DNA of 64,000 bases from an uncultured Thermodesulfobacteriota bacterium (lineage in GTDB: Bacteria; Desulfobacterota; S145-22). The position numbers were made by a program, and so were the translations under genes. The number at the start of each line of letters is the position of its first letter. Positions within the stretch are counted from its first letter, which is position 1. The notes under the pieces were generated by a model. That model searched no databases, was not told the origin of the DNA, and saw only the letters and a list, made by a program, of their open reading frames with translations. Shown one piece after another: positions 1-64,000 of the stretch. The DNA is taken from contig CAZOBB010000026.1 in NCBI GenBank assembly GCA_964577975.1, forward strand, positions 3,120 to 67,119, read 5' to 3'.

Positions 1-458
1 CAAAACCGGAACTGTTGGAAGAAGTCTTGGAACGTTTTAGAATCCCGCAAAAGGCGCGGAAGCGATGGCTTGAGGAACGCCGAGAGGGAATGATTCGCTT
101 GGGCCAGTTGAAAAGGAGAATAGAAAAAGGAGACTGCAGGCCAAGTTGTGTGTATGAAATGCTGGCGCCCCTCCACGTGAACACCCTCCTTTTCATGTTG
201 GCCAAGGCTCACACCCAAGAAGTGAAACGGGAGATTTCGGCGTACGTGACGACCTACAGCAAGGCAAAAATCGCTTTAAAGGGCCGTGATTTGAAAGACT
301 TGGGTATCCCGGAGGGTCCCGCGTATCAGGAGATTTTTCATACCCTTCTGATGTTGCGTTTGGATGGAATGATCGCCAGTAAACGTGACGAGATTTCTTG
401 GGTCGTGAAACACGTAAGGGATGAACGAAGTGGAAAAGGCGAAACAGAAAGTAAGTAA
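1..458 (+). CDS. C-terminal fragment of a nucleotidyltransferase-family protein (CCA-adding enzyme / poly(A) polymerase-like tail domain); 5' end lies outside the window
   Basis: The reading frame is open from nt 3 with no upstream stop, so the listed TTG at 15 is probably internal. The basic helical C-terminal region looks like tRNA-NT/PcnB tails, but my recognition of the family is weak. Confidence 0.35.
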   Translation, partial: KPELLEEVLERFRIPQKARKRWLEERREGMIRLGQLKRRIEKGDCRPSCVYEMLAPLHVNTLLFMLAKAHTQEVKREISAYVTTYSKAKIALKGRDLKDLGIPEGPAYQEIFHTLLMLRLDGMIASKRDEISWVVKHVRDERSGKGETESK

Positions 459-470
459 AAGGAGCTTGTT

Positions 471-1115
471 TTGAATCATATTATTCAACAAATTTGTATC
501 ATGGTGGTGCCCATTCTCATGGCAGTGACCTTTCACGAGGTCGCGCATGGATGGGTGGCGTATAAACTGGGGGATAGGACGGCCAAGGATGCCGGACGAC
601 TGACGCTCAACCCGATCAAGCATCTCGATCTTTTGGGAACGGTCGTGTTCTTGGTAACCCGAATGATTGGATGGGCCAAACCGGTGCCCGTCAACCCTTT
701 CAATTTCAAAGACCCGAAGAAAGGGATGGCCTGGGTAGCGATGGCAGGACCAGCCATGAATATTCTTTTGGCCGTTTTTTTTGCTTTGGTGCTCAAGCTC
801 CTTTTGCTGATTCCCATATCGAGGGATACATCGTTTTTAATGGCGGTTTTTACACCGTTGGCTCTTATGTGTAAGGTGGGAATAGTTATAAATGTAGGAT
901 TTGCGGTTTTCAACATCCTTCCTGTTCCACCGCTGGATGGGAGTAGGATTCTGGAGGGGGTGCTTCCGAAGGAAGCGGCGGCCACCTATGCCCGATTTGA
1001 ACGTTATGGGATGTTGATTCTCGTATTGCTCATCTTTACCCACGTCGTGGATTTTGTAATCTTTCCTATTATCAATTATATTACCGCGTTTTTGATGCGG
1101 ATTGTGATATTATAG
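471..1115 (+). CDS. site-2 protease family (peptidase M50) integral membrane zinc metalloprotease
   Basis: The HEVAHG (HExxH) motif sits in the first transmembrane helix, the protein has multiple hydrophobic helices, and there is an LDG motif near the C-terminus. It has a TTG start with AAGGAG 7 nt upstream. Confidence 0.8.
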   Translation: MNHIIQQICIMVVPILMAVTFHEVAHGWVAYKLGDRTAKDAGRLTLNPIKHLDLLGTVVFLVTRMIGWAKPVPVNPFNFKDPKKGMAWVAMAGPAMNILLAVFFALVLKLLLLIPISRDTSFLMAVFTPLALMCKVGIVINVGFAVFNILPVPPLDGSRILEGVLPKEAAATYARFERYGMLILVLLIFTHVVDFVIFPIINYITAFLMRIVIL

Positions 1116-1206
1116 ATATTTCAAATATGTTCGGTGGAGTATAAAAAGTTTAGTTGACAAGTATTGGTTCTTACGATATGTCCTTATGTCGTTAAAGAGG
1201 TAGCGA

Positions 1207-1226
1207 AACACTTTTTTCAAAGTGTT
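1207..1226 (+). promoter_or_regulatory. perfect 8-bp stem / 4-nt loop hairpin (AACACTTT-tttc-AAAGTGTT) in the 5' leader of the PAS kinase gene, downstream of a TTGACA -35-like hexamer at 1155
   Basis: Read directly from the sequence. It is not followed by a U-tract, so it is unlikely to be an intrinsic terminator. Confidence 0.25.
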
Positions 1227-1262
1227 GGATGAGACCAGACTTCACGTCGTGTTGCAACTAAG

Positions 1263-3551
1263 ATGATGGAAAAGAATCCTTATAAAGATTTGTTGGATGA
1301 GATTCCCGACTTTATCTTTTTTCACGATCTCGAAGGGAGGGTTGTGGATGTAAATGCTGCTGTTACGAGGCTCCTGGGGTATCGTGAGGATGAGATATTG
1401 GGACGGAAAATTGTTGAATTTTTTCATACGAATTATAGGGACGGATTCCAGGTTTTTCTGAATCGACTATTGGAACAGGGAGAGGCGGCAGGGACGGTGG
1501 TCGTTTTGGATAAAAAGGGAAAGACACGTGTCCTGGATTATCGAAGTAAAGTGATTTTTCAGAACGGAACACCGGTAGGGGTCCGCGGAATTGCCCGGGA
1601 CATCTCCGTGCGAAAGCGGATGGAGGAGGCCTTAAAAGACCGAGAAACCCTTTATCGCACACTTTTCGAAAACGCCGAGGATGCCATCTTTTTGATGGAA
1701 GGGGAATATTTTATTGATTGTAATCCCAAGGCGCTGGAGGTGTTTGGATGCAAACGTGAAGATATTTTGGGTAAGGCTCCGTATACCTTTTCTCCAAAAT
1801 TTCAGCCCGACGGGAGGTTGTCGCAGGAAAAGGCACGAGAGAAAATTGAAGCAGCGAGTGGGGGAGTATCCCAGCGTTTTGAATGGCAGCATACGCGATT
1901 AGATGGTACCCCATTCGACACAATCGTGAGTTTGTATAGAATCTCTGTGCGTAGACGGGCGATTACCGTTGCAGTGGTTCACGACATTAGTGAGTACAAA
2001 AAGGTGATTCGTGCGTTGGCGGAAAGTGAACGCCAATATAGGGAAGTAGCGGAGAATGCGAACGTGGCGATCTTGCGCTACACACCGGATGGCGTGTATA
2101 CGTTTGTAAACCGTTATGCGGAGAAACTGTTTGGCTTTTCTCGTGAAGAAGTGGTGGGAAAAAAGAATGTCGTTGGTACTGTGATTCCCAAAGAGGGCGA
2201 GGGAAGCAGGGAGCTGATTGAGATGTTTCGGGACCTGTGCCGACATCCGGAACGATATTACGAAAATGAAAATAAGAATGTGGTTAAAGGGGGGAAAACT
2301 GTTTATATCGCATGGAGGAATCAGGCAATACGGGATGAAAAAGGGGATATAAAAGAGATTCTGAGCATAGGTGCCGATGTAACGAAGATTCGGGAATTGG
2401 AAGAGGAATTGCTTCAGGCGAAAAAGCTTGAAGCGGTAGGAACCCTGGCGGGGGGGATCGCCCACGATTTCAACAACATCCTTGGCGGGATGATGGGATA
2501 CCTGTCTTTATTGAAAGAGCACCATAATCCTAAGGATCCCCATTACGAGATATTGGAAAAGATTATGGCTGCGGGAGAGCAGGCTTCTGATTTGATTAAG
2601 CAACTCCTTGCCTTTTCGAGAAGAGGAAAGTTCGAGCAAAAATTGGTTGATCTTAATCGGGTTATTCAGAGTGTCTTGGAAATCTTGAAACGGTCTATTC
2701 CCAAGAAGGTTCGAGTAGTGATGGAGCTAAAGGAAAACCTTCCGTCTATCATGGGTGATCCTTCTCAGATGGACCAGATCGTGATGAACACATGCCTCAA
2801 TGCGATCCATGCTATGCCGGAGGGGGGGATTTTAAAGATCACGACGGCGGTTGTTTCATCGGGAGACTTGCCGGCTGGGATTATTGAGGGAAATCCTGCG
2901 GAACGATACGTAGAGATGTCGATTGCGGATACGGGGATGGGGATGGATCCCTATACCAAAGAGCATATCTTTGAGCCCTTTTTTACGACGAAGACCTTGC
3001 GGGGAGGAACGGGTCTTGGACTTTCAACGGTTTACGGCATCGTGAAAAATCATGCGGGGGGTGTCAGTGTTGAGAGCGAGAAAGGGAAGGGGAGTATTTT
3101 TAGATTCTATTTGCCAGTAAAAGAGACCTTGGCAAAAAGGCAACTGATGGAAACCAAAACGCCCAATCCCGTTCGAGGTAAGGGAAAGATACTCGTGGCC
3201 GATGATGAAGAAATCTTTCGAGAGATGCTAAAGGATGTTTTGGAACATCTAGGATATGATGTGTTGCTGGCGAAGAACGGAAAAGAGGGGGTAGAGGTTT
3301 ATAAGACCCATTGCGATGAGATTGATCTGGTGATTCTTGACATGAACATGCCGGTGATGGATGGAAAAGAGATGTTTCGGGAGCTCCGGAAATATGATTC
3401 GAATGTGAAGGTGCTTCTTTCGACGGGGTTTACTTTGGACGGGGAGGTACAAGAGCTGATGGATGAAGGGGTCATGGGTTTTATCCAGAAACCCTTTCGT
3501 ATCGAGAAAATCTCTCAAGCGATAGATGCACTTATGAAATTTAGATCTTGA
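1263..3551 (+). CDS. hybrid sensor histidine kinase with multiple PAS domains, HisKA/HATPase_c core and a C-terminal receiver domain
   Basis: It has repeated PAS S-box segments, an H-box (AHDFNNILGGMMGY), N/G1/G2 ATPase boxes (e.g. GTGLGLS) and a C-terminal REC (ILVADDEE...LVILDMNMPVMDG...KPF). Confidence 0.85.
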   Translation: MMEKNPYKDLLDEIPDFIFFHDLEGRVVDVNAAVTRLLGYREDEILGRKIVEFFHTNYRDGFQVFLNRLLEQGEAAGTVVVLDKKGKTRVLDYRSKVIFQNGTPVGVRGIARDISVRKRMEEALKDRETLYRTLFENAEDAIFLMEGEYFIDCNPKALEVFGCKREDILGKAPYTFSPKFQPDGRLSQEKAREKIEAASGGVSQRFEWQHTRLDGTPFDTIVSLYRISVRRRAITVAVVHDISEYKKVIRALAESERQYREVAENANVAILRYTPDGVYTFVNRYAEKLFGFSREEVVGKKNVVGTVIPKEGEGSRELIEMFRDLCRHPERYYENENKNVVKGGKTVYIAWRNQAIRDEKGDIKEILSIGADVTKIRELEEELLQAKKLEAVGTLAGGIAHDFNNILGGMMGYLSLLKEHHNPKDPHYEILEKIMAAGEQASDLIKQLLAFSRRGKFEQKLVDLNRVIQSVLEILKRSIPKKVRVVMELKENLPSIMGDPSQMDQIVMNTCLNAIHAMPEGGILKITTAVVSSGDLPAGIIEGNPAERYVEMSIADTGMGMDPYTKEHIFEPFFTTKTLRGGTGLGLSTVYGIVKNHAGGVSVESEKGKGSIFRFYLPVKETLAKRQLMETKTPNPVRGKGKILVADDEEIFREMLKDVLEHLGYDVLLAKNGKEGVEVYKTHCDEIDLVILDMNMPVMDGKEMFRELRKYDSNVKVLLSTGFTLDGEVQELMDEGVMGFIQKPFRIEKISQAIDALMKFRS

Positions 3552-3568
3552 CGGCATCCAATGAAGAT

Positions 3569-5662
3569 TCACCCATTCTTGTTTCGTAAGGCAATACGAA
3601 CATCGAGGCAAAGGTAGCCTTTTCCTTCTTCGAAAAGTTTCAGGGGATTGATGTCAATTTGGTGAATGGAGGGGTGGTCGGTCATGAGGGAAGAGAGCTG
3701 GAGAATGGCCTTTACTAACGATTGACGGTCGAGGGGAGGACTCCCCCGGAACCCTTGAATCAGCTTGTAACCTTTGAGTTCTTTCAGCATTTCTTCGGCA
3801 TCGGCCACCGTCAGGGGAGCGATGCGCAGGGAGACGTCATCAAACACCTCGGAAAAGATTCCTCCTAGCCCGACTAGGATTATCGGGCCAAACGAAGGAT
3901 CCCTTTTCGCCCCGAGGATTATTTCCACGCCACCTTCTATCATGCTTTGGATGAGGTAACCATCTAATTTATCGGAAAGGAGGGGGGACGTTTCGATGGC
4001 GCGAACGGCAGCGGACAGGGACTGGGGGGAATCGATTCCTAGCGTGACGGCTCCGGATTCTGTTTTATGGATTGGAATCGTGGTAGAGGCCTTGACTACC
4101 ACGGGATATCCTAAGGCTTCAGCGGCCTGGACGGCATCTTCCTTGTCACGGATGAAACGGTAAGGGACTACTTTCAAATCATAGGATTGAAGGATTTCAA
4201 ATCCCTCTTCCATTCCAAGAAAGGGACGAACTGCTTTTTCGAGAAGGGAGGCAACGGTTTGCTGATCCCTTTTCATGGGAGGGGGAAGGAGAACTTCCCG
4301 GTGTTTTCGGCGGTAATGATCCCTCGAGATGGCGAGGGCCTCCATGGCGTCTTCCGGTTCCGTGAAGATGGGGAAGGGGAAGATCTGCCGCACGGCGGCC
4401 AGTTCCGCGTCGTCGGTATGATAGCGGAAGGCGATGGGTTTTCGATACTGATTGGAGAGGTTCATGACCGCGTCGATGAGTCGCCTGGAAGCGGTTTTCT
4501 CTTTGTCGCTGATGGCTGCATGTTGAAACATGATGCCATCCACATCTCTCCTCTGGATCGTATATTCGAGAATCTTCGTGTAAAGGTCAAAATCGAAAAG
4601 ATCACCCAGATCCAGGGGATTTGTGGGGTTGATGACTTTTGCCCGAAAGACCTCCCGAACCTTTTTAAGAAAGGTTTCGGGGAAGGGAACGAGTTGAAAG
4701 CCGTGTTCTTCAGCCAAGTCGGCGGCGATAATGGCGATTCCCCCTGAGCGTGAAATGACAACGAGATTGTTTCCGCGCATGGGAGGAAGGGAAAGGATCA
4801 TGGCGCTGTGGACGAATTGCCGAAAGTTTTTGACCCGGACGATACCGCATTGCTTGGCCGCCGCGTCCACGACCCGATCATCGGTAGCAAGGGCGGCGGT
4901 ATGGAATTTAGCGATTTGCCGGCTGGCCTTTCCGATGTTGGATTTGTGTAAAAGGATAGTCTTGGAGGAGCGGCGCGCAAAATCCATCAGGGCCTTGCCG
5001 TTGTGGATGCTTTCCAGGTATAGTCCGATGATCTCCGTGTTGGCATCGGTCTCCAGATAGTCTAGATAATCGATCTCGGTCAGGTCGAGTTTGTTTCCCA
5101 TGCTGACGAGCTTGTTGGGACGGACGTTCATGCTGGTGAGTTGGTGGAGATACGTCAAGGTGACCCCTCCGCTTTGGGCAAGGATGGAGATCCGTCCGGG
5201 GTGAGAGGCGAACCCTTTCAAACTGACGAAGGGACAGCAGAATCCATTTTCCATGTTGATAATGCCGATCCCGTTGGGGCCCACGAAGTGAATCCCCCAT
5301 CTTCGCGCCGTGTCTAAGACATCGGCTTCCAAGGCTTCACCTTCCTTTGAAAATTCGCGGAACCCCCCCGTTTCGATGACCAACCATTTTATACCTTTTT
5401 GACCACATTGATCCACGATATGGGGAACGGTTTTCGCCGGCGTCAAGATGACGGCCACGTCGATTCCTTCTGGAAGTTCTTCCACCGAGGAGAGGATCCT
5501 GTGCCCGAGAAGAATGCCGCCTTGACGTCCCACGAGGAAAATTTCCCCGTGGAAGCCAAAATAGAAGAGGTTTTCCGCGATCAACCTACCGAGATTGGTT
5601 TCCCGTTCCGACACGCCGATGACGGCAACCGACCGGGGGTAGAAGAGTTGGTCCATATCCAT
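3569..5662 (-). CDS. acetyl-CoA synthetase (ADP-forming), fused alpha/beta subunits (NDP-forming acyl-CoA synthetase, CoA-binding + ATP-grasp)
   Basis: The N-terminus has a CoA-binding Rossmann segment (SVAVIGVSERETNLG...VAVILTP) and a succinyl-CoA-synthetase-like flavodoxin domain, and the C-terminus is an ATP-grasp. At 697 aa it is typical of fused ACD enzymes. Confidence 0.8.
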   Translation of the reverse strand: MDMDQLFYPRSVAVIGVSERETNLGRLIAENLFYFGFHGEIFLVGRQGGILLGHRILSSVEELPEGIDVAVILTPAKTVPHIVDQCGQKGIKWLVIETGGFREFSKEGEALEADVLDTARRWGIHFVGPNGIGIINMENGFCCPFVSLKGFASHPGRISILAQSGGVTLTYLHQLTSMNVRPNKLVSMGNKLDLTEIDYLDYLETDANTEIIGLYLESIHNGKALMDFARRSSKTILLHKSNIGKASRQIAKFHTAALATDDRVVDAAAKQCGIVRVKNFRQFVHSAMILSLPPMRGNNLVVISRSGGIAIIAADLAEEHGFQLVPFPETFLKKVREVFRAKVINPTNPLDLGDLFDFDLYTKILEYTIQRRDVDGIMFQHAAISDKEKTASRRLIDAVMNLSNQYRKPIAFRYHTDDAELAAVRQIFPFPIFTEPEDAMEALAISRDHYRRKHREVLLPPPMKRDQQTVASLLEKAVRPFLGMEEGFEILQSYDLKVVPYRFIRDKEDAVQAAEALGYPVVVKASTTIPIHKTESGAVTLGIDSPQSLSAAVRAIETSPLLSDKLDGYLIQSMIEGGVEIILGAKRDPSFGPIILVGLGGIFSEVFDDVSLRIAPLTVADAEEMLKELKGYKLIQGFRGSPPLDRQSLVKAILQLSSLMTDHPSIHQIDINPLKLFEEGKGYLCLDVRIALRNKNG

Positions 5663-5677
5663 GAGTGGACTCCTTTT

Positions 5678-5961
5678 TTATAGCCAGACGGTTGTATCGA
5701 GTTCAAAGACCTTGATTCCCTTTTTCATGTCCGGATGGTTCAGGAGAAGTTCCTTGAAGGCCGTGGCGGTGGGATCGGTGACGGCCGTAAGGAGCATGGT
5801 GTTGTCCCCCGGCCAAACTTGAGATCCCATTCGGGGATGACTATGGGCCCCTTTCCCATGGACAGGAGACCATAGGGTGAATCCCTGTATGCCTTGTTCT
5901 TCAAGCACCTTGAAAACGAGTTCTTCCTTGTCCGCTTCAAAGATCATCACCAGGAGTTTCA
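5678..5961 (-). CDS. small P-II-like (GlnB/DUF3240-like) protein translationally coupled to the RND pump
   Basis: The internal Met MKLLVMIFEADKEELVFKVLEEQGIQGFTLW... has a ~94 aa beta-alpha-beta signature like P-II-fold proteins found next to RND pumps. Its ATG overlaps the pump stop codon (ATGA). The annotated 134-aa ORF is an artefactual N-terminal extension into the pump gene. Confidence 0.5.
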
Positions 5962-8900
5962 TTTCAACGATTTCCCCATGTCTTTCTTGGTAAAGAAGGT
6001 ATAGAGGACGGGTACGATGAGGAGCGTTACGAAAGTGGATACCATGAGTCCTCCTATGACGGTTATTCCCATCGGGTTCCACGCTTCGGATCCTTCCCCA
6101 CGGCTTAACGCCATGGGAAGCATACCAAAGATGGTGGTGAATGTGGTCATTAGTACCGGGCGGAGCCGTCGGCTACCCGCCACTTTGACGGCCTCGAACA
6201 GAGCGATTCCCCGCTTTCTTAAGATATTTGTGTAATCGACCAAGACAATGGCATTGTTGACGACGATGCCGATCAGCATGATGACCCCGATAAACGACAT
6301 GAGATTAAGGGTGGTGTGGGTGAGGTAGAAGGCCCACGCGACACCGACAAGGGCGAAGGGAACGGCAAACATGATTATAAATGGGTCTCGGAAGGACTCG
6401 AATTGGGCGGCCATGACCATGAATACCAGGACGATGCCTAAGAGGAAAAGGAGGTTGAGGTCACGAAAAGATTTTTGCTGTTCCTCCACGTCCGAGCCTT
6501 CCCGGATTTCTATCCCCGGGGGAATGGGAAACGTCTTCATACGCTTACGGATATCCCGCATCACTTCCCCCATGGAGCGGCCGTAGGTATCCGCGTCCAC
6601 CGTGACGATACGTTGACGATTTTTTCGATCTATCTGGATGGGGCCGTAGTGTTCGGTGATGGTTGCGACATTCCTTAATTTCACGGGTTTACCGGTCGAG
6701 GCATAGATGGTGAGATTTCCAATGTCTTCAAGGGATCTTCGATCGTTTTTGGAAAGACGCACGAAGATGTCGTAGTCGTCACCCGCGTCCCTGAATTTTG
6801 TCGGGTCGTTTCCGTAAAAGGCGGTTCGGACGGTATCGGCGATGAGGGCGACGTTTAAGCCAAGCACGGCCGCTTTCTGACGGTCGATCTTGATCCATAT
6901 TTCGGGACGTTCCCCCCTTTCCGACGTGGTGACGTCCACGGCCCCTGGAATCTTTTCAATGAGAGCTTTCAGCCGGTGAGCGATTGAAATGATGGTTTTG
7001 GAATCGCTGCCTAAGACTTCGAGGGAAATGGGTTTTCTTCCCCCCCCAAAGAAGAGCTTTTCCACAGGGCTCACCACTTGGATGGCGAGATATTTGATCC
7101 CAGGTATTTTTTCGATGTCCTTTCGGACGGCGTTGGCCACCTCCTTGACGGAGCGTTTTCGCTGGCTCTTCGGGACGAGCTTGGCCCCGACACGGCCCAC
7201 GTAACTGCCTTCTTCGAAGCCGAGAGCGGTGGCGACACCTTCACGGCTTTGTCCGACGAGGGCGTAGTAGTTGTCCAATTCTGGAATTTCCCTTTCAAAG
7301 ATGTCCATGATGCGCTTGGCGACCTTTTCGGTCTCTTCCAATCGCGTCCCCTCTTTTAATCGGAAGTTGACCTCCATATCACCGGAATCCATACTGGGGA
7401 TGAATTCGGAGCCCGTGAACCTGAAGAGGTTTATGGAGACGCCGAAGATGAGGATACCCGTAAGGATGATGAGCCAGCGATGGGAGAGAGAAAAAGAGAG
7501 GACGGAGGTATAGATCGATTCAAAGAATGTCAAAATCCTTTCTCCCAGAGAGAAAAGGAGGGAAAAAACAGGATTTTTCTTCGCTTCTTTTTTTCCCGAG
7601 CGAAGCCATGCCGCGCCAAGCATGGGAGTAAGGGTAAGGGATGTGAAGAGGGATCCCAAAAGGGTAATGGTTACGACGGCAGCCAGCTGATGGAAGATGA
7701 TTCCACTGATGCCCTTGACGAAGATGAGAGGGATAAAAACGACCACCGTGGTCAGTGTGGAGGCGGAGATGGCCAGGCCTACCTCGGACGCTCCAAAAAT
7801 GGAGGCGGAACGGGGTGTCTCCCCTTCTTCCTCGATATGGCGCATGATGTTTTCGAGGACGACAATGGCGTTGTCGACCACCATACCGATCGCGATGGAA
7901 AGACTCATGATGGATATGATGTTGATGGTATAGCCAAAGATATACAGAAAGATGAAGGCGATGATCAGGGAGAAGGGAATGGTAAGGGAGATGATCAAAC
8001 TCGAGCGGAATTTTCTTAGGAAGAGGAGGGTGATGAGGATGACGAGGATGCCTCCGAAATAGACGGTCTTGGAGAGATCCCGGATGGAGTTTCGGATGTC
8101 TCTGGCAGAGTCGATGATGATCTTGATTCGGACATCTTCAGGTATTCTCTTTTTGATTTCACGGAGCTTTGCCATGATGGCATCGACGACTTCAACCGTG
8201 TTGGCTTCGGATTGCTTCTGGATCATTAGGACCATGCCAGGTCTGCCGTCTCCCCACGCCTTTTCGATCTGTTCTTTGAAGCCGTCTTGGATCGTCGCCA
8301 CGTCCCGGAGGTAGAGAAGGTGTCCATCGTGTTCACCTATGACGAGGTTGTTCAGCTCGTTTGGGTCGTCGAATCTTCCAACGATTCGGAGGTTATAGTC
8401 GATTCGCCCTGTTTTAAGGTCTCCGGCAGGAAGGTTGAGATTTTCCGCCGCGAGAAGCCGCTTCAACCGTTGCACGGATAGATGGTAGGCCTCCAGTTTA
8501 TCTTTATGGAGAAAGACGTTGATCTGGCGTTCAAGACCCGCCCGCAAAATGACCGTTCCCACGCCGGGAACCCGTTTCAAGGGGTCTGCGATCATCTTAT
8601 CCGTGATTTGGTAAAGCTGGGGGTAACTTTCATTGGCCGTGATGGCCGCGATGACGATGGGGAAGCTGGAGCTGCTGAACTTAAAGATCAGGCTCTTTTC
8701 CACGTCGTCGGGAAGGCGGGGTTTCGCGAGATCGACCTTGTCTCTCACGTCGTTGGACGCCGTATCGAGGTTGGTCCCCCATTTGAAGGTACAGTTGACG
8801 ACGGAGAGGTTATCTTTTGAGATGGAGGTGATTTTATCGAGGTTGTTGACCGTGGTCAGTTCATCTTCGAGGTATTTTGTCACGTTCGATTCCACGTCCG

Positions 8901-9069
8901 AGGCATTGGCGCCGGGGTAAAAGGTGATGACGCTGATCACGGGAGGGGTGATCTTCGGGAGCATGTCCAGTTTCAAGCGAGTCAAGCAGAGAACACCAAA
9001 AATGAGAATGGCCGTGAATATCATGCTGATGGTAATGCGGCGTCGAACGGAAAACTCAGGAAGTTTCAC
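5959..9069 (-). CDS. RND efflux transporter permease, AcrB/HAE1-type
   Basis: The 1036-aa protein has 12 TM helices and 2 large periplasmic loops. The TM4 motif AIGMVVDNAIVVLENI resembles the AcrB LVDDAIVVVEN motif rather than the CzcA type. Confidence 0.9.
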   Translation of the reverse strand: MKLPEFSVRRRITISMIFTAILIFGVLCLTRLKLDMLPKITPPVISVITFYPGANASDVESNVTKYLEDELTTVNNLDKITSISKDNLSVVNCTFKWGTNLDTASNDVRDKVDLAKPRLPDDVEKSLIFKFSSSSFPIVIAAITANESYPQLYQITDKMIADPLKRVPGVGTVILRAGLERQINVFLHKDKLEAYHLSVQRLKRLLAAENLNLPAGDLKTGRIDYNLRIVGRFDDPNELNNLVIGEHDGHLLYLRDVATIQDGFKEQIEKAWGDGRPGMVLMIQKQSEANTVEVVDAIMAKLREIKKRIPEDVRIKIIIDSARDIRNSIRDLSKTVYFGGILVILITLLFLRKFRSSLIISLTIPFSLIIAFIFLYIFGYTINIISIMSLSIAIGMVVDNAIVVLENIMRHIEEEGETPRSASIFGASEVGLAISASTLTTVVVFIPLIFVKGISGIIFHQLAAVVTITLLGSLFTSLTLTPMLGAAWLRSGKKEAKKNPVFSLLFSLGERILTFFESIYTSVLSFSLSHRWLIILTGILIFGVSINLFRFTGSEFIPSMDSGDMEVNFRLKEGTRLEETEKVAKRIMDIFEREIPELDNYYALVGQSREGVATALGFEEGSYVGRVGAKLVPKSQRKRSVKEVANAVRKDIEKIPGIKYLAIQVVSPVEKLFFGGGRKPISLEVLGSDSKTIISIAHRLKALIEKIPGAVDVTTSERGERPEIWIKIDRQKAAVLGLNVALIADTVRTAFYGNDPTKFRDAGDDYDIFVRLSKNDRRSLEDIGNLTIYASTGKPVKLRNVATITEHYGPIQIDRKNRQRIVTVDADTYGRSMGEVMRDIRKRMKTFPIPPGIEIREGSDVEEQQKSFRDLNLLFLLGIVLVFMVMAAQFESFRDPFIIMFAVPFALVGVAWAFYLTHTTLNLMSFIGVIMLIGIVVNNAIVLVDYTNILRKRGIALFEAVKVAGSRRLRPVLMTTFTTIFGMLPMALSRGEGSEAWNPMGITVIGGLMVSTFVTLLIVPVLYTFFTKKDMGKSLK

Positions 9070-10208
9070 TTTGTATTATCCCCATGAATGATTTGAATCT
9101 TCTTGCCCGTTTTCAAGCGCGCGTTTCCAAGAACCACTACTTTGTCTCCTAGCTGGAGTCCTTTCGTAACCTGAACAAGGTCGTCTTGCCTGATCCCCGT
9201 TTCCAAGTTTACTTTTTGGACGGAATCTCCGACGACCTTGAAGGCATAGAAGATACCCGTTCCTGGGATCTTGAGGAGGGCGCTTCGCGGAATGACAAGT
9301 CCCTTTATCTTTCTCACGAATATTTTCACGCGGACAAACATTCCTGCCCGAAACGTGTCCTCGGGATTGGGAAGGGTGATTTCAATCTTGAAATTCCTCG
9401 TGACGGGATCGATGGCAGGAAGGATTTTGGTGACGCTTCCCGTGAAGGTTTGCCCAGGAAGTGCGTCAAAATTCATCTCCGCCGTTGCCCCTCGTTTGAG
9501 GTAGGGCAATTCCTTTTCGGGAATGTCGGCCACGACTTTGACCCTTGACGTATCCATGAGAATCATCAGAACGGTGGGAGGCATGGTATACACCCTATCT
9601 CCCGGATCCACCAGCCGCCGACTTATGATGCCATCGAAGGGAGCGTAGATCTTCGTGTGTTTGAGATTCGTCGATGCCATCTCTAATGCGATCTTTGCCC
9701 TTGCGACGCGAGCTTCCGCCAATTCTTTGAAAACCCGGGCTTTTTGATATGTGGCGTTCATGTGGTCCCACTTTTGTTTTGCGATAACCTTTTTCTCGAA
9801 CAGGCGCCGATACCGGATCCAATCCGATTGTGCCTCTTGAAAGGCTATTATGGCCTCTTTCAGAGAGAGCTTGGCAGCCTTCAAAGCCGCTTTCGCGTTT
9901 TTTACGGCAAGGTGGTAGTCCACGGCCTCCAACTCTGCCAATAGTTCTCCTTTATGCACGTGAGCGCTTTCCTGAACAGGAATGCGGAGTATCTTCGCCG
10001 GTATCTTGGATTTGATTTGAACGGTAAGATTGGGTTTGACGGTTCCCACCCCCGTGACGCTTACCCACAACTCTTTTTCTTGGACGGTTGCCACCTTGAC
10101 GGGAATGGGTTTTTCCCTTTCTTCTTTGGTGGACGTGTCCTTGGCTCGGCACCCCCCCAAGACCACCATGAGAGAGAGGATGAGAGGTATGAAAAGGGAT
10201 TTTTTCAC
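9066..10208 (-). CDS. RND efflux periplasmic adaptor (membrane fusion protein, HlyD/AcrA family), lipoprotein
   Basis: It has a lipobox-like N-terminus (LGGC), coiled-coil and beta-barrel regions, and a 4-nt overlap with both neighbours. Confidence 0.85.
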   Translation of the reverse strand: MKKSLFIPLILSLMVVLGGCRAKDTSTKEEREKPIPVKVATVQEKELWVSVTGVGTVKPNLTVQIKSKIPAKILRIPVQESAHVHKGELLAELEAVDYHLAVKNAKAALKAAKLSLKEAIIAFQEAQSDWIRYRRLFEKKVIAKQKWDHMNATYQKARVFKELAEARVARAKIALEMASTNLKHTKIYAPFDGIISRRLVDPGDRVYTMPPTVLMILMDTSRVKVVADIPEKELPYLKRGATAEMNFDALPGQTFTGSVTKILPAIDPVTRNFKIEITLPNPEDTFRAGMFVRVKIFVRKIKGLVIPRSALLKIPGTGIFYAFKVVGDSVQKVNLETGIRQDDLVQVTKGLQLGDKVVVLGNARLKTGKKIQIIHGDNTK

Positions 10209-11563
10209 GGCGACTCCTCCGTTAGCGTTTTGCCCACGGCCTTTTCCAAGGCGCTTAAGGCTTTGAGATAATCGATCTTAGCTACGGTGAGGTTGATTTC
10301 GGTTTTTAGTAGAAGGGTTTGAGCGTCGATTACGTCGGTAGAGGTCGCGACCTGTTCCTTGTAGCGAAGCTGATTAATGCGGAGATTTTCCTTTGCTTGT
10401 TCAACGGCGTCTTTGATGGTTGCGATGCGCTTCAGGGATTGGCTGACATTCAAATATGCCGTTTTCACTTCGTGGAGGATTTGCTGCCGGAGCGAATTCT
10501 CCACGAGGAGGGCCTGTTCAAATCTTGCCTTTTGGGCGTCCACCTGCCATTTTCGTTTGTTCCATTCAAAGATCGACCAGTTGGCCATGACGAGGATGCT
10601 GGCAGAGTCCTCTTCCAGCGATTCGTCGCTCAAGTCTCGGTAATTCAAGCTTAATGTGACGTGAGGGAAATAGCTACTTTTGGCTAAACGGATGGCCGAC
10701 TTGGCTTGTTGAACACGGGTTGTGGCCACCTTTAGATCGGGGCGATGATGGAGGGCTAGATTTTGATAGTACGACAAGGGGTTGGGGAGAACAACTATCC
10801 GGAACTCTGTTTCAGGTTGAATGGGAAGATTAATATCCCGGTTCATGAGAAGATTGAGGTAGGACTGGGCGATTTTGAGGTTGTTACGGGTTTTGATGAG
10901 ATTTAACCGCGCGTTCGAGAGGGTGACTTTACTTTGCAGATAGTCATTGAGGGGAATGATATTTTCATCGAGGAAGGCCTTTGCCGTTTTGAGATGAGCC
11001 TCAAGTTGCTTCACATATTCTCCCGCCAAGCTATGGATTTTATAGGCCTTTACAAGATCGTAGTAGGCAAATTTGATGGATTCGATCAAATATTGCTTGG
11101 CGTTTTCGTACCGGTTCTTTTCTTTGACCGTGTCGAGACTGGCGAGTTTGTACCGTTCCGTCAGGGCTCCTCCCGTGAACAAGGGTTGAACCAGGCTCGT
11201 CGTTAGCGTTCCGGTGTTTTTTGCCGCCTCCGAGACTGTGGCAGGAGGAGATACGATAGGACCCATCGGTGTGTGAATGGTGATCTCAGGGATCTCGATC
11301 TTTACGGGGTTGTCGAGCCAACGATAGGTACCCTCGATGCGTAGTTTAGGGAAAAAATCGGCTCGGGCCGCCTTGGCGAGGTAGTTTGCCTTTTCGATAG
11401 CTAATCGAGAGGCCTGAAGCTTGAGATTTTGCTGCAGGCCGATGTGAAGGCATTCCTCCAAGGAAAGTACGGGAGGGGTTCGTTTGGTTTGGGCCGACAC
11501 GTGGGAGGGGAGGAACAGAAAAAAAAGGGTGACGACCGCGAAAAGGAGTTTACCTTGTTTCAT
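10205..11563 (-). CDS. TolC-family outer membrane efflux protein
   Basis: It has a signal peptide (MKQGKLLFAVVTLFFLFLPSHVSAQ) and the two-repeat alpha-helical/beta-barrel pattern of an outer membrane factor. The start at MKQ has GGAG 7 nt upstream; the longer ORF to 11590 would overlap tetR. Confidence 0.85.
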   Translation of the reverse strand: MKQGKLLFAVVTLFFLFLPSHVSAQTKRTPPVLSLEECLHIGLQQNLKLQASRLAIEKANYLAKAARADFFPKLRIEGTYRWLDNPVKIEIPEITIHTPMGPIVSPPATVSEAAKNTGTLTTSLVQPLFTGGALTERYKLASLDTVKEKNRYENAKQYLIESIKFAYYDLVKAYKIHSLAGEYVKQLEAHLKTAKAFLDENIIPLNDYLQSKVTLSNARLNLIKTRNNLKIAQSYLNLLMNRDINLPIQPETEFRIVVLPNPLSYYQNLALHHRPDLKVATTRVQQAKSAIRLAKSSYFPHVTLSLNYRDLSDESLEEDSASILVMANWSIFEWNKRKWQVDAQKARFEQALLVENSLRQQILHEVKTAYLNVSQSLKRIATIKDAVEQAKENLRINQLRYKEQVATSTDVIDAQTLLLKTEINLTVAKIDYLKALSALEKAVGKTLTEESP

Positions 11564-12212
11564 GTTCGACTCCATGAATAAAAAGCTCATAAAGGGTCAT
11601 GGCTTTCGAATTCAGGGTCCAGTCGGGTTTTTCCGTCAACCATTTGAAAAAAAATGTGTTGCACAACCCGCCCCAAGCCTCCGCTAAGTCCTCGGGATCG
11701 AAAGGCTTGAACACCTCTTGTCGGATTCCCTGCGTGAAAATGTTTTTTAATGTTTCGAGGTACCGTTGATACCGTGCGAAGACTTCCTGCCCGAAGGCCG
11801 TCTTGAGGGATAAGGGAAACCGGTTCTGGTCCCGGAAAAAGATAATAAAGAAGTTTCGGTTTTTTTCAATGAAGGCGGCCTGAGACAAAAGCATTTCTTT
11901 TAGCTGATCCTTTGGGTCATGAATGGGATCGATCTTGCTTAGTACCGTTTCATGCATCTCATCGAGACGGGAGGTAATGATTTCTGAATAAAGGGCATCC
12001 TTGCTTGCAAAAAAATTATAGATGGTGCCAACAGCTAATTCTGCCTCCGTGGCGATTTCTTGGATTGTCGCCCCTTGATACCCTTTTTTCGCGAAGACCT
12101 TCTCGGCGGTTTTCAAGATGTGACGTTGACGTTGCAACCTTTCCCGCTCTTTTCTTCTGAGTGTGACAGGAACCTTTTTACCGAGTGTATTATTATTCAT
12201 TTTATGAATCAT
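11550..12212 (-). CDS. TetR/AcrR family transcriptional repressor of the efflux operon
   Basis: It has an N-terminal HTH (ILKTAEKVFAKKGYQGATIQEIATEAELAVGTIYNFFASKDALY) and is the first gene of the efflux operon. A possible alternative start is at the second Met (12200). Confidence 0.85.
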   Translation of the reverse strand: MIHKMNNNTLGKKVPVTLRRKERERLQRQRHILKTAEKVFAKKGYQGATIQEIATEAELAVGTIYNFFASKDALYSEIITSRLDEMHETVLSKIDPIHDPKDQLKEMLLSQAAFIEKNRNFFIIFFRDQNRFPLSLKTAFGQEVFARYQRYLETLKNIFTQGIRQEVFKPFDPEDLAEAWGGLCNTFFFKWLTEKPDWTLNSKAMTLYELFIHGVEHETR

Positions 12213-12219
12213 AATTCAT
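12195..12219. promoter_or_regulatory. candidate TetR operator: ATTCAT-ttt-ATGAAT-cata-ATTCAT overlapping the tetR translation start
   Basis: Nested inverted repeats with 6-bp half sites were read directly from the sequence in the AT-rich divergent tetR/hflK intergenic region. Confidence 0.35.
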
Positions 12220-12383
12220 ATTATAGTTGCCCATATACAAAAAGTCAAGAGGGATGAAACGATAGATTTATATAATCGCTATGTATAATAATATCAATAT
12301 GTTGTGGCATATATCTAAGAAAGTGTCCTGCCTTTTGTCCAAAGGCCTTTCTTGACAAGCTCATCAATTAAATCTTATATAAC

Positions 12384-13448
12384 ATGAACGCGAAGGGGGA
12401 TAAGTTGGACTGGGAACAGTTTAAAGGCACGGATCATCAGGAACCGGAAGGCTTGCAGCAGGTGGAAGACGCCTTTAGGGAGTTCAAACAAAAGGTAAAA
12501 GGGAAGATACCAGGAGGGTGGGTCATTCTCGCCATCCTGCTTGTTTTATGGGCGGCGAGCGGAATTTATATCGTGGCACCGGATGAGATGGGAGTTGTGA
12601 AACGTTTTGGAAGATATGTCTATATGACGAAACCGGGGCCGCATTTTCATATTCCTTATCCTGTTGAAACGGTTTTGAAACCAAAAGTAACCGAGGTGAA
12701 ACGGATTGAAATCGGATTTAGGACGATCGATCCGGGCCCCCCGGCGCGATACCGGAGTGTCCCGAAAGAATCCCTCATGCTGACGGGGGACGAAAATATC
12801 GTCGATATGGACCTTATCGTGCAATATCGGGTCAAGGATCCCGTCAATTACCTCTTTGAGGTTTATAATATCCCCAAGACGGTGAAAGATGCCACGGAAG
12901 CGGCGATTCGTGAGGTTGTCGGAAAGAACAATATCGACGAAATATTGACGACGGGAAAATACAAGGTACAGCAGGATACGAAAAAGCTCTTGCAGCGGAT
13001 ATTGGACAAATACAAGGCGGGTATCATGGTGGTGGCGGTACAGCTTCAGGATGTCCATCCTCCCGAGCAAGTGATGCAGGCGTTCAAGGACGTGGCAAGC
13101 GCGAAAGAAGATAAGATCAAGTATATCAACGAAGCCCAAGGATACAGAAACGACGTCATTCCGAAGGCGAAAGGACAGGCCGAGAAGATTCTGAATGAGG
13201 CGCAAGCCTATCTGAAATCAAAGGTCGCAAGGGCGGAGGGGGATGCCAGCCGTTTCCTCCAGATTTATGAACAATATAAAACGGCGCAGGATATAACGAA
13301 AAAGCGGTTGTATATCGAGGCGATGGAAGCGATTCTTCCCCATGTGAAGAAGGTTATTGTCGATCCGAAGATTGGGAAGAAGATTCTCCCGCTTTTGCCT
13401 TTGGAAGGGAGTGTTCTTTCTGATACTGTGAAAACAAAGAAACCGTGA
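12384..13448 (+). CDS. hflK: FtsH protease modulator HflK (SPFH/band-7)
   Basis: It has a single N-terminal TM helix followed by an SPFH domain (GVVKRFGRYV...), a Glu/Lys-rich coiled coil, and is paired with hflC. Confidence 0.85.
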   Translation: MNAKGDKLDWEQFKGTDHQEPEGLQQVEDAFREFKQKVKGKIPGGWVILAILLVLWAASGIYIVAPDEMGVVKRFGRYVYMTKPGPHFHIPYPVETVLKPKVTEVKRIEIGFRTIDPGPPARYRSVPKESLMLTGDENIVDMDLIVQYRVKDPVNYLFEVYNIPKTVKDATEAAIREVVGKNNIDEILTTGKYKVQQDTKKLLQRILDKYKAGIMVVAVQLQDVHPPEQVMQAFKDVASAKEDKIKYINEAQGYRNDVIPKAKGQAEKILNEAQAYLKSKVARAEGDASRFLQIYEQYKTAQDITKKRLYIEAMEAILPHVKKVIVDPKIGKKILPLLPLEGSVLSDTVKTKKP

Positions 13449-13461
13449 AAGAGGGGCAGGA

Positions 13462-14334
13462 TTGAAAGGTCGTACTACGATTTTTATCGTACTTATCATT
13501 TTTGTAGTGTTAGTGGGGATCAATCAGGCGTTTTTCGTGGTGGATCAAACCCAACAGGCCATCGTACTTCAACTGGGGAAGCCTGTAAGGGTGTTGCGCG
13601 AGCCCGGCCTTTACATGAAGATTCCGTTTCTACAAAATGTTCTGACTTTCGAAAAGAGGGTCCTTGAATACGACGCCGCCCCCGCGGAGATCCTTTCTTC
13701 GGACAAGAAAAATCTGGTCGTGGACAACTATTCGAAATGGCGTATCACGAATCCGTTGGTATTCTATCAAACGGTTCGAAATATTACGGGGGCTCAGTCC
13801 CGGTTGGACGACATCATCTATTCCCAATTAAGAGTGATATTGGGAAAAAACACCTTGACAGAGGTGGTTTCTCTCAAGCGTGACGTGATTATGAAAGAAG
13901 TAACGGCCCGTTCCAACGCAATCGCTAAAGACTATGGGATAGAAGTGATAGATGTGAGGATCAAACGAGCCGATCTACCCCCGCAAAACGAAAAGCACGT
14001 CTATGAACGCATGCGAGCGGAGCGGCAACGAGAGGCGAAACGGTATCGTTCCGAGGGAAAAGAAATAGAGTTGAAGATTCGAGCGGAGGCCGACAAGGAA
14101 CGAACCATTATTCTTGCGGAGGCCTATAAGAAATCAGAAGAGATTAAAGGTAAGGCGGACGCACTTGCCTTGAAGATCTACGCCGACGCCTACAACAGAG
14201 ATCCAGAGTTTTATGCCTTCACACGAAGCTTGCAGGCTTATAAAGATGCGTTTGCGAAAGATACCACGGTGGTACTGGTTCCAGACAACTGGTTCCTGAA
14301 ATATTTTACGAAGGCGCCCGCTTCCATTAAATAA
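13462..14334 (+). CDS. hflC: FtsH protease modulator HflC (SPFH/band-7)
   Basis: It has an N-terminal TM helix and an SPFH domain (QQAIVLQLGKPVRVLREPGLYMKIPF) and lies immediately downstream of hflK. Confidence 0.85.
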   Translation: MKGRTTIFIVLIIFVVLVGINQAFFVVDQTQQAIVLQLGKPVRVLREPGLYMKIPFLQNVLTFEKRVLEYDAAPAEILSSDKKNLVVDNYSKWRITNPLVFYQTVRNITGAQSRLDDIIYSQLRVILGKNTLTEVVSLKRDVIMKEVTARSNAIAKDYGIEVIDVRIKRADLPPQNEKHVYERMRAERQREAKRYRSEGKEIELKIRAEADKERTIILAEAYKKSEEIKGKADALALKIYADAYNRDPEFYAFTRSLQAYKDAFAKDTTVVLVPDNWFLKYFTKAPASIK

Positions 14335-14379
14335 GTAGGCGTTTCTTTACCATACTACGTTGATCGGAAGGTTCTTGAC

Positions 14380-15168
14380 TTGAAGCAGATGGCATTCCCT
14401 TTTCAGATACCCGATAGAATTTCATTGGAAATTCTTTCGAGGGTCCATCGCTTTCATGATATGCCATCAGATATTATCAATTGGTTTCAGTATGTTATGT
14501 CACTCCTTGAAAGAAATACCGAAGTTCATTTCGGCGATCTTGTAACCGTGTTGCCCCCTCGCAATGGAAATACCACCCGTATTATGGTCGTTTCGTACAA
14601 TCGGGGCAGTATACGTCAGTATGATAGCTTTCCTAATGAGTTTCTTGAGGTAGCCTTTCGGCGTTGTAGCGGAAAAAAATTACCGGAGCTTACAGAGATC
14701 GATGTGGAAGGGTGTTTTTCTATATCGGAAATCCCCTACTGTCCTGTTGTTGTCCCGCTTGGATGCTATGAACGGCATCTTGGGGTATTTGTGGCTGGGA
14801 GCCAACAGGATCGGGCCGTTGTCCAACGAAATGAGAAATTCTTTGAACTTTTGGGGATGGAGATGTCCCTATATCTCCATATTTGGCAAATGGAACGGCT
14901 CGTGGTGTCTTACTTGTTTGAAGAAAAAGGCGAAGCGCTCAGTTTTGAAGACCTTTTGACGTTCAAATTTAAAAAGTTTCTGGAAAGACTGGAGCCGGAT
15001 GGGAAAGGAAGTGTGCTTAACGACGTGGTCGCCCTTGTGGAAAAGACATTGATCAAGCTTGCCTTGGAAAAGACAAACCATAAAATAGGTCAGGCGGCAT
15101 CACTCTTGGGGATCAATCGTAACACACTGCGTAAAAAGATACACGGTTTTGGATTGGAAGAGGCTTAA
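14380..15168 (+). CDS. Fis-type HTH transcriptional regulator with an N-terminal GAF-like sensory domain
   Basis: The C-terminus has an HTH_8 motif (KIGQAASLLGINRNTLRKKIHGF). There is no AAA+ sigma-54 activator domain, and the N-terminal ~180 aa are of unknown sensor type. Confidence 0.55.
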   Translation: MKQMAFPFQIPDRISLEILSRVHRFHDMPSDIINWFQYVMSLLERNTEVHFGDLVTVLPPRNGNTTRIMVVSYNRGSIRQYDSFPNEFLEVAFRRCSGKKLPELTEIDVEGCFSISEIPYCPVVVPLGCYERHLGVFVAGSQQDRAVVQRNEKFFELLGMEMSLYLHIWQMERLVVSYLFEEKGEALSFEDLLTFKFKKFLERLEPDGKGSVLNDVVALVEKTLIKLALEKTNHKIGQAASLLGINRNTLRKKIHGFGLEEA

Positions 15169-15187
15169 CAGGCCTTCATGGCGAATG

Positions 15188-16141
15188 TCATTTTATTTCG
15201 GTGAAGTGTCCGTTTTCAACTTGGACGATGGTATTACCACCCAGGTCTTTTGCTTTGTATAGCCCCAGGTCGGCCCAATGGATGATTTCATCCACGTGGG
15301 CCATTTCCTTTGTGTGGGGGCAGCTTACAATCCCTATACTGGTCGAGATACGGAAGCTGACGGATGGATTGTTACGGGGGTGTATAACGTGATTTTGGAC
15401 ATCTTTCAGTATTCTTAAAGCGACCTTCTGGGCATTTTCTGCTTCCGTTTCAGGGAGAATGATGGCGAATTCATCGCCGCCATATCGGGCGATAATGTCC
15501 ATATTTCTCCTTCCCGTTTTTAGTACATTTGCAAAACAGAGAAGCACCTCATCTCCTGTTACGTGGCCGTATGTGTCATTTACCAATTTGAAATCATCGA
15601 TGTCGAGCATGATAAAGGTGAAGGGACGCTGGAATCGTTTCGTGAGATGGAAATGGCGTTCCAACTGTGAGATGAGAAATTTGTGATTGTAGAGCCCCGT
15701 GAGGCTATCGGTGACGGCCAAGCTCTTAAGCCTGTTGATTTTTTTGCGGAGGGTCAAATAGACATCCCTGATGAGGAGGATGTTTTTGAGGCGAGCTTCG
15801 AACTCTCTTGGGAGGAAGGGGAGTCGAATGAAATCAAGGGCACCCGCCTGCAACGCTTGAGCGACTTCATCTGGATGCGGGTCCCGACCGAAGAAAATAA
15901 AGGGAATGAATAAGGGACGAAGTTTTCTTTTTATTTGACGCATGACGTCAATGCTATCGATTGCCTTTAAGTCGGCATCCAAAACGATGCCATCAGGTTT
16001 GTCATGAAAGGACTGGACAAGTATTCTTTGGGGTGATTCAAAGAAAGTTAGAATATAACCGGATGATTTGAAGTGTTCTTTCAGCAACTTCTTTACTCTT
16101 GAATTCTTTGTGAGAATAAAAATGTTTTTCGGCTTTCTCAT
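15188..16141 (-). CDS. response-regulator-like diguanylate cyclase (atypical REC + GGDEF)
   Basis: The GGDEF domain has an intact RYGGDEF A-site and an upstream RxxD-like region. The N-terminal REC-like domain lacks the acidic DD pocket (IFILTKN) and has Arg in place of the conserved Lys. The start is taken at MRKPKN; the ORF extends to 16189 from a TTG. Confidence 0.75.
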   Translation of the reverse strand: MRKPKNIFILTKNSRVKKLLKEHFKSSGYILTFFESPQRILVQSFHDKPDGIVLDADLKAIDSIDVMRQIKRKLRPLFIPFIFFGRDPHPDEVAQALQAGALDFIRLPFLPREFEARLKNILLIRDVYLTLRKKINRLKSLAVTDSLTGLYNHKFLISQLERHFHLTKRFQRPFTFIMLDIDDFKLVNDTYGHVTGDEVLLCFANVLKTGRRNMDIIARYGGDEFAIILPETEAENAQKVALRILKDVQNHVIHPRNNPSVSFRISTSIGIVSCPHTKEMAHVDEIIHWADLGLYKAKDLGGNTIVQVENGHFTEIK

Positions 16142-16294
16142 GGGGTCTTTTTTTGATACCAAAGTGGATCGAAAAGTGTCAAGTATCAAAGCTGACGTCC
16201 AGCTGGGGTTCGAAAGGGGAATTTCGAGAGGTTAATGTAAAGGGTGTGTTTTCTCTTTGCCTCTCTACAGAGTTTATGGTATGTAGGTTGTGTC

Positions 16295-17152
16295 ATGTTG
16301 GCTCAAATCGTCGTGAACGGAATCCTCAAAGGTGGCTTGTACGCCTTGATGGCGCTGGGAATGTCGTTGATTTGGGGGGTGATGGATATCATCAATATCG
16401 CCCACGGATCGTTTATCATGTTGGGGGCATACTGCACCTATTGGTTGTTCAGTTTGATGGGGTTGGATCCTTTTATCAGTCTTTTTCTTTCCGTGGGCAT
16501 TATGTTCTTGGTGGGATACGGGATCCAAAAGTATCTTATCAACCTCGTTATTCGGGCAACGATGTTCATCACCTTGATCCTTGCCTTTGGGATCGAAATC
16601 TTCATCAATAACCTTGCTCTTGTCATGTGGACGGCCGACGTGAGAAAGGTGCAGGTTCCTTATGGAGCGGCAAACTTCAGCATAGGAAGCGTCACGATCC
16701 CCTATGTTCGCCTCGGAGCGTTTGTCATTGCCTTAATCATCGCGGGGATTTTCTATTTCATCCTCAACAAGACGCGGACGGGAAGGTCCATTCGGGCCAC
16801 CTCTCAGGATCTGGATGCCGCGAGGCTGGTGGGGGTGGATGTGGCGAAGACATACGCGCTCACCTTTGGGTTAGGCGTCGGGGCGGCTGGAGCGGCGGGA
16901 ACGTTATGGGCCGTTCTCTTCCCCATTAATCCCATGATGGGAGGGATCCTAACGCTTAAATCATTCGTGGTGGTGATCATTGGAGGATTGGGCACGATGT
17001 TTGGTCCCATCATAGGAGGGCTTACGCTGGGAGTAGCGGAGGCTTTGGGGAGCAACTATTTCGGTGCGACGTATGAAAACTTCATAAGTTTCAGTATCCT
17101 TGTGTTGGTTTTAATTTTTCTGCCACAAGGCATCCTAGGGAAGAAGGAGTAA
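16295..17152 (+). CDS. livH: branched-chain amino acid ABC transporter permease LivH
   Basis: It matches the LivH family (MLAQIVVNGILKGGLYALMALGMSLIWGVMDIINIAHG). The start is at the internal ATG at 16295, not at the ORF start. Confidence 0.85.
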   Translation: MLAQIVVNGILKGGLYALMALGMSLIWGVMDIINIAHGSFIMLGAYCTYWLFSLMGLDPFISLFLSVGIMFLVGYGIQKYLINLVIRATMFITLILAFGIEIFINNLALVMWTADVRKVQVPYGAANFSIGSVTIPYVRLGAFVIALIIAGIFYFILNKTRTGRSIRATSQDLDAARLVGVDVAKTYALTFGLGVGAAGAAGTLWAVLFPINPMMGGILTLKSFVVVIIGGLGTMFGPIIGGLTLGVAEALGSNYFGATYENFISFSILVLVLIFLPQGILGKKE

Positions 17153-17153
17153 C

Positions 17154-18131
17154 ATGGCACGAGAGAGGGGCGCCACGACGAAAACGATCATCTTGGGTGT
17201 TCTCATGATTGCGGGAATTGCCATCCCTTTCTTTTCAGGGAATTTTATCATTCGCTTTTTTACCAATGCCTTGATGTTTGCCGTCCTTGCCAGTGCGTGG
17301 AATATCATTGGTGGCTATACGGGGTATGCCTCCTTCGGAAACGTCGTCTTTCTCGGAGTGGGAGCGTACGTGTCCGCCGTTTTGATGGAAAAGGGTGGGG
17401 TTCCCTTTTGGATTGCCTTTCCCGCCTCGGGAGTGGGGGCGGCCGTCTTTGCAGTCCTTATTGGTTTGCCCGTGTTGCGCCTGAAGGGACATTACTTCGC
17501 GATCGCCACATTGGGTGTGGCGGAGGCGATGAAGGCGTTGGTGGACAATCTTGAGATTACGGAAGGGAACTCGGGAATTTACCTTCCGGTGATGAATCTG
17601 TCGGTGAAAGCTCAGTATGTATTTTTCTATTTCATGATGTTGGGAGTCCTCGTCCTAACGTTGGGCGTGACGTTTGTGGTGTTGAAAAAGAAATTGGGAT
17701 ATGGCCTGATCGCCATCCGCGAGGATGAGGAGGCGGCCAACTCACTGGGTGTCAATACCACGCTATTTAAGGTGACGTCTTTTGCGTTGAGCGGCTTCTT
17801 TTCGGGATTGGCAGGAAGCCTTTACGCCTATCAGCAGGGGTTTATCAAACCGGAGTCGGTTTTTGACGTGGGGGTTACCGTAAAGATGATCGTGATGGCG
17901 GTGTTCGGGGGGATTGGGAGTTTACTGGGACCGTTGGTGGGCGCCCTTTCGATAGAGATCATTTCGGAGGTATTGACAAATTATTTCCTTGTCGCCCATA
18001 CGCTCTTCTTTGGGGCGATCGTCATTTTGGCAATCGTTTTTACCCCCAGAGGGATCATGGATATCCTTAGTGGCAGAAGGAAGTTCGGATTGAACTATCT
18101 CTTGCAGAACATCCGGAATCATCGGGTGTGA
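17154..18131 (+). CDS. livM: branched-chain amino acid ABC transporter permease LivM
   Basis: It is the second permease of the Liv system and abuts livH with a 1-nt gap. Confidence 0.8.
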   Translation: MARERGATTKTIILGVLMIAGIAIPFFSGNFIIRFFTNALMFAVLASAWNIIGGYTGYASFGNVVFLGVGAYVSAVLMEKGGVPFWIAFPASGVGAAVFAVLIGLPVLRLKGHYFAIATLGVAEAMKALVDNLEITEGNSGIYLPVMNLSVKAQYVFFYFMMLGVLVLTLGVTFVVLKKKLGYGLIAIREDEEAANSLGVNTTLFKVTSFALSGFFSGLAGSLYAYQQGFIKPESVFDVGVTVKMIVMAVFGGIGSLLGPLVGALSIEIISEVLTNYFLVAHTLFFGAIVILAIVFTPRGIMDILSGRRKFGLNYLLQNIRNHRV

Positions 18132-18144
18132 GGACATCGGGTCA

Positions 18145-18888
18145 ATGGTGATACTCGAAGGAAAAGGGATTACGAAGGAATTTGGGGGGTTAAAAGCGGT
18201 AAGCGACGTGGATTTTGTCCTCAACAAGGGGGAGATTTTAGGACTGATCGGCCCGAATGGAGCCGGGAAAACAACCATCGTCAATATGATTTCTGGCACG
18301 TATGCCCCTACCAGCGGTCGGATTATGTATAAGGGAATGGATATTACTGGGAAGAAGCCTTATCAGATTGGCCGGATGGGTATAAGCCGGACTTACCAGA
18401 TCGTCAAACCTTTTCCTGGAATGACGGTTAAAGAGAATGTGTCGGTGGGGGCGATGTTTGGTGCGCAAGGGAAGAACTATTCTACGAAAGAGGCAATCGA
18501 AAAGGCGGAAAGCATTCTGGAGTTCGTTGGTTTGCAGGATATGGCCAATCATCGCGCCGACGATCTAAGCGTGGCATCCCGGAAAAGGTTGGAAATGGCG
18601 AAGGCGCTTGCCATGGGGCCGGAGGTGATCTTGTTTGATGAGGTGATGGCGGGGTTGAATTTTTCGGAAATCGACAAAGCGGTGGAACTGATCCGGAAGA
18701 TTCGTGATGAGGGGATCAGCATTCTCGTTATTGAGCATGTCATGCGGGCGATCAAAGGGGTGTCGGATCGAATCTTTGTCTTGCATCATGGAGCGAAGAT
18801 TGCCGATGGAAAGCCGGAGGAGGTATTGAATAACGAACAGGTCGTCAAGGCCTATCTAGGGCGGCGTTATAAAGAGTTGGTGCGGTAG
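18145..18888 (+). CDS. livG: branched-chain amino acid ABC transporter ATP-binding protein LivG
   Basis: It has a Walker A (GPNGAGKTT), an ABC signature and a LivG-type C-terminal extension. Confidence 0.85.
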   Translation: MVILEGKGITKEFGGLKAVSDVDFVLNKGEILGLIGPNGAGKTTIVNMISGTYAPTSGRIMYKGMDITGKKPYQIGRMGISRTYQIVKPFPGMTVKENVSVGAMFGAQGKNYSTKEAIEKAESILEFVGLQDMANHRADDLSVASRKRLEMAKALAMGPEVILFDEVMAGLNFSEIDKAVELIRKIRDEGISILVIEHVMRAIKGVSDRIFVLHHGAKIADGKPEEVLNNEQVVKAYLGRRYKELVR

Positions 18889-18896
18889 GGGTCGAT

Positions 18897-19604
18897 ATGT
18901 TTTTAGAGGTGAAGAACCTGAATGTGGGATATGGGGATGTTCAGGTCTTGTGGGACGTAAGCTTCGAAGTGGAAAAGGGGATGATCGTCTCCTTGGTGGG
19001 GGCGAATGGAGCGGGAAAGACGACCCTCTTGAAGACCATCTCGGGATTGATTCATCCCATGAGTGGCGAGATACGATTTGAGGGGCAATCCTTGACCGAA
19101 TTGTCTTCGAAAGAGATTGTCGAACTTGGCATCGTGCATGTGCCGGAAGGACGCCGGCTTTTTCCCGACATGAGCGTTGAAGAAAACCTCCTGATGGGAG
19201 CCTATCGGCGAGGCAAGGATCCAGCCATCAAGAAGGATCTTGACCAGGTGTATGAGATTTTCCCACGCCTGAAAGAGCGGAGACGCCAGAAGGCGGGGAG
19301 TCTGTCGGGAGGGGAACAGCAGATGTGTGCGATGGCGCGAGGACTCATGGGAAATCCGCGGTTGTTATTGGTGGATGAAATGTCGTTGGGATTGGCTCCT
19401 TTGATCGTGGACGATCTTATCGACATCGTCAAAGAGATCCATAAACAGGGGACGACGGTTTTTATCGTGGAGCAGGATGTCCATCTGGCCCTGTCTAACT
19501 CTGACTATGGCTATGTTCTGGCCACAGGACGAATCATGATGGAAGGTTCCTCACGTGATCTCTTGGCGAACAGGAAAATCAAGGAGGTTTTTCTAGGGCT
19601 CTGA
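18897..19604 (+). CDS. livF: branched-chain amino acid ABC transporter ATP-binding protein LivF
   Basis: It has a Walker A (GANGAGKTT), an LSGGEQQ signature and a Walker B (LLLVDE). Confidence 0.85.
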   Translation: MFLEVKNLNVGYGDVQVLWDVSFEVEKGMIVSLVGANGAGKTTLLKTISGLIHPMSGEIRFEGQSLTELSSKEIVELGIVHVPEGRRLFPDMSVEENLLMGAYRRGKDPAIKKDLDQVYEIFPRLKERRRQKAGSLSGGEQQMCAMARGLMGNPRLLLVDEMSLGLAPLIVDDLIDIVKEIHKQGTTVFIVEQDVHLALSNSDYGYVLATGRIMMEGSSRDLLANRKIKEVFLGL

Positions 19605-19605
19605 G

Positions 19606-21093
19606 ATGTATCAGTACGTTGCCGTAGGATTTTTAGGAGGGGGATTGGTCGTTGCCCTCCTTTTTTATTTTCTCAAGGTAAAGAGGGGGCAAGGGGACGA
19701 GGAAGCGGTTCGCGCCAAAGAAGAACAGCTTTCCGTGGAGATTCAACGGTTACGGGAGGAGATCCGGACGAAGGAACGAAATCTCCTCGAAATTTCGCAA
19801 GAAAAGGCAGCGGCCGTCCAAAAATCGTTGATGATACCGAAACTGGAGGAGCAGATACAGAGGCTGGAGGAAGAGAAGAAAGGATTTTTTCGCCAAATCT
19901 CGGAGCTGCAATCTCAAAAGGCGGAGCTGGAGGCGACGTTGCGGGAAGAGAAAAAGGCGTGGGAAGAGAAATTTCTTCTTTTGGAAGAAGCGAGGCAAAA
20001 ACTTGGCGATGCCTTTGAAGCCCTTTCTGCCAAGGTCCTCCGCCATAGTCAGGAGAGTTTTTTGAGAGAAGCAAAGATAACCCTTGAAAAATTTCACAAT
20101 CAAGCCACGGGGGAGCTGGAGAAACGGAAACAAGCGATAGGGGAATTGGTTCGGCCAATCCAAGAGCTCCTGCATCGGTATGAAAAGGAGATTCAGGAAA
20201 TGGAGCGAGCCCGCCGGGAGGCGTATGGAGGATTGAAGGCACAGGTGGAATCCCTCTTGACGACGCAACGGAAATTGGAGGCTGAAACGAGTAATCTCGT
20301 CCGGGCGTTACGGGCTCCTCAAGTTCGGGGACGGTGGGGTGAAATAACCCTGAAACGGGTCGCAGAACTTGCCGGGATGGTGGAACATTGTGACTTTTAC
20401 GAACAAGAAAGCATGGCCACGGAGGAAGGGCGGCTGCGCCCCGATATGATCGTGAGACTTCCAGGGGGAAAACAGATCGTCGTGGATGCCAAAGTTCCTC
20501 TCATGGCCTATCTGAGGGCCGTCGAGGAAACCGATGAAACGGCGCGTAAAGCGCATTTGAAAGAGCACGCCCGTCAGATCCAGAATCATATTTCGAATTT
20601 GGCGAACAAGGCTTATTGGGATCAGTTTACCCCGACACCCGAGTTCGTTGTCCTTTTCATTCCGGGGGAGAATTTTTTCAGCGCGGCCTTGGAGCAATCT
20701 CCCGATCTCATAGAAGAGGGGGTGCAAAAAGGGGTGATCCTTGCCACCCCAACGACACTTATTTCACTTCTCAAGGCTGTTTCGTATGGATGGCGTCAGG
20801 AAAAGATGGCGGAGAACGCCCAAAGAATCAGCGAGATAGGAAAGATGTTGCACGAAAGAATCCTGATCTTTGCCGGCCATTTGAACGATGTTGGACGCCA
20901 TTTAGACCGAAGCGTCCAATCCTATAACAAGGCCGTGGGGTCTCTCGAAAGTCGCGTGTTGCCGGCCACGCGGCGATTTGAAGAGCTGGGAATATCGTCC
21001 AAAGGCAAGATCGAGCCGATCGGAAAACTGGATAGAAACGCCAGAACGCTCCTTATTGATGAAAAGGAAACCCCGGGTAAAGAAAGGTCATAG
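19606..21093 (+). CDS. rmuC: DNA recombination protein RmuC
   Basis: It has an N-terminal TM helix, a long coiled coil and a C-terminal RmuC nuclease-like domain (RGRWGEITLKRV...VVDAKVPL). Confidence 0.8.
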   Translation: MYQYVAVGFLGGGLVVALLFYFLKVKRGQGDEEAVRAKEEQLSVEIQRLREEIRTKERNLLEISQEKAAAVQKSLMIPKLEEQIQRLEEEKKGFFRQISELQSQKAELEATLREEKKAWEEKFLLLEEARQKLGDAFEALSAKVLRHSQESFLREAKITLEKFHNQATGELEKRKQAIGELVRPIQELLHRYEKEIQEMERARREAYGGLKAQVESLLTTQRKLEAETSNLVRALRAPQVRGRWGEITLKRVAELAGMVEHCDFYEQESMATEEGRLRPDMIVRLPGGKQIVVDAKVPLMAYLRAVEETDETARKAHLKEHARQIQNHISNLANKAYWDQFTPTPEFVVLFIPGENFFSAALEQSPDLIEEGVQKGVILATPTTLISLLKAVSYGWRQEKMAENAQRISEIGKMLHERILIFAGHLNDVGRHLDRSVQSYNKAVGSLESRVLPATRRFEELGISSKGKIEPIGKLDRNARTLLIDEKETPGKERS

Positions 21094-21197
21094 CTTTTTC
21101 CCGGCAGATGAAGAAGGAGATCGACTGGGAAGTTTTTTGCTTCGAGGGGCAAACGCATAGAACTGAATAGACGGGAGGCAGAATTGAGGAATGGGCT

Positions 21198-22505
21198 TTG
21201 AAGAAGGAAAAAGTGGGAGTCAGAAAAGGATTCAGGGTGCCTGACAGGCGAACTATGGGCCTTGTAGGGATGTTTGTGCCGTTGGGCCTTTTTTTTCTCC
21301 TTTCTCAGTTTTACCGAACGTCCTCCGCGGTTATTGCGATTGATTTGATGCGGGATCTCCATCTCAACGCACAGACACTAGGTCTGTTGAGTTCCGTATT
21401 CTTTTATGCCTTTGCCATCGTGCAACTGCCGATGGGAGCGGCGATGGATCTCTTTGGGGCCAAGAGAATTCTCGTCTTTCTCGCCCTTGTGGGGCTGGTA
21501 GGCGCGGTTCTTTTTGCCAGTGCCCAAACCCTCGCCGTGGCTATGACGGGAAGGGCCTTGATTGGGATCGGTATGGCGTGTGGCCTCATGGGAACGTTCA
21601 AGCTTCTCATCAATTGGTTTCCCGAAAACGCCTTTGGAACCGCCTCCGGGCTCATCCTTTCCGTGGGAACCTTGGGGGTTGCCGCCGCAACGGCTCCCTT
21701 GGCGGAGGCCGTGGCGAGGGTAGGGTGGCGTATGACGTTTTTTGGCATGGCCCTATGTCACCTTTTTATTGTCGCGTGGATTATCTTAACGGTGAAGGAG
21801 TCTCCCAAGACACCGATCGAGACCCAAGAGACAGGTTCGCCGGAAGGCGCTGCGAAACGTGATTTTTCCCTGGTTTTCAAGCACCCAAGTTTTTGGTTGA
21901 TTGCCGTTACCACATACGTTCGGTATGGGACCTATGTGGCCATTTCCGCGTTGTGGGCTGGTCCGTTCCTCAGAAAGGTTTACCACTTTTCCTTGATTAA
22001 ATCGGGTAATTTCCTTCTCGCCTTTCCCCTAGGTTTTATACTGGGGGGACCGGTTATCGGGTATCTCTCCGATAAGGTCCTGAAAAATCGGCAGCGTGTG
22101 GTCTTATTCGGCATGATGGGATACAGTCTCATGATGCTTCCCCTTTGCGTGACAGGGACGTCTCTTCCGGATTGGGTCTTGGTGGCTTCTTTTGCGGGTA
22201 TGGGTTTTTTCACCTCCTCAGGTGGGATTATGTATGCCAACATCAAGGAACTCCTCCCGAAAGAGGTCTCGGGACTGGCCATGACGGGCGTCAACTTTTT
22301 TACCATGTTGGGGGCCGCAACTTTTCAGCATGGAATTGGGGCTTTCATCAAGCACCTTTCGGGATCGACCGTCTTGACGCCCAAGGCGTTTCATTGGGGC
22401 TTCCGCATCTGTCTCCTTGCGTCTCTCATAGGGGTTCTTTGCTACTGGTTTGTCAAAGAGGCCGGAAATGGGCTTCACTTGACGGAGGAGGGACGGAAAT
22501 TATGA
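21198..22505 (+). CDS. MFS transporter
   Basis: It has 12 predicted TM helices with a loop 2-3 motif (GAAMDLFGAKR). Its stop overlaps the next gene's start (ATGA). Confidence 0.75.
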   Translation: MKKEKVGVRKGFRVPDRRTMGLVGMFVPLGLFFLLSQFYRTSSAVIAIDLMRDLHLNAQTLGLLSSVFFYAFAIVQLPMGAAMDLFGAKRILVFLALVGLVGAVLFASAQTLAVAMTGRALIGIGMACGLMGTFKLLINWFPENAFGTASGLILSVGTLGVAAATAPLAEAVARVGWRMTFFGMALCHLFIVAWIILTVKESPKTPIETQETGSPEGAAKRDFSLVFKHPSFWLIAVTTYVRYGTYVAISALWAGPFLRKVYHFSLIKSGNFLLAFPLGFILGGPVIGYLSDKVLKNRQRVVLFGMMGYSLMMLPLCVTGTSLPDWVLVASFAGMGFFTSSGGIMYANIKELLPKEVSGLAMTGVNFFTMLGAATFQHGIGAFIKHLSGSTVLTPKAFHWGFRICLLASLIGVLCYWFVKEAGNGLHLTEEGRKL

Positions 22506-24280
22506 ATCCATGGCACGAGGAAAGGTACCTAGCCTACAAAAAACGGATCCAGGTGGCCTCTGGCAAAAAGCCCCCCGACAAGATTTTTGTGGGTGGGGAA
22601 GTTTTGAATGTCTACACGGGAGAGCTTCTGAATTGGGACGTGGCCCTCTCGGGAGATCGTATCGCCTATCTGAAACCGCGGGGGAAACATCTCCAGGGGA
22701 AGGGCACGTTTGTTCACGACGTATCTGGTAAGGTGCTTGTGCCCGGCTATTTTGACCCCCACGCCCACACCGATCTCTATTATACCCCCTGGGAATTTGT
22801 CAAAACGGTGGTGACGACGGGAACCACATCCCTCTTCTCGGATTCTCACGATATGGCGAATGGCTTGGGAATGGAGGGGTTCCTGAAGGTTCTAGAGGCG
22901 TCTCGAACTTTTCCCGTTCGTTTTTTTAGCGGGGTCCCTTTGGCTTCCCCGCCCTATCCGGTGGAAGGGGAAGACCTCTATGGGATTTCGAACGTTCGGC
23001 GTCTGTTGAAGCTAAAGGGGGTGACGGTAAGCGGCAGCGAGTTGACCCCCTGGGTCAAAGTGATTCGTGAGGATGCACCTCTTTTGAAGAAACTCTTTAC
23101 GGTCCACCAAGTGACGGGGAGATTGGAGGGACATACGGTAGGCGCGAAGAAGGAAAAGTTGGCGGCTCTCGTGGCGGCGGGAATAACGTCGTGTCACGAA
23201 TCCATCACTCCCGAAGATGTGGAAGAGAGGCTCCGGTTGGGGCTGTATGTCATGATTCGACAAGGATCCATTCGTAAAGAGTTTGAACGGCTTTTTCCTT
23301 TTCTCCAGCGTTATCACCCTAGAATCATGCTTACCCCAGATGGATTGTTTGCCGATGAGATAGTCGAAAAGGGATATATGAACTATGTGCTGCAAGAGGC
23401 GATTCGTTATGGCGCCGATCCGGTTTCCCTCTATCGGATGGTGAGTCTGAACCCGGCGGTTTATTTTGGTCTCGAGAGCGATCTGGGAGGGATTGCGCCG
23501 GGTCGCCTGGCAGATTTCAATATCCTTCGCGATATAGATGATCCCACACCTTCAGAGGTATGGGTGGGTGGGGAACGGATCGCCGAAGGAGGGATGTGGA
23601 TCGGCAGGGAATGGGGAGAGATCAAAGAGGTGCCCACGGAGCGTCCCCTTGAGATGCCACCGTTGAAGCCGGAGGATTTTCGCGCCTTCTACCCAACATG
23701 GTTTCCGGAGGGAATTCCCGTCATCAAGGTCATCGACCATACCGTGACGGGACTTTGTTGGTGGAAACCCGGCGGAGGCGACGAAGGGAGCGCCGATCCG
23801 GAACGCGATATCTTCAAAGTGGCTTTGATCCACCGAAAAGGACCGGCGTCTGGTATGGGTATTGGCTATGTTTACGGGTTTGGGCTGAACAAGGATACGC
23901 ACATAGCTTCGACCGTCGCCCACGAAACACACAATATGCTCGTGATGGGGACCGATGACCGGGAGATGGCGGCTGCGGCCAACGAGGTTATTAAAATGGG
24001 GGGAGGAATCGTCGTGCGGGGGGAGGGGAAGACCCTCTATCGGTGGCCGTTGTCGGTTGGAGGGATGATGAGTCGTGACTCCATGCGGGACATTGCAGAG
24101 GCGCTTAAGGCAATTCGGTCTCTGTTGCAAGAAAGGGGCACGCCCCTTCCCGATCCCGTTTGGACATTTGGATTTCTTTCGTTTACCTCGATTCTCCGCC
24201 TCCGGATTACGATCTCCGGCGTTTATGACGTGAAAAGGGGAAGTATCCTATATAATGCCAGAAAGGAAGGAAAGGGGTGA
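22502..24280 (+). CDS. ade: adenine deaminase (amidohydrolase superfamily)
   Basis: It has an amidohydrolase metal-binding HxH (FDPHAHTD) and AdeC-like length and domain order. The annotated ORF from 22145 is an out-of-context extension into the MFS gene; the true start is ATG at 22502. Confidence 0.7.
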   Translation: MNPWHEERYLAYKKRIQVASGKKPPDKIFVGGEVLNVYTGELLNWDVALSGDRIAYLKPRGKHLQGKGTFVHDVSGKVLVPGYFDPHAHTDLYYTPWEFVKTVVTTGTTSLFSDSHDMANGLGMEGFLKVLEASRTFPVRFFSGVPLASPPYPVEGEDLYGISNVRRLLKLKGVTVSGSELTPWVKVIREDAPLLKKLFTVHQVTGRLEGHTVGAKKEKLAALVAAGITSCHESITPEDVEERLRLGLYVMIRQGSIRKEFERLFPFLQRYHPRIMLTPDGLFADEIVEKGYMNYVLQEAIRYGADPVSLYRMVSLNPAVYFGLESDLGGIAPGRLADFNILRDIDDPTPSEVWVGGERIAEGGMWIGREWGEIKEVPTERPLEMPPLKPEDFRAFYPTWFPEGIPVIKVIDHTVTGLCWWKPGGGDEGSADPERDIFKVALIHRKGPASGMGIGYVYGFGLNKDTHIASTVAHETHNMLVMGTDDREMAAAANEVIKMGGGIVVRGEGKTLYRWPLSVGGMMSRDSMRDIAEALKAIRSLLQERGTPLPDPVWTFGFLSFTSILRLRITISGVYDVKRGSILYNARKEGKG

Positions 24281-24401
24281 AGGTTGGTGAGGAAGGAATA
24301 GGCAGGTTCTATGGGAGCTCGAAAGGCGAAAAACTTGACATACTTAGAGGGGATTGATAAAAAATAAATGCCGTTTTAACCATGAAAAAAAGGGGCCGAT
24401 T

Positions 24402-25994
24402 ATGGAATCCAAGATCAGGAAAGATTTGGAATCGTTGGGAATTCGGAATGTTAGCCACATCCACTGGAACTTGTCGACACCTGCCTTGTACGAAGAGATC
24501 GTGCGAAGGCGGGAGGGGATGATTGTCCATCTGGGACCTGTCGTGGTACGGACAGGGCATTACACGGGACGGTCTCCAAACGATAAATTCATTGTCAAGG
24601 AACCGACAAGCGAGAACAAGATTTGGTGGGGGGACGTGAACCGTCCTTTTGATGCCAAGAAGTTCGATCTTCTCTTGTATCGCCTGCAGGCATACCTTCA
24701 AGGGAAGGATATCTTCGTCCAGGACTGTTACGCGGGTGCTCATCCCCAGCATCGGGTTCCGATTCGTGTCATAACCGAGACGGCGTGGCATAACCTTTTT
24801 TCGAGGAACATGTTCGTTCAATTGAAGGATCGAAGTCAATTGATGGAGCATGTGCCCGAATTTGTGGTCATCAATGTTCCAAATTTCCGGGCGGTTCCTG
24901 AGTTGGATGGCACCAATTCAGAGGCCTTTGTCCTAGTAAATTTCGGGAGAAAGCTCATCCTCGTGGGAGGAACGAGCTACGCCGGCGAAATCAAAAAGTC
25001 GGTTTTCACAATCTTGAATTTTCTCCTTCCCCAGGAAAAGATCCTTTCCATGCATTGCTCGGCAAACGTGGGGCCCAACGATGATGTGGCCATCTTCTTC
25101 GGCCTTTCCGGAACCGGTAAAACGACGTTGTCGGCCGACCCCGAGCGCCGACTCATAGGGGACGACGAACATGGGTGGGGGGAGGATGGAGTCTTCAATT
25201 TCGAAGGTGGATGTTATGCCAAGGTAATTCGCCTTTCCAAAGAACACGAGCCGGAGATCTACGAGTGCACGAGGAAGTTTGGGACAATCTTGGAGAATGT
25301 GGCTTTCGATATCCACACGCGACGAATCGATTTGAACGACGCCTCATTGACCGAGAACACACGGGCGGCCTATCCCATTCCCCACATTCCTAATGCCATT
25401 CGGGAAGGGGTAGGGGGGCATCCCAAAAATATAATCATGCTTACGGCGGACGCCTTTGGGGTATTGCCTCCTGTGTCCAAATTGACCCCCGAGCAGGCCA
25501 TGTTCCACTTCTTGTCCGGCTATACCGCGAAGGTAGCGGGGACGGAACGGGGGGTCACGGAGCCGGAGGCCACATTCAGCGCGTGTTTCGGAGCTCCATT
25601 CATGGCGTTGCATCCAACGGTTTACGCCCGCCTCCTAGGGGAAAAGATAAAGAAACACGAGGTGAATTGCTGGCTTATCAATACCGGTTGGAGTGGCGGG
25701 CCGTACGGCGTGGGCGAACGGATTCATCTTCCCTACACACGGGCCATGGTCAAGGCGGCCCTCAATGGATCGTTGGCCGATGTGGAGACACGGCACGATC
25801 CGATTTTCAAATTGGATGTGCCGGTTCGGTGTGAGGGAGTGCCCGAGGACATCCTGGATCCCAAGAGGACATGGAAAGATCCCAACGCCTATGATGAGAA
25901 GGCGAAAGAGCTGGCGAGGAGATTCAAAGAGAATTTCAAGAAATTCGAAGATCAAGCGGACGAATCCATTCGCTCGTGTGTACCAGAAGTCTAA
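24402..25994 (+). CDS. pckA: phosphoenolpyruvate carboxykinase (ATP)
   Basis: It has an N-terminal region typical of PEPCK-ATP, a kinase-1a motif (GLSGTGKTT) and is ~530 aa. Confidence 0.9.
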   Translation: MESKIRKDLESLGIRNVSHIHWNLSTPALYEEIVRRREGMIVHLGPVVVRTGHYTGRSPNDKFIVKEPTSENKIWWGDVNRPFDAKKFDLLLYRLQAYLQGKDIFVQDCYAGAHPQHRVPIRVITETAWHNLFSRNMFVQLKDRSQLMEHVPEFVVINVPNFRAVPELDGTNSEAFVLVNFGRKLILVGGTSYAGEIKKSVFTILNFLLPQEKILSMHCSANVGPNDDVAIFFGLSGTGKTTLSADPERRLIGDDEHGWGEDGVFNFEGGCYAKVIRLSKEHEPEIYECTRKFGTILENVAFDIHTRRIDLNDASLTENTRAAYPIPHIPNAIREGVGGHPKNIIMLTADAFGVLPPVSKLTPEQAMFHFLSGYTAKVAGTERGVTEPEATFSACFGAPFMALHPTVYARLLGEKIKKHEVNCWLINTGWSGGPYGVGERIHLPYTRAMVKAALNGSLADVETRHDPIFKLDVPVRCEGVPEDILDPKRTWKDPNAYDEKAKELARRFKENFKKFEDQADESIRSCVPEV

Positions 25995-26047
25995 GAGGTT
26001 TTAGACCGCGAAGGGAAAACGAAGGAATTCAGTAAAAGGAGGGGGCG

Positions 26048-27343
26048 ATGGGGCAATCCTTTTTTCCGCCTTATACATCGATAGAAGAGATTCGTCAGGT
26101 CCAGTTGGAAGGACTCAAATGGACTGTGCGACACGTCTATGAAAACTCGGAGTTTTATCGGAGGCGGTTCGACGAACATGGCGTGAAACCGTCGGACATT
26201 CAATCCTTGGATGATATAACGAAACTCCCCTTTACGGTGACGGACGACTTGAGAGCGGGGTATCCCTTTCCCCTTCGGTCGGTGCCTTTTGATCGAATCG
26301 TTCGAATCCATGCCTCATCCGGCACCACAGGGAAGAGAAAGGTCTTGAGCTATACGAAAAAGGACATCGATGATTGGGCTAACATGTTTGCTCGGTGTTT
26401 TGAGATAGCCGGTTGTACGCGAGAGGATAGGGTCCAAATAGCCGTGGGATACGGGCTATGGACGGCGGGCGCGGGATTTCAAGCGGGGGTGGAGCGTTTT
26501 GGGGCGATGGCGGTTCCCGTCGGGCCGGGGAACATCGATATTCAAATCCAAATGCTCGTGGACTTGAAAACGACCGTGTTGTGTTGCACGGCTTCCATGG
26601 CGTTGCTTCTCGCGGAAGAGATCGAGAAACGAGGAATCAAGAAAGAAATCGCCCTTAAAAAGGTGATATTTGGGGCGGAACGAAGTAGTGACGCCATGCG
26701 TAAACGGATCCGAGACATGTTGGGTGTGGAACATACCTTCGATATCCCGGGCTTGACGGAGCTATACGGGCCGGGGACGGGTCTCGATTGCCCGAAGCAT
26801 GAGGGGATCCATTACTGGGCCGATTATTATATTCTGGAGATCATCGATCCAGAGACCTTGCAGCCTGTTCCGGAAGGGGAAACGGGGGAAATGGTTGTCA
26901 CCACGCTCCGTAAGGAAGCGGCTCCCCTTGTCCGTTACCGCACGAGGGATCTCACGAGACTGATTCCTCATCCGTGTTCGTGCGGAAACGTCTTTCCAAT
27001 GCACGATCGCATCATGGGTAGGAGTGACGATATGTTCATCTTCCGCGCCGTCAATATCTATCCAGGCCAGATTGATCACATCCTTTCCTACACGGAAGGG
27101 GTGGGAAGCGAATACCAGGTGATTCTGGAGAGAAAGGAAGACGGGAAGGATTACATGACGATCCGGGTGGAGAGGGATCCCTCCTGGAGCGCGGAAAGGG
27201 ATGACGAATTGAAAAAAGTCATAATGGAGCGGGTCAAGAAGGAGATTCTGGTCAGCACGGCGGTGGAAATCGTCGATTATGGAACTCTTCCAAGAACAGA
27301 GAGGAAGAGCAAACGCGTGTTCGATAATCGAGAAAACGACTAG
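26048..27343 (+). CDS. phenylacetate-CoA ligase family adenylate-forming enzyme (PaaK / coenzyme F390 synthetase-like)
   Basis: It has a PaaK-type N-terminus (IEEIRQVQLEGLKWTVRHVYENSEFYRRRFDEHGVKPSDI...), an AMP-binding motif (SSGTTGKRK) and is ~430 aa. Confidence 0.8.
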   Translation: MGQSFFPPYTSIEEIRQVQLEGLKWTVRHVYENSEFYRRRFDEHGVKPSDIQSLDDITKLPFTVTDDLRAGYPFPLRSVPFDRIVRIHASSGTTGKRKVLSYTKKDIDDWANMFARCFEIAGCTREDRVQIAVGYGLWTAGAGFQAGVERFGAMAVPVGPGNIDIQIQMLVDLKTTVLCCTASMALLLAEEIEKRGIKKEIALKKVIFGAERSSDAMRKRIRDMLGVEHTFDIPGLTELYGPGTGLDCPKHEGIHYWADYYILEIIDPETLQPVPEGETGEMVVTTLRKEAAPLVRYRTRDLTRLIPHPCSCGNVFPMHDRIMGRSDDMFIFRAVNIYPGQIDHILSYTEGVGSEYQVILERKEDGKDYMTIRVERDPSWSAERDDELKKVIMERVKKEILVSTAVEIVDYGTLPRTERKSKRVFDNREND

Positions 27344-27359
27344 GAGAAAGGGAGCTGGT

Positions 27360-28226
27360 ATGATCGAGTATGAGTATCTGAAACCGAAAAATCTTGAGGA
27401 AGTCTTTTCCTATTTGAAATCTTTTGGAGAAAAGGCGACTTTGATTGCGGGAGGAACGGATGTGATGGTGAACATCCGAAACAAAAAGATTGCTCCCGAG
27501 GCGCTGATTTCCCTGCGAAACCTGGAGGAGCTGGCCTACATAAAAAAGGGCGAGGACGCCTATCACATCGGGGCCTTGACCACGCATCGGATGCTGGAAA
27601 CCAGCTCATTGGTGGCACGAGAGCTTTCGGCGTTGCATGACGGCGCGTCGCAAGTAGGGTCTGTCCAGATAAGAAACGTGGCGACCATCGGAGGCAATAT
27701 CTGTAATGCCGCTCCCTCTGCGGATACGGCGGGGCCGCTTCTGGCGTTGGATGCCGCTGTGGTTTTGAAAGGACCCAACGGTTCCAGAAAGGTTCCGTTA
27801 ACAGAGTTTTTTACAGGTCCATCCCAGACCGTGCGGGCTCACGACGAAGTGGCGGTGGAGTTTGAGATTCCCCTGCGCATGGGGGAATTCGGAAGTGCCT
27901 ATCACAAACACGCGCGCAGAAAGGCCATGGATCTACCTATCTTGGGAGTGGCTGTTTCTCTCGAGATGGAGGGAGAGACTGTTAAGGACGCCCGGATTGC
28001 GTTAAGCGTGGCGGCTCCTACCCCAATTCGCGCCGTGAAAGCGGAGGAATTCCTGAGAGGAAAAAAGGGAGAGGAGGAGGTCTTTGAGGAGGCTGGAAAG
28101 ATAGCGGCAGAGGAGGCATCTCCCCGCGATAGCTTGAGGGGTAAGGCGTGGTACCGGAAAGAGATCATTGCGACCTTTGTGCCAAAGATGGCGTTTAGAG
28201 CCATGGAACGTCTTAAAAATCGTTAA
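27360..28226 (+). CDS. xanthine dehydrogenase family FAD-binding subunit (CoxM/PaoB-like)
   Basis: It has an FAD-binding domain of molybdopterin dehydrogenases (TLIAGGTDVMV...IGGNICNAAPSAD). The start is at the internal ATG 27360 with a GGAG SD. It has only one Cys, so there is no HcrB-type Fe-S insertion. Confidence 0.8.
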   Translation: MIEYEYLKPKNLEEVFSYLKSFGEKATLIAGGTDVMVNIRNKKIAPEALISLRNLEELAYIKKGEDAYHIGALTTHRMLETSSLVARELSALHDGASQVGSVQIRNVATIGGNICNAAPSADTAGPLLALDAAVVLKGPNGSRKVPLTEFFTGPSQTVRAHDEVAVEFEIPLRMGEFGSAYHKHARRKAMDLPILGVAVSLEMEGETVKDARIALSVAAPTPIRAVKAEEFLRGKKGEEEVFEEAGKIAAEEASPRDSLRGKAWYRKEIIATFVPKMAFRAMERLKNR

Positions 28227-28240
28227 TCAAGGAGTGAGGG

Positions 28241-28723
28241 ATGAAGAAGATTACGGTCTCGTTTACACTGAATGGAGATCCTGTCACGGCGGAAGTTCCG
28301 GCGACCTGGAATTTATTGAAAACATTGCGGGAATACTTTGAATTGATGGGCCCGAAGGAAGGGTGTGGCGTGGGTGAATGTGGTGCCTGCACCGTCATCA
28401 TTGATGGAAAAGCGGTCAATTCTTGTATCTTTCCGACGGCGGAAGTGGAAGGAAAAAACGTGGTAACGGTGGAAGGACTTGCCAGCAAGGATGGGACCTT
28501 GCATCCTCTTCAAAAGGCCTTTTTGGAAAACAATGGGGTTCAATGTGGATTTTGCACGTCGGGAATGCTGATGTCGGCGAAGGCCTTGTTGGACGAGAAT
28601 CCTGATCCAACGGAAGAGGATATAAGGACGAGCCTTTCGGGAAATCTTTGTCGGTGCACGGGATACGTACAGATCGTGGAATCTGTTCAGAAAGCCGCAG
28701 AAATGATGAAAAATCAATCCTAA
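28241..28723 (+). CDS. xanthine dehydrogenase family 2x[2Fe-2S] small subunit (CoxS/PaoA-like), cytoplasmic
   Basis: It has a plant-type ferredoxin motif (CGVGECGACTV) and a second cluster motif (GFCTSGM...CRCTGY), with no Tat signal. Confidence 0.85.
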   Translation: MKKITVSFTLNGDPVTAEVPATWNLLKTLREYFELMGPKEGCGVGECGACTVIIDGKAVNSCIFPTAEVEGKNVVTVEGLASKDGTLHPLQKAFLENNGVQCGFCTSGMLMSAKALLDENPDPTEEDIRTSLSGNLCRCTGYVQIVESVQKAAEMMKNQS

Positions 28724-28742
28724 GGACGTCGGGAGGAAGGGA

Positions 28743-31136
28743 ATGAGCGAATACCTATTTGTGGGAAAGGATATCCCCCGGACAGCGGAGGTAGATAAAG
28801 TAACGGGGCGAGCCGTTTATATCAACGATTTGAAGCGTCCCGGTATGTTGTACGGAAAGATAAAATACAGCGAGTATGCCCATGCCAGGATTAGGCATAT
28901 CGATACGTCGAAGGCAAAGCGGCTTCCGGGTGTGAAAGCCGTGATCACGGGATACGACATTCCCGATGTGCGGGTAGGTTTTCTGAAAGATCAAACGGTT
29001 CTCAAGAAAGACAAAGTGCGCCAATTTCGGGATGAAGTAGCGGCCGTGGCGGCTATCAGCCCTGAAATCGCCGAGGAGGCGTGCGATCTCATCAAGGTGG
29101 AATATGAGGAACTTCCCGGCGTTTTTGACCCCTTCGAGGCCATGAAGGAAGACGCTCCCTTGATCCACGAGGTGGACGCGAGGGGCCGTCCCATACGAAC
29201 GAACGTGCTTCCATTGCCGTGGAAGTTTGAGGCTGGAGATATCGAAGCAGGCCGGGCCAAGTCGGCCTATGTCGTCGAAGACAAGGTTCAAACCACATGG
29301 GTAAATCAATGTTGTATGGGCACGAGTGGTTGTATCGCGGAATTTGACATGAACAATAACCTGACCCTCTACAATCAGACGAATGTCATCTTCTGGGACA
29401 AGCGCCGCATTCTTGAGTATTTTGCCCAGATAGGATTGAAGAACAGCAAGGTTCGTGTGGTGAATCCCATCGTGGGAGGGAGCTTTGGAACAAAACTCGA
29501 TACCGACATCTATGAGTTTATCTGTATCCAGCTGGCTTTGATCACCCGGAAACCGGTCAAAATCATCTTCACGCGAGAAGAAGAATTCTTTGCCTTGCCT
29601 CCCCGGCAACCTGCCGTTTTCGAGATCGAACAAGGCTGCGACAAAGAGGGACGGCTCACCTTTCGTCGGGCCACGGCGGTGTTGGATAACGGTGCCTACA
29701 CCTCGTGGGGAGCCACGACCCCTTCCGTGATGATGATGCCGATTTCTTCCCTGTACCGGGTTCCCAATGTCTATTTTGAAGCCAAGTGCGTATATACGAA
29801 TAACATCTACTGTCAGGCGATGCGGGGATATGGGAATCCGCAGGCAACGTTTGCGGTGGAGACTTCCATGGATCGTCTGGCGGAAGAAGCGGGCATCGAT
29901 CCTGCCGAATTTAGGCTCATCAACACCAACAAACCGGGAGACGAGACGCCGATGAGGTTGAAGATAACCTCGTGCGGGCTGGAAGAATGCATTCGTGGCG
30001 TCAAAGAGAAGCTGGGATGGGATAAGAAACGGGGAAAGCGGAATGGGCGAGGAGTGGGAATGGCCTCGTTGATCCATGTGGCGGGGGGTGCCCGGGTTTA
30101 CAAGTCGGATGGTCATGGAATGATTATCAAGGTGGATGAACATGGGCATGTGGACGTGATGTCGGGAGGCACGGATCAGGGGCAGGGATCCCCCACGGCA
30201 TTGGCGCAGATCATCGCGGAGGCGCTCGGGTTCAGACCTGACGATATCAATCTAGTGTTCGGAGACACGGCGTTTGGATTGTGGGATGCGGGAACGCATG
30301 CGAGCCGTCATACCTTTATCGCTGGGAACGCGGCATTGAAGGCGTGTGCGAAGGTCAAACGCCAAATTCTGGAGCTTGCCGTTGAGAAAATGCCGAAGAT
30401 CATTCAACAGCAGATCAAAAGAAAGAAGAGGAAAGATCCCGATTTCAAAGAGCCCGACCTCGATTTTGACCTTATCTCAGATCCCAAGAACCTGGATATC
30501 AAAAATCGAACCGTCTTCTGCGTGAAGGATCCAGAGAATCCCTATTTCCGTATGGACGTGAGTCGCATCCTCCGTGAAGCGTTGGACGTGGGGACCGGAG
30601 AAAGCAAGGTCGTCGTGGCAGAGGCGTTTTACGATCCTCCCACCGAAATGCTGGATAGGGAATTCAAGGGGAACCTTTCTTGCACGTATGCCTTTGGAAC
30701 AACGGGTGTGGAAGTGGAAGTGGACGAAAAGACGGGGGAAGTGAAGATCCTTCAGCTTTACGCCGCCCACGATGTGGGAAAGGCCATCAACCCAACCCTT
30801 ATCAAAGGACAGATATACGGAGCAGGGTATATGGGCGTGGGGTATGGTCTGACGGAGGAAATGAAGCTGGAAAAGGGGAGGGTAATGAACCCCAACTTCC
30901 TGGATTACAAAATGCTTACCGCGAAAGACGCCATCCCCGTTTATCCGATGATTGTTGAAACGGATGAGAAGGATGGACCTTTTGGGGCGAAGGGAATAGG
31001 AGAGCCAGGATTGGTTCCGACGGCACCCGCCATCGCCAATGCGGTTTACGACGCGGTGGGGGTGCGGATCACGGACCTTCCCATAACCCCGGAGAAGGTG
31101 TTGAAAGCGCTCAAGGAGAAAAGACAAGGAAAGTAA
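28743..31136 (+). CDS. xanthine dehydrogenase family molybdopterin-binding large subunit (aldehyde oxidoreductase / purine hydroxylase-like)
   Basis: The 797-aa protein has an a/b hammerhead plus MoCo-binding domains, including the GSFGTKLD and YRVPNVYFEAKCVYTNN motifs. Confidence 0.85.
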   Translation: MSEYLFVGKDIPRTAEVDKVTGRAVYINDLKRPGMLYGKIKYSEYAHARIRHIDTSKAKRLPGVKAVITGYDIPDVRVGFLKDQTVLKKDKVRQFRDEVAAVAAISPEIAEEACDLIKVEYEELPGVFDPFEAMKEDAPLIHEVDARGRPIRTNVLPLPWKFEAGDIEAGRAKSAYVVEDKVQTTWVNQCCMGTSGCIAEFDMNNNLTLYNQTNVIFWDKRRILEYFAQIGLKNSKVRVVNPIVGGSFGTKLDTDIYEFICIQLALITRKPVKIIFTREEEFFALPPRQPAVFEIEQGCDKEGRLTFRRATAVLDNGAYTSWGATTPSVMMMPISSLYRVPNVYFEAKCVYTNNIYCQAMRGYGNPQATFAVETSMDRLAEEAGIDPAEFRLINTNKPGDETPMRLKITSCGLEECIRGVKEKLGWDKKRGKRNGRGVGMASLIHVAGGARVYKSDGHGMIIKVDEHGHVDVMSGGTDQGQGSPTALAQIIAEALGFRPDDINLVFGDTAFGLWDAGTHASRHTFIAGNAALKACAKVKRQILELAVEKMPKIIQQQIKRKKRKDPDFKEPDLDFDLISDPKNLDIKNRTVFCVKDPENPYFRMDVSRILREALDVGTGESKVVVAEAFYDPPTEMLDREFKGNLSCTYAFGTTGVEVEVDEKTGEVKILQLYAAHDVGKAINPTLIKGQIYGAGYMGVGYGLTEEMKLEKGRVMNPNFLDYKMLTAKDAIPVYPMIVETDEKDGPFGAKGIGEPGLVPTAPAIANAVYDAVGVRITDLPITPEKVLKALKEKRQGK

Positions 31137-31140
31137 AGGG

Positions 31141-31695
31141 ATGAAGAATTTTTTAGGCTGGAAGAGGTGGTTGCCCCTGGTTATCGGGGTAACGGGATTG
31201 ATCATGGGTATAACCATGAGTGGAGGGCATACCATGACTTTCACTCTTGTCAGTGCCACGTTACGGGAAGGGGGAATGATCCCATCCGTCTACACATGTG
31301 ACGGGAAAGATCTCTCCCCTCCACTTTCTTGGTCTGGAGCACCGGAAGGCACGAAGAGCTTTGCCCTGATTTGTGACGATCCGGATGCTCCTGGAGGGAC
31401 ATGGGTCCATTGGGTCGTTTTTAACGTTCCATCCAATGTCGCGTCTTTGCCGGAAGGGGTTCCGACCATTCGTGAGCTGCCTGACGGAACGCGTCAAGGG
31501 ATCAATGACTTTCATAGAATAGGTTATGGGGGGCCCTGTCCCCCGAAAGGCCCTCCCCACCGATATTTCTTCAGGCTCTACGCCTTGGATACGACTCTTC
31601 CCCTCTCGCCTGGGGCAACGAAGCGGCAGCTCATCTCCGCGATGAAGGGGCATGTCCTCGGTGAAACGACACTCATAGGGAAGTACGGAAGGTAA
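31141..31695 (+). CDS. YbhB/YbcL family PEBP (Raf kinase inhibitor-like) protein with N-terminal signal/TM segment
   Basis: It has a PEBP core (CDDPDAPGGTWVHWVVFN...GPCPPKGPPHRYFFRLYALD). Confidence 0.75.
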   Translation: MKNFLGWKRWLPLVIGVTGLIMGITMSGGHTMTFTLVSATLREGGMIPSVYTCDGKDLSPPLSWSGAPEGTKSFALICDDPDAPGGTWVHWVVFNVPSNVASLPEGVPTIRELPDGTRQGINDFHRIGYGGPCPPKGPPHRYFFRLYALDTTLPLSPGATKRQLISAMKGHVLGETTLIGKYGR

Positions 31696-31704
31696 GATAC
31701 TACC

Positions 31705-32538
31705 TCACCGGCAGAGATTCTGGACGAATGCTGGAAGCTGAAAGGATGCGGTGTGAAGGGAGGGGGTGTAGTAACGAAAGGACGTCGTGGAGGGGACGCG
31801 GGAGCTGTCGAAATCGTTGATAGGATCGATTCCCTTGGAGGCGTAGGCAAACGTCCATAACCCTCCGGGATAGGTGGGAGTATAGGAAAGATAGAGTTTG
31901 ACGAGGGGGAAGACGTTTCGTAAATTTTGGTGTATTTTCGTAACCCAATCGGGATAAAAGAAGGGGGACTCCGCCTGGACGGCGATGATTCCATCTTCCC
32001 GCAATGCTTGGAAGGCGTCGTGATAGAAGGTGGAAGTAATGAGACCCTCAGCGGGGCCGACGGGATCGGTTGAATCAACCAAAATGACGTCGTAGGCGTC
32101 CTTTTTTGTTTTGATAAATTCGATGCCATCGGTAGGAAGGATGGTAAGGAGTGGATTGTCCAACTCGCAGGAGACCTCCGGAAAATATCTTCTTGCCACC
32201 TCGATGACAACTTCGTCGATTTCCACGAGATCCAAATGACCTACCTCGGGGTGTTTGAAGACCTCACGGGCCGTTCCCCCGTCGCCCCCTCCTATGATCA
32301 ATACATCCCGGGGATTCGGGTGGGAATAGAGAGGGACATGGGCAAGCATCTCGTGATAGACAAATTCATCTTTTTGGGTGATTTGGACGCACCCGTCCAA
32401 GACCAGGACGTTTCCGTAGAATTCCGTTTCAAACACATCGATGCGTTGAAAGGGGGTTTTTTGAGAGAAAAGAACCTTTTCCACCTTGAAAGTCAAACCA
32501 CTTTTCGATGCGTCGATTTCTTTAAACCATAGATCCAT
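31705..32538 (-). CDS. speE: polyamine aminopropyltransferase (spermidine synthase)
   Basis: It has the SpeE signature (VLVLDG...IIGGGDGGTAREVFKHP...EIDEVVIE). Confidence 0.85.
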   Translation of the reverse strand: MDLWFKEIDASKSGLTFKVEKVLFSQKTPFQRIDVFETEFYGNVLVLDGCVQITQKDEFVYHEMLAHVPLYSHPNPRDVLIIGGGDGGTAREVFKHPEVGHLDLVEIDEVVIEVARRYFPEVSCELDNPLLTILPTDGIEFIKTKKDAYDVILVDSTDPVGPAEGLITSTFYHDAFQALREDGIIAVQAESPFFYPDWVTKIHQNLRNVFPLVKLYLSYTPTYPGGLWTFAYASKGIDPINDFDSSRVPSTTSFRYYTPSLHTASFQLPAFVQNLCR

Positions 32539-32541
32539 TTA

Positions 32542-33015
32542 TTACTCCCACAAGACGACTCCGGCGAAGACGGCACCGGAGCCTTTGGAAACGTAGTCGA
32601 TAGCTTGGCTCATCACATCTTTGAGAGGGAAGTTTCGGACTCGAAAGGCCTCTTCCGCCATTCCCCGAACGATACTTTCTATCTCTTCTTTGTGTCCGCG
32701 GGAGGAATATTCCATGATGACACCCGGAAGGGAAGGGTCTTCCGGAATGGCGACGGCAACTCCCGCGGCGATTCTTTCACCGGGTATATCGCTGAAAATG
32801 GTGCCATAGGCAACCGGGATGAGTTTACCCGGCTGTATCGTCGGTGCGTGCTCCAAGTACGTGCAACGAGGGGGAAGGATGCTGCTTATCTTGATGAGGT
32901 TGGTGTTGCCGATACCCGAAGCGAGGAGGGCGCCGTCGAAGGCGTTCAAGGGAGTCGCGCCTTCTGCGTGTCCCGTGGCAAAGAAAAAATGGTGGTAAAC
33001 GGAGTGGAATATCAT
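32542..33015 (-). CDS. pdaD: pyruvoyl-dependent arginine decarboxylase
   Basis: It belongs to the PdaD family at ~157 aa, with the Ser-Ser self-cleavage region (FFFATGHAEGATPLNAFD). Confidence 0.8.
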   Translation of the reverse strand: MIFHSVYHHFFFATGHAEGATPLNAFDGALLASGIGNTNLIKISSILPPRCTYLEHAPTIQPGKLIPVAYGTIFSDIPGERIAAGVAVAIPEDPSLPGVIMEYSSRGHKEEIESIVRGMAEEAFRVRNFPLKDVMSQAIDYVSKGSGAVFAGVVLWE

Positions 33016-33016
33016 A

Positions 33017-33445
33017 TTATGTTTGAGAACCGGTTATGGGAACGATTTTAGGATTGGCGACCGAGGCGACACGGTGACACTGATTTTCTGAAGGGCTTTC
33101 CACGCTTCCCCTCAGCAGCTCCAGTTTCGTATCTGTTTCGGGTTGAAAATGGTCTTTCAAAAAATGATAGGCCTTCCATGGGTCAACCGTGGTGCCACAC
33201 GTGTAGATGTCGATGGAGGCGTAATTAAATTCAGGCCACGTGTGGATCGCCAAGTGTGATTCCGCGATTATGACTACTCCGCTGATGCCGTAAGGATTAA
33301 ATCGATGAAAACGACTGTCGATGATGGTTGCCCCACTGTAAAGGGCGGCTTCTTCCATGAGGGATTTGATGGTTTCGAGGTCATCAAGGATCTTTGCTTT
33401 GCACCCATAGAACTCAGTCAAAACGTGGCGTCCTAAAGCTTTCAA
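33017..33445 (-). CDS. speH: S-adenosylmethionine decarboxylase proenzyme, small archaeal/bacterial class 1 (pyruvoyl)
   Basis: It has the SpeH signature (GISGVVIIAESHLAIHTWPEFNYASIDIYTCG) and a TTG start. Confidence 0.8.
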   Translation of the reverse strand: MKALGRHVLTEFYGCKAKILDDLETIKSLMEEAALYSGATIIDSRFHRFNPYGISGVVIIAESHLAIHTWPEFNYASIDIYTCGTTVDPWKAYHFLKDHFQPETDTKLELLRGSVESPSENQCHRVASVANPKIVPITGSQT

Positions 33446-33508
33446 TCATGTGCCCTCCCGTTTTTTATCGTTGATTTCTTTCACAAAACAGTGCGCAAAG
33501 TATAATGT

Positions 33509-33585
33509 CTGAAACGGATTTGTCAAGTAAATTTTAGGTATAATCCCTCATTGACAATGGCTGAAACGGTTGTGTAAGTTTTAGG
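33509..33585. repeat. two imperfect direct repeats (CTGAAACGG-TTGT-AAGT-TTTTAGG, ~27-30 nt) overlapping divergent promoters of the speH operon and the PLP-decarboxylase gene
   Basis: Copy 1 is at 33509-33538 and copy 2 at 33561-33585, each adjacent to a TATAAT hexamer. A minus-strand TTGACA-16-TATACT promoter overlaps copy 1. Confidence 0.4.
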
Positions 33586-33599
33586 AAATTTTTCAAAAG

Positions 33600-34979
33600 A
33601 TGGGGGTAGAAATGGAACTTGAAAAAGAGGGAATAGGTTTGTTGGAGGAAGCGGTCAAACGTTTGGAAGAAGGTTTCGGACGTTTACCTTCCTTTTCCGT
33701 CGAGAGGGATTGGGAGGCGATGAAAAAGGTTCTCATGGAGACTGCCGAAAGGTTGTGGGACAACTATCCCTATTTTCATCCTTTGTACGCGGGTCAGATG
33801 CTGAAACCTGGCCATCCCGTGGCCAATATGGCGTATATGATGGCAATGTGGATCAATCCCAATAATCACGCATTGGATGGAGGACGTGCGAGCTCACAAA
33901 TGGAGAAGGAATCGGTGGCGGAAATCGCCCGGATGTTTGGATGGAAAACACATTTGGGACACCTTTGTGGGGGAGGAACCATGGCAAACATGGAGGCCTT
34001 GTGGGTGGCTGGATCGCTCCATCCAGATAGGATGATTGTTGCCTCCGAACAGGCCCATTACACGCATCAACGCATCTCCCAGGTGTTGAAGCTTCCCTTC
34101 CGATCCGTTCCAACCGATGCAACGGCGAAAATGGATGTGAATGCGTTGGAAGACGTCTTGAAAAAAGAGGATGTGGGGACGGTGGTCGTGACGCTCGGGA
34201 CGACCGCGACGGGATCGGTGGATCCCTTGGATGACGTTCTGGAACTGAAGAAAAGATACGACTTTCGCATTCATGCAGACACGGCCTATGGAGGATATTT
34301 CACCCTTGTCAGTAACTTGGAAGAGAAGGCCACACGGGCCTACCGAGCTTTGGAATATGTCGATTCTGTGGCCATCGATCCTCACAAGCACGGGTTGCAG
34401 CCGTATGGCTGTGGGTGCATTCTGTTTAGGGATCCGGCGGTTGGTAAGCTATATAAACATGATTCTCCTTATACCTATTTCAGCTCCCAAGAACTTCATC
34501 TGGGGGAGATCAGCCTGGAGTGCTCCCGAGCGGGTGCGTCCGCGGTAGCTTTGTGGACGACAATGCGGCTTTTTCCTTTGACGAAAGGAGGAAGATTTGC
34601 CCGGATGCTGGAGGATTGCCGCCGGGCCGCCCAGGAACTTTATGCGCGATTGGAAAGCGATTCCCGATTTGTTACGGCGTTTCCACCAGAATTGGATATT
34701 GTTATCTGGGCGCCTCGAGGGAATCGTGTTTCCAAAATCTCACAGGCCTCGTCCGTTTTGTTTGAAAAGGCGGCGGAAAGGGATCTTCACCTCGCCCTTG
34801 CGACGCTCCCTGTGAAGTTTTTTGAGAAAAACCTGGTGGATGTTCAAATCGACGCCGAGACCATAACCTGCCTTCGTTCCTGTTTGATGAAACCGGAGCA
34901 TCTTCAGTGGGTGGACCGTATCCATGGAATCCTAAGAGAGGTCGCGGATGAAACTGCTAACGAGAATGAGGAGTCGTAG
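33600..34979 (+). CDS. group II PLP-dependent amino acid decarboxylase (fold type I)
   Basis: It has a PLP-lysine motif (DPHKHGLQPYGCG) and an upstream GGGTMANMEAL segment. Its substrate is unknown. Confidence 0.75.
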   Translation: MGVEMELEKEGIGLLEEAVKRLEEGFGRLPSFSVERDWEAMKKVLMETAERLWDNYPYFHPLYAGQMLKPGHPVANMAYMMAMWINPNNHALDGGRASSQMEKESVAEIARMFGWKTHLGHLCGGGTMANMEALWVAGSLHPDRMIVASEQAHYTHQRISQVLKLPFRSVPTDATAKMDVNALEDVLKKEDVGTVVVTLGTTATGSVDPLDDVLELKKRYDFRIHADTAYGGYFTLVSNLEEKATRAYRALEYVDSVAIDPHKHGLQPYGCGCILFRDPAVGKLYKHDSPYTYFSSQELHLGEISLECSRAGASAVALWTTMRLFPLTKGGRFARMLEDCRRAAQELYARLESDSRFVTAFPPELDIVIWAPRGNRVSKISQASSVLFEKAAERDLHLALATLPVKFFEKNLVDVQIDAETITCLRSCLMKPEHLQWVDRIHGILREVADETANENEES

Positions 34980-34982
34980 TAT

Positions 34983-35720
34983 CTACTCGAGGGATTCTTG
35001 AAGCAAGGGAAGGGTCAAGAGAGGACGCTCGAGGTGGTAGGTGAGGAAGGGAACGAGGAAGGACTCGATCTCTTTTCGAGCGTGAGAAGGCAAGATGATT
35101 CGCGTCACGGTTTGAAGGGGAGAGTGGATGAGAAACTGGAGGATCCGAAGGGTTTGGGGGCTAACGGGAAGGAAGTGGGAAGCGGGGGAACATCGCGGGC
35201 ATACGATACCTCCGCGGCGTGGAGAAAAGTGATTGACTTCCTTGACCCGAAGGGGGGCGTGGCATTTGACGCACCTTTCAAAGTTGGGGGCGAAGCCAAG
35301 GTGCGCCATGACGTGCAACCCTCCGTGAAGCCACAGCGGGAGGAGATTTTCGCTGATTCCTAAAATATCAAAAAACGAGAGTACGTAAGCGTAAAGTTCG
35401 GGATGCGAAGAGTTTTCTTTCACGGCGGTCAGAAGAAGCTCGAGGATGAAATTTCCGATGGCTATCTTCCGGATATCGCGAATAATAGGTTCAAAGTCGC
35501 GGAGCTGATCGGCTGACTCGATGAAATAGAGCCGTTGCGAAGGCTTCTTCCTGAACCTGAAGTTGTAGATGCGAAAAGGTTCGAGTTTGTGAGGAAACCG
35601 GCGCTTGCTTCTTTTGATTCCCTTGGCGATGCCGGAGACTTGCCCGCCTTCCTTCAGAAAGATTCGAATGATCTGATCCGTTTCGCCGTAGTCGATTTTT
35701 TGAAGAACCAACCCTTCCAT
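34983..35720 (-). CDS. recO: DNA repair protein RecO
   Basis: It has an N-terminal OB fold (MEGLVLQKIDYGETDQIIRIF) and a C-terminal zinc finger (CVKCH...CPRC). The ORF extends upstream to 35957 but overlaps mgtE, so the start is taken at the internal Met. Confidence 0.75.
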   Translation of the reverse strand: MEGLVLQKIDYGETDQIIRIFLKEGGQVSGIAKGIKRSKRRFPHKLEPFRIYNFRFRKKPSQRLYFIESADQLRDFEPIIRDIRKIAIGNFILELLLTAVKENSSHPELYAYVLSFFDILGISENLLPLWLHGGLHVMAHLGFAPNFERCVKCHAPLRVKEVNHFSPRRGGIVCPRCSPASHFLPVSPQTLRILQFLIHSPLQTVTRIILPSHARKEIESFLVPFLTYHLERPLLTLPLLQESLE

Positions 35721-35728
35721 GGAGAGGG

Positions 35729-37096
35729 TTATGCGGCGAGATGGAAGTATTTGAGAATCAGGGTTGCCGTCGTCAGATAGATGAGGATTCCAACGATATC
35801 GTTCGAAGTCGTAACGAAGGGACCCGAGGCAATGGCGGGATCCACGTGGATTTTCCTGAAGAAAGTGGGAACCAATGTCCCCATCGTGGCGGCGACGGTC
35901 ATTGCCGCCATCATGGCAATGCCCACGACGAGTCCCAAGACAAAGTTGTGATGCCATAGATAGCCCACGAGGCCGACTACGACACCGCAGATGCTTCCCA
36001 TCAGAAAACCGATAAGGATTTCTCTAATCAGAAACTGTTTTACTCGTCCGAGGTTGACCTTCCCTGTCGCGAATCCTCGGACCATGATGGAGGAGGATTG
36101 TACCCCAACGTTTCCGCCCATCCCCGTGATTACGGGCACGAAGGTTATGAGTGCCAACATATCTTTGATCGTGACTTTGAAGAGCCAGAGAAGGTATCCC
36201 GTGACCAACCCCCCAAAGAGATTCGTTATGAGCCACGGAAGCCGAAGTCGTGCCACACGGGTTACCTTGTCGTGGTAGACGAATTCCTCTTCTTTGGTTC
36301 CTACCATTTTCATGATGTCTTCCGTGGCCTCTTCGCGGAGAACGTCAATGACATCATCGACCGTAATGATACCCATAAGGTGATTCTTTTCATCGACGAC
36401 GGGGATGGCGAGGAAATTGTATCGTTCCACGATCCGGGCAACTTCCTCTTGGTCGGTATCGGTCGTGACTGAAATGACATCCGTGATCATGATCTCTTTG
36501 AGCTGGGTTTTGGGGGAGACCATAACCAGTTGGCGGAGAGAGACCACGCCCACCAAATGCCCCCGACTGTCGACCACATAGATGTAAAAAACCATCTCTG
36601 CTTCAGAGTTTTCCCGGATCGCCCGCATGGCCTCTTCGGCCGTTGTCTCCTCGTGGAGCGCGAAAAACTCGGTCGTCATAATACGGCCGGCGGTCTTTTC
36701 CTCGTACTGAAGGAGATCCTCAACTTCCTTTTGATCCTCGCTTTCCAAGAGCTGGAGGACGCGGGAAGAAATTTCCTCCGGAAGATTGGAGATCAATTCG
36801 GCCGCGTCATCGGAGGACATTTCACGAAGGATGGTGCTAATTTGCTCCTCCGTCATGCCGCTTAAGAGTTTGAGGCTGTCGGAGATGTCCAGCTCCGACA
36901 GGACATCCGCGGCCTTCTCCACATCCTTAATGAGACCAAAAACCTGTTTTTTTTCAGCGTCTGTGAGGTATTTGATGACTTCCGCGATATCCGCAGGATG
37001 GGATTTGTCAAGAATGTTGGTAAGCGTGACAATCGCTTGACGGCGGGTCAGCCTTCTGACGGTGTCCAACAAGACCTGTGGCTTTGGTTTTACCAT
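35729..37096 (-). CDS. mgtE: magnesium transporter MgtE
   Basis: It has an N-terminal MgtE_N, tandem CBS domains and a C-terminal 5-TM MgtE domain. Confidence 0.85.
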   Translation of the reverse strand: MVKPKPQVLLDTVRRLTRRQAIVTLTNILDKSHPADIAEVIKYLTDAEKKQVFGLIKDVEKAADVLSELDISDSLKLLSGMTEEQISTILREMSSDDAAELISNLPEEISSRVLQLLESEDQKEVEDLLQYEEKTAGRIMTTEFFALHEETTAEEAMRAIRENSEAEMVFYIYVVDSRGHLVGVVSLRQLVMVSPKTQLKEIMITDVISVTTDTDQEEVARIVERYNFLAIPVVDEKNHLMGIITVDDVIDVLREEATEDIMKMVGTKEEEFVYHDKVTRVARLRLPWLITNLFGGLVTGYLLWLFKVTIKDMLALITFVPVITGMGGNVGVQSSSIMVRGFATGKVNLGRVKQFLIREILIGFLMGSICGVVVGLVGYLWHHNFVLGLVVGIAMMAAMTVAATMGTLVPTFFRKIHVDPAIASGPFVTTSNDIVGILIYLTTATLILKYFHLAA

Positions 37097-37119
37097 CTTC
37101 CCTTCTTGTTACTCCCTTC

Positions 37120-37812
37120 CTATTGCGCGTCCATCCTGACGATATCAACCCCTTCAGGGGGATCGAAATGGAATACACTATCGGGGATTTTGGAGGTAAT
37201 GTCAATATCATCGAAGCCAATGCTTGTTTCGACTTCCTGGAAGGTTACCCAAGAAATTTTAAGGATGAAGAGGGTTTTTTTATCCAACGTCAAAGACATT
37301 TTCCGTATGTCTTTGAGCTGTTTGCGAGGTATGAGCTCTAAAACGACGGAACGATCCCCGACTTTTTTGATCGTAGCCGTGAAGTCTCGATGGAGATTTT
37401 GCATTCCGCTCAAAAAGGTATAAGGAAACCGTTTCATCTTTTTTCCGAATCGAGGATCGACCATAACCTGCTTGTCTTCAGCCTGATAGATCCAAAGGGT
37501 CTGGCCATCACTCACAATCAGGACAACTTCCGGTTTTTCATAATCCCATCGGAACTTTCCGTCTTTCCTCAAATAGACGATTCCCTTTGCCTGTTCATTT
37601 TGAACGACGCCGGGTGCTCGCGAGGTTTGAGTAAACTTTGCGCGAAAATTTTCTACCTTCGCGTAACGAGTTTCGATCTTTTTCAGGTAAAACATGCCAT
37701 CCACCGTTGCGCTGTGCAAGGTGAGCGGCAGGAAGAGGAGAACAAAAATAATGAGATCGGCGAGCGTTTTGCCTTTCCGTCTTTTATGAAGGTGTGGGAT
37801 AGATTTGTCCAT
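37120..37812 (-). CDS. lolA: outer membrane lipoprotein carrier protein LolA family
   Basis: It has a signal peptide and a LolA-like beta-barrel, and sits downstream of ftsK as in many bacteria. Confidence 0.7.
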   Translation of the reverse strand: MDKSIPHLHKRRKGKTLADLIIFVLLFLPLTLHSATVDGMFYLKKIETRYAKVENFRAKFTQTSRAPGVVQNEQAKGIVYLRKDGKFRWDYEKPEVVLIVSDGQTLWIYQAEDKQVMVDPRFGKKMKRFPYTFLSGMQNLHRDFTATIKKVGDRSVVLELIPRKQLKDIRKMSLTLDKKTLFILKISWVTFQEVETSIGFDDIDITSKIPDSVFHFDPPEGVDIVRMDAQ

Positions 37813-37825
37813 TACGTGAATTCCT

Positions 37826-40021
37826 CTATTTGTAGATTTTTGGGGCGAGAACCTTTCTCGGTTTTACACCGTCGGAAGGAGCCACGATTCCCTCTTCCTC
37901 CATTTTTTCGACGATTCTGGCGGCCCGGTTGTAGCCAATACGGAAACGCCGTTGAATCATGGAGATGGAGGCTTGGCCTACTTCCGTCACGAAGGCAACC
38001 GCTTCGTCATATTTCTCGTCGTACTCATCGTCGCTGCTTGTCCGGTCCAGCGATGTCTTTGCTTCTTCTACTTTAGAAAGATCGACATAATCGGGATTCC
38101 CTTGTTTTTTGAGGAAGCGGACCACTTTACTGATCTCTCCCCCGGAAATATAGGCGCCGTGGAGTCGAATCATCTGTGAAGTACCCGGGGGAAGAAAGAG
38201 CATGTCACCTTGTCCCAACAGACTTTCCGCCCCCACGTGATCCAGTATCGTCCGGGAATCGGTTTTTGAAGCCACGCGAAAAGAGATACGGGCCGGGAAA
38301 TTTGCCTTGATGATCCCAGTAAGCACGTCCACAGAAGGTCGCTGCGTCGCGAGAATCAAATGTATTCCGACGGCCCTCGCCATCTGGGCAAGACGTGTGA
38401 TGGCACCTTCCACGTCTTTGGAGGCGGTGAGCATTAAATCTGCCAATTCGTCGATGATAACCACGATATAAGGTAGCCCTTCGGGTTTTTCTTCCTCGAC
38501 GGCCGTGGGGGATGGGGCCGTTTTTCGTTTCTTTTTCTTCATGAGGTCATGATATTGGATGATGTTTCGGACGCCGAAATCCGCGAGATAGGCGTATCGG
38601 CGTTCCATTTCGTCCACCACCCATACAAGCGATTTTGCGGCCGTTTTGGGATCGGTGACTACCGGCATCAAAAGGTGGGGGATCTCTTCGTAAAGGGACA
38701 ACTCCAGCATCTTGGGGTCGATCATGAGGAATCTTACCTGGCTGGGGGTCAGTTTGTAGACAAGACTCGTGATCATACAATTGAGGGCCACGCTTTTGCC
38801 CGAACCCGTGGAGCCCGCTACGAGAAGATGCGGCATTTGGGAAAGGTCCGTGACGTAAGGATTACCGGCTATGTCTTTTCCTAAAGCAAGAGGGAGCTTA
38901 AGTTTGGGATTTTGGAACGCTTCGTCTTCCAGAATGGGTCGCAGAAGGACAGGCTCTCTGTTTTGGTTGGGAATTTCGATGCCTACCACGGATTTCCCGG
39001 GGATGGGTGCCACGATACGAATACTGATGGCGCTTAAAGCCATCGCAAGATCGTCGCTAAGATTCACAATGCGGCTGAGTTTTATCCCTGGAGCCGGTTC
39101 GAATTCATAGACGGTAATGATAGGGCCAGGATTTACCCTCACGACACGCCCGTCGATCCCGTAATCGCTCAATTTGTTCAGCAAAATCTTGGAGTTGAAT
39201 TTGAGAACCTCTTCGTCTACCGTGGGACCGGAACGGGGCTGCTCCTTTAAGAGGGAAAGAGGTGGGAGAAGGAATTCCTTGGCGCCTTCCGGCTGTTCCA
39301 TGAACGTGAAATGTTCCTGTTTGGGTGGTTTTTTCTTTTCTTCTTTTTGGGGAATCTCGAGGCTGATTTCTGGAAATTCTTCATCCCATTTAAGCCGTTT
39401 TTCCTTGGCAACCACGGCTTTTTGGCGTTTCATCCTCTCCTTTTGAATAGTGGCTTTGTCCCGCACTTTGGCTACCCATTTCTTCGGTAGTGCAAGGAGA
39501 GGTTTCAAAAGGCTGAGAACCGATCGGTTGATTAAAAGGGTCATGGCGACCCACGTAAGGATGAGGTAGATAAGAAACGCGCCGAGTTTCCCCACGTAGG
39601 TGGTGCTGAGATGATTAAGAAATGTTCCTGACACGCCGGCGGTAGGAACCACATTTCCAAAAAAAGAGAGTTTAGGGGTAAAAAGATTGAAAATAAGACT
39701 TATGGAAAACCCTATAATGAGGAGGGAGAGGTTTTTTGCAAAAATTTTGATGAAAGGGGGAGGAGAAAAGCAGAAAATGGCATCCAAAAGGAGAAGAAGG
39801 GGAAAGGTGAAGCCGGCAAGACCGAAGAGTTGAAAAATGAGGTCGGCGATAACGGCTCCAGAATAACCTAGAAGGTTGTGGATTGGTTGGGAGCCAATAG
39901 GACGCGCGACATTGAATGACGGATCCTTCGGCGAATAGGATAGCAGGCTGATGCCGATGAATACCGCTGTCGCAAGGAGTAATACTCCTGCTATTTCCCT
40001 TGCCATATTACCTTTTTTCAT
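37826..40021 (-). CDS. ftsK: DNA translocase FtsK
   Basis: It has N-terminal TM helices, a linker, and a motor domain with Walker A (GSTGSGKS) and a gamma domain (wHTH) at the C-terminus. Confidence 0.9.
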   Translation of the reverse strand: MKKGNMAREIAGVLLLATAVFIGISLLSYSPKDPSFNVARPIGSQPIHNLLGYSGAVIADLIFQLFGLAGFTFPLLLLLDAIFCFSPPPFIKIFAKNLSLLIIGFSISLIFNLFTPKLSFFGNVVPTAGVSGTFLNHLSTTYVGKLGAFLIYLILTWVAMTLLINRSVLSLLKPLLALPKKWVAKVRDKATIQKERMKRQKAVVAKEKRLKWDEEFPEISLEIPQKEEKKKPPKQEHFTFMEQPEGAKEFLLPPLSLLKEQPRSGPTVDEEVLKFNSKILLNKLSDYGIDGRVVRVNPGPIITVYEFEPAPGIKLSRIVNLSDDLAMALSAISIRIVAPIPGKSVVGIEIPNQNREPVLLRPILEDEAFQNPKLKLPLALGKDIAGNPYVTDLSQMPHLLVAGSTGSGKSVALNCMITSLVYKLTPSQVRFLMIDPKMLELSLYEEIPHLLMPVVTDPKTAAKSLVWVVDEMERRYAYLADFGVRNIIQYHDLMKKKKRKTAPSPTAVEEEKPEGLPYIVVIIDELADLMLTASKDVEGAITRLAQMARAVGIHLILATQRPSVDVLTGIIKANFPARISFRVASKTDSRTILDHVGAESLLGQGDMLFLPPGTSQMIRLHGAYISGGEISKVVRFLKKQGNPDYVDLSKVEEAKTSLDRTSSDDEYDEKYDEAVAFVTEVGQASISMIQRRFRIGYNRAARIVEKMEEEGIVAPSDGVKPRKVLAPKIYK

Positions 40022-40038
40022 TCAAACTCCACAACAAG

Positions 40039-41706
40039 TTACATTTCCAAGACAATGGGCAGTATCATAGGGCGCCGTTTGAGGCGGGCGTTAAAAAACC
40101 TCTTCAAAACCTTGCTGATTTCACCTTGAAGCTCGGTGGGGTCTTTGCGTCTTTCCGCGTTCGCGTCTAGAATGGTCTTCTTGACGAGATTCTTGGCCTC
40201 TTGGAGCATCTCTTGATGAAAATCTTCATAGATAAAACCCCGGCTTATGAGGTTCGGCTCGCTTACCATCTCCCCATTTTCTCCATCCAATACGCAAAGG
40301 GTGACGACAAGTCCGTCTTCCGACAGATGCTTACGATCCCGTAAAACGAGAGTACCCACGTCACCCACACCCTTTCCGTCGATGAAGACTTTTCCCACCG
40401 GAGCCCGTCCCTCTTTACGGATACCGTCGGAGGACACACAGACGATATCCCCATCTTCCGCAAGGAGGAGGGACGCCTCGGGAAATCCCATGGATTTGGC
40501 TAAATTGATGTGTTTGGCAAGGAGTCTTACCTCTCCATGAATGGGCATGAAGAAGGAAGGTTTGACTAAATTAAGCATCATTTTGAGCTCTTCCTGATAG
40601 GCATGGCCGGAGGTGTGAACGGTTTTTACCTGTTCGTAGACTACTTCCGCTCCTTTTCTATAAAGTTGGTTGATGATCCGTGTGATAGCCCGTTCGTTTC
40701 CGGGAATGAATCGGGAGGAGAAGACGACCGTGTCGCCTGGCCGGATTTGGATATATTTATGGGCGCTTGTCGCCATCAACGAAAGGGCGGAATAGGGCTC
40801 CCCTTGACTCCCCGTCGTGATCATGGTGATTTGCTCGTCTTTGTAAGAATTGAGATCTCGGTAGTCGATGAGGAGGTCCTCCGGGACGTGGAGGATCCCG
40901 AGTTTGCTGGCGCTTTCAATGTTATCCACGATGCTTCGGCCGATCAAGGCAACCTTCTTGCCGAGTTTATGGGCGCTTTCAAGGATTCCTTGCATCCTTC
41001 GAATGTTCGAGGCAAAAACGGTGATAATGACGCGACCCTCGCTGTCGGCAAGGATTTTTTCAAGGCGCCCCTTTACCCGTTGTTCGGAAAGGCTGAACCC
41101 TTCATAGTCGGCGTTCGTGCTGTCTGACATGAGGAGGAGAACCCCTTTGTCCCCGTATTCGGCGAACCTGTTGAGGTCGATCATGCTGTCCCCCAAAGGG
41201 GTTTGATCGATTTTGAAGTCCCCCGTGTGGATGATGGTTCCGGCCGGTGTATTGATGGCAAGTCCCACGCCTTCGGCAATGCTGTGGTTTACCCCGATGA
41301 ATTCGAATTTCACGTCATTGATCTTGAGCACGTCCCTCGGCTTGATTTTTCTCAATCTCGCGGGACGGTCGAGCTCGAATTCTTGAAGTTTTCTCTCCAC
41401 CAACTCTAAAGTAAACGCCGTGCCGTAAACGGGAACGTTTATCTCTTTGAGAAGAAAAGGGAGGGCTCCTATATGGTCTTCGTGGCCATGGGTTAAAAGT
41501 AGGGCGCGTACGCGCTCTTTTCGTTCTATAAGGTAGGTGAAGTCGGGAATGACGAAGTCGATCCCGAGCATGTACTCTTCCGGAAACATCAAACCGGCGT
41601 CAATGACAAAGATGTCCTCTCCTATTTCGAGAACCATCATGTTGCATCCGATTTCACCTAGTCCACCTAGTGGAATAATGCGTATTTCGTTTTTATTATT
41701 TGTCAT
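40039..41706 (-). CDS. rnj: ribonuclease J
   Basis: It has a metallo-beta-lactamase HxHxDH motif (LLTHGHEDHIGALP), a beta-CASP domain and a C-terminal domain, at 555 aa. Confidence 0.85.
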   Translation of the reverse strand: MTNNKNEIRIIPLGGLGEIGCNMMVLEIGEDIFVIDAGLMFPEEYMLGIDFVIPDFTYLIERKERVRALLLTHGHEDHIGALPFLLKEINVPVYGTAFTLELVERKLQEFELDRPARLRKIKPRDVLKINDVKFEFIGVNHSIAEGVGLAINTPAGTIIHTGDFKIDQTPLGDSMIDLNRFAEYGDKGVLLLMSDSTNADYEGFSLSEQRVKGRLEKILADSEGRVIITVFASNIRRMQGILESAHKLGKKVALIGRSIVDNIESASKLGILHVPEDLLIDYRDLNSYKDEQITMITTGSQGEPYSALSLMATSAHKYIQIRPGDTVVFSSRFIPGNERAITRIINQLYRKGAEVVYEQVKTVHTSGHAYQEELKMMLNLVKPSFFMPIHGEVRLLAKHINLAKSMGFPEASLLLAEDGDIVCVSSDGIRKEGRAPVGKVFIDGKGVGDVGTLVLRDRKHLSEDGLVVTLCVLDGENGEMVSEPNLISRGFIYEDFHQEMLQEAKNLVKKTILDANAERRKDPTELQGEISKVLKRFFNARLKRRPMILPIVLEM

Positions 41707-42448
41707 GTTTTTCTCTTTTATTTTGATCTGTGAGAGTTGTAGGTTCCAAAAGGGAAGAAAGGGCTTGAAAGACCTTTCTTTTCAAGATTTCTTTTTCTTT
41801 TGTTTTGAATCCACTGGTCGGGATGGGTGATCCAATGCGGATGGTAACGGGTTTTGGGTAAATCCAAAAACTTCCGACAGGTTTGACCTCAAAGGTTCCG
41901 ATCAAGGCGGTTGGTATGATGGGAACTTGTGATTTGATGGCAAGCACAAACCCACCGCTTTTGAAGGGGAGGAGATGTCCGTCTTTGGATCGGGTGCCTT
42001 CAGGAAAAACAACGACAGACACGCCCTCTTGAATCTTTTTTGCGGCTTCATTCAGGCTTCTTACTGCATCCCTTGGGTTGTCCCGATTGATGGAAATGTA
42101 GCCGGCCCGGCGCATGGCGGGCCCAAAGATGGGAATCTTGAACAGTTCTTCTTTGGCCAGCCACCGAAACGAAACGGGCAAGCCCGCGAGAAGTACAAAA
42201 ATATCAAAGGCGCTTTGATGGTTGGCCATAAAGATACAAGGGGTATGACGCGCAAGCTCATGAATGTTACCTTGGAGATGGATCCTGACGCCGGAAAAAA
42301 AGAGGAGAGTTTTTGCCCAGATTCTGGCTATCTGATGAGCCCCATTTCCTTGCCGATCCACCAGCGATACGGTAAATGCTAGAATGGAAAAGAGAATAGT
42401 AAACACCACCAATGCTATCCAATAAAGGAGTGTCCGAAAAATCCACAT
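41696..42448 (-). CDS. plsC: 1-acyl-sn-glycerol-3-phosphate acyltransferase (lysophospholipid acyltransferase)
   Basis: It has an HX4D motif (NHQSAFD), an FPEGTRS motif and an N-terminal TM helix. Confidence 0.75.
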   Translation of the reverse strand: MWIFRTLLYWIALVVFTILFSILAFTVSLVDRQGNGAHQIARIWAKTLLFFSGVRIHLQGNIHELARHTPCIFMANHQSAFDIFVLLAGLPVSFRWLAKEELFKIPIFGPAMRRAGYISINRDNPRDAVRSLNEAAKKIQEGVSVVVFPEGTRSKDGHLLPFKSGGFVLAIKSQVPIIPTALIGTFEVKPVGSFWIYPKPVTIRIGSPIPTSGFKTKEKEILKRKVFQALSSLLEPTTLTDQNKREKHDK

Positions 42449-42467
42449 AACGAAACTTATAGTAATC

Positions 42468-43247
42468 CTAACTGTTGAACCGGCTTTTTAGGTTTTCCAA
42501 GATGGTTTTCACCTCTCCTCGTATCTTTTCGTCAATATCGAAGGGGGAAATTCCCTTACGATCCGCCTCGAGAACCTTGGGGTTGTATTCCATCCATCCC
42601 AGGATAGGGAAGGTCTTCAGGTTTTCTTCAATCACTTTTTGATCATCTTTCGATTGAATCTTATTCCCCACGATGTAAACTCGTTTAATTCCAAGATCGG
42701 CGGCGAGTTTCTTTATCTGTAGAGCCGTTTGGATGCTTCGCATTCCCGGTTCGACCACGACTATGAAAGCGTCGACATAACCTGTGGAGCCCCGTCCCAA
42801 ATGCTCAAGCCCCGCTTCCATGTCCACGATCACGGTTTCGTTTCTTTGGATGAAGAGATGGCTAAGAAGGTTTTTCAACAGCACGTTTTCCGGGCAAAAA
42901 CATCCCCCCCCGCCCTGGGGCACGCTCCCTAAAATTAAGAGCTTGACCCCTTCGTGATCTATGCTAAACCTTTCTGGAATATCGTCAACCTTTGGGTTCA
43001 ATTTGAAAATGGAGCCGTAACTTCCCTTTTTCGTTTCCGTCCGCTCCTCAATGAAATGGGTCATTTCCGCCAGCGGAGTGACTCCCCTCATTTTCTCTAA
43101 AGGCACGCCAACGGCAGAAGCCAGGTTGGCATCCGGATCCGCGTCGATGGCGAGTACGGTTTCGTTTTGTTGGGAGAGAGTTCGAGCCATCACGCCTGCT
43201 AACGTGGTTTTACCGACTCCCCCCTTTCCTGAGATTGCAATCTTCAT
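42468..43247 (-). CDS. CooC/AcsF-like MinD-superfamily P-loop ATPase (putative Ni-insertion accessory protein)
   Basis: It has a deviant Walker A (GKGGVGKTT) and a CxC motif (GCFCPEN) at the position used by CooC for metal binding. No CODH/ACS gene is in the window. Confidence 0.55.
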   Translation of the reverse strand: MKIAISGKGGVGKTTLAGVMARTLSQQNETVLAIDADPDANLASAVGVPLEKMRGVTPLAEMTHFIEERTETKKGSYGSIFKLNPKVDDIPERFSIDHEGVKLLILGSVPQGGGGCFCPENVLLKNLLSHLFIQRNETVIVDMEAGLEHLGRGSTGYVDAFIVVVEPGMRSIQTALQIKKLAADLGIKRVYIVGNKIQSKDDQKVIEENLKTFPILGWMEYNPKVLEADRKGISPFDIDEKIRGEVKTILENLKSRFNS

Positions 43248-43360
43248 ATTTTCCTCCTGCCGTGTTGCATACCTCTACGAATGGTGGTAATTATTTGGCA
43301 CAGAATGGCATTTAGGTTAGCAAAAACTAACAATTCTCAAATATATTGTCAAGAAGAGCA

Positions 43361-44146
43361 ATGAATATAGCTGTTATTCCTGCTCGATTTGGATCGACGC
43401 GTTTCCCAGGGAAGCCTCTCGCCCTCATTAAGGGACGTCCCATGTTGTGGCATGTATACCAACGAGCTGCTCGCGCCAAACTTATCGATGAAGTTTGGGT
43501 CGCCACAGATGACGAAAGGATCTATCAGGCCGTTAAATCCTGGGATGGCAATGTGGTTATGACGCGGAAGGATCACCCTTCCGGGACGGATCGAGTAGCG
43601 GAAGCCATCTCGGAGCTTTCATGCGAAATCGTGGTGAATGTTCAGGGAGACGAGCCGATGATAGATCCCGCTATCATCGATGCCGTTGTTGATCCCCTGG
43701 TCCGGAACAAGTCTCTTGGAATCGTGACACCCATCACGAAGATATGCACGAAAGATGATATTTTTGATCCGTCAGTAGTAAAGGTGGTTAGAGATGCGGA
43801 AGGGTTTGCCCTCTATTTTTCCCGGGCGCCCATCCCATATGCTAGGGATGTGAAACATTTTCAACCACACCTTGGGGATGCCGACGAGAAAAAAAACAGA
43901 TTGGAATTAGCTCGTCATCCCTACTACAGACACATAGGGCTTTACGCCTTTCATAGGGAAACCCTATCGAGATTCTGTTCTCTTCCCCCTTCCGAGTTAG
44001 AGAATACGGAGAGACTCGAGCAACTGAGGGCACTTGCCTATGGAATCCCGATCTATACGGTTGTGGTGGAGTACTTCGGAGTAGGAGTGGATTACCCCCG
44101 AGATCTCGCTGTGGTGGAACGACTTTTGTCGGACAATGGAGAGTAG
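43361..44146 (+). CDS. kdsB: 3-deoxy-manno-octulosonate cytidylyltransferase (CMP-Kdo synthetase)
   Basis: It has the KdsB N-terminus (MNIAVIPARFGSTRFPGKPL) and motifs throughout. The start is at the internal ATG. Confidence 0.85.
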   Translation: MNIAVIPARFGSTRFPGKPLALIKGRPMLWHVYQRAARAKLIDEVWVATDDERIYQAVKSWDGNVVMTRKDHPSGTDRVAEAISELSCEIVVNVQGDEPMIDPAIIDAVVDPLVRNKSLGIVTPITKICTKDDIFDPSVVKVVRDAEGFALYFSRAPIPYARDVKHFQPHLGDADEKKNRLELARHPYYRHIGLYAFHRETLSRFCSLPPSELENTERLEQLRALAYGIPIYTVVVEYFGVGVDYPRDLAVVERLLSDNGE

Positions 44147-44169
44147 CACCTGATCGAAGCTATCGAAGG

Positions 44170-46326
44170 TTAGTATTCGTCGTTTTGCCACATCCCTTTC
44201 TCGAAGACTACCACACGATTCCTTCCCATTTCTTTGGCCTTGTAAAGTGCTACATCGGCGTATTTTACGCATTGCCAGAAATTTTGCGTGTCGTCCGGGT
44301 AAACGGAAACCCCGATGCTTATAGTTTTCTTTAGGACGCTTCCCGTAAGCTTAAACGAGTAGTTTTCCACAGTTTCGCGAATTTTATCCGCAAGTTTTGG
44401 TGCCATATCTATTTCGACATCAACAAGAAGGATGAGAAATTCCTCTCCCCCATACCGTATTACGATGTCTGAACGACGGACACTTTCTTTAAGGAGTCGT
44501 GCCACACTTCTTAGAATTTTGTCTCCAACTTCATGTCCAAAATTGTCGTTCACTTGCTTGAAAAAGTCGATATCTACCATCAGAACACCCATGTGGGTTT
44601 TCCGACGTATGATCCCCGCCGTCAAGGTGTCTACAGAATCGCTAAGGTATCGGCGGTTCAAAAGCCCAGTCAGGGCGTCCCGGGTTGATGTGTCCCGTAA
44701 AAGTCCCACGAGGCGTTTGGATCCGATGACCGGTGAGCATTCAGATAAATACGTTTTGAGGCGACCTAGCGTTCCGATAATTTTCTGCTTCTTGTCTTTT
44801 GGCATGACAATCTGTAACACGGCGCCAGTCGTGTCTCCGACAATCATGGGAATACACAGATAGGTCTTGTTTTCATCACCGGCGAACTTGGGACAAACAC
44901 GGAAATCGTCAAAACCGGCAACCTCTTTAGAGGTACGTTTGGCACGACAGTGATTCGCGTCCGTTAATATTTCACTGTCACACCACAAATTCCCCTTTTT
45001 CGGGGTGCCCTCTACGATTACTGGAATTAAATGATTCTTACTGTTGTTGACTTCGTAAATGGTGAAATTGTCAAGATGAAACTGCTCTTTTAGCAACACA
45101 GCTATACGGCGGTATACATCCGTCAGCGATTCATCATCTTCCACCAACGATTTGAAACGTTTTAAATTATCCATTTCTTCCATGAAGCGGTTGAAGGCGG
45201 CTGCAACGGCTCCAATTTCATCTTTTCTTGACCTTTTCAAGCGAAAACTGAGGTCTGCCGTTCCCGTGGCGAGCTGGTGGAGGGCCTCGGTAATCACGGA
45301 GAGGGGACGGGTAATGCTCTTTTCTGTCAATTCGAGGATGATGGCAAGGATACAAAAGGCCACGGTGAAGAAGGCTATGATTCCAAAAGCGGTCTTTTTG
45401 AAGGATGCCAGCCGTTCCGTGTAGTCCTTACCGTATACAGTAACACCCACCACGTTTCCTGTAATATCTTTGATGGGAAAGACGAAAATCCCCTTGAAAG
45501 ATTTGAAGTGAAATGAGTTGCCTTTCAACCCTCTGACGAGAAGCGTAGGCGTTAGAAGCTGTTCAAACTCTGGATCACCTGTGGAAAGGACCTTGACAAA
45601 CTGGGACCTTTCAACCCTTTTTGAAATGGCGTGGGGAACCTTTAGGAGACTGCTTCGCAAGACATAAATGATGAGACTTTCGGTCGAGATACCTTGAAAA
45701 ATGGTCGTGATTCGTTTAAGAGGGAAGAAACATTCTACAGAACCCAAATGATTTTCCTCGTCATCAATGGAGGCGATACCCCGGATAAGGATACCTTCTT
45801 TTCCTACCTCTATGCCCATCAGGGATTGATGGGTTTTGTTGACTTTTAGGATCGAAGGGCGAAATTTGCTTAAATCATCTCCCCCATCGTGATCTCCGGG
45901 TTTTTTCCATAATCGGAGAAGACTGTTGGCTGGGGGATAATGAAATTGAATATTTAGTGTTTCCTTCTCACCCGAGGTCTCCTTTATTTTTTTGAGGATG
46001 GGAATCATCCAACCCCTTAAAAAGTTTTGTGTGTCTTTGAGATAGACTGCCTTTTCTTCAGGAGTCGGATTTTCCGAAATTAGATCAAAGAGACGATACG
46101 CATCACGAACGGCTGGAAAGACGGCGAGGGTTGCTGCAATCGTTAGGGCCTCTTGGGAGATGTTACGAATATGGTTTTCGATGATTTTTCGCGCCGTGAT
46201 GGCGTTTTCCTTGAACTCCGTTTTGATGGATTGAACGAGGTAGTATCGAAATAAAAAAGCAAACGTCGCCCCCACGATAAAGAAAAAGATAAGGGTGGGA
46301 AAGAGTATGCGGTAACGAATTTTCAT
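44170..46326 (-). CDS. membrane-anchored sensor diguanylate cyclase (periplasmic sensor - HAMP - GAF-like - GGDEF)
   Basis: It has an N-terminal TM helix, a ~280-aa extracytoplasmic domain, a second TM helix plus HAMP, and a GGDEF with an RYGGEEF active site. Confidence 0.8.
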   Translation of the reverse strand: MKIRYRILFPTLIFFFIVGATFAFLFRYYLVQSIKTEFKENAITARKIIENHIRNISQEALTIAATLAVFPAVRDAYRLFDLISENPTPEEKAVYLKDTQNFLRGWMIPILKKIKETSGEKETLNIQFHYPPANSLLRLWKKPGDHDGGDDLSKFRPSILKVNKTHQSLMGIEVGKEGILIRGIASIDDEENHLGSVECFFPLKRITTIFQGISTESLIIYVLRSSLLKVPHAISKRVERSQFVKVLSTGDPEFEQLLTPTLLVRGLKGNSFHFKSFKGIFVFPIKDITGNVVGVTVYGKDYTERLASFKKTAFGIIAFFTVAFCILAIILELTEKSITRPLSVITEALHQLATGTADLSFRLKRSRKDEIGAVAAAFNRFMEEMDNLKRFKSLVEDDESLTDVYRRIAVLLKEQFHLDNFTIYEVNNSKNHLIPVIVEGTPKKGNLWCDSEILTDANHCRAKRTSKEVAGFDDFRVCPKFAGDENKTYLCIPMIVGDTTGAVLQIVMPKDKKQKIIGTLGRLKTYLSECSPVIGSKRLVGLLRDTSTRDALTGLLNRRYLSDSVDTLTAGIIRRKTHMGVLMVDIDFFKQVNDNFGHEVGDKILRSVARLLKESVRRSDIVIRYGGEEFLILLVDVEIDMAPKLADKIRETVENYSFKLTGSVLKKTISIGVSVYPDDTQNFWQCVKYADVALYKAKEMGRNRVVVFEKGMWQNDEY

Positions 46327-46398
46327 TTATTAACCAATTCTTCAATCGTTAAAGATGATCTGTTCCCTCTTTAATCATAAGAGAGGATTTTTGCCAAT

Positions 46399-46743
46399 CT
46401 AATCAGAGATTATCCCTACCTTTCTCAGATAATCTTCTCTGGGGGGAGAGAAAACCTCAAGGACCTTGCTGTCTTTCACAACTTTAGCTTTATGGGAAAC
46501 ATTTGGGGGAATCGTCCAGACATCTCCCGGGTAAACGGCAAAGGTTTCGTCCCCGATGGAGAGTTCCATCTCACCTTCGAGTAATGTTCCCGTTTGTTCA
46601 TAGACGTGGTCGTGGAGGGGTAAAAGGCTTCCCGCGTCGAGAAGGAACATGGCGGTGAGTGTTTTTTCCCCGTATCCCACAACTTTGATGGAAATCCCGG
46701 GTATCAAGGGGGTGAAACCTTCGCTGTTGGAGGGAGTAAACAT
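46399..46743 (-). CDS. cupin domain protein
   Basis: It has a small beta-barrel with His-rich motifs (LHDHVYEQTG...PPNVSHKA). Confidence 0.6.
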   Translation of the reverse strand: MFTPSNSEGFTPLIPGISIKVVGYGEKTLTAMFLLDAGSLLPLHDHVYEQTGTLLEGEMELSIGDETFAVYPGDVWTIPPNVSHKAKVVKDSKVLEVFSPPREDYLRKVGIISD

Positions 46744-46758
46744 GATAAGGAATCTCCT

Positions 46759-47490
46759 CTATTTCCTTTCTAATTTGGCTAGTTGCTTTCGCCAATATGT
46801 ATTGGCGTTCTTGATATAGGTGTCAGGTGGAACTATGGGCTTTTCCAATTGTTCCTTAAGTTCTTGGGAGAGTTCCCCTCTTTCCACAACCTCTTTCCCG
46901 GCTTTTTCCAATAGTTTTTTATACTTCCTAACAAGTGGTTTGACTAGAAGGCTTTTGGCTCTAAGAATTTCACCGCCGGCCCGGTAAATTTCCATGATAA
47001 CTTGCGTGTGCATGTTGAGGGCTACACGTTCGAAAAGGTGATGCACCACCTGGAAATGCTCTAGCTGGGGAAAACCTGAATTGCAGATTACCCCGATTTT
47101 GGGAAATGATTCGAAACGAAGAGGGTGCCTAGAAACGCCGTCTATTTCAATAAATGTTGGGAGTATCCCTGGTAGCATCCTATCCATAAAGACCTTCATT
47201 TGGCCTGAAACACAATCCACGTAGAGGGGGGAGGCAAAGATGAGAAGATCACATCCCCATATCTTGGAAAGAATTTCACGCATATCATCTTGTTGGATGC
47301 ATTCTCCGGGTGTTTTAATCCAACAGGCGAAACAACCTTTGCATGGCAGGATAGTTTTCTCTGCTAGAAGCACAATTTCCGTTTCAGCTCCTTTGGAGGC
47401 TGCTCCCTTCAAGAAGGAGGTTAGCATGGTTTGGGTGTTGCTCGACTGACCTCTCGGGCTTCCATTGATGGCTAGGATCTTCAACGACAT
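46759..47490 (-). CDS. flavodoxin-like NAD(P)H-dependent FMN reductase / iron-sulfur flavoprotein family
   Basis: It has the family signature (ILAINGSPRGQSSNT...CKGCFACW). The start is at the internal Met MSLKIL. Confidence 0.6.
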   Translation of the reverse strand: MSLKILAINGSPRGQSSNTQTMLTSFLKGAASKGAETEIVLLAEKTILPCKGCFACWIKTPGECIQQDDMREILSKIWGCDLLIFASPLYVDCVSGQMKVFMDRMLPGILPTFIEIDGVSRHPLRFESFPKIGVICNSGFPQLEHFQVVHHLFERVALNMHTQVIMEIYRAGGEILRAKSLLVKPLVRKYKKLLEKAGKEVVERGELSQELKEQLEKPIVPPDTYIKNANTYWRKQLAKLERK

Positions 47491-47612
47491 CTCCTTTGTA
47501 ATCTTTTTCTCGTCATGACCAAGTCTTTTTATCTCAAAAATACCAAAAAATGGCAAGGTTGCTTTTGGGGACAGGTCTTGCATTTTTCGTGGAAGGGATT
47601 ATTATTATGCCC

Positions 47613-48515
47613 ATGGCGAGGCAGCGTCGGTTTGAGTACCCGGGAGGGATTTATTATATTAGAGCTCGGGGTGTGGAAAATGAAATCTTTAAAGATGAAA
47701 GTGATCGGAAGAGATTTCTAGATATTCTTTCAGAGACGGTGTATCGATTCAAATGGTTGTGCCACTCATATTGCTTGTTAAACGACCACTATCACCTGAT
47801 TTTGGAAACCCCTTACGGCAATCTTTCCAAGGGCATGAGGCAGATAAACGGCCTTTACACACAGAGCTTCAATAGAAAATATAGGCGGCGTGGAGCTTTG
47901 TTCAAAGGGAGATTCAAATCGGTCGTCTTCGAAAAAAAGGGGTACCTATTGCCGTTAAACCGCCATCTCGTCCTGAATCCTGTTAGGAGTGGATTGGTAG
48001 GATCGCCGGATAGATGGCGGTGGAGCAGCTATTTGCCCACGGTGGAAGAGGAAGAAGCGCCCCCGTTTCTTTTTACGGGATTTATTCTGTCCCTTTTTTC
48101 TAAAGAGAACAGGGCATTGGCGATAGAAAAGTACAAACGATTTATTTTCAGTGGTGAGGCGGAAAAATTCTCATGGCGCGACCTAAAATTCCAAATTTTC
48201 CTTGGGAGCGATTTTTTTATAGAGAAGATACGCCAGATGTTTATGGTGCATAAAGTTCCCAAACGTGATAGAAGGTCCCTATCGGAAAATGGCGTGCGGG
48301 AAGTTTTGGACCCCCTGTTGGGAAGGGGTTGGACATCAAGAAAGGATAGAGATGCGCTTATTTACGAGGCCTATATTCACCATGGACTGACCCTGGGTGA
48401 AATTGCAGCTTACCTTGGTGTACATACGGCAACAGTGAGCCGAGCTGTTAAACGAGTTGAAAGGAGAAATTCGTGGGTGAAGAAACGAATGGGAGGACAA
48501 GTATGGGTAAAATAA
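47613..48515 (+). CDS. Y1 HUH (IS200/REP-associated tyrosine transposase-like) protein fused to a C-terminal HTH domain
   Basis: Its N-terminus matches the Y1 transposase pattern ([20 protein letters not shown]...), and it has an HuH motif (DHYHLIL) and a C-terminal HTH ([21 protein letters not shown]). There is no tnpB partner and no recognisable terminal hairpins. Confidence 0.6.
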
Positions 48516-49606
48516 GGATAGCAATCTGCGGAGTCGGAAATTGTGCGTCGTCTTTGCTACAAGGAATTGAATATTATCGTCGGAAGAAAGAAAAGGATCT
48601 CATCGGTTTGATGCACCCTGAAATAGGGGGTTACGTTCCCTCGGATATTGAGGTTGTGGCGGCCTTCGACGTGGACGAAAGGAAGGTTGGAAGAGACGTG
48701 GCCGAAGCAATTTTCCAGCCTCCCAACTGTACGACCGTTTTTCAACCGGATGTTCCAGAGACAGGCGTGCGGGTCTCCATGGGGAGGATTTTGGATGGCG
48801 TATCCGAACATATGAAAGAATACGATCCAAATCATACCTTTGTTATTAGTCGTGAGAGAGAAGCCAAAAAAGAAGATATTGTCAAAATCCTCGAGGAATC
48901 CAAGGCAGAAATATTGTTGAACTATCTGCCAGTAGGCTCGGAAGAAGCGGTAAGGTTTTACGCGGAGTGTGCTTTGGAAGCAGGCGTCGCCTTCATCAAC
49001 AACATGCCAGTCTTCATCGCAAGCGACAAGGAATGGGCGGCACGGTTTGAGGCAGCGGGGCTTCCCATCATAGGTGACGATATCAAATCGCAATTGGGTG
49101 CCACCATTGTGCATCGAACCCTTGCCAGCCTTTTCAAAAGACGAGGGGTGAAGCTGGAGCGAACCTACCAACTCAACACAGGGGGGAATACCGATTTTCT
49201 CAATATGCTTAATCGATCCAGGCTGGCCTCGAAAAAGGAGTCGAAGACGGAGGCGGTTCAGTCTGTCTTGGAAGAGAGATTACAAACGGAGGACATCCAT
49301 GTAGGCCCCAGTGATTACGTGGCGTGGCAGAAGGATAACAAAGTCTGCTTCATTCGCATGGAAGGTAAACTGTTTGGGGATGTCCCCATGCATTTGGAAC
49401 TGCGGTTGTCAGTGGAAGATTCCCCAAATTCGGGGGGGGTTGTCATTGATGCCATCCGGTGCTGTAAGTTGGCGTTGGATCGTAAGATTGGAGGTGTTTT
49501 GTATTCTCCATCCGCCTATTTTATGAAACATCCACCAATTCAATATACCGATGACGAGGCCTATCGGATGACGGAAGAATTCATAGATGGAAAAAGGGAA
49601 CGATAA
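48503..49606 (+). CDS. ino1: myo-inositol-1-phosphate synthase, archaeal/bacterial short type
   Basis: It has an NAD-binding N-terminus ([22 protein letters not shown]) and MIPS family motifs ([16 protein letters not shown]). Confidence 0.85.
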
Positions 49607-49648
49607 GTAGAGTAGAAAGAACATAACGAAAGCAGAGCGGGGAAACAA

Positions 49649-50875
49649 GTGACAAGCGTTACGATGGTATTTCCATCTTATTGGGCGAGAGAGAAAAAAA
49701 CTGGTTGGAAAGAGGGGGATGCGGTGTACGATCATCCCATTCCCATCGACGAGGAAGGGACCCTTTTACGCGCGTTGAGGAGCCTTACGATCTTACGGAA
49801 TAGAGATTTTACGGTGCTCGTTCTCGCCGTGCCCACGACGGAGGAGATAGCAGAAGATGTCGAAAAAAAGGTGGACGGGATTGTCCGAGAGGCCTCCAAA
49901 GAGGTTGAGATACCCATTAAATGGTTCGGTCCCACACACCTAAAGCGTCTTCATGATACGATTGGAGAGGAAGAAGGCGTGGACTTGCTTCAACTGCGGG
50001 GATATTCGAATGTTCGCAATTTATGTATCTTTCTTCCTTTGTTGATGGGCTCTGAAATAGCGATTCTGATTGACGATGATGAGGTGTTTGAAGATCCCGA
50101 TTTCGTCGACAAGGCTGTTGAGTTCGTGGGCCGAAAAGACGAAAAGGGGAATACGATATATGCCGTAGCCGGGTATTATCTCCAGCCCGACGGAGATTTC
50201 CATGTCAAAAAGCCTTTCGAGCCGTGGATGAAATATTGGGATCAATTGGAGCGGATGAACGAGGCGTTCGACCGCTTCATTGGAGCCCCACCCCGGCTGA
50301 AAGAAACCCCCTTCGTATTCGGGGGGAATATGGTGCTTCACCGAGAAATCATTAAGAAGGTCCCTTTCGACCCTCTCGTGCCGAGAGGTGAAGACATCGA
50401 TTATTTGATGAACGCCCGCATGTTTGGTTTCAAATTCTTTCTGGACAACACCCTTTCCATAAAGCATTTGCCGCCACCGAAGACGCACCCGGTCTGGCGA
50501 CGCCTTCGGGAAGACGTGTTCCGCTTCATGTTCGAACGAGAAAAGATACGGAAACAACGGGATCTTCCGGGATTGACGCGAATCGAGGCGGAGGATTTTG
50601 ATCCCTATCCAGGGGCATTTTTAAAAGACGATCTGGAATGGAAGGTGGAGCAAGCCTCCCGCGTGCTGGAGGAGATCTACGAAAAAGAGGGGGACGTGGA
50701 AGGAGCCAGAGAGGCGCGAGCCACCGTGTTCCTCATGCGGAAGGCCTTACGCGAAGGGAAAAGGAATCCTTTCGAGGATTTACTCAACCTTCAGCGGAAA
50801 TGGTCCCTGCTGACGGAGCGTGTGATAGAGGGTTCTTTCAGGGTAGATGTGAGTGATATGGGGGGAGGCGTATAA
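49649..50875 (+). CDS. hypothetical protein with GT-A-like DxD signature, adjacent to MIPS
   Basis: Its ILIDDDEVF and PRGEDIDYL segments resemble GT-A nucleotide-sugar transferases. It has no TM segments and I recognise no confident family. Confidence 0.35.
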   Translation: MTSVTMVFPSYWAREKKTGWKEGDAVYDHPIPIDEEGTLLRALRSLTILRNRDFTVLVLAVPTTEEIAEDVEKKVDGIVREASKEVEIPIKWFGPTHLKRLHDTIGEEEGVDLLQLRGYSNVRNLCIFLPLLMGSEIAILIDDDEVFEDPDFVDKAVEFVGRKDEKGNTIYAVAGYYLQPDGDFHVKKPFEPWMKYWDQLERMNEAFDRFIGAPPRLKETPFVFGGNMVLHREIIKKVPFDPLVPRGEDIDYLMNARMFGFKFFLDNTLSIKHLPPPKTHPVWRRLREDVFRFMFEREKIRKQRDLPGLTRIEAEDFDPYPGAFLKDDLEWKVEQASRVLEEIYEKEGDVEGAREARATVFLMRKALREGKRNPFEDLLNLQRKWSLLTERVIEGSFRVDVSDMGGGV

Positions 50876-50979
50876 ATGGGAAGGAAAAGGGCATAAATAA
50901 TATATAATTCAGCAAGATAGGAAGACAAGAGATGAGGATTCGCGATGAGAAATCCGGCGAAAAGAATTTTTTGGCTCGA

Positions 50980-50997
50980 GGGAAATTTCCCTTGACA
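50980..50997 (+). promoter_or_regulatory. perfect 12-bp palindrome GGGAAATTTCCC abutting a TTGACA -35-like hexamer upstream of nuoA
   Basis: Read directly from the sequence: the palindrome is at 50980-50991, TTGACA at 50992-50997, and a weak -10 (TAGGTA) lies 17 nt downstream. Confidence 0.3.
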
Positions 50998-51036
50998 AAT
51001 GGTCTTCGTTTGGATAGGTAAGACAGGCTATGAAAT

Positions 51037-51063
51037 TTTTCACAAGGTAGGCGTGAAAAGGAG
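51037..51063 (+). promoter_or_regulatory. inverted repeat TTTTCAC-N9-GTGAAAA in the nuoA leader whose 3' arm overlaps the AAAAGGAG ribosome binding site
   Basis: Read directly from the sequence: the 7-bp arms are at 51037-51043 and 51053-51059, the SD at 51056-51063, and the nuoA ATG at 51069. Confidence 0.3.
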
Positions 51064-51068
51064 CAGAG

Positions 51069-51425
51069 ATGTTACGAGCGTATCTTCCTGTTTTGATTTT
51101 GGTCATGGTAGTGGTGGGGTTCGCTGTTTTTGCGGTGGTTGCCTCGCACCTGCTGGGTCAGCACAAACCCACTCGAGTCAAAATGGCTCCATACGAATGT
51201 GGAATCGCATCTCCGGGGTATGGGAAGACGCGTATCCCCCTCCGCTACTATACGGTAGCGATGCTCTTTCTTCTCTTCGACTTGGAAGTCGTCTTTCTCT
51301 ACCCGTGGGCTGTCACATTCAAGAAGCTAGGCGTTTTTGGTCTGGTTGAAATGCTGATTTTTATCGGCATTCTCCTTGTCGGGTATATCTATGTGTGGAA
51401 AAAAGGAGCTTTGGAATGGGATTAG
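51069..51425 (+). CDS. nuoA: NADH-quinone oxidoreductase subunit A
   Basis: It has 3 TM helices and the NuoA motif (YECGI...[15 protein letters not shown]). Confidence 0.9.
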
Positions 51426-51928
51426 AAACTGTTTTCGGAAAAAGCCCTATTACGGCAGGCCTTGACAAGATCGTCAACTGGGCCAGAAAAAATTCGATCT
51501 GGCCCGTTACATTTGGGTTGGCGTGCTGCGCGTTGGAGATGATGGTCGCCTCTTCAGCCTCCTACGACATTGCACGTTTTGGGGCGGAGGTTTTTCGCCC
51601 TTCACCCAGACAAGCGGATTTGATGATAGTGGCAGGGACCGTTACGAAGAAGATGGCACCCATTTTGAGGCGGATCTATGATCAGATGCCGGAACCGAAA
51701 TGGGTCATTGCCTATGGCACGTGCGCCTGTTCGGGGGGGATGTTTCAGAGTTACAACGTCGTCCAGGGAGTGGATACCATCGTGCCGGTGGATGTTTATA
51801 TCCCGGGGTGCCCTCCGCGGCCTGAGGCGTTATTGGCCGGAATCATCAAACTTCAAAAGAAAATCGAAAAAGAATCATTGCTCGACAGGAAAGACGAAAA
51901 GAGCGCGCTTATTTCCGCAGAGGGGTAA
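51415..51928 (+). CDS. nuoB: NADH-quinone oxidoreductase subunit B (N2 cluster)
   Basis: It has the [14 protein letters not shown] and GCPP motifs. The start ATG at 51415 overlaps the nuoA end. Confidence 0.9.
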
Positions 51929-51931
51929 ATC

Positions 51932-52414
51932 ATGGACTATCATGAAATGGTTGACCTGATAAAAGAGCGGTTTCCCGAAGCGATCCTTGGTTATAAGATC
52001 TTTCGGGGCGAGTTGACGATAGAGGTCGATTATAGAGAGATTGTTCCCGTTTGTACCTTCTTGAAAGAGGAGGAACCCTTCAGGATGGAGGTGCTGACGG
52101 ATTTGGCGGGTCTCGATTACGGCGTGGAGGCCTCCCCCCGATTCGGTATAGCCTACCTTCTCACCTCTGTGGAACATATTTTTCGCATGAGGGTGAAGAT
52201 TTCGTTTGAAGAAGGGACAGAGATCCCCTCTGTTTCGGGGATATGGAAAAGCGCGGAATGGCCCGAGAGGGAGGCTTGGGAGATGTTTGGGATTCAATTT
52301 GTCAATCATCCCGATTTGCGCAAGCTTCTCTTGCCGGACGATATGAAGGGATACCCTCTTCGGAAAGATTTTCCCACCAAAGGGTATCATTTCGAAGAAC
52401 CTTTTAGGGTATAA
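51932..52414 (+). CDS. nuoC: NADH-quinone oxidoreductase subunit C (30 kDa)
   Basis: It belongs to the NuoC family (EREAWEMFGIQFVNHPDLRKLL) and is not fused to nuoD. Confidence 0.85.
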   Translation: MDYHEMVDLIKERFPEAILGYKIFRGELTIEVDYREIVPVCTFLKEEEPFRMEVLTDLAGLDYGVEASPRFGIAYLLTSVEHIFRMRVKISFEEGTEIPSVSGIWKSAEWPEREAWEMFGIQFVNHPDLRKLLLPDDMKGYPLRKDFPTKGYHFEEPFRV

Positions 52415-52450
52415 GACAGAATGCCCAAATCACGTTGATTGAGGAAAGTG

Positions 52451-53623
52451 ATGGCTGAGACAAGGTACATGACGGTTAATATGGGGCCCCAGCATCCCGC
52501 AACCCATGGGGTTTTGCGTCTTCTTCTGGAATTGGATGGTGAGTATATCGTTAAGACAACCCCTATCATCGGTCATTTGCATCGGGGTGTGGAAAAACTA
52601 GCGGAAGAGCGCACATATCATCAGTTCATCCCCTTCACGGATCGCTTGGACTACACGGCGGGGATGAACAACAACCTTGCCTATGTCATGGCGGTGGAGA
52701 AACTCCTTGGAATCGAGGTGCCCAAGCGTGCCCAGTACATTCGGGTGGCTTTGGCCGAGTTGCAGAGGATCGCTGCCCATCTCATCTGGCTGGGAACCCA
52801 CGCCCTCGACATCGGCGCGATGACGGTATTGTTCTACACGTTCAGGGAACGTGAAACGGTGATCAATATCCTCGAGCACGTGTCCGGGGCTCGTTTGACA
52901 CCAAGTTACATGAGGGTAGGGGGATTGGCCGCGGACGTTCCCGACAACTTCGAGACCCTCGTGATGGATTTCGTTGAAAAATTTCCGGAGTGTATCGATG
53001 GCTATGAAACTCTCTTGACAAAAAACCCTATTTGGCTCCAGCGGACAAAAGGAATTGGGATTTTGTCGAAGGAAGACGCCTTGAACTATGGCGTGACGGG
53101 TCCGGTATTGCGTGGATCGGGCGTCAAATGGGATATACGAAAACAGTTTCCCTATAGCAGTTATGAGGATTTTGATTTCGAGGTCCCCGTGGGGACGGTG
53201 GGTGATGTATATGATCGGTACTTGGTGCGGCTGGAGGAGATGCGCCAGTCTACGCGGATCATCAAGCAGGTCATCACCAATATGCCGTCGGGTGAGATCA
53301 TGGCGGATGATCCAAAGGTAAGCCTCCCCCCGAAAGATAAAGTTTATAACGACATTGATGCGTTGATCCGCCATTTCAAGATCGAGTCTTCCGGTTTCGA
53401 GGTGCCGGAGGGAGAGGTCTTCTTCAGTGCAGAGAATCCCAAGGGGGAATTGGGGTTTTACCTCGTGAGCGACGGCTCCAACATGCCTGCGCGCATAAAG
53501 ATACGGAATCCTTCTTATTACAATCTCGCCGCGCTTCCCAAGATGATCGAGGGGAGCCTCATTGCGGACGTAGTGACAGTCATTGGGAGCATAGATATCG
53601 TGCTGGGTGAAATAGATAAATAA
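52451..53623 (+). CDS. nuoD: NADH-quinone oxidoreductase subunit D (49 kDa)
   Basis: It has the NuoD/NiFe-hydrogenase large-subunit-like pattern (NMGPQHPATHGVLRL...) with an ATG start at 52451. Confidence 0.9.
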   Translation: MAETRYMTVNMGPQHPATHGVLRLLLELDGEYIVKTTPIIGHLHRGVEKLAEERTYHQFIPFTDRLDYTAGMNNNLAYVMAVEKLLGIEVPKRAQYIRVALAELQRIAAHLIWLGTHALDIGAMTVLFYTFRERETVINILEHVSGARLTPSYMRVGGLAADVPDNFETLVMDFVEKFPECIDGYETLLTKNPIWLQRTKGIGILSKEDALNYGVTGPVLRGSGVKWDIRKQFPYSSYEDFDFEVPVGTVGDVYDRYLVRLEEMRQSTRIIKQVITNMPSGEIMADDPKVSLPPKDKVYNDIDALIRHFKIESSGFEVPEGEVFFSAENPKGELGFYLVSDGSNMPARIKIRNPSYYNLAALPKMIEGSLIADVVTVIGSIDIVLGEIDK

Positions 53624-53651
53624 AGACGACGCAAGAACGGGAGTAAAAAGG

Positions 53652-55613
53652 ATGGGTGGAGTCCTATTCAGCTGCTGGAACGGAAAGGTTGTTGACAATA
53701 GGGATAAAAAACCGGGAGAGTTTGAGCCGCCGGTAGAGATCGCGCTTCCAGCAGACTTTTTTCAGGGGAAGGACCTCAAAGCCTTCATGGGCTGGGGGGG
53801 ATTTGTCATCAAAGACCCGGAGGTCTCGGTCGTCGCCCTCTCTGTGACGTTTCTCGAAAAGGTGCAAGAAGAATCGTGCGGACAATGTATTCCGTGTCGC
53901 ATTGGAACGAGGGTCATGCTGGACATGATGCGAGATATCGCCTCGGGAAAGGGGAAAAAGGGAGACTTGGATACCCTTTTGTCCTTGGGAGAGACGATAC
54001 GCCGTTCTTCGAAATGCACCATCGGTCAAACCTCTCCCACACCCGTGATGGAGGCGATCAAATACTACCGTGATGAGTTCGAGAAGGCGCTGGAAGGAAA
54101 GACAAAGGGCGGAGGGGGAAAAGGTGTTCATTACCTTTCAAAAGTCACGGCCCCGTGCATGAACGCGTGTCCTTCCCATCTCAACGTCCCCCGTTATGTG
54201 GAATTGATCAAAGATGGGAGGTTTTTGGATTCGCTGGAGATCATCCGGGAGAATACGTGCCTGCCCGGCGTGTTGGGACGCGTTTGCGTGAGGCCATGTG
54301 AATCCAATTGTCGGCGCGCCAATGTGGACGAATCCATATCCATAAAATATTTGAAACGTTTCGCGGCGGATTTCGAGCTAGAAAAACACCACAAACCGAA
54401 ACTTCCCCTCCCCACGCAGAAAAGAGACAAGAAAGTGGGAATTATCGGGGCGGGTCCCGCAGGTGTGACATGCGCCTACTACCTGGCGGAGAAGGGGTAT
54501 CAGGTAACGATATTCGAACGTTTTGGCGAACCGGGTGGGATGTCTGCGATGGGAATCCCCGACTATCGTCTGCCGAGGCCGATTCTCCGAAGAGAGGTGG
54601 AGATCATTCAGTCCATGGGGGTTGAGATCCGCTATAACACCATGGTGGGTCGCGATATCACCATGAAGGAGATACGAGACGAATTCGACGCTGTCTTTAT
54701 CGCCGTCGGCGCGCAAGGAAGCACGAGCATGCGGGTTGAGGGTGAAGATGCAGGATACAAAGGCTTCATTCCGGGGGTAAAATATCTTCTGGATATCAAC
54801 CAAGGCCGCGATCCTTACCCTGAAGGGAAAAAGGTCGTAGTCGTGGGGGGTGGAAACGTTGCCATCGACTGCGTTCGATGTTCTTTCCGGATAGGCAAAG
54901 AGGACGTCAATCTCGTTTACCGTCGAACCAAGAAAGAAATGCCGGCGGACGATGTGGAAATAAGAGATGCGGAAGAGGAAGAGGTAAAATTCCACTTTCT
55001 CTGTAATCCGACACGCATCATCGCGGAGAACGGAAAAGTCGTCGGAGTCGAGCTGATTCGGATGGAGCTTGGAGAACCGGACGAAAGTGGTCGGAGACGG
55101 CCCATTCCGGTGGAAGGATCCGAATTTGTCATTGATACGGATATCATCGTTCCTGCGATCGGACAGGCGATTGATCTTTCCTTCATTGATGCGGATACCC
55201 AGTTGGAGGTCACGAGAAAGAACACCATTGTCGTTGATCCCGAAACGATGATGACGAGCGTGGAAGGTATCTTCTCTGCCGGTGACTGCGTCACGGGACC
55301 TGGGGCGTTGGTCGAAGCGGCCGGCGGAGGAAGGACGGCAGCGTTCAGGATTCACCAGTATCTGAGTGGGGAGGAGGTCAAACGGACCGACGAAGAGCTG
55401 ATGGAGGACTTCTTTTCCGCAATGGGTGTGTATGATCCGAAGGAAGACATAGGCATCATAGATGGGAGGGAGAGAAAACACCTGAAGATGTTGCCGCCTG
55501 AAACGCGAAAGTATACCTTTGACGAAGTCGAGTCGGGTTTTCCGGTCAACGAGGCAATCGAAGAGGCAGATCGGTGCCTCCGGTGCTATAGAATCGGGCT
55601 GGTGGCGTTATAG
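53652..55613 (+). CDS. fusion protein: NuoF C-terminal [4Fe-4S] N3 domain (no FMN/NADH-binding domain) + GltD/SudA-type Fe-S / FAD / NAD(P)H oxidoreductase (SfrB-like)
   Basis: Residues ~70-150 align with the NuoF C-terminus (ESCGQCIPCRIG...KCTIGQ...AIKYYRDEFE). Then comes a GltD-type dicluster region (CMNACPSHLNVPRYV...CVRPCESNCRR). Two Rossmann dinucleotide sites follow (GIIGAGPAGVTCAYYLAEKG and VVVVGGGNVAIDC), and the C-terminus has GDCVTGPGALVEAAGGGR. There is no GGxGG FMN motif. Confidence 0.75.
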   Translation: MGGVLFSCWNGKVVDNRDKKPGEFEPPVEIALPADFFQGKDLKAFMGWGGFVIKDPEVSVVALSVTFLEKVQEESCGQCIPCRIGTRVMLDMMRDIASGKGKKGDLDTLLSLGETIRRSSKCTIGQTSPTPVMEAIKYYRDEFEKALEGKTKGGGGKGVHYLSKVTAPCMNACPSHLNVPRYVELIKDGRFLDSLEIIRENTCLPGVLGRVCVRPCESNCRRANVDESISIKYLKRFAADFELEKHHKPKLPLPTQKRDKKVGIIGAGPAGVTCAYYLAEKGYQVTIFERFGEPGGMSAMGIPDYRLPRPILRREVEIIQSMGVEIRYNTMVGRDITMKEIRDEFDAVFIAVGAQGSTSMRVEGEDAGYKGFIPGVKYLLDINQGRDPYPEGKKVVVVGGGNVAIDCVRCSFRIGKEDVNLVYRRTKKEMPADDVEIRDAEEEEVKFHFLCNPTRIIAENGKVVGVELIRMELGEPDESGRRRPIPVEGSEFVIDTDIIVPAIGQAIDLSFIDADTQLEVTRKNTIVVDPETMMTSVEGIFSAGDCVTGPGALVEAAGGGRTAAFRIHQYLSGEEVKRTDEELMEDFFSAMGVYDPKEDIGIIDGRERKHLKMLPPETRKYTFDEVESGFPVNEAIEEADRCLRCYRIGLVAL

Positions 55614-55661
55614 GCCCAGGAAAGCGGAAATACGTGTATTAATCAACCTTGGAGATTGTGA

Positions 55662-58133
55662 ATGACGGTGCATATAACAATAAACGGAAAAGAGATCGAA
55701 GCGGAAGAGGGAAAGACGATCCTCGAGGTGGCGAGGGAAAACGATATCTACATCCCAACGCTTTGTTATCATTCACACCTTCATCCCATTGGCTCCTGCC
55801 GCTTGTGTGTAGTCGACATTGAGGGTTATTCCATGCCTATGGCGGCCTGTACCACCCCTGTTATGGATGGAATCCGGGTTCATACAAATACGGGCAGGGT
55901 GAAGAAGATGCGGCGGCAAGCGATGGAGTTGATTCTTGTCAACCATCCCCTCGACTGTCCCGTATGCGATAAAGGAGGAGAGTGCCGTCTTCAAGATCTT
56001 GCCTATGAGTTCGGAATAGATGAGCAGCCCTTCTATGCCAAAAAACCGGAAAGGGAGATTGTCCCTTTTTCAACGCCTCTCATCCGCCAGTGGGTGGATC
56101 GCTGTGTGGTCTGTCTCCGTTGCGTACACGTATGCCACGAACTCGTTGGAAACGCCGCCATCGATGTTAAAGAGACGGGCTACCGATCGGTAATCTATCC
56201 CGTAGCTCCGGAAAGGTGCGCATCCTGTGGTGAATGCCTTTCGGTCTGTCCTGTGGGTGCTTTGACAGAGGCGGTCAATCCCTTGCGTGGGCGCGTGTGG
56301 CAAATAGACCGGGAACAGACGACGTGTGGCCAGTGTGGTATAGGGTGCCAGATGGAAATAAGCGTCTATGACAACAAGCCGGTCAATGTGAAGACGGATG
56401 GGGTTCTTGATGCGGCGCCGAATCATGGGAGCCTGTGCGCTCGGGGAAGGTTTTTCTACGACTATGTAAACAGCGACGAACGCGTTGTGCGTCCGAAGAT
56501 CAGAAAGGGAGAGGAGTGGGTCAACACCACGTGGGAGGAGGCTTATGAAGAGGCGATCAATCGGCTTCGGGAGATAACGCGAGAGTATGGGACTGATGCA
56601 GTGGGGTTCGTGGTGTCGTCCCGGCTGGTGAATGAAGACCTGGTAAAAATATATGAGTTTGCCCTAAAAGGAATGGAGATAGTAAACATAGACACCTCTT
56701 CTAGGTTCGATCTCAGGGTTCATGAGGATATTCTAAAGGCATGGACGTCCGCGGGAATATCGCGTTCCCTGAAAGACCTGAAGGAGGCGGATCTCGTGGT
56801 GGTCGCGGGTGGAGACATCGATCTTACCGCTCAGATCGTGGCAAACAACGTTCGTTATGCGCAGCGTCTGAGAGACGCAAAGGTCATTACGATTAATCCC
56901 TACAAAACACGGCTTGATGAGATTGCGGATGCTCCCATGTATTGCAACGCCGGAACGGAGATTCCTGTGTTTTATGGCCTAATCAAAGAGGCTTTTTCTG
57001 AGCGGGAGACGTTTACATCAGATGAAGGGTGGAACTCTTTTGTAAAGGCATTGGACGATTATTCCGGCGAAGAGGTTTGTGATGCGGCTGGTGTCGATAA
57101 AAAGACGTTTGAAGAGGCTGCTAAATTGTTGAAAGAAAAAGAGACGGTAGCCTTTGTGGTAGGGACAAGCCTAGGGCAAATAGTGAATGGATCGCAAAAC
57201 ATAAAAGCACTCGCCAACGTGGCGCTTGCCTGTAAAAAGGCGGGTAAAAAAGTCGTGTGGATCCCGGTGAGCGCCTATGCCAACGCGATGGGGTCATTGT
57301 GGATCGATCAGAGGGAGAAGAAGGAGCGGGGCCTTACCTACGGCGAGATGATACAGGCGGCGCAGAATGAAAAGCTGAAAGGACTCGTGGTGGTGGAAGA
57401 CGATCCATTGGCCTTCCTGCCCGATACGGAATACGTAAGAGAGGCCCTGAAGAAACTCGACTTTCTCATGGTGGTTGACCTGTTTGAAACAGCCACATCG
57501 GCCTATGCTCATCTCTTCCTTCCTTCCTGCAGTTTCATGGAAAAGGAGGGTACCTTCATCAACGTGGAGGGAAGAAAAGGTGCCGTTCGAAAGATGATGA
57601 CCCCCCTTAATGAAACGAAAACGGCGGGTAATATCTTTATGGAGCTGGCCCTGAAAATGAAGCTCGACATCACCGTGAGCGAGGAGGGCGTGAAGGAAAA
57701 GGTTGATTCGTTGGGTGAAGGTGCCGCGGAAAGCTCTTTGGGATTCTTTGATGTGGCCTATCAAGCGGTCAGGGCGGAAGAAAATGGACATCTCTTCCTC
57801 TTGTGCCCGGATCACCTCTATAACCATCATTACGGCATCGAGCGGGTTTACGCGACGGCGATAGATAAGCTAGACAAGACGCCCGAATACCTCATGAATC
57901 CTAAGGACGCCGCGAGATTTGGGATCGAAGAGGGGATGGAAGCGGTGTTGTCAACGGAGAAGGGAAAGATAACGGTACGGCCGACGCTGTCCGAAGACGT
58001 AAAGGAAGGCCACATGGTTGTAAAATCCCACTACCGGCCAACGGGAATTAAGAGATTGTTTCCTTTCGAGCTGGATGAAGAAGTGAAAACCCCTATGAGT
58101 GGATTCGTCCGCGTAAAATTGCAGAAGCCATAA
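55662..58133 (+). CDS. nuoG: NuoG-like 75-kDa subunit (2Fe-2S N1b, His-ligated N5, N4 and N7-type cluster motifs + degenerate molybdopterin-oxidoreductase domain); SfrA/FdhA-like alternative possible
   Basis: It has CYHSHLHPIGSCRLC (2Fe-2S), HPLDCPVCDKGGECRLQ (the HxxxCxxCx5C N5 motif), CVVCLRCVHVC and CASCGECLSVCP (4Fe-4S), and CGQCGIGC (N7/Fdh-type), and is 823 aa. Confidence 0.8.
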   Translation: MTVHITINGKEIEAEEGKTILEVARENDIYIPTLCYHSHLHPIGSCRLCVVDIEGYSMPMAACTTPVMDGIRVHTNTGRVKKMRRQAMELILVNHPLDCPVCDKGGECRLQDLAYEFGIDEQPFYAKKPEREIVPFSTPLIRQWVDRCVVCLRCVHVCHELVGNAAIDVKETGYRSVIYPVAPERCASCGECLSVCPVGALTEAVNPLRGRVWQIDREQTTCGQCGIGCQMEISVYDNKPVNVKTDGVLDAAPNHGSLCARGRFFYDYVNSDERVVRPKIRKGEEWVNTTWEEAYEEAINRLREITREYGTDAVGFVVSSRLVNEDLVKIYEFALKGMEIVNIDTSSRFDLRVHEDILKAWTSAGISRSLKDLKEADLVVVAGGDIDLTAQIVANNVRYAQRLRDAKVITINPYKTRLDEIADAPMYCNAGTEIPVFYGLIKEAFSERETFTSDEGWNSFVKALDDYSGEEVCDAAGVDKKTFEEAAKLLKEKETVAFVVGTSLGQIVNGSQNIKALANVALACKKAGKKVVWIPVSAYANAMGSLWIDQREKKERGLTYGEMIQAAQNEKLKGLVVVEDDPLAFLPDTEYVREALKKLDFLMVVDLFETATSAYAHLFLPSCSFMEKEGTFINVEGRKGAVRKMMTPLNETKTAGNIFMELALKMKLDITVSEEGVKEKVDSLGEGAAESSLGFFDVAYQAVRAEENGHLFLLCPDHLYNHHYGIERVYATAIDKLDKTPEYLMNPKDAARFGIEEGMEAVLSTEKGKITVRPTLSEDVKEGHMVVKSHYRPTGIKRLFPFELDEEVKTPMSGFVRVKLQKP

Positions 58134-58148
58134 AAAGGGAAGGGTGCC

Positions 58149-59123
58149 ATGGCATTGTTAATTGAATCCATCGTGAAAGTCATCGTTGTTTTTGGGATCT
58201 TCATGGGATGTGTCGCGTACATGACCCTTTTGGAGAGAAAGGTGCTGGGGCGTGTTCAGGTGCGTTACGGCCCCAACCGTGTCGGGCCGTTTGGGATTTG
58301 GCAACCACTCGCGGATGGCGTGAAGGCCTTTTTCAAGGAGGACTTGATCCCTGCCAACGCCGACAAGCCCCTTTTCATCATCGCGCCGATGATAACCGTG
58401 GCGTCTGCCTTGTGTTTGATTGCGGTGATTCCTTTTGGCGACAAGATCACCCTGTTTGGAAGAACGATCTATTTGAGAATCACCGATTTGGACGTGGGTA
58501 TCCTTTATCTCTTTGCCTTCGCCTCCCTTGGGGAATATGGGGTCGTCCTGGGCGGCTGGGCGTCGGGAAACAAATACGGCGTAATCGGGGCGTTACGGGC
58601 CGCCGCGCAGATGATCAGCTACGAATTGGCGCTGAGCCTGTCCGTGATCGGGGTCATCATGATCACCGGTTCCCTCAGCCTTTCCGCTATCGTGGAACAC
58701 CAAGCGCACATGTGGAATATCGTCTACCAGCCTTTCGCGTTCGTATTCTACATGGTGTGTGCCTTGGCCGAGATCAATCGGACCCCGTTTGACATGCCGG
58801 AGGCGGAAGCGGAACTGGCATGTGGGTATAATATTGAGTACAGTAGCATGAAATTCGCCCTCTTCTTCATGGGGGAATACGCACATCTCGTGGTCGTATG
58901 CGCCGTGGCGACGACCCTGTTTCTTGGAGGATGGCAGGGGCCGTTCCTTCCAGGAGTCGTATGGTTCTTGCTTAAGACATTTGTCTTGGTTTTCTTCTGT
59001 ATATGGGAGAGGGGAACCTTTCCGAGGTTGCGTTACGATCAGATCATGCACTTCGGATGGAAGATTTTGCTCCCGTTGACGTTGGCGAATGTGGTGGTAA
59101 CCGCCATCGTGATGGCCTTATAG
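58149..59123 (+). CDS. nuoH: NADH-quinone oxidoreductase subunit H
   Basis: It has 8 TM helices and the NuoH motifs (MTLLERKVLGRVQVRYGPNRVGPFG... EYA). Confidence 0.9.
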   Translation: MALLIESIVKVIVVFGIFMGCVAYMTLLERKVLGRVQVRYGPNRVGPFGIWQPLADGVKAFFKEDLIPANADKPLFIIAPMITVASALCLIAVIPFGDKITLFGRTIYLRITDLDVGILYLFAFASLGEYGVVLGGWASGNKYGVIGALRAAAQMISYELALSLSVIGVIMITGSLSLSAIVEHQAHMWNIVYQPFAFVFYMVCALAEINRTPFDMPEAEAELACGYNIEYSSMKFALFFMGEYAHLVVVCAVATTLFLGGWQGPFLPGVVWFLLKTFVLVFFCIWERGTFPRLRYDQIMHFGWKILLPLTLANVVVTAIVMAL

Positions 59124-59136
59124 GAGGGACGATACG

Positions 59137-59550
59137 ATGATTATTCCGCTGATAAAGGGTTTGAAATATACATTGGGGAGATTCTTTTCCAAGCCGATTA
59201 CCATCCAGTACCCCGAGGAACGACGGGAGGTTGCGCCAAGGTGGCGAGGAATCCATTATTTCAACGTGGATGAAAATGGGACGTTCAAGTGCGTGGCGTG
59301 TGGGTTGTGCGCGGCGGTTTGTCCCTCACAGTGTATCAAGATAACGGCGGGGGAAGACGAAGAAGGCGTGCGTTATCCCATGCATTATGAAATCAATGCG
59401 ATCCGGTGCATCTATTGCGGTTTCTGCGTAGAGGCCTGCCCGGTAGATGCGATCAGGATGGGGTCGAAATATGATTTCACCGATTACAAACGCGAAGACT
59501 TCATATTAACCATTGATCGCTTGGTCTCTCAGGATTACTTGGAGAAATAG
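59137..59550 (+). CDS. nuoI: NADH-quinone oxidoreductase subunit I (2x[4Fe-4S])
   Basis: It has two CxxCxxCxxxCP motifs (CVACGLCAAVCP; CIYCGFCVEACP). Confidence 0.9.
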   Translation: MIIPLIKGLKYTLGRFFSKPITIQYPEERREVAPRWRGIHYFNVDENGTFKCVACGLCAAVCPSQCIKITAGEDEEGVRYPMHYEINAIRCIYCGFCVEACPVDAIRMGSKYDFTDYKREDFILTIDRLVSQDYLEK

Positions 59551-59561
59551 GAGTAGAAGGC

Positions 59562-60089
59562 ATGGCTGTTCTAATAGCGAAATGGGTGATTTTTATCATC
59601 GTAAGCCTCTTGGCGATTGCGTCCTCCGTCTTGATGATTACGCGAAGGAACACATTGCACAGCGCGCTGTTCATGATACTGGCGTTCGTGGCCTCGGCTA
59701 TCCTTTATCTTCTGTTGGGATGCCAGTTTCTCGCCATGTTGCAGATTATCGTCTACGCGGGGGCCGTCATGATGCTGATCATCTTCGTCATCATGATGCT
59801 GGATTTGAAAAAGGAAGAACAGACGAAGATGAAGGTTACGAAGACGAAAGTAACGGGTGTTATTCTGAGTGTCCTATTCATGTTGATGCTCATTTTGGTG
59901 ATGGGATTGAACGCCATAAAGGGGAAAATGGGAAATCTGAGCTCGATCGGGGACGCGAAAACCATCGGGTCTCTCTTGTTTACGAGGTTTCTGCTCCCCT
60001 TCGAGGTGGCGTCGATCCTTCTATTGGCTGCCATGGTGGGTGCCGTCATGTTGAGTAAAAAGAAAGCCTTTGGAGGAGAGGATCAATGA
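59562..60089 (+). CDS. nuoJ: NADH-quinone oxidoreductase subunit J
   Basis: It has 5 TM helices matching the NuoJ family, in conserved operon position. Confidence 0.85.
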
Positions 60090-60388
60090 TACCGGTGCAA
60101 GCCTATTTTGTCGTGAGTGCGATCCTGTTTGTAATTGGTGTTATCGGGGCTATCACACGCCGGAATGCCATTGTGGTGTTCATGTCCATCGAGATGATGC
60201 TGAATGCCGTGAACCTTATCATGATAGCCGCGTCGAGCTATCTCCATTCCATTGATGGTGTGATGTTCGTTTTCTTCGTGATGACGGTCGCCGCGGCGGA
60301 GGCGGCGGTCGGGCTCGCCATCTTCCTGATGATGTATCGCAAGAAAGACACCATAAAACTAGACGAGTTTAACCTGCTCAAAGGATAA
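60086..60388 (+). CDS. nuoK: NADH-quinone oxidoreductase subunit K
   Basis: It is 100 aa with 3 TM helices and conserved Glu residues, and overlaps nuoJ by 4 nt. Confidence 0.9.
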
Positions 60389-60404
60389 AGAAGGAGAACG
60401 ATCC

Positions 60405-62354
60405 ATGACGTCGTATATCTGGCTGATTCCTTTCTTCCCGATGGTCGGTTTTTTGATCAACGGCCTGCTAGGTGTCAAATTCAAGCGGTCGTGGATTCAC
60501 GTGATCGCGGCATCCGCGATTGGACTTTCGTTTCTCACGACCGTTATCCTCTTCTTTGAACTTCTGAAGGTAGAACCACACGCGAGGCATTTCGAAAATG
60601 TCATCTTCGACTGGATCGTGGCAGGAAAGTTTCACACCCAGATCGCGTTCATGCTGGATCCTCTCTCTATCGTCATGGCCCTGGTGGTAACGGGGGTTAG
60701 CTTCATGATCCACATCTATTCCGGTGGATACATGCATGACGATCCGGGGTTCCGGCGGTTTTTCGTGTATCTCAACCTTTTCGTTTTTTCCATGTTGATA
60801 CTCATCCTATCGAACAGCTTCCTCCTCATGTTCGTGGGATGGGAAGGTGTGGGACTTTGTTCATATCTGCTGATCGGGTTCTGGTTTGAGAAGGATTCAG
60901 CCGCGAACGCAGGAAAGAAGGCGTTCGTGGTCAACCGGATCGGTGACTTTGGTTTCATCCTGGGAATCTTCCTCATCGTGGCGACGCTCAGCAAACATGG
61001 AATCTGGTCGCTCAATTTTGATGTCGTGTTCAAACACGCCGAGCTCTTCAGCCCGGCAACGGTGACGGCGATTACCCTGCTGTTATTTGTCGGTGCGACG
61101 GGGAAATCGGCACAGATTCCGTTGTATGTATGGCTGCCTGACGCGATGGAAGGTCCCACCCCCGTAAGCTCTCTGATCCATGCCGCGACGATGGTGACCG
61201 CGGGAGTCTACATGATCGCGCGGTGCAACGTGCTCTACAGCATGGCGCCGATAAGCCTGGAGGTGGTGGCGGTTATCGGCGTGCTCACGGCCTTCTTTTC
61301 GGCCACGATCGCCTTGGTACAGAACGACTTCAAGCGGATACTGGCCTATTCCACGGTAAGCCAGTTGGGATATATGTTCGTCGGTGTCGGAGTAGGGGCA
61401 TTCAGTGCGGGTATCTTCCACCTCATGACCCACGCCTTTTTCAAAGGACTTCTCTTCCTGGCGTCCGGAAGTGTCATGCACGCCATGGCGGGCGAGTTGA
61501 ACATACAGAAGATGGGTGGTCTCAAGAAGTTTATGCCCGTTACCTTTTGGGTTTTCATGATGGCAACGTTGGCCATCGCGGGGATTCCCGGTTTTTCCGG
61601 GTTCTTCAGCAAGGATGAGATCCTGTGGCAGGCCTTCAGCCGCGGACACACGTTTGTGTGGTTGCTTGGAACAATAGCGGCGGGCTTGACGGCGTTTTAT
61701 ATGTTCCGCCTCGCCTTCGTCGCCTTTTTCGGAGAACCGCGCATCGACGAGGAGGTTAAACATCACCTTCACGAATCGCCCAAGGTTATGACGTATCCCA
61801 TGATCGTGTTGGCCGTTGCCTCCGTCGTGGGAGGATACGTGGGGATTCCCCCTGTTTTGGGCGGGTCGAATCGGTTCGAGAAATTCCTGGAGCCCATCAT
61901 TGGAAGTGGCATGCACGAGGCAGTCAAGGAAGGGGCACACGCGGCCATGCATCATTCCGCGTCGCTCGAATTCCTCATGATGGGCATATCGGTGGCCGTT
62001 GCGATCATTGGAATTGCCGTGGCCTATATGTTTTATATCAAGAATCCAAACATCCCCGTGCGACTCGCAGAAGGAATGAAAGGCTTGTACACGCTTCTCT
62101 ACAACAAATACTTCGTGGACGAATTCTACAACAGCGTATTCGTTCAGGGGACGAAGGATTTCGCCACGTTTTTGTGGCAGAAAGTGGATGTAGGGGTCGT
62201 GGACGCCATCGTCAATGGAGTTGCCAAGGTTGTGGAACTCTGCGGCAGTGGCATTCGCAGATTGCAGACGGGGTATGTCCAGACCTATGCCTTTTCGGTT
62301 CTGGTGGGTGGAATAGCGGTATTTATTTACTTTTTCTGGGAGTCACTGTTTTAG
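60405..62354 (+). CDS. nuoL: NADH-quinone oxidoreductase subunit L
   Basis: It is a 649-aa antiporter-like subunit with a long C-terminal extension. Confidence 0.9.
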   Translation: MTSYIWLIPFFPMVGFLINGLLGVKFKRSWIHVIAASAIGLSFLTTVILFFELLKVEPHARHFENVIFDWIVAGKFHTQIAFMLDPLSIVMALVVTGVSFMIHIYSGGYMHDDPGFRRFFVYLNLFVFSMLILILSNSFLLMFVGWEGVGLCSYLLIGFWFEKDSAANAGKKAFVVNRIGDFGFILGIFLIVATLSKHGIWSLNFDVVFKHAELFSPATVTAITLLLFVGATGKSAQIPLYVWLPDAMEGPTPVSSLIHAATMVTAGVYMIARCNVLYSMAPISLEVVAVIGVLTAFFSATIALVQNDFKRILAYSTVSQLGYMFVGVGVGAFSAGIFHLMTHAFFKGLLFLASGSVMHAMAGELNIQKMGGLKKFMPVTFWVFMMATLAIAGIPGFSGFFSKDEILWQAFSRGHTFVWLLGTIAAGLTAFYMFRLAFVAFFGEPRIDEEVKHHLHESPKVMTYPMIVLAVASVVGGYVGIPPVLGGSNRFEKFLEPIIGSGMHEAVKEGAHAAMHHSASLEFLMMGISVAVAIIGIAVAYMFYIKNPNIPVRLAEGMKGLYTLLYNKYFVDEFYNSVFVQGTKDFATFLWQKVDVGVVDAIVNGVAKVVELCGSGIRRLQTGYVQTYAFSVLVGGIAVFIYFFWESLF

Positions 62355-62380
62355 TAGGAAGAGAACGAAGGAGAATCTAA

Positions 62381-63964
62381 ATGGGTGGATTGGCACATAT
62401 TCCGATCTTGAGCATTGTCATCTTTTTCCCGATGGTGGGGGTATTGTTCCTTCTCCTCATCGACAGGGAAAACGAATCGGTTATCAAAGGAACAGCGCTC
62501 GTTTTCTCGATCATCGAGTTTTTCCTTTCGCTTCCCTTGATCGTTCGTTTCAATCCGGGCACAGCGGACTTCCAGTTCGTGGAAAGGGTGCCATGGATCA
62601 AGGCGCTGGGGGTGCAGTATTTTCTGGGAATCGATGGAATCAGCTTGCTGATCGTGATGCTGACCACCTTTTTGACTGTTTTGTGTATCTTGAGTTCGTG
62701 GGACGCCATCAAAAAGAACGTGAAAGAGTACATGATCTCCATGCTCTTCTTGGAGACGGGTATGTTGGGGGCCCTTTTGTCCCTCGACTTGGTTCTTTTC
62801 TATATATTCTGGGAATTGATGTTGATCCCCATGTATCTCCTGATTGGGGTATGGGGCGGCCCGAGGCGCATCTATGCGGCGGTCAAATTCTTCCTGTACA
62901 CGATGGTGGGAAGTGTCTTGATGATGGTGGCCATATTGGCGCTTTACTTCCTCTACCACAAGGCGATGGGGGTATATACCTTTGATATTACGCAATTGTA
63001 TAAACTCAACCTCCCCGTTGGTGTTCAATTATGGATGTTCGCGGCGTTCGCGCTGGCGTTCGCCATCAAGGTCCCCATGTTTCCCTTCCATACGTGGCTG
63101 CCGGACGCCCACACGGAGGCCCCCACGGCGGGAAGCGTCATCCTGGCGGGCGTCCTGTTAAAGATGGGAACCTACGGCTTCATCCGTTTCTGTATTCCTC
63201 TCTTTCCAACGGCGGCGATCAAGTTCACCCCGTTGATCATGCTGTTGGCCGTCATAGGCATCATCTACGGTGCTCTGGTCGCCATGATGCAAAAAGATGT
63301 GAAAAAGCTCGTCGCCTATTCCAGCGTGAGCCACCTGGGATTCGTCATGTTGGGAATGTTCGCGTTGAACATGCAAAGCGTGGAGGGAAGCATCTATCAG
63401 ATGCTGAACCATGGAATCAGCACGGGGGCATTATTTTTGATCGTGGGTATGATCTATGAGCGGCGACACACGCGTTTGATCAAAGACTTCGGGGGATTGG
63501 CCAAACAGTTGCCCATCTTTGCCACCTTCTTCATGATCGCCACGCTCTCGTCCATTGGGCTGCCGGGCACGAACGGCTTCGTGGGTGAGTTCCTCATCTT
63601 ACTGGGGACCTTCAAAGCCAGTCGGCCCTTCGCGGTCTTCGCCGCCACCGGCGTCATCTTGGGTGCCGCCTACATGCTCTGGATGTTCCAGCGCGTGATG
63701 TTTGGAAAACTGGACAAGGAGGAGAACAAGGTTCTCAAGGATTTGAATTGGCGCGAGGTGGTCACCCTTGTCCCCATCGTCATCATGGTGTTTTGGATGG
63801 GAATCTATCCAAAATTCTTCATAGGCAAAATGGAAAAGAGCGTTTCCAGCTTTTTGACGAACGTGCATAAAAAGGTCGAGGCGCGCAGCGTATTGGACAA
63901 CAAAAAGGCTGTGGCGGAGAATCTTTGGAAATCCGGCAGAATCTCAACGGAAAAGGTCAATTAG
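62381..63964 (+). CDS. nuoM: NADH-quinone oxidoreductase subunit M
   Basis: It is a 527-aa antiporter-like subunit ([28 protein letters not shown]). nuoN begins at 63996 at the window edge. Confidence 0.9.
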
Positions 63965-64000
63965 TCAAACATCTATCTGGAGGGAAAGAATAAAATGAGC

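Follow-up and report, generated by a model that had tools for sequence, protein, structure and literature searches.

Organization of the gene module

The window, by which the entire analyzed stretch of 64 kb is meant, was searched over its whole length, beyond the four-gene module that is the subject of this analysis. The first gene of the module (26048..27343, + strand) encodes a 431-amino acid, IaaB-like member of the PaaK family of aryl-acetate-CoA ligases with the Pfam domains AMP-binding and AMP-binding_C_2. It is followed, on the same strand, by the genes for the three subunits of a molybdenum enzyme. These are a CoxM/CutM-like, FAD-binding medium subunit of 288 amino acids (27360..28226; FAD_binding_5 and CO_deh_flav_C), a small subunit of 160 amino acids with two [2Fe-2S] clusters (28241..28723; Fer2 and Fer2_2), and an HcrA-like, molybdopterin-binding large subunit of 797 amino acids (28743..31136; Ald_Xan_dh_C, MoCoBD_1, and MoCoBD_2), the last being the predicted catalytic subunit of an indoleacetyl-CoA 2-hydroxylase. 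The FAD subunit gene starts with the ATG at 27360, which is preceded by GGGAG and agrees with the public gene call; the in-frame ATG further upstream, at 27279, is not the start. The intergenic gaps of 16 nt (27344-27359), 14 nt (28227-28240), and 19 nt (28724-28742) each contain a GGAG-type Shine-Dalgarno sequence. A scan for promoters and terminators returned counts equal to the shuffled expectation. The order ligase-FAD-FeS-Mo was found again in 47 loci outside the window's clade, in many species, a recurrence far exceeding chance. The four ORFs and their placement in one operon, as proposed in the preliminary description, are thus upheld by the narrow gaps, the Shine-Dalgarno sequences, and the recurring order.

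Two close neighbours had been overlooked in that description. Only 4 nt after the stop codon of the Mo subunit gene, a fifth co-oriented gene (31141..31695, +) encodes a PEBP/YbhB-YbcL family protein (Pfam PBP, TIGR00481) with a hydrophobic N-terminal extension; it is probably located on the same transcript as the module. Upstream, the gene for an ATP-dependent PEP carboxykinase (PEPCK; 24354..25994, +; Pfam PEPCK_ATP; NF006820, 872 bits) ends only 53 nt before the ligase gene.

All Pfam domains of the enzyme score above their gathering cut-offs and are distributed over separate FAD, 2x[2Fe-2S], and Mo (hammerhead plus MoCoBD_1/2) subunits. By this domain composition, the enzyme is assigned to the xanthine dehydrogenase (XDH)/aldehyde oxidase, or molybdenum hydroxylase, superfamily, three-subunit bacterial type. 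The FAD subunit, which among PDB entries resembles 4zoh_B and CutM most closely, contains a single cysteine and aligns with HcrB of 4-hydroxybenzoyl-CoA reductase only over residues 112-269 versus 152-308; from this offset of 40 residues it follows that the Cys-rich [4Fe-4S] insert of HcrB, which is about 40 residues long, is missing. The FeS subunit begins directly at the ferredoxin fold; its match to the PaoA profile does not start before position 51 of the profile, and a Tat leader is thus absent. In these points the preliminary description, which had postulated a cytoplasmic three-subunit enzyme of the XDH family with neither the HcrB insert nor a Tat signal, proved accurate. A periplasmic enzyme of the PaoABC type was considered and rejected on the missing leader and on the score with the PaoC model (297 versus a cut-off of 1180). 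Assignment of the ligase to the PaaK phenylacetate-CoA ligase equivalogs TIGR02155 and NF041878 was likewise rejected, its scores of 429 and 430 bits, respectively, lying below the cut-offs of 646 and 700.

Relation to iaa-type gene clusters and proposed function

The Mo subunit and its relatives form a tight family, with 71-92% identity across 80 Desulfobacterota species-representative genomes and 288 invariant alignment columns among 71 sequences. Outside the window's clade, the ligase gene lies directly upstream of the genes of the Mo enzyme in 40 of the 48 loci with sufficient upstream sequence. Nearly all ligase-bearing loci there (44 of 47) also contain genes for one or more of the following: hydantoinase-like A and B proteins, the small and large subunits of a B12-dependent mutase, a TRAP transporter (DctPQM), a GntR regulator, and an acyl-CoA dehydrogenase. 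A thiolase and a fused enoyl-CoA hydratase/3-hydroxyacyl-CoA dehydrogenase are encoded in several loci as well. More distant Mo subunits, with 58% and 52% identity, were again found within such clusters. The acyl-CoA dehydrogenases checked carry a GGG motif in 16 of 16 cases, versus YEG in other family members. Since the GGG motif is diagnostic of the IaaF subclass (PMC8360864), the clusters of the relatives are recognized as iaa operons for anaerobic indoleacetate metabolism; predicted iaa operons have been described for Desulfatiglans anilini and further sulfate reducers (PMC8360864).

The Mo subunit from the window is 71-80% identical to Mo subunits encoded in these clusters, and its ligase is 66-73% identical to their ligases. 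Judged by sequence and gene order, the window module is orthologous to the ligase-Mo enzyme pair encoded in iaa-type operons, the reference being the proteins of the Desulfobacterota clusters. In the pathway described in the literature, the ligase IaaB comes first and forms indoleacetyl-CoA (PMC8360864), after which 2-oxoindoleacetyl-CoA is predicted as intermediate (PMC8360864, PMC5214803), so that hydroxylation of the CoA ester at C2 would fall to the Mo enzyme. A literature search retrieved no paper characterizing the Mo enzyme assigned to this hydroxylation in anaerobic auxin degradation. An enzyme of the XDH family was reportedly noted in the iaa locus of Aromatoleum/Azoarcus by Ebenau-Jehle and co-workers in 2012. 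To our knowledge, the Mo enzyme of the anaerobic indoleacetate pathway has never been purified, and its role in C2 hydroxylation is still a prediction.

On balance, the module appears to encode the enzymes for the two opening steps of anaerobic indoleacetate (auxin) degradation, namely an indoleacetate-CoA ligase and an indoleacetyl-CoA 2-hydroxylase, and this assignment is regarded as moderately likely. We infer the substrate from gene-cluster association and the literature; the reaction order and the electron acceptor are predicted. In the first step, the PaaK-family ligase would convert indole-3-acetate and ATP to indoleacetyl-CoA. In the second step, the cytoplasmic FAD/2x[2Fe-2S]/Mo enzyme would hydroxylate C2 of the pyrrole ring to give 2-oxoindoleacetyl-CoA, with water as oxygen donor; electrons would travel from Mo via the two [2Fe-2S] clusters and then FAD to an external acceptor. 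Any further pathway genes of the organism would be located elsewhere in the genome. The substrate, left unassigned in the preliminary description, can thereby be narrowed through orthology to indoleacetate/indoleacetyl-CoA, with the proviso that the downstream genes are not nearby in the window's lineage.

Genomic context in the window's clade and alternative readings

Neither a hydantoinase-like lactamase, a B12 mutase, a TRAP transporter, an IaaF-type dehydrogenase, IaaL, nor a GntR regulator was found in the 64-kb window by tblastn and Pfam searches, and the contigs of five close relatives from the clade carry no iaa partner genes either. The module is unusual here in that it stands alone, decoupled from the rest of the iaa pathway; with no partner genes nearby, its product would have no obvious fate unless those genes are unlinked. 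What is conserved instead in the clade is a block of PEPCK, module, and PEBP. Adjacency of PEPCK and ligase is kept in the clade loci L007, L008, L009, L089, and L090, with differing outer flanks; the PEBP gene follows in L006-L010, L089, and L090, the N-terminal extension being open in L089, too, and iaa clusters in other clades lack it. The PEBP protein is not assigned a chemical role in the module, and PEPCK is listed solely as a conserved member of the block. The dN values between the window and L007-L009 are 0.06-0.09 for the ligase and Mo subunit genes, the same as for PEPCK, with dS saturated; the module is under strong purifying selection.

This context leaves some room for a tentative alternative, in which the chemistry is the same, that is, ligation of an arylacetate to CoA and subsequent Mo-dependent hydroxylation of the ester, and the module has been recruited in the window's lineage to another substrate or purpose outside a complete iaa pathway. 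Possibilities would be another (hetero)arylacetate or the inactivation of an auxin-like acid without ring opening. Besides the missing partners in six clade contigs and the conserved block within differing outer flanks, the ligase speaks for recruitment. The ligase of the window's clade shows 12 fixed differences at positions with 95% or higher conservation among 43 iaa-cluster ligases, versus 3 and 0 in two control clades; substitutions in pocket-lining segments include V137L, C148V, S210A, and M236L. In the ligase tree, the clade is monophyletic with the iaa-cluster ligases, but as their sister and not nested among them. Against recruitment, all but one of these changes are conservative, and V133, W138, and F144, the positions equivalent to Y136, F141, and A147 of PaaK1, are invariant in 47 of 47 family ligases; the three PaaK1 residues reportedly belong to the aryl pocket (Law and Boulanger, 2011). 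The Mo subunit, expected to set the substrate of hydroxylation, shows a single fixed change in the window's clade when conserved sites are compared with 64 relatives, and the neighbour-joining tree places it within the iaa-cluster family. Finally, the pathway genes may lie unlinked elsewhere in the genome.

A more specific reading, to be considered rather doubtful, is that the ligase and the Mo enzyme were detached from the auxin degradation pathway and fixed in the PEPCK-ligase-Mo enzyme-PEBP block, where they would form a self-contained two-step system. Indoleacetate or another arylacetate related to it would be converted to a CoA ester of the oxindole type, though not for complete degradation. 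The system could serve signal inactivation or another downstream route.

Much less weight is given to the readings that assign a different chemistry to the Mo enzyme. A route from an aromatic aldehyde via the acid to the acyl-CoA, with the Mo enzyme as aldehyde oxidoreductase preceding the ligase, had been put forward in the preliminary description and now appears very unlikely. Aldehyde oxidoreductases do occur in the XDH family, an adjoining acid-CoA ligase would fit, and NCBIfam gives sub-threshold matches to the glyceraldehyde dehydrogenase and PaoC models, the latter far below its cut-off as stated above. However, PaoC (202 bits) and Desulfovibrio MOP (194-202 bits) match the Mo subunit far less well than HcrA (1rm6_A), which is its best PDB match with 384 bits over the full length, the next best scoring 254 bits. 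Moreover, genes producing an aldehyde are absent from all related loci, and the family occurs in iaa operons with the ligase first.

A bona fide purine xanthine dehydrogenase with a ligase adjoining it by coincidence, from which the enzyme had already been set apart in the preliminary description, is highly improbable. XdhB and XdhC are indeed the best-scoring models for the FAD and FeS subunits, and XdhA yields 516 bits with the Mo subunit, but all three scores remain below the cut-offs (270 versus 310, 189 versus 217, and 516 versus 780, respectively). A gene of the adenine deaminase family, two genes upstream of the module in the window, and an MFS transporter gene precede the module in the window, L008, and L090; the former is, however, itself sub-cut-off (337 versus 472), separated by PEPCK, and missing in L089 and L009, whereas adjacency of the ligase is kept in 47 loci. 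The active site was inspected by alignment with a fragment of bovine XDH. E754 (GIGEPG) of the Mo subunit aligns with bovine E1261, the catalytic base, and R361 (AMRGYG) with R912, the Moco-contacting arginine of the A-x-R-G-x-G motif; the purine-binding residues Glu802 and Arg880 (bovine numbering) are replaced by Leu252 and Val329.

Equally remote is an enzyme of the 4-hydroxybenzoyl-CoA reductase type dehydroxylating an aryl-CoA in the reductive direction: among solved structures and NCBIfam models alike, HcrA fits the Mo subunit best (TIGR03194, 565 bits), but the model score falls well short of the cut-off of 994.55, the FAD subunit has no Cys-rich [4Fe-4S] insert to feed low-potential electrons, and a true insert-bearing paralogue (L057; Mo subunit 32% identical) is a separate enzyme in iaa clusters of Syntrophorhabdus. 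Of the "aryl-CoA hydroxylating/dehydroxylating" system offered earlier as an alternative, the hydroxylating half therefore gains from HcrA as closest solved homologue and from the occurrence of the family in iaa operons, while the dehydroxylating half is unsupported because the insert is absent.

Comparison with known systems and significance

The assignment to indoleacetate activation and hydroxylation would replace the annotations "xanthine dehydrogenase family protein" and "phenylacetate-CoA ligase" by a specific, testable one. It concerns a tight and abundant Mo enzyme family, widespread in Desulfobacterota, which combines an HcrA-like Mo subunit with a CoxM-like flavoprotein. Since the window module is compact, consisting of the ligase and three subunits with nothing else nearby, it would be a convenient target for heterologous expression, and it raises the question of what role the ligase-Mo enzyme pair has without the ring-opening and mutase steps encoded beside it.

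With the selenium-dependent Mo hydroxylases, such as nicotinate dehydrogenase of Eubacterium barkeri (PDB 3HRD) and the Enterococcus faecalis EF2563-EF2570 system, the related loci share marker maturation genes. Linkage of the family to selenium-cofactor maturation is recurrent: a desulfurase of the EF2568 type (TIGR01977, above cut-off) is encoded in 31 related loci. Three loci contain YqeB and YqeC, which likewise score above their cut-offs, and one contains SelD and YedF. The window differs from these systems in that YqeB, YqeC, EF2568-type desulfurase, and SelD are all absent from it. Going by the gene neighbourhood of its relatives, the Mo enzyme family could be selenium-dependent.

The ligase resembles PaaK of Burkholderia cenocepacia (PaaK1, PDB 2Y27/2Y4N) and Bacteroides thetaiotaomicron (4R1L) in fold and length, aligning end to end with 352-379 bits; it differs in an identity of only 43-45% to the solved PaaK structures and in the exchange of the PaaK1 pocket residues for V/W/F. 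HcrABC of Thauera aromatica (PDB 1RM6/1SB3) is likewise a three-subunit, cytoplasmic enzyme of the XDH family acting on an aryl-CoA. The identity of HcrA to the window Mo subunit is roughly one third, as judged by eye from the alignment, and the latter has about 34 additional residues at 552-609; the direction predicted for the window enzyme is hydroxylation, as opposed to the reductive dehydroxylation of HcrABC.

The closest parallel is the iaa locus known in Aromatoleum aromaticum EbN1 and A. evansii KB740 and predicted in Desulfatiglans anilini, other sulfate reducers, and Ferroglobus placidus. As in the window, a PaaK-family ligase gene is located there directly 5' of the genes for a predicted XDH-family FAD/FeS/Mo hydroxylase; in the window and its clade, however, no other iaa genes are nearby, and PEPCK and PEBP flank the module instead. 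Summarizing, the window module is a further instance of the known iaa ligase-Mo enzyme family, albeit in an unusual context.

Related loci and predicted function of the module

The module is composed of four forward-strand genes encoding a PaaK-family ligase of 431 amino acids (26048-27343), an FAD subunit of 288 amino acids (27360-28226), a subunit with two [2Fe-2S] centres of 160 amino acids (28241-28723), and a molybdopterin (Mo) subunit of 797 amino acids (28743-31136); in these ORFs all expected Pfam domains are found above cut-off. For the FAD gene, the ORF list gives a start at 27279, while the ATG at 27360 is favoured by the public gene call as well as by the Shine-Dalgarno sequence. 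The genes are spaced 16, 14, and 19 nt apart, a GGAG-type ribosome-binding site being present in each gap, and the gene for PEP carboxykinase (PEPCK) ends 53 nt before the ligase start. A consensus scan for promoters and terminators gave counts equal to those of shuffled controls and no evidence on transcript boundaries, so that the operon call is based on spacing and conserved gene order; on these grounds the operon is taken as real, which confirms the preliminary description. Rfam and ARAGORN searches of the window revealed no Moco riboswitch, other RNA family, or tRNA.

Thousands of relatives are found in the protein database, the best 120 being 75-91% identical and mostly derived from Desulfobacterota MAGs. 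A scan of species-representative genomes yielded 80 loci with Mo subunits of 71-92% identity, from Desulfatiglandales, Desulfobacteraceae, Syntrophorhabdus, Syntrophus, and Ca. Desulfacyla. Gene context was scored by tblastn presence with the proteins of two well-annotated loci (L002 and L003) as queries, and was counted for loci outside the window clade, that is, the window (L001) and L004-L010. The ligase is located immediately upstream of the FAD-FeS-Mo genes in 40 of the 48 loci having at least 3.2 kb of upstream sequence. At least one partner gene typical of iaa operons, which encode anaerobic indoleacetate degradation, accompanies 44 of 47 ligase-bearing loci, the other three being short contigs; the genes counted were those for hydantoinase-like A/B, the small and large subunits of a B12 mutase, TRAP DctPQM, GntR, and acyl-CoA dehydrogenase. 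Such genes are present in 25 of the 29 loci for which at least 8 kb of upstream and 4 kb of downstream sequence is available, and several loci also contain genes for a thiolase and for a fused enoyl-CoA hydratase/3-hydroxyacyl-CoA dehydrogenase. Clusters of this kind also surround more distant Mo subunits (58% and 52% identity), and the association was followed down to only about 52%; a 49% relative (P0123), on short contigs, has neither ligase nor iaa genes. In a plasmid collection the best match was 38% identical, with no iaa cluster.

In the iaa operon of Aromatoleum aromaticum, IaaB is the indoleacetate-CoA ligase catalyzing the first step, IaaGH is a B12 mutase, IaaL a CoA transferase, and IaaF a decarboxylating benzylmalonyl-CoA dehydrogenase of a subclass in which GGG replaces the YEG active-site motif in all members; iaa operons have also been predicted in Desulfatiglans anilini, other sulfate reducers, and Ferroglobus placidus (PMC8360864). 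The acyl-CoA dehydrogenases of the related clusters contain the stretch ...LLYGGGTHE... in 16 of 16 cases checked (one with S for Y). Judged by sequence, the clusters holding the Mo-subunit relatives are identified as iaa operons.

The conversion of indoleacetyl-CoA into 2-oxoindoleacetyl-CoA is a water-dependent hydroxylation at pyrrole C2, which is molybdenum-hydroxylase chemistry. Ebenau-Jehle et al. are said to have detected 2-oxo-IAA in 2012 and to have named as its source a molybdenum-cofactor dehydrogenase of the xanthine oxidase family, genes for which are reportedly present in the cluster. Among the full texts searched, no paper describing or characterising the iaa molybdenum enzyme was found. 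The module probably encodes an indoleacetate-CoA ligase together with an indoleacetyl-CoA hydroxylase. For a module whose substrate the preliminary description had left unassigned, indoleacetate and indoleacetyl-CoA can be proposed by orthology; architecture and orthology are shown, and substrate, step order, and electron acceptor are inferred. The ligase would adenylate indole-3-acetate and then pass the acyl group to CoA. The Mo centre would hydroxylate the thioester at C2 of its indole ring, with oxygen from water and E754 as the base, and electrons would travel via the two [2Fe-2S] clusters and FAD to an external acceptor. Ring opening of the resulting 2-oxoindoleacetyl-CoA would normally fall to the hydantoinase-like lactamase.

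A second XDH-family enzyme, with the gene order Mo-FAD-FeS, is found in iaa clusters of the Syntrophorhabdus type (L057:16639-20305; also L059, L060, L063, L065, L069, and L074). Its Mo subunit is 32% identical to that of the window, and its FAD subunit contains a Cys-rich HcrB-type insert (CLEYNQSLEWRTARGFCFKMGGKECNVVKGAKSCFSNYC), which marks it as a reductase-type enzyme, for which an aryl-CoA formed later in the pathway is a possible substrate.

Stand-alone context and divergence of the window clade

None of the other iaa genes is found in the 64-kb window. The block PEPCK-ligase-FAD-FeS-Mo-PEBP is kept in L007, L008, and L009 as well as in the close relatives L089 (91% identity) and L090 (84% identity), with outer flanks that vary among these five loci. 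It is unlikely, though worth weighing in view of this conserved block without iaa partners, that the same chemistry has here been turned to a shifted substrate or purpose. The ligase tree would fit such a shift, since the window clade is sister to the cluster ligases and not placed among them, and 12 conservative substitutions, including V137L, C148V, S210A, and M236L, are fixed in its ligases at sites that do not otherwise vary much, as against 3 and 0 in two control clades. As far as can be read from sequence, this divergence could reflect a modest specificity shift, or else faster evolution combined with the small size and close relatedness of the clade. The window ligase is 66-73% identical to cluster ligases versus 43-45% to solved PaaKs, and V/W/F occupy the positions of the PaaK1 pocket residues Y136/F141/A147 in 47 of 47 family ligases.

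The Mo subunit speaks against a shift. In a neighbour-joining tree rooted on paralogues of 32-38% identity, the window clade is nested within the iaa-cluster family as sister to a Desulfatiglandales/Desulfobacteraceae group. The alignment of 71 full-length sequences has 288 invariant columns, and the window clade shows one change, L41K, at positions with at least 95% conservation in the remaining sequences, hence no sign of an altered active site. Between the window and L007-L009, dN of the ligase and Mo genes is 0.06-0.09, equal to that of PEPCK (dN alone was used, dS being saturated and dN/dS mostly not computable); the module genes are thus not decaying. Activation of indoleacetate and hydroxylation of its CoA ester remain the preferred assignment for the module.

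Another decoupled context is seen in one subclade (L018:1953-7352 and L025:2700-7773), where a family III CoA-transferase replaces the ligase directly upstream of FAD-FeS-Mo, a LysR regulator lies downstream, and the other iaa genes are lacking; this context still points to a CoA-ester substrate.

Several neighbouring genes are recorded here. The PEBP/YbhB-family gene (31141-31695) begins 4 nt past the Mo gene and is conserved in this position only in the window clade; its product has a hydrophobic N-terminal extension, also open in L089 (12396-12944), where the public gene call begins later, and in L008 a further copy precedes PEPCK. Neither this gene nor PEPCK had been remarked on in the preliminary description. 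The genes for an MFS transporter and an amidohydrolase of the adenine deaminase family (21198-24280) appear to overlap by 4 nt, as judged from ORF coordinates (the MFS ORF ends at 22505). The amidohydrolase scores 337 bits, under the cut-off of 472, and is thus not a bona fide Ade. Both genes are located upstream of PEPCK in the window and L008, the amidohydrolase alone in L090, and neither in L089 or L009; a role for this metal-dependent amidohydrolase in place of the missing lactam-opening enzyme is purely speculative. Directly downstream, a minus-strand polyamine cluster (31705-33445) encodes spermidine synthase, pyruvoyl-dependent arginine decarboxylase, and S-adenosylmethionine decarboxylase, and is followed by a plus-strand group II PLP decarboxylase gene (33600-34979). 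A 321-amino acid ORF (47550-48515) with a weak IS200-like Y1 transposase match (32 bits) may encode a REP-associated or domesticated tyrosine transposase. The nuo-like complex I cluster (52439-63964) includes, after the 49-kDa subunit gene, a protein in which a NuoF-type FeS domain is joined to a GltD/pyridine-nucleotide-disulfide-oxidoreductase module (53652-55613), and next an 823-amino acid NuoG-like protein with molybdopterin-oxidoreductase domains.

Family assignment and active site

None of the four proteins reaches an NCBIfam equivalog cut-off. The ligase scores 429-430 bits with two PaaK models (cut-offs 646-700), the FAD subunit 270 with XdhB (310), the FeS subunit 189 with XdhC (217), and the Mo subunit 565 with HcrA (995) and 516 with XdhA (780). 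The closest solved structure for the Mo subunit is 4-hydroxybenzoyl-CoA reductase HcrA (384 bits, full-length alignment), which fits an aryl-CoA substrate, followed by CoxL (254), PaoC (202), MOP (194-202), bovine XDH (156-159), and R. capsulatus XDH (130). Together with the iaa context of the relatives, this bears out the aryl-CoA hydroxylating system which the preliminary description had held as its second option.

A reductase of the HcrABC type, the dehydroxylating direction also considered there, has little chance: despite the HcrA-like Mo subunit, the HcrA score lies far under its cut-off, and the flavoprotein is CoxM/CutM-like and, as had been noted from the first, lacks the [4Fe-4S] insert of HcrB, having one Cys and aligning to HcrB only with an offset of 40 residues. 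A purine xanthine dehydrogenase is similarly improbable. In an alignment to a fragment of bovine XDH, catalytic Glu1261 is retained as E754 and Moco-contacting Arg912 as R361, while purine-binding Glu802 and Arg880 are replaced by Leu252 and Val329; the active site is thus of the hydroxylase type and not built for purines, and the Xdh scores lie under their cut-offs. The initial reading as an aromatic aldehyde oxidoreductase is rejected as very unlikely, with PaoC and MOP scoring far below HcrA, and a periplasmic PaoABC enzyme is rejected for want of a Tat leader on the FeS subunit, which the PaoA profile matches only from position 51, as anticipated.

Residues 552-609 of the Mo subunit form a segment that exceeds its HcrA counterpart by about 34 residues and includes a very basic stretch (QQIKRKKRKDPDF). 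This segment is common to the 71-92% family and the 52% relative (800 amino acids) and appears absent in the 58% relative, judged from its length of 775 amino acids and a two-segment match.

Comparison with selenium-dependent molybdenum hydroxylases

In 31 related loci, a class-V aminotransferase gene encoding an EF2568-type cysteine desulfurase family protein adjoins the Mo gene or is located elsewhere in the cluster (L003:15643-16923, L064:12433-13653, and 29 further loci); it scores 434-436 bits with TIGR01977 (cut-off 377) and gives a strong sub-threshold match to the selenocysteine lyase SclA. L064 and L084/L085 additionally encode a MocA-like nucleotidyltransferase together with YqeB and YqeC, the last two scoring above cut-offs, and L064 also has SelD and YedF (L064:5963-8300 and 19813-21487; L084:15287-17709). 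All these are markers of selenium-dependent molybdenum hydroxylases, a link reportedly made by Haft and Self in 2008. In comparison with those enzymes, the maturation markers are linked to the module in its relatives, whereas the window itself contains none of them. From this linkage, a labile Se (or S) ligand is suggested for the predicted indoleacetyl-CoA hydroxylase. The module is a further example of a known but biochemically uncharacterised enzyme pair, here in an unusual stand-alone context.

Follow-up and report, generated by a model that had tools for sequence, protein, structure and literature searches.

The 64-kb stretch of DNA analyzed here (the window) carries a complex I operon on the forward strand in the order nuoABCD-x-x-HIJKLM, with flanking gaps of -31 to +48 nt (Table 1). 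The two genes marked x encode a 653-aa fusion protein (beta) and a "NuoG-like" protein (alpha); the gaps around the pair are 28, 48, and 15 nt. A promoter and terminator scan found no terminator-like site in these gaps, and site counts were close to the shuffled expectation. The Q- and P-modules are represented by nuoA-D and nuoH-M, most of them above curated cut-offs, and the ligands of N2 and N6a/b are intact. A further NuoM-like gene (the third antiporter-like gene) lies downstream of nuoM in three related loci (L001, L003, and L005), and nuoN would fall past the window end. The initial annotation had described an intact membrane arm and Q-module in one tightly spaced operon, and the genes identified bear this out. 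An ORF in another frame (50999-51349) was rejected as nuoA for want of a Pfam match. NuoC is of FpoC length and covers only positions 7-155 of the 203-position profile NF004733; it lacks the C-terminal extension that in T. thermophilus makes contact with Nqo3 (PMC3144371). The genes upstream in the window (an IS200-like element, inositol-1-phosphate synthase, and an unknown 408-aa ORF) revealed no functional link to the operon.

Table 1. Genes and protein segments of the nuo operon in the window
Feature	Position	Strand	Size or evidence
nuoA, 118 aa, 31-nt overlap with nuoB start	51069..51425	+	Oxidored_q4, E 5.5e-38
nuoB, 177 aa, N2 ligands CC...C...CP	51395..51928	+	Oxidored_q6, E 2.5e-31; sequence inspection
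nuoC, short form, 160 aa	51932..52414	+	Complex1_30kDa, E 4.6e-41
nuoD, 394 aa, quinone-site motifs HPxxHG and RLDY	52439..53623	+	TIGR01962 580 bits, cut-off 459
Beta-type fusion protein, NADPH-oxidizing FAD/Fe-S subunit of the SfrB / NADP-FDH beta kind (predicted)	53652..55613	+	653 aa
Beta residues 1-65, family-specific N-terminal segment with invariant FSxW..DNR	53652..53846	+	Alignment columns
Beta residues 66-145, NuoF-type N3 [4Fe-4S] domain	53847..54086	+	Pfam NADH_4Fe-4S, E 3.8e-27
Beta residues 166-245, permuted two-[4Fe-4S] domain of GltD/DPD type (main part)	54147..54386	+	Fer4_20 profile positions 29-111, E 1.4e-23
Beta residues 261-557, FAD fold and NADPH fold	54432..55322	+	Pyr_redox_2, E 2.8e-32
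Beta residues ~620-647, tail with permuted first Fer4_20 segment	55509..55592	+	Fer4_20 positions 2-29, E 2.3e-4, tail alone
Alpha / "NuoG-like" subunit, decayed formate dehydrogenase alpha subunit	55662..58133	+	823 aa
Alpha residues 1-275, five Fe-S sites	55662..56486	+	Fer2_4, NADH-G_4Fe-4S_3, Fer4_Nqo3, Molybdop_Fe4S4 matches
Alpha residues 276-823, degenerate pterin domain	56487..58133	+	Alignment to R. capsulatus FdsA, multiple alignments
nuoH	58149..59123	+	NADHdh, E 2.3e-126
nuoI, two CxxCxxCxxxCP motifs (N6a/N6b)	59137..59550	+	Fer4 family matches
nuoJ	59562..60089	+	Oxidored_q3, E 5.1e-40
nuoK	60086..60388	+	Oxidored_q2, E 2.9e-28
nuoL, 649 aa	60405..62354	+	NF005141 777 bits, cut-off 556
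nuoM, 527 aa	62381..63964	+	TIGR01972 655 bits

The beta gene has an ATG start and a GGAG-type ribosome-binding site. All the motifs quoted in the initial annotation are found in its product (ESCGQCIPCRIG at residues 74-85, KCTIGQ at 121-126, AIKYYRDEFE at 135-144, GIIGAGPAGV at 263-272, and VVVVGGGNVAID at 395-406), and profile searches confirm the proposal that its N-terminal third retains only the C-terminal N3 domain of NuoF. With the NuoF equivalog TIGR01959 the protein reaches 76 bits (cut-off 559), matching only the last ~107 model positions, and neither Complex1_51K (FMN) nor an SLBB domain is among the Pfam matches. The N3 ligands (C76, C79, C82, and C122) are invariant in a multiple alignment of 18 sequences, and the domain matches the C-terminal domains of NuoF, HydB, and HoxF in the PDB. 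Residues 1-65 have no Pfam family match but contain six invariant columns (F6, S7, W9, D15, N16, and R17); the end of this segment aligns with the NuoF/HydB stretch before the N3 domain, and PDB alignments begin at residues 23-44.

The remainder of beta is, as first described, a GltD/NfnB-type module with two dinucleotide folds, recognized by Fer4_20 and Pyr_redox_2. The "CxxxC...C" dicluster region reported earlier does belong to a GltD-type Fe-S domain but is only part of it (C169, C173, C203, C212, C216, and C220, with conservation taken from the alignment). Because the domain is circularly permuted, its first CxxC lies at the extreme C-terminus, where an invariant RCLRC (C642 and C645) provides the CxxC missing from the main Fer4_20 part; this tail aligns with StnC and NfnA in the PDB, and its interpretation as an unrelated extension or a truncated ferredoxin motif was rejected. 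The motifs of the FAD fold (GAGPAG, residues 266-271) and of the NADPH fold (GGGNVA, 399-404; YRR, 423-425) are invariant in the alignment, and both folds match the NADPH modules of NfnABC, StnC, NfnI-L, and GltD in PDB and fold comparisons. Beta is predicted to carry FAD, two [4Fe-4S] clusters in the GltD domain, and one N3 [4Fe-4S] cluster, and to bind NADPH. In E. coli TrxR, NADPH binding is determined by HRR; for beta, we infer a preference for NADPH over NADH from two motifs, GxGxxA and YRR. The GxGxxA of the homologous StnC has been read as an NADP(H) motif (PMC7483475). A role as the glutamate synthase small subunit (GltD proper) was rejected: scores against TIGR01317, TIGR01318, and TIGR01316 are all below cut-off, and the neighbors are nuo genes, not gltB.

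The alpha gene lies between a flavoprotein gene and nuoH, and its product has the traits of a NuoG: a [2Fe-2S] site (C35, C46, C49, and C63), a His-ligated [4Fe-4S] (H95, C99, C102, and C108), ferredoxin-type [4Fe-4S] sites, and a dead pterin domain. There are two ferredoxin-type clusters (C148-158 and C186-196), the second retained as in formate dehydrogenase (FDH) alpha subunits and HydA, followed by an A1/N7-type [4Fe-4S] (C222, C225, C229, and C259). The pterin domain has D-L where FdsA has C386-H387 (Sec/Cys-His), a serine in place of the catalytic arginine, and several deletions; an active FDH was rejected, since none of Sec/Cys, His, and Arg is retained. An ordinary NuoG is likewise unsupported. 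The protein reaches 387 bits with the NuoG equivalog TIGR01973 (cut-off 470) and 299 bits with the FDH alpha model TIGR01591 (cut-off 666), and its pterin domain stands closer to FDH, with 299 bits for the FDH model and 143 for the NuoG model. Its sequence thus identifies the window "NuoG" as a decayed FDH alpha subunit that has kept five Fe-S sites. In close MAGs, identity over residues 1-215 is 91-94%, a level similar to that of most core Nuo subunits (78-97%), whereas the pterin domain is only 55-56% identical and evolves fast. This contrast is expected if the remaining task of alpha is electron transfer within a complex.

The initial annotation also reported that nuoE and the FMN domain of NuoF are missing from the operon, and in the window this proved correct. 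Across the 64 kb, validated probes for NuoF (FMN) and NuoE matched nothing but the N3 domain (53682-54095) and NuoI, so neither nuoE nor an FMN domain is present there; as the search covered the window, a canonical nuoEF could exist elsewhere in the genome. The proposed swap of the input module stands as far as NuoEF is concerned but goes further: with alpha a decayed FDH alpha subunit, the whole NuoEFG module, and not NuoEF alone, has been exchanged for an FdhBA-type pair.

Its architecture, the annotation names of its relatives, and literature descriptions place the fusion protein among the beta subunits of NADP-type formate dehydrogenases (the FdhAB/SfrAB kind). Homologs at 59-65% identity carry the JGI name "formate dehydrogenase (NADP+) beta subunit"; other current annotations of such genes are "FAD-dependent oxidoreductase," "dihydropyrimidine dehydrogenase subunit A," and "formate dehydrogenase beta." The earlier label "SfrB-like" agrees with the JGI names and with the literature, in which SfrB is described as the GltD-like component of the NADPH:Fe(III) oxidoreductase of Geobacter (PMC7483475) and SfrB-like proteins as NADPH-oxidizing partners of hydrogenases (PMC3543383). 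Stand-alone relatives of beta are paired with an FDH alpha subunit bearing Sec-His-Arg (L006, L025, L040, and others) or with an [FeFe]-hydrogenase (L046 and others). At the window, stand-alone FDH, and hydrogenase loci alike, the beta gene lies upstream of and adjoins an alpha gene whose product has a NuoG-like Fe-S region at its N-terminus.

The arrangement is widely conserved. Beta is 59-91% identical to 17 aligned homologs, which are full-length with invariant cluster ligands and dinucleotide motifs, and tblastn matches in ~25 further loci (36-66% identity) span residues 1-653. A survey for this synteny in other genomes, proposed with the initial annotation, found the order nuoD-beta-alpha-nuoH in 31 loci from other assemblies (beta identity 48-91%), comprising five contigs from close MAG relatives (88-91%) and 26 loci at greater distance (48-66%; two are duplicate places). 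A look-up of the exact window protein in public assemblies gave no match. Even in two rearranged operons (L026 and L030) the pair remains between nuoD and nuoH. All examples come from uncultured Thermodesulfobacteriota-type MAGs, and no cultured organism appears among the names of the homolog cluster members. With conservation this far beyond the window genome, neither a pseudogene nor a chance insertion is tenable. The Sec/Cys-His and Arg residues are lost from alpha in 18 of the 20 nuo-linked cases with data; in the other two (L022 and L035) the nuoG slot is occupied by an intact alpha subunit of the Sec-FDH type, with U-H and R present and summed TIGR01591 scores of ~850 bits.

These observations suggest that an alpha-beta module of the NADP-FDH/SfrAB kind was recruited into the nuoEFG slot, giving a 13-subunit NADPH:menaquinone oxidoreductase, a reading to which we assign a probability of roughly 0.6. 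Beta would be the NADPH-oxidizing subunit, with electrons passing from NADPH to FAD, the two GltD-domain clusters, and the N3-like cluster, then along the Fe-S chain of alpha to N6a/N6b of NuoI, N2 of NuoB, and menaquinone. Having lost its molybdopterin active site, alpha would serve purely as a wire, like canonical NuoG, and the pair would dock on NuoI, NuoD, and NuoC. Electron flow would be coupled to proton pumping by NuoHJKALMN and in principle would be reversible. Precedents for alternative input modules encoded partway through nuo clusters are Nuo-Bfu (PMC9304861), FpoF, and the NuoG-only enzymes of Campylobacter (PMC3144371).

Alternatively, alpha-beta could be a co-transcribed soluble NADPH oxidoreductase of the SfrAB type, with an acceptor such as ferredoxin, and the 11 Nuo subunits a separate ferredoxin-dependent complex, so that operon linkage would reflect a shared pathway and not a single enzyme. 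Soluble FDH and [FeFe]-hydrogenase enzymes clearly also make use of this beta family (PMC3543383), and SfrAB itself is soluble and NADPH-dependent, with an alpha subunit that is only weakly NuoG-like (PMC7483475). Nuo enzymes of 11 subunits, common in anaerobes (PMC11238625; PMC12142623), work without NuoEFG, and the window NuoC has the short 11-subunit/FpoC-like form. We nevertheless consider this arrangement unlikely: the pair occupies exactly the nuoEFG slot in the 31 loci, rearranged operons included, and the Fe-S wire of alpha is strongly constrained while its catalytic domain decays. Reduction of ferredoxin by NADPH would also be uphill unless a second substrate took part, and the operon has no ferredoxin gene.

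The same 13-subunit assembly might instead run in reverse, the proton motive force driving menaquinol:NADP+ reduction as a supply of NADPH for sulfate-reducing or syntrophic metabolism; the equivalent in the Sec-FDH relatives would be reduction of CO2 to formate. Complex I is reversible, relatives have CO2/formate catalysts in or beside the operon, and syntrophic Desulfobacterota would depend on reverse electron transport from menaquinol. The sequence itself gives no direction, but the forward reaction with menaquinone is strongly exergonic and the window holds no obvious menaquinol-generating partner genes, which makes reverse operation as the main role rather improbable. Less probable again is a confurcating or bifurcating input, in which the NfnB-like FAD of beta would, on the model of NfnSL, couple NADPH with ferredoxin as second donor or acceptor while feeding quinone. 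Homology of the GltD module to the bifurcating subunit NfnB/NfnI-L and the proposed Nuo-Bfu precedent (PMC9304861) point that way; against this, beta has the architecture of one linear chain from FAD to N3, the GltD module is a non-bifurcating NADPH site in Stn/Nfn-Bfu, and there is no NfnA/NfnS-like partner, BfuB FMN site, or extra ferredoxin-docking domain. A pseudogenized or frameshifted nuoE/nuoF remnant or an assembly artifact, for which nothing speaks, is refuted by the intact ORF with its full-length homologs and invariant ligands, the same context in many independent assemblies, flanking gaps of 28 and 48 nt that are too short for remnants, and the lack of FMN-domain or NuoE similarity in any frame of the window.

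The predicted NADPH-fed input module resembles canonical NuoEFG in its operon position, an N3 domain, an Fe-S wire of the NuoG type, and an FDH-like pterin domain that has decayed; canonical NuoG, too, is considered a relative of FDH (PMC3144371; PMC10068793). It differs in lacking NuoE/N1a and the FMN/NADH domain, in place of which it has FAD/NADPH folds and two extra [4Fe-4S] clusters, and its proteins fall below the curated cut-offs of both NuoF and NuoG; compared with NuoG, alpha has an extra ferredoxin-type cluster and a pterin domain closer to the FDH model. The closest characterized analog of the pair is Geobacter SfrAB. SfrAB and the NADP+-dependent FdhAB (Moorella-type) have the same beta architecture and the same order of beta before an alpha gene with a NuoG-like N-terminus, whereas the window pair is embedded between nuoD and nuoH, its alpha subunit lacks Sec/Cys, His, Arg, and part of the pterin domain, and its predicted acceptor is the complex I Q-module instead of CO2/formate or a soluble acceptor.

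Among other input modules, Nuo-Bfu, proposed by Schut et al. 2022 for BfuABC modules in nuo clusters of Geobacter, Deferribacteres, Planctomycetes, and Nitrospirae (PMC9304861), is similarly placed in mid-cluster and predicted to feed menaquinone. Bfu modules, however, have an FMN-type BfuB and a NuoE-like BfuC, with proposed confurcation of NADH and ferredoxin; the window module has neither subunit and would have been missed by the domain filter of that survey. StnABC and NfnABC (Nfn-Bfu) give the best structural and sequence match to the GltD module, permuted segment included (8oh5_C, 9bov_A, and 9n5u_A), and there too it binds NADPH beside a NuoG-like protein. In these soluble enzymes it is inserted inside the NuoG-like subunit and N3 resides on a separate FMN-containing NuoF-like subunit, whereas in the window, where no FMN subunit occurs, N3 and the GltD module form a direct fusion. 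The 12-subunit complex I of Campylobacter and Helicobacter, which keeps NuoG, and Fpo also replace NuoEF with a donor-specific input and keep the rest (PMC3144371), but their replacements are small non-homologous proteins or flavodoxin in the former and the F420-binding FpoF in the latter, with neither an NADPH/FAD GltD module nor an FDH-derived alpha subunit.

Alternative input modules on complex I are thus already known as a kind, and the NADPH/FdhAB-type module adds to them. What is new relative to the initial annotation is the placement of the fusion in the NADP-FDH beta family, the recognition of the "NuoG" as a decayed FDH alpha subunit, and the Sec-FDH alpha subunits of L022 and L035. 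No published description of the nuoD-beta-alpha-nuoH operon type was found in the full-text literature searched, and an earlier mention is possible. To our knowledge, proton-pumping NADPH:menaquinone activity has been reported for no characterized complex I.

More tentatively, and at somewhat less than even odds, the loci may record a second, independent recruitment of an FDH-derived input onto complex I, with NADP-dependent FdhAB as its source and all stages extant, of which the window would be a dedicated proton-pumping NADPH:menaquinone oxidoreductase. The series would run from soluble Sec-FdhAB (L006 and L040) through a pair with intact Sec inside nuo operons (L022 and L035) and a recently inactivated alpha still scoring as FDH (L007) to the fully decayed "NuoG" of the window and L011; the accompanying tree was built by neighbor joining only, and its deep nodes are weak. 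The canonical N-module has long been traced to a soluble module of the FDH or hydrogenase type. Since an equivalent passage, from intact Sec-FDH to decayed NuoG, can be seen in extant genomes, this hypothesis can be tested directly. For the relatives that retain Sec, the expectation is a formate-oxidizing (or CO2-reducing) complex I, and the L022/L035 type, if the series is correct, would be a proton-pumping menaquinone reductase driven by both formate and NADPH.

Teaching usually presents complex I as an NADH enzyme; the known exceptions take F420, ferredoxin, flavodoxin, or (as proposed) Bfu input. If real, the NADPH/FAD module would be a direct, energy-conserving link between the NADPH and menaquinone pools in anaerobes; widespread in uncultured Thermodesulfobacteriota-type (formerly Deltaproteobacteria) lineages, such a module would alter the redox balances in their metabolic reconstructions.

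The 653-aa ORF singled out in the initial annotation is intact, with an ATG start codon and a GGAG-type ribosome-binding site. Pfam assigns its product (here called beta) an NADH_4Fe-4S domain (residues 66-145, E 3.8e-27), a Fer4_20 domain (residues 166-245, E 1.4e-23), and a Pyr_redox_2 domain (residues 261-557, E 2.8e-32); an FMN-binding Complex1_51K domain was not found in beta by Pfam, and the curated NuoF model TIGR01959 (76 bits, cut-off 559) covers it with the model's C-terminal ~107 positions only. This agrees with the earlier description of a NuoF N3 domain joined to a GltD-type FAD/NAD(P)H module, with the FMN domain missing. Similarity to the C-terminal N3 domains of NuoF, HydB, and HoxF spans residues ~23-150. 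Across 18 aligned homologues (59-91% identity), invariant positions include the N3 ligands (C76, C79, C82, and C122), five cysteines of the GltD domain (C169, C173, C212, C216, and C220; C203 nearly so), the FAD motif GAGPAG (266-271), the NAD(P)H motif GGGNVA (399-404) with YRR (423-425), an N-terminal FSxW..DNR motif, and a C-terminal RCLRC (C642 and C645).

The GltD Fe-S domain is circularly permuted, since a scan of residues ~620-647 alone aligns them with positions 2-29 of the Fer4_20 profile (E 2e-4) and the main match begins at profile position 29. Rather than being an add-on, the tail provides the first CxxC of the permuted domain, which thereby has all the ligands needed for two [4Fe-4S] clusters. 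In alignments, the solved StnC/NfnA (Nfn-Bfu) subunits 8oh5_C, 9bov_A, and 9n5u_A share this segment, and they match residues 166-645 best in both sequence and fold. Beta would carry FAD, NADPH, and three [4Fe-4S] clusters. The YRR triplet is similar to the HRR of NADPH-specific thioredoxin reductase. GxGxxA has been taken as an NADP(H) motif in StnC (PMC7483475).

The surrounding operon runs nuoA, nuoB, nuoC, nuoD, beta, alpha (the "NuoG-like" gene), nuoH, I, J, K, L, and M, with intergenic gaps of -31 to +48 nt. NuoB has the ligands of cluster N2, NuoI both CxxCxxCxxxCP motifs, and NuoD the quinone-site motifs HPxxHG and RLDY. The Q-module and the membrane arm are intact and encoded in one tight operon, as the initial annotation proposed. 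The ORF taken as nuoA is the only one of two overlapping candidates to have Oxidored_q4; an ORF in another frame from 50999, upstream of nuoB, was rejected. Probes for FMN-type NuoF-like and NuoE-like proteins (taken from fetched Bfu-type loci and validated by Pfam) matched only the N3 domain of beta and NuoI, so that neither nuoE nor the NuoF flavin domain was found in the 64-kb window, as had been claimed for the operon. A scan of the gaps around the beta-alpha pair, weak evidence in itself, found no terminator-like site. A short NuoC is typical of 11-subunit-type enzymes, which suggests that the complex I backbone may stem from an operon without nuoEFG.

Coordinates of features in the window and in loci from other assemblies (L handles)
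Feature	Location	Strand	Remarks
ADP-forming acetyl-CoA synthetase-type gene	3569-5662	-	CoA_binding/Succ_CoA_lig/ATP-grasp_5
Adenine deaminase-like gene	22145-24280		
PEP carboxykinase	24354-25994		Between adenine deaminase-like and Mo-binding subunit genes
AMP-binding enzyme	26048-27343		Between adenine deaminase-like and Mo-binding subunit genes
Small ORFs	27279-28723		May encode FAD and [2Fe-2S] subunits of the following Mo-binding subunit
Xanthine dehydrogenase/aldehyde oxidase-family Mo-binding subunit	28743-31136		
IS200-like Y1 transposase-type ORF	47550-48515		Few kb upstream of nuoA
nuoA	51069-51425	+	Oxidored_q4; overlaps nuoB GTG start by 31 nt
nuoC	51932-52414		Short form, 160 aa; positions 7-155 of 203-position NuoC profile only; FpoC-length
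beta	53652-55613	+	Between nuoD and alpha
alpha	55662-58133	+	Between beta and nuoH
Intact Sec alpha	L022:8575-11238		TGA at 9610; nuoG slot of nuoBCD-beta-alpha-nuoHIJKL
Intact Sec alpha	L035:9030-11693		TGA at 10062; nuoG slot of nuoBCD-beta-alpha-nuoHIJKL
FdhF-type Sec-FDH catalytic subunit	L007:3036-5072		Immediately upstream of nuoA; without NuoG-like N-terminus
FdhF-type Sec-FDH catalytic subunit	L018 around 2263		Immediately upstream of nuoA; without NuoG-like N-terminus

The window also encodes a candidate purine-catabolism cluster (22145-31136). A Y1_Tnp gene like that near nuoA is found upstream of the nuo operon in distant relatives (L009/L010:981-1868), which may be coincidence, and the same type of ADP-forming acetyl-CoA synthetase lies upstream of another nuo operon (L011:650-2707). 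GC skew is positive in nearly all 2-kb bins (1-64000), the cumulative skew climbs steadily, and the + strand carries most of the long genes, consistent with a window lying entirely on one replichore.

Alpha keeps five Fe-S sites: a [2Fe-2S] site (C35, C46, C49, and C63), a His-ligated [4Fe-4S] (H95, C99, C102, and C108), two ferredoxin-type [4Fe-4S] (C148-158 and C186-196), and an A1/N7-type [4Fe-4S] (C222-259). In alignment, Cys386 (the metal ligand) and His387 of R. capsulatus FdsA are replaced by Asp-Leu and the catalytic Arg by Ser. On the formate dehydrogenase (FDH) alpha model TIGR01591 (cut-off 666) the pterin domain reaches 299 bits, versus 143 on the NuoG model, and the whole protein reaches 387 bits on the NuoG model, below its cut-off of 470; the partner is a decayed FDH. 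Between the window and its close relatives (L001-L005), identity is 91-94% in the Fe-S domain (1-215), comparable to most core Nuo subunits (78-97%), but falls to 55-56% in the pterin domain, which has deletions and indels; constraint thus still acts on the Fe-S wire but has loosened on the once catalytic domain. Replacement would thereby extend beyond the NuoEF recognized initially to the whole NuoEFG module, and the gene labelled NuoG-like is itself FDH-derived.

The beta family is large (at least 7,940 matches at E <= 1e-20); the best 120 of these, all ~650 aa long, share the three-domain layout and derive from MAGs of Deltaproteobacteria, Thermodesulfobacteriota, Syntrophorhabdales, and similar groups. 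Homologues are named "FAD-dependent oxidoreductase," "dihydropyrimidine dehydrogenase subunit A," or "formate dehydrogenase (NADP+) beta subunit" at source, and no cultured organism occurs among their cluster names. Gene context was compared in 91 fetched loci. The fusion lies directly after nuoD and/or before nuoH-L in 31, giving the synteny survey suggested earlier a positive outcome: five close loci (L001-L005, 88-91% identity) and 26 more distant ones, two of them duplicate places (L007-L024, L026, L027, L029-L031, L035, L041, and L065; 48-66%). Two are rearranged (L026 and L030; nuoL-M-(N)-B-C-D-beta-alpha-H-I-J-K), and the pair still sits between nuoD and nuoH despite the moved antiporter-like genes. 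On a contig that starts at beta (L024:156-5509), alpha is followed by nuoI and nuoJ, with no nuoH match between alpha and nuoI. Eight loci without nuo genes (L006, L025, L028, L032, L033, L039, L040, and L043) carry the fusion upstream of a true FDH alpha that has the catalytic Arg and an in-frame TGA-His, or Cys-His in the case of L043. In seven, mostly human-gut metagenome contigs (L046, L047, L050, L051, and L054-L056), a beta of ~36% identity precedes an [FeFe]-hydrogenase (Fe_hyd_lg_C); these would encode an NADPH-linked hydrogenase, in line with the proposal that Pelobacter HndD1 has an "SfrB-like" NADPH partner (PMC3543383). The remaining loci are of Stn/Nfn-Bfu or [2Fe-2S]-GltD types.

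That complex I can take alternative input modules is an established concept, with FpoF as one example. The beta-alpha module differs from it, from the NuoG-only enzymes of Campylobacter and Helicobacter (PMC3144371), from 11-subunit ferredoxin-type enzymes (PMC11238625), and from the proposed Nuo-Bfu module, the survey for which required an FMN-type BfuB (PMC9304861) that does not accompany beta. A full-text literature search, partial in coverage so that earlier mention is possible, turned up no account of a nuo operon that carries an SfrB/FdhB-type beta or a Sec-FDH.

In the proposed mechanism, NADPH would reduce the FAD of beta, and electrons would reach the N3-type cluster by way of the two clusters of the GltD domain. 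They would next travel along the Fe-S clusters of alpha, as they do in those FDH, hydrogenase, and complex I assemblies that share a "flavin module/Y-junction"; from alpha they would reach NuoI, N2 of NuoB, and menaquinone, while the membrane arm pumps protons. The N3 domain, the one part of NuoF retained, is a plausible structural adaptor to alpha, because it is the part of NuoF next to NuoG in canonical complex I. The leading alternative pairs a soluble SfrAB-type enzyme, co-transcribed with the nuo genes, with a separate 11-subunit complex. The beta family does have soluble members, and the short NuoC of the window has no counterpart to the C-terminal extension by which Nqo3 is contacted in Thermus (PMC3144371), but we consider this alternative unlikely. 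The initial interpretation of an alternative input module in the nuo operon stands, refined by the replacement of all of NuoEFG with an FDH-derived pair and by the permuted Fe-S domain; the pair would probably dock on the Q-module. The sequence establishes the domain content, the conserved ligands, the lost FDH site, the synteny, and the intact Q and P modules, whereas cofactor occupancy, a preference for NADPH, docking on the Q-module, and the direction of electron flow are inferred.

Data on the active site cover 20 nuo-linked alpha subunits, and in 18 of these both the Sec/Cys-His pair and the Arg are gone; the exceptions (L022 and L035) have CARL-U-H-SS, NPLRGQN with the catalytic Arg, and a SECIS-like hairpin after the TGA. 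The alpha subunits form a graded series on TIGR01591: the intact Sec alpha of L022 scores 185 + 665 bits in two halves, and the L007 alpha, with Thr-His at the active site and 55% identity to the true FdhA of L006, scores 734, still above the cut-off; the window alpha (Asp-Leu) follows at 299 and the L011 alpha, not alignable at this site, at 169. Nuo-linked and stand-alone beta sequences interleave in a neighbor-joining tree with weak deep nodes, in which L040 (stand-alone, Sec) and L022 (nuo-linked, Sec), from the same metagenome, are sisters with 100% bootstrap. The L007 and L018 operons, with a separate FdhF-type Sec-FDH encoded upstream, have an already degenerate alpha in the nuoG slot; in L007, genes for a Fer4 protein and a 1077-aa Fer2_4/Fer4/Pyr_redox_2 protein come before that Sec-FDH. 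Taken together, these patterns indicate that an NADP-type FdhBA pair has switched between soluble and nuo settings and that alpha inside nuo operons tends to decay into a NuoG-like wire. The intact Sec-FDH alpha in the nuo operons of L022 and L035 predicts a formate-linked complex I.

What the first reader, a model, noticed from the sequence alone, without database searches (positions are those of the whole stretch)
55662..58133. NuoG-like subunit retains N1b, His-ligated N5, N4 and an N7/Fdh-type CGQCGIGC motif; could be an SfrA/formate-dehydrogenase-like partner of the GltD fusion
The 823-aa protein has the full NuoG N-terminal cluster set plus the fourth-cluster motif at the start of the molybdopterin-oxidoreductase-like domain. 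In Geobacter the SfrB partner SfrA is exactly such an FdhA/NuoG-like protein. Whether this protein is a structural 75-kDa subunit or a catalytically active Mo/W enzyme (e.g. formate- or NADPH-linked) determines what the hybrid complex actually oxidises.
Basis: partly seen in the sequence, partly recalled or inferred. Interest (0 to 1): 0.6.

Follow-up and report, generated by a model that had tools for sequence, protein, structure and literature searches.

The report
Dead formate-dehydrogenase-like NuoG in NADPH-type complex I
The protein is the iron-sulfur "wire" subunit of an unusual respiratory complex I whose normal NADH-binding head is replaced by an NADPH-type flavoprotein; it descends from a formate dehydrogenase, but its metal active site is dead, so it carries electrons and does not oxidise formate.

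Summary
The ORF (55662-58133, 823 aa) is real and intact. That gives five clusters, as in NAD-dependent formate dehydrogenase FdsA.

The catalytic question resolves to "not catalytic". FdsA Cys386/His387/Arg587 align to Asp350/Leu351/Ser537, the transfer Lys is Arg261, and four bis-MGD motifs are altered. The protein falls below both NCBIfam cut-offs (NuoG 387<470; Fdh-alpha 297<666). The molybdopterin-like domain evolves far faster than the Fe-S part, as in ordinary NuoG and unlike selenocysteine FdhA relatives.

It sits between nuoD and nuoH, after a fusion of the NuoF N3-cluster domain with GltD. No NuoE or FMN domain occurs in the window. The same layout recurs in divergent Thermodesulfobacteriota, including ORM2a, whose published annotation calls nuoG "missing".

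Relatives form a series:
- selenocysteine FdhA in or beside the nuo operon (L008, L010);
- FdhA-like proteins that keep the MGD motifs but lack catalytic residues;
- this degenerate clade.

Best reading: an SfrBA-like or NADP-FDH-like module was recruited as the electron-input module of complex I, and this subunit is only the wire. It is a new variant of a known kind.

The parts
55662..58133 (+). G' gene: 823-aa FdhA-derived NuoG-position subunit
   Evidence: ORF and translation. Pfam domains. AF2 model pLDDT 88.4.
55662..55901 (+). [2Fe-2S] N1b/A5 domain (aa 1-80; ligands C35, C46, C49, C63)
   Evidence: Fer2_4 E=4e-22. Ligands invariant in 82 sequences.
55944..55985 (+). His-ligated [4Fe-4S] N5/A4 motif, H95-x3-C99-x2-C102-x5-C108
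   Evidence: PF10588 E=1e-20. Aligns to FdsA H117/C121/C124/C130 (PMC7171172).
56103..56249 (+). 2x[4Fe-4S] ferredoxin domain. N4/A3 = C148, C151, C154 + C196. Extra A2-type cluster = C186, C189, C192 + C158.
   Evidence: Fer4_7 dicluster and Fer4_Nqo3 hits. Cys list. Alignment with FdsA and HydA.
56325..56438 (+). N7/A1 [4Fe-4S] motif C222-x2-C225-x3-C229 ... C259, followed by R261 where FDHs have the electron-transfer Lys
   Evidence: Molybdop_Fe4S4 E=5e-12. Motif tables. Position 261 is R in 14/14 clade members.
56478..57731 (+). Molybdopterin-oxidoreductase-like domains II/III (aa 273-690), degenerate
   Evidence: PF00384 E=2e-40. Only 23% invariant columns against 62-65% in the Fe-S domains. 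MGD motifs altered.
56682..56729 (+). Former active-site segment VNIDTSSRFDLRVHED. D350-L351 stand in place of the Cys/Sec-His pair.
   Evidence: HMMER alignment to FdsA C386/H387. D and L present in 14/14 clade members.
57252..57299 (+). Segment aligned to the FDH 'PLRGQNNVQG' motif. The catalytic Arg is replaced by S537.
   Evidence: T in 10 and S in 4 of the 14 clade members.
57759..58130 (+). Domain IV (Molydop_binding-like cap), aa 700-823
   Evidence: PF01568 E=3e-11, residues 713-806.
53652..55613 (+). Upstream partner: 653-aa fusion of the NuoF C-terminal N3 [4Fe-4S] domain with a GltD/NfnB-like 2x[4Fe-4S]-FAD-NAD(P)H module (GxGxxA + YRR)
   Evidence: Canonical NuoF proteins match only window 53682-54095.
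51069..53623 (+). nuoA, nuoB, nuoC, nuoD
58149..63964 (+). nuoH, nuoI, nuoJ, nuoK, nuoL, nuoM. The operon runs towards the window end.

Best explanation
The protein is the NuoG-position subunit (G') of a non-canonical complex I. It acts as an iron-sulfur wire, not as a molybdo- or tungsto-enzyme.

Shown:
- It has five Fe-S ligand sets arranged as in FdsA.
- Its formate-dehydrogenase catalytic residues are gone and its bis-MGD motifs are degenerate.
- It is encoded between nuoD and nuoH, directly after an N3-domain + GltD flavoprotein.
- No NuoE or NuoF FMN domain is present in the window.

Inferred mechanism:
- NADPH is oxidised at the GltD FAD. NADPH is suggested by the GxGxxA and YRR motifs.
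- Electrons pass through the two GltD [4Fe-4S] clusters to the fused N3 cluster, which docks on G' as NuoF does on NuoG.
- They then run N1b -> N4 -> N5 -> NuoI (N6a/b) -> NuoB (N2) -> menaquinone, coupled to proton pumping by NuoHJKLMN. The reaction may also run in reverse to make NADPH.
- The extra A2-type cluster and N7 form a side branch ending at the dead Mo site. This branch is most probably an evolutionary remnant with a structural or buffering role.

Evolutionary reading (inferred): an NADP-FDH/SfrBA-like alpha-beta module was recruited as the input module of complex I, and its Mo site decayed once NADPH rather than formate was the donor.
For: Catalytic residues:
- FdsA C386/H387/R587 align to D350/L351/S537.
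- The same holds in all 14 clade sequences, and the Lys295 equivalent is Arg.

MGD motifs: GANP, DPR, GENP and TFTNxERR are all altered.

Family scores:
- NuoG TIGR01973: 387 bits, cut-off 470.
- Fdh-alpha TIGR01591: 297 bits, cut-off 666.
- Nuo-embedded relative P0027: 693 bits on Fdh-alpha.

Conservation pattern:
- This clade: Fe-S part 82-85% pairwise identity, Mo-like domains 51-57%.
- Canonical NuoG shows the same pattern: 48 vs 31% and 81 vs 58%.
- Sec-FdhA relatives show the opposite: 50 vs 60%.

Structure: the fold is complete and confident (pLDDT 88.4). It is closest to NAD-FDH alpha subunits (TMq 0.86-0.89) and next to NuoG (0.79).

Operon:
- The order is nuoABCD, fusion, G', nuoHIJKLM.
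- Canonical NuoF sequences match only the N3 part of the fusion, and NuoE matches nothing in the window.
- The same order occurs in relatives at 36-38% and 30% identity: L004, L006 and L012 (ORM2a).
- It also occurs in clade members L091 and L093.

Precedents:
- StnC pairs a catalytically inactive FdhF-like domain with GltD (PMC10482914).
- N7 = A1, and A2 links A1 to the chain in FdsA (PMC7171172).
Against: - No cofactor or activity data exist.
- Asp350-Leu351 are invariant in the clade, and Asp can ligate Mo in other enzyme families.
- The Mo-like domain is still well folded and keeps part of the EKxGTF motif, so a nucleotide or pterin ligand cannot be excluded. M. smegmatis NuoG binds a GTP-like moiety (PMC10068793).
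- Physical attachment to the Nuo membrane arm is inferred from gene order only.
- NADPH specificity is inferred from motifs.
- In the sister sub-clade (L002, L092) the GltD part is absent, so the donor there is unknown.
Confidence: 0.8

Rival explanations
1. G' is still a Mo/W-bisPGD (or other pterin/nucleotide) enzyme. Asp350 acts as the metal ligand and the enzyme oxidises or reduces a substrate other than formate, so the complex has a second catalytic site.
For: - D350-L351 and R348 are invariant in the clade.
- The closest sister group (about 855 aa; P0018, P0025, P0068) keeps Cys at this position.
- The Mo-like domain is confidently folded.
- The A2 cluster would connect N7 and the site to the main chain.
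- The organism makes at least one molybdoenzyme: a xanthine-DH family operon at window 27279-31136.
Against: - The catalytic His and Arg are lost, and the transfer Lys is replaced by Arg.
- Four MGD-contact motifs are changed.
- The Fdh-alpha HMM score drops to 297 bits in two pieces.
- The Mo-like domain has only 20-23% invariant columns, against 62-65% in the Fe-S domains.
- Asp at or next to this position also appears in ordinary degenerate NuoGs: L016 RWDP, L020 SLDH.
- There is no moeA, mobA or fdhD on the contig.
Confidence: 0.07
2. The A2-N7 branch is a working second electron port. A low-potential partner such as ferredoxin or flavodoxin docks on the Mo-like domain and feeds or accepts electrons. 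G' would then be the true input module and the GltD fusion an optional add-on, possibly giving a two-donor or confurcating enzyme.
For: - All eight ferredoxin-domain Cys and all four N7 Cys are invariant in the clade.
- In FdsA the equivalent A2 couples A1 to the chain.
- Relatives exist with an N3-only protein (L002, L092) or with nothing between nuoD and G' (L020 Desulfosoma). This shows that G' can be kept without a GltD donor.
- The N7 domain is more conserved (77%) than the Mo-like domain (56%).
Against: - N7 is also conserved and needed only for stability in E. coli complex I (cited in PMC10068793).
- No partner gene is conserved next to the operon.
- Conservation of cluster ligands is expected for folding alone.
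- L008 has an active Sec-FdhA, so its lack of GltD is explained by formate being the donor.
Confidence: 0.13
3. G' and the fusion form a soluble SfrAB-like NADPH oxidoreductase. It is merely co-transcribed with an 11-subunit Nuo-like complex that takes electrons from another donor.
For: - A soluble-type pair (N3-GltD + G'-like) with no nuo genes within 6 kb exists (L019).
- SfrAB is a soluble enzyme (own knowledge of Kaufmann & Lovley 2001; summarised in PMC7483475).
- 11-subunit complexes lacking NuoEFG are common (PMC11238625 abstract).
Against: - The two genes sit inside the operon, exactly where nuoE/F/G normally lie. Gaps are 29-49 nt, and the position is kept across lineages sharing only 30-38% identity.
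- G' keeps the His-ligated N5 cluster, which in complex I hands electrons to NuoI.
- The fusion keeps the N3 domain, which docks NuoF onto NuoG.
Confidence: 0.07

Closest known systems
FdsA, alpha subunit of NAD+-dependent formate dehydrogenase (R. capsulatus 6TG9/6TGA; R. aestuarii 9KTL; M. extorquens 7VW6)
   Same: - Best sequence match (E=8e-95) and best fold match (TMq 0.86-0.89).
- Same five Fe-S sites, A1-A5, including the A2 cluster that links the N7-equivalent to the chain.
- Same four-domain molybdopterin fold.
   Different: - Cys386/His387/Arg587 are replaced by Asp/Leu/Ser, Lys295 by Arg, and the MGD motifs are altered.
- It is encoded in a nuo operon with a GltD-type partner, not a NuoE/NuoF-type partner (FdsG/FdsB).
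Canonical NuoG/Nqo3/75-kDa subunit of complex I (T. thermophilus 4HEA, E. coli 7NZ1, M. smegmatis 8E9G)
   Same: - Same operon slot.
- Same N1b, N4, N5 and N7 ligands.
- Mo-like domain without catalytic residues.
- Same conservation pattern, with a conserved Fe-S part and a fast-evolving Mo-like part.
- Best NCBIfam model is NuoG.
   Different: - It scores below the NuoG cut-off (387 < 470).
- It has the extra A2-type cluster, so N7 should not be isolated. In the Thermus, E. coli and M. smegmatis enzymes N7 lies about 20 A from N4 (PMC10068793).
- Its partner is N3+GltD, not NuoE/NuoF.
- Some bacterial NuoGs in 14-gene operons (L021, L022, L024, L027) also keep all eight ferredoxin Cys.
SfrA/SfrB, soluble NADPH-dependent oxidoreductase of Geobacter sulfurreducens, and the NADP-dependent FDH of Moorella thermoacetica (own knowledge; PMC7483475)
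   Same: An FdhA/NuoG-like Fe-S subunit is paired with a GltD-like NADPH flavoprotein encoded next to it. No FDH chemistry is expected.
   Different: - Here the pair is embedded between nuoD and nuoH, so it is predicted to be membrane-complex bound.
- Direct sequence comparison with Geobacter SfrA was not possible with the tools.
- The soluble-type pair L019 shares only about 30% identity.
StnC (S. ovata StnABC, 8OH5) and NfnA of NfnABC/Bfu (9BOV, 9N5U)
   Same: - A GltD NADPH/FAD module feeds a NuoG-like Fe-S chain that carries a catalytically inactive FdhF-like domain (PMC10482914).
- These are the best PDB matches of the fusion's GltD part.
   Different: - In Stn and Nfn, GltD is inserted into the NuoG-like polypeptide, and the partner is a bifurcating NuoEF-like HydBC module.
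- Here GltD is fused to the N3 domain, there is no FMN module, and the acceptor is a membrane arm.
HydA of the bifurcating [NiFe]-hydrogenase HydABCSL (A. mobile 7T2R)
   Same: A NuoG-like subunit with a cofactor-less molybdopterin-like domain. It aligns over residues 3-671 (E=1e-74).
   Different: HydA lacks domain IV and is part of a soluble hydrogenase.
Complex I with replaced input modules (Campylobacter/Helicobacter NuoG with a predicted A2-type cluster and non-NuoEF partners; Fpo/Fqo with FpoF; cyanobacterial NDH-1)
   Same: The same principle applies: the membrane arm and Q-module are kept while the electron-input module is swapped. An A2-equivalent is predicted in the C. jejuni, H. pylori and A. 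aeolicus enzymes (PMC7171172).
   Different: The donor modules are unrelated to GltD. The details for these systems come from own knowledge and were not tested here.

Membership tests
NuoG (complex I subunit G; NCBIfam TIGR01973) | Ligand sets for N1b, N4 and His-ligated N5 | tested here: met
   C35/46/49/63; C148/151/154/196; H95/C99/102/108. Invariant in 82 sequences.
NuoG (complex I subunit G; NCBIfam TIGR01973) | Encoded in a nuo operon immediately upstream of nuoH | tested here: met
   Order nuoABCD, fusion, G', nuoHIJKLM. The same order is found in L004, L006, L012, L091 and L093.
NuoG (complex I subunit G; NCBIfam TIGR01973) | Whole-protein score at or above the curated cut-off (470 bits) | tested here: not met
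   387 bits, covering model positions 1-603 of 606.
NuoG (complex I subunit G; NCBIfam TIGR01973) | Works with NuoE and an FMN-binding NuoF | tested here: not met
   Canonical NuoF proteins hit only the N3 part of the fusion (window 53682-54095). NuoE hits nothing in the 64-kb window. The rest of the genome was not available.
Metal-dependent formate dehydrogenase alpha subunit (FdhA/FdsA; TIGR01591) | Sec or Cys Mo/W ligand followed by His | tested here: not met
   D350-L351, in 14/14 clade members.
Metal-dependent formate dehydrogenase alpha subunit (FdhA/FdsA; TIGR01591) | Catalytic Arg (FdsA R587) | tested here: not met
   S537 in the query; T or S in all clade members.
Metal-dependent formate dehydrogenase alpha subunit (FdhA/FdsA; TIGR01591) | bis-MGD-contacting motifs (GxNP, DPR, GENP, EKxGTFTNxERR) and the Lys between the proximal cluster and the pterin | tested here: not met
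   GGDI, NPY, EDDP, EKEGTFINVEGR and R261. The motif roles come from own knowledge of FdhH and FdsA structures. Actual cofactor binding is not testable here.
Metal-dependent formate dehydrogenase alpha subunit (FdhA/FdsA; TIGR01591) | Whole-protein score at or above the curated cut-off (666 bits) | tested here: not met
   297 bits in two stretches. The nuo-embedded relative P0027 reaches 693.
Metal-dependent formate dehydrogenase alpha subunit (FdhA/FdsA; TIGR01591) | Proximal [4Fe-4S] (A1) and the FdsA-type Fe-S chain A2-A5 | tested here: met
   All ligand sets are present.
SfrA (Geobacter SfrAB NADPH oxidoreductase) | FdhA/NuoG-like Fe-S protein encoded next to a GltD-like NADPH flavoprotein | tested here: met
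   The fusion at 53652-55613 lies 49 nt upstream.
SfrA (Geobacter SfrAB NADPH oxidoreductase) | Soluble enzyme not associated with nuo genes | tested here: not met
   It is embedded between nuoD and nuoH. Actual localisation is not testable here.
SfrA (Geobacter SfrAB NADPH oxidoreductase) | Sequence orthology to G. sulfurreducens SfrA | not tested
   The SfrA sequence could not be retrieved with the tools. The soluble-type homologue L019 shares about 30% identity.
StnC / NfnA (Bfu-type GltD-NuoG fusion) | GltD domain inserted in the same polypeptide as the NuoG-like domain, with a HydBC/NuoEF-like bifurcating partner | tested here: not met
   GltD is on the neighbouring polypeptide, fused to N3. 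There is no FMN module in the window.

The most novel reading that the evidence does not exclude
In canonical complex I, N7 is isolated. Here an A2-type cluster should connect it to N4. On this reading the dead Mo domain with its A2-N7 branch is a working second electron port. A low-potential carrier such as ferredoxin or flavodoxin, or an unknown partner, would exchange electrons there while NADPH enters through GltD-N3. The result would be a two-donor, possibly confurcating or bifurcating, proton-pumping complex I. The family would form a modular series of input heads on one membrane arm: Sec-FdhA for formate, GltD for NADPH, and N3-only.
Probability: 0.12. Interest if true: 0.8.

Novelty: new variant of a known kind. 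Interest (0 to 1): 0.5.

Why it matters
The result settles what this hybrid complex does not oxidise, namely formate at this subunit. It points to NADPH, through the GltD fusion, as the likely donor of a proton-pumping complex I in hydrothermal-vent and anaerobic Thermodesulfobacteriota.

The family appears to go unrecognised. I found no description in nine full-text searches. The published ORM2a genome analysis reports its Nuo complex as lacking nuoG (PMC13101534), although an N3-GltD fusion and a G' gene sit between nuoD and nuoH in that genome (L012).

The graded series offers a natural record of how a soluble dehydrogenase module becomes a respiratory-complex subunit, and of how cluster N7 became an "evolutionary remnant". 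The series runs:
- active selenocysteine FdhA in the NuoG slot;
- FdhA-like proteins that keep the MGD motifs but lack catalytic residues;
- the fully degenerate form found here.

It also bears on metabolic reconstructions of sulfate reducers and syntrophs, where NADPH or formate linked to menaquinone with energy conservation would change the energy budgets.

Tried and rejected
- Literature. Nine full-text searches were run (SfrAB/nuo; nuoEF/GltD/nuoG; nuo + glutamate synthase + Syntroph; SfrB/NuoG; nuoEFG/SRB; nuo/gltD/Desulf; fdhA/nuoD/nuoH; Y-junction/NuoG/GltD; ORM2/nuo). None gave a description of this operon type. The Zuchan et al. 2021 'Y-junction' paper is not held.
- GTDB genome scan with the clade alignment. 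No clade member was returned (best 34%), so the organism could not be named. It did yield the informative variants L008, L010, L012, L019 and L020.
- Cluster look-up for names. It returned only 'Deltaproteobacteria bacterium' MAG labels.
- NJ tree. The clade sits on a long branch next to HydA, and its placement relative to canonical NuoG and FdhA is unresolved. I therefore do not claim a specific ancestry from the tree, only from motif sharing and identity ranking.
- A first MAFFT --auto run timed out, and MAFFT without --anysymbol failed on U. Both were repeated.
- One exact-product look-up found nothing because of a start-codon mismatch.
- Catalytic Sec by read-through was considered and rejected. 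The query has no in-frame stop, and the aligned codon encodes Asp.
- A pseudogene was considered and rejected. The ORF is intact, its orthologues are conserved and the model is confident.
- The cavity for MGD could not be measured, because model coordinates are not exposed by the tools.
Full report
**Observation**

The ORF at 55662-58133 (+) is intact. It has an ATG start with a GGAG eight nucleotides upstream, a TAA stop, and encodes 823 aa. Pfam finds these domains, in order:
- Fer2_4 (residues 2-77)
- NADH-G_4Fe-4S_3 (84-122)
- Fer4_Nqo3 / Fer4_7 dicluster (139-202)
- Molybdop_Fe4S4 (219-271)
- Molybdopterin (274-663, E=2e-40)
- Molydop_binding (713-806)

The Cys/His positions, read against the R. 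capsulatus FdsA alignment and the published FdsA cluster assignments (PMC7171172), give:
- N1b/A5: C35, C46, C49, C63
- His-ligated N5/A4: H95, C99, C102, C108
- N4/A3: C148, C151, C154 + C196
- N7/A1: C222, C225, C229 + C259

It is incomplete, though. The ferredoxin domain holds eight Cys (C158 and C186/189/192 in addition), which predicts a second [4Fe-4S] equivalent to FdsA cluster A2. All ligands are invariant in the 13-member clade. All except C158 and C259 are invariant in 82 family members, where C259 is nearly invariant.

**Is it a catalytic Mo/W enzyme?**

The best PDB sequence match is FdsA (6TG9, E=8e-95). In that alignment FdsA Cys386 (Mo ligand), His387 and Arg587 fall on Asp350, Leu351 and Ser537. 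I extended this to 120 database homologues plus three structural references.

All 14 members of the query's clade (58-100% identity) show the following:
- Asp-Leu at the ligand/His positions.
- Thr or Ser at the Arg position.
- Arg in place of the Lys that lies between the proximal cluster and the pterin in FDHs.
- Four motifs conserved in the active enzymes FdsA and B. subtilis ForC are changed, whereas several relatives keep them: GANP->GGD[ILV], DPR->N[PSA][YF], GENP->EEDP, TFTNxERR->TF[IV]NxEG.

NCBIfam places the protein below both curated thresholds: NuoG TIGR01973 at 387 bits (cut-off 470) and Fdh-alpha TIGR01591 at 297 bits in two pieces (cut-off 666).

Within the clade the Fe-S part (residues 1-215) has 62-65% invariant columns and about 85% pairwise identity. 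The Mo-like domains have 20-23% invariant columns and about 56% identity. Canonical NuoG groups show the same asymmetry. Selenocysteine-FdhA relatives show the opposite, with the Mo domain more conserved than the Fe-S part.

This is a non-catalytic, NuoG-like use of an FdhA fold.

**Structure**

An AlphaFold2 model built on 82 sequences is confident (pLDDT 88.4, pTM 0.89). Foldseek against the PDB ranks NAD-dependent FDH alpha subunits first (9KTL, 7VW6, 6TG9, ForC; TMq 0.86-0.89). NuoG of M. smegmatis and E. coli (0.79) and Nqo3 (0.69-0.70) come next. The whole four-domain molybdoenzyme fold, including the cap domain, is thus retained although the active site is not. I could not inspect the MGD cavity, because coordinates are not exposed by the tools.

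**Context in the window**

The gene lies in a nuo operon:
- nuoA 51069-51425
- nuoB 51395-51928
- nuoC 51932-52414
- nuoD 52439-53623
- a 653-aa fusion, 53652-55613
- G' 55662-58133
- nuoH 58149-59123
- nuoI 59137-59550
- nuoJ 59562-60089
- nuoK 60086-60388
- nuoL 60405-62354
- nuoM 62381-63964

The fusion combines two parts. The first is the NuoF C-terminal N3 [4Fe-4S] domain (PF10589). The second is a GltD/NfnB-type module carrying Fer4_20 (2x[4Fe-4S]), FAD and NAD(P)H sites, with a GxGxxA motif (GGGNVA) and YRR. These motifs are typical of NADPH binders (motif interpretation from PMC7483475).

The best solved relatives of the GltD part are NfnA of NfnABC, StnC and NfnB. Canonical NuoF proteins taken from three 14-gene operons match the window only at 53682-54095, the N3 domain. 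The ORFs upstream of nuoF in those operons, where nuoE lies, match nothing.

No moeA, mobA or fdhD lies on the contig. A xanthine-dehydrogenase-family molybdoenzyme operon does (27279-31136).

**Relatives**

The homologue search gives a tight clade of 14 clusters, from hydrothermal-vent and other metagenomes labelled 'Deltaproteobacteria'. Identity then drops to 36-38% in hundreds of 855-890-aa 'FdhA/YjgC-like' proteins from Thermodesulfobacteriota and Syntrophaceae.

Both second-tier proteins whose contigs I examined (P0018, P0027) lie in the same operon slot after the same fusion. So does the 30%-identical protein of the complete genome of Thermodesulfobacteriota ORM2a (L012). The published analysis of ORM2a describes its Nuo complex as 'missing nuoG' (PMC13101534), so this G' class is evidently not recognised as NuoG by routine annotation.

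None of the 106 second-tier proteins has the catalytic Arg or a (Cys/Sec)-His pair. One subgroup keeps the MGD motifs, and P0027 still scores 693 bits on Fdh-alpha. Another subgroup has Cys-Leu at the active site and shares the GGDxD and EG[RK] variants with the query's clade.

Further out there are fully active-looking versions:
- L008, a sulfate-reducer MAG with sat upstream, has the order nuoABCD, fdhA, nuoHIJKLM. Its fdhA carries an in-frame TGA followed by His, keeps Arg, Lys and all MGD motifs, and has a SECIS-like GGCAGGUCUUGCC hairpin 14 nt downstream.
- L010 has fdhA (Sec) immediately upstream of nuoA, and the N3-GltD fusion lies directly between nuoD and nuoH.

Other variants also occur:
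- a sister sub-clade (P0010, P0012) in which the fusion is replaced by a 155-158-aa N3-only protein that stops at the linker;
- L020 (Desulfosoma), with nuoD directly followed by a degenerate G';
- L019, a soluble-type N3-GltD + G' pair with no nuo genes nearby.

**Mechanism**

Shown:
- the cofactor-ligand inventory;
- the loss of catalytic residues;
- the operon position and its conservation across relatives.

Inferred:
- NADPH reduces the GltD FAD, and electrons pass through the two GltD clusters to N3.
- N3 sits on G' as it does on NuoG, and electrons follow N1b -> N4 -> N5 -> NuoI -> NuoB N2 -> menaquinone with proton pumping. The enzyme may run in reverse to produce NADPH.
- By homology with FdsA, where A2 couples A1 (the N7 equivalent) to the chain, N7 here should be electronically connected. 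In the Thermus, E. coli and M. smegmatis enzymes it lies about 20 A from N4 (PMC10068793).
- I read this branch as a remnant of the FDH ancestry, ending in a dead site. It may have a structural or buffering role.

The recruitment scenario is that an NADP-FDH/SfrBA-like pair was captured as the complex I input head and its Mo site then decayed. It rests on the graded series above and on identity ranking. A quick NJ tree did not resolve the clade's position.

**Rivals**

- A residual Asp-ligated Mo/W or other cofactor site (about 0.07). In favour: Asp350 is invariant and the sister group has Cys. Against: loss of His, Arg and Lys, the motif decay, fast evolution of the domain, and Asp at or next to the same position in ordinary degenerate NuoGs (L016, L020).
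- A working second electron port at A2/N7 (about 0.13). This is compatible with the main model. It is suggested by the variants that keep G' without GltD.
- A soluble SfrAB-like enzyme that is merely co-transcribed (about 0.07). Against: the conserved position in the E/F/G slot, the retained N5 cluster and the retained N3 docking domain.

**Comparison and novelty**

- The protein works like NuoG. By curated thresholds it is a member of neither NuoG nor FdhA.
- It resembles SfrA in pairing with a GltD-type partner but differs in being nuo-embedded.
- It resembles StnC and NfnA in combining GltD with an inactive Fdh-like domain (PMC10482914). It differs in domain wiring, and its acceptor is a membrane arm.
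- I found no description of this operon type in the held literature, but subscription journals are largely not covered.
- I rate it a new variant of a known kind. The specific question posed, catalytic or structural, has an ordinary answer. The family context is of moderate interest to bioenergetics.

**Limits**

- There are no cofactor, localisation or activity data.
- Only about 71 kb of the genome is available.
- Cluster distances and MGD-cavity occupancy were not measurable.

Noticed in passing
L008:3478-14569 (MAG Deltaproteobacteria Meg22_1012_Bin_341, JAFDGW010000008.1): The operon reads nuoABCD, then a full selenocysteine formate dehydrogenase alpha subunit, then nuoHIJKLM. The fdhA has an in-frame TGA at 7042-7044, a U-H active site, keeps Arg, Lys and the MGD motifs, and has a SECIS-like hairpin. 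No NuoE/F, N3 or GltD lies within 6 kb. This looks like an active FdhA in the NuoG slot, that is, a possible formate:quinone proton-pumping complex I. ATP sulfurylase lies upstream.
   Followed up: partly
L010:6007-14569 (CALLAL010000034.1): fdhA (Sec, TGA at 7042) lies immediately upstream of nuoA. The N3+GltD fusion (11572-13524) sits directly between nuoD and nuoH, with no G gene between them. The same parts occur in a different gene order.
   Followed up: partly
L002:9445-9921 and L092:3457-3924 (clade members P0010, P0012): In a sister sub-clade the 653-aa fusion is replaced by a 155-158-aa protein consisting only of the N3 cluster domain. It ends at the Gly/Lys-rich linker. G' and the rest of the operon are unchanged, and the electron donor there is unknown.
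   Followed up: partly
L012:2827-9549 (Thermodesulfobacteriota ORM2a, CP113000.1): The benzene-degrading ORM2a genome has the order nuoD, N3-GltD fusion, G', nuoH. The published genome analysis states that its Nuo complex lacks nuoG (PMC13101534), so this subunit class appears to be missed by standard annotation.
   Followed up: partly
window:26048-31136: An AMP-binding ligase is followed by a three-gene xanthine-dehydrogenase-family molybdoenzyme (FAD_binding_5/CO_deh_flav_C, Fer2/Fer2_2, Ald_Xan_dh_C/MoCoBD). The organism therefore makes a molybdenum cofactor, although not necessarily bis-MGD.
   Followed up: no
window:46759-50875 and L002:2569-6691: A flavodoxin_2/FMN_red gene, a Y1_Tnp-like (REP-associated tyrosine transposase-like) gene, inositol-1-phosphate synthase and a glycosyltransferase-like gene lie upstream of nuoA. 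They are syntenic in a 60%-identical relative, so the transposase-like gene is not recently mobile. A CTP_transf_3/NTP_transf_3 gene at 43346-44146 lies nearby. Together these may be an inositol-derived compatible-solute pathway.
   Followed up: no
L019:4008-8472 (CBDUSG010000005.1): An N3+GltD fusion (653 aa) is directly followed by a G'-like protein with a degenerate active site. There are no nuoD or nuoH genes within the flanks. This is a soluble, SfrBA-like version of the same pair.
   Followed up: partly
L021, L022, L024, L027 (canonical 14-gene-type nuo loci): Several NuoG proteins in operons with ordinary NuoE/F also keep all eight Cys of the 2x[4Fe-4S] ferredoxin domain. The A2-type cluster is therefore not restricted to the FdhA-derived G' class.
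   Followed up: no
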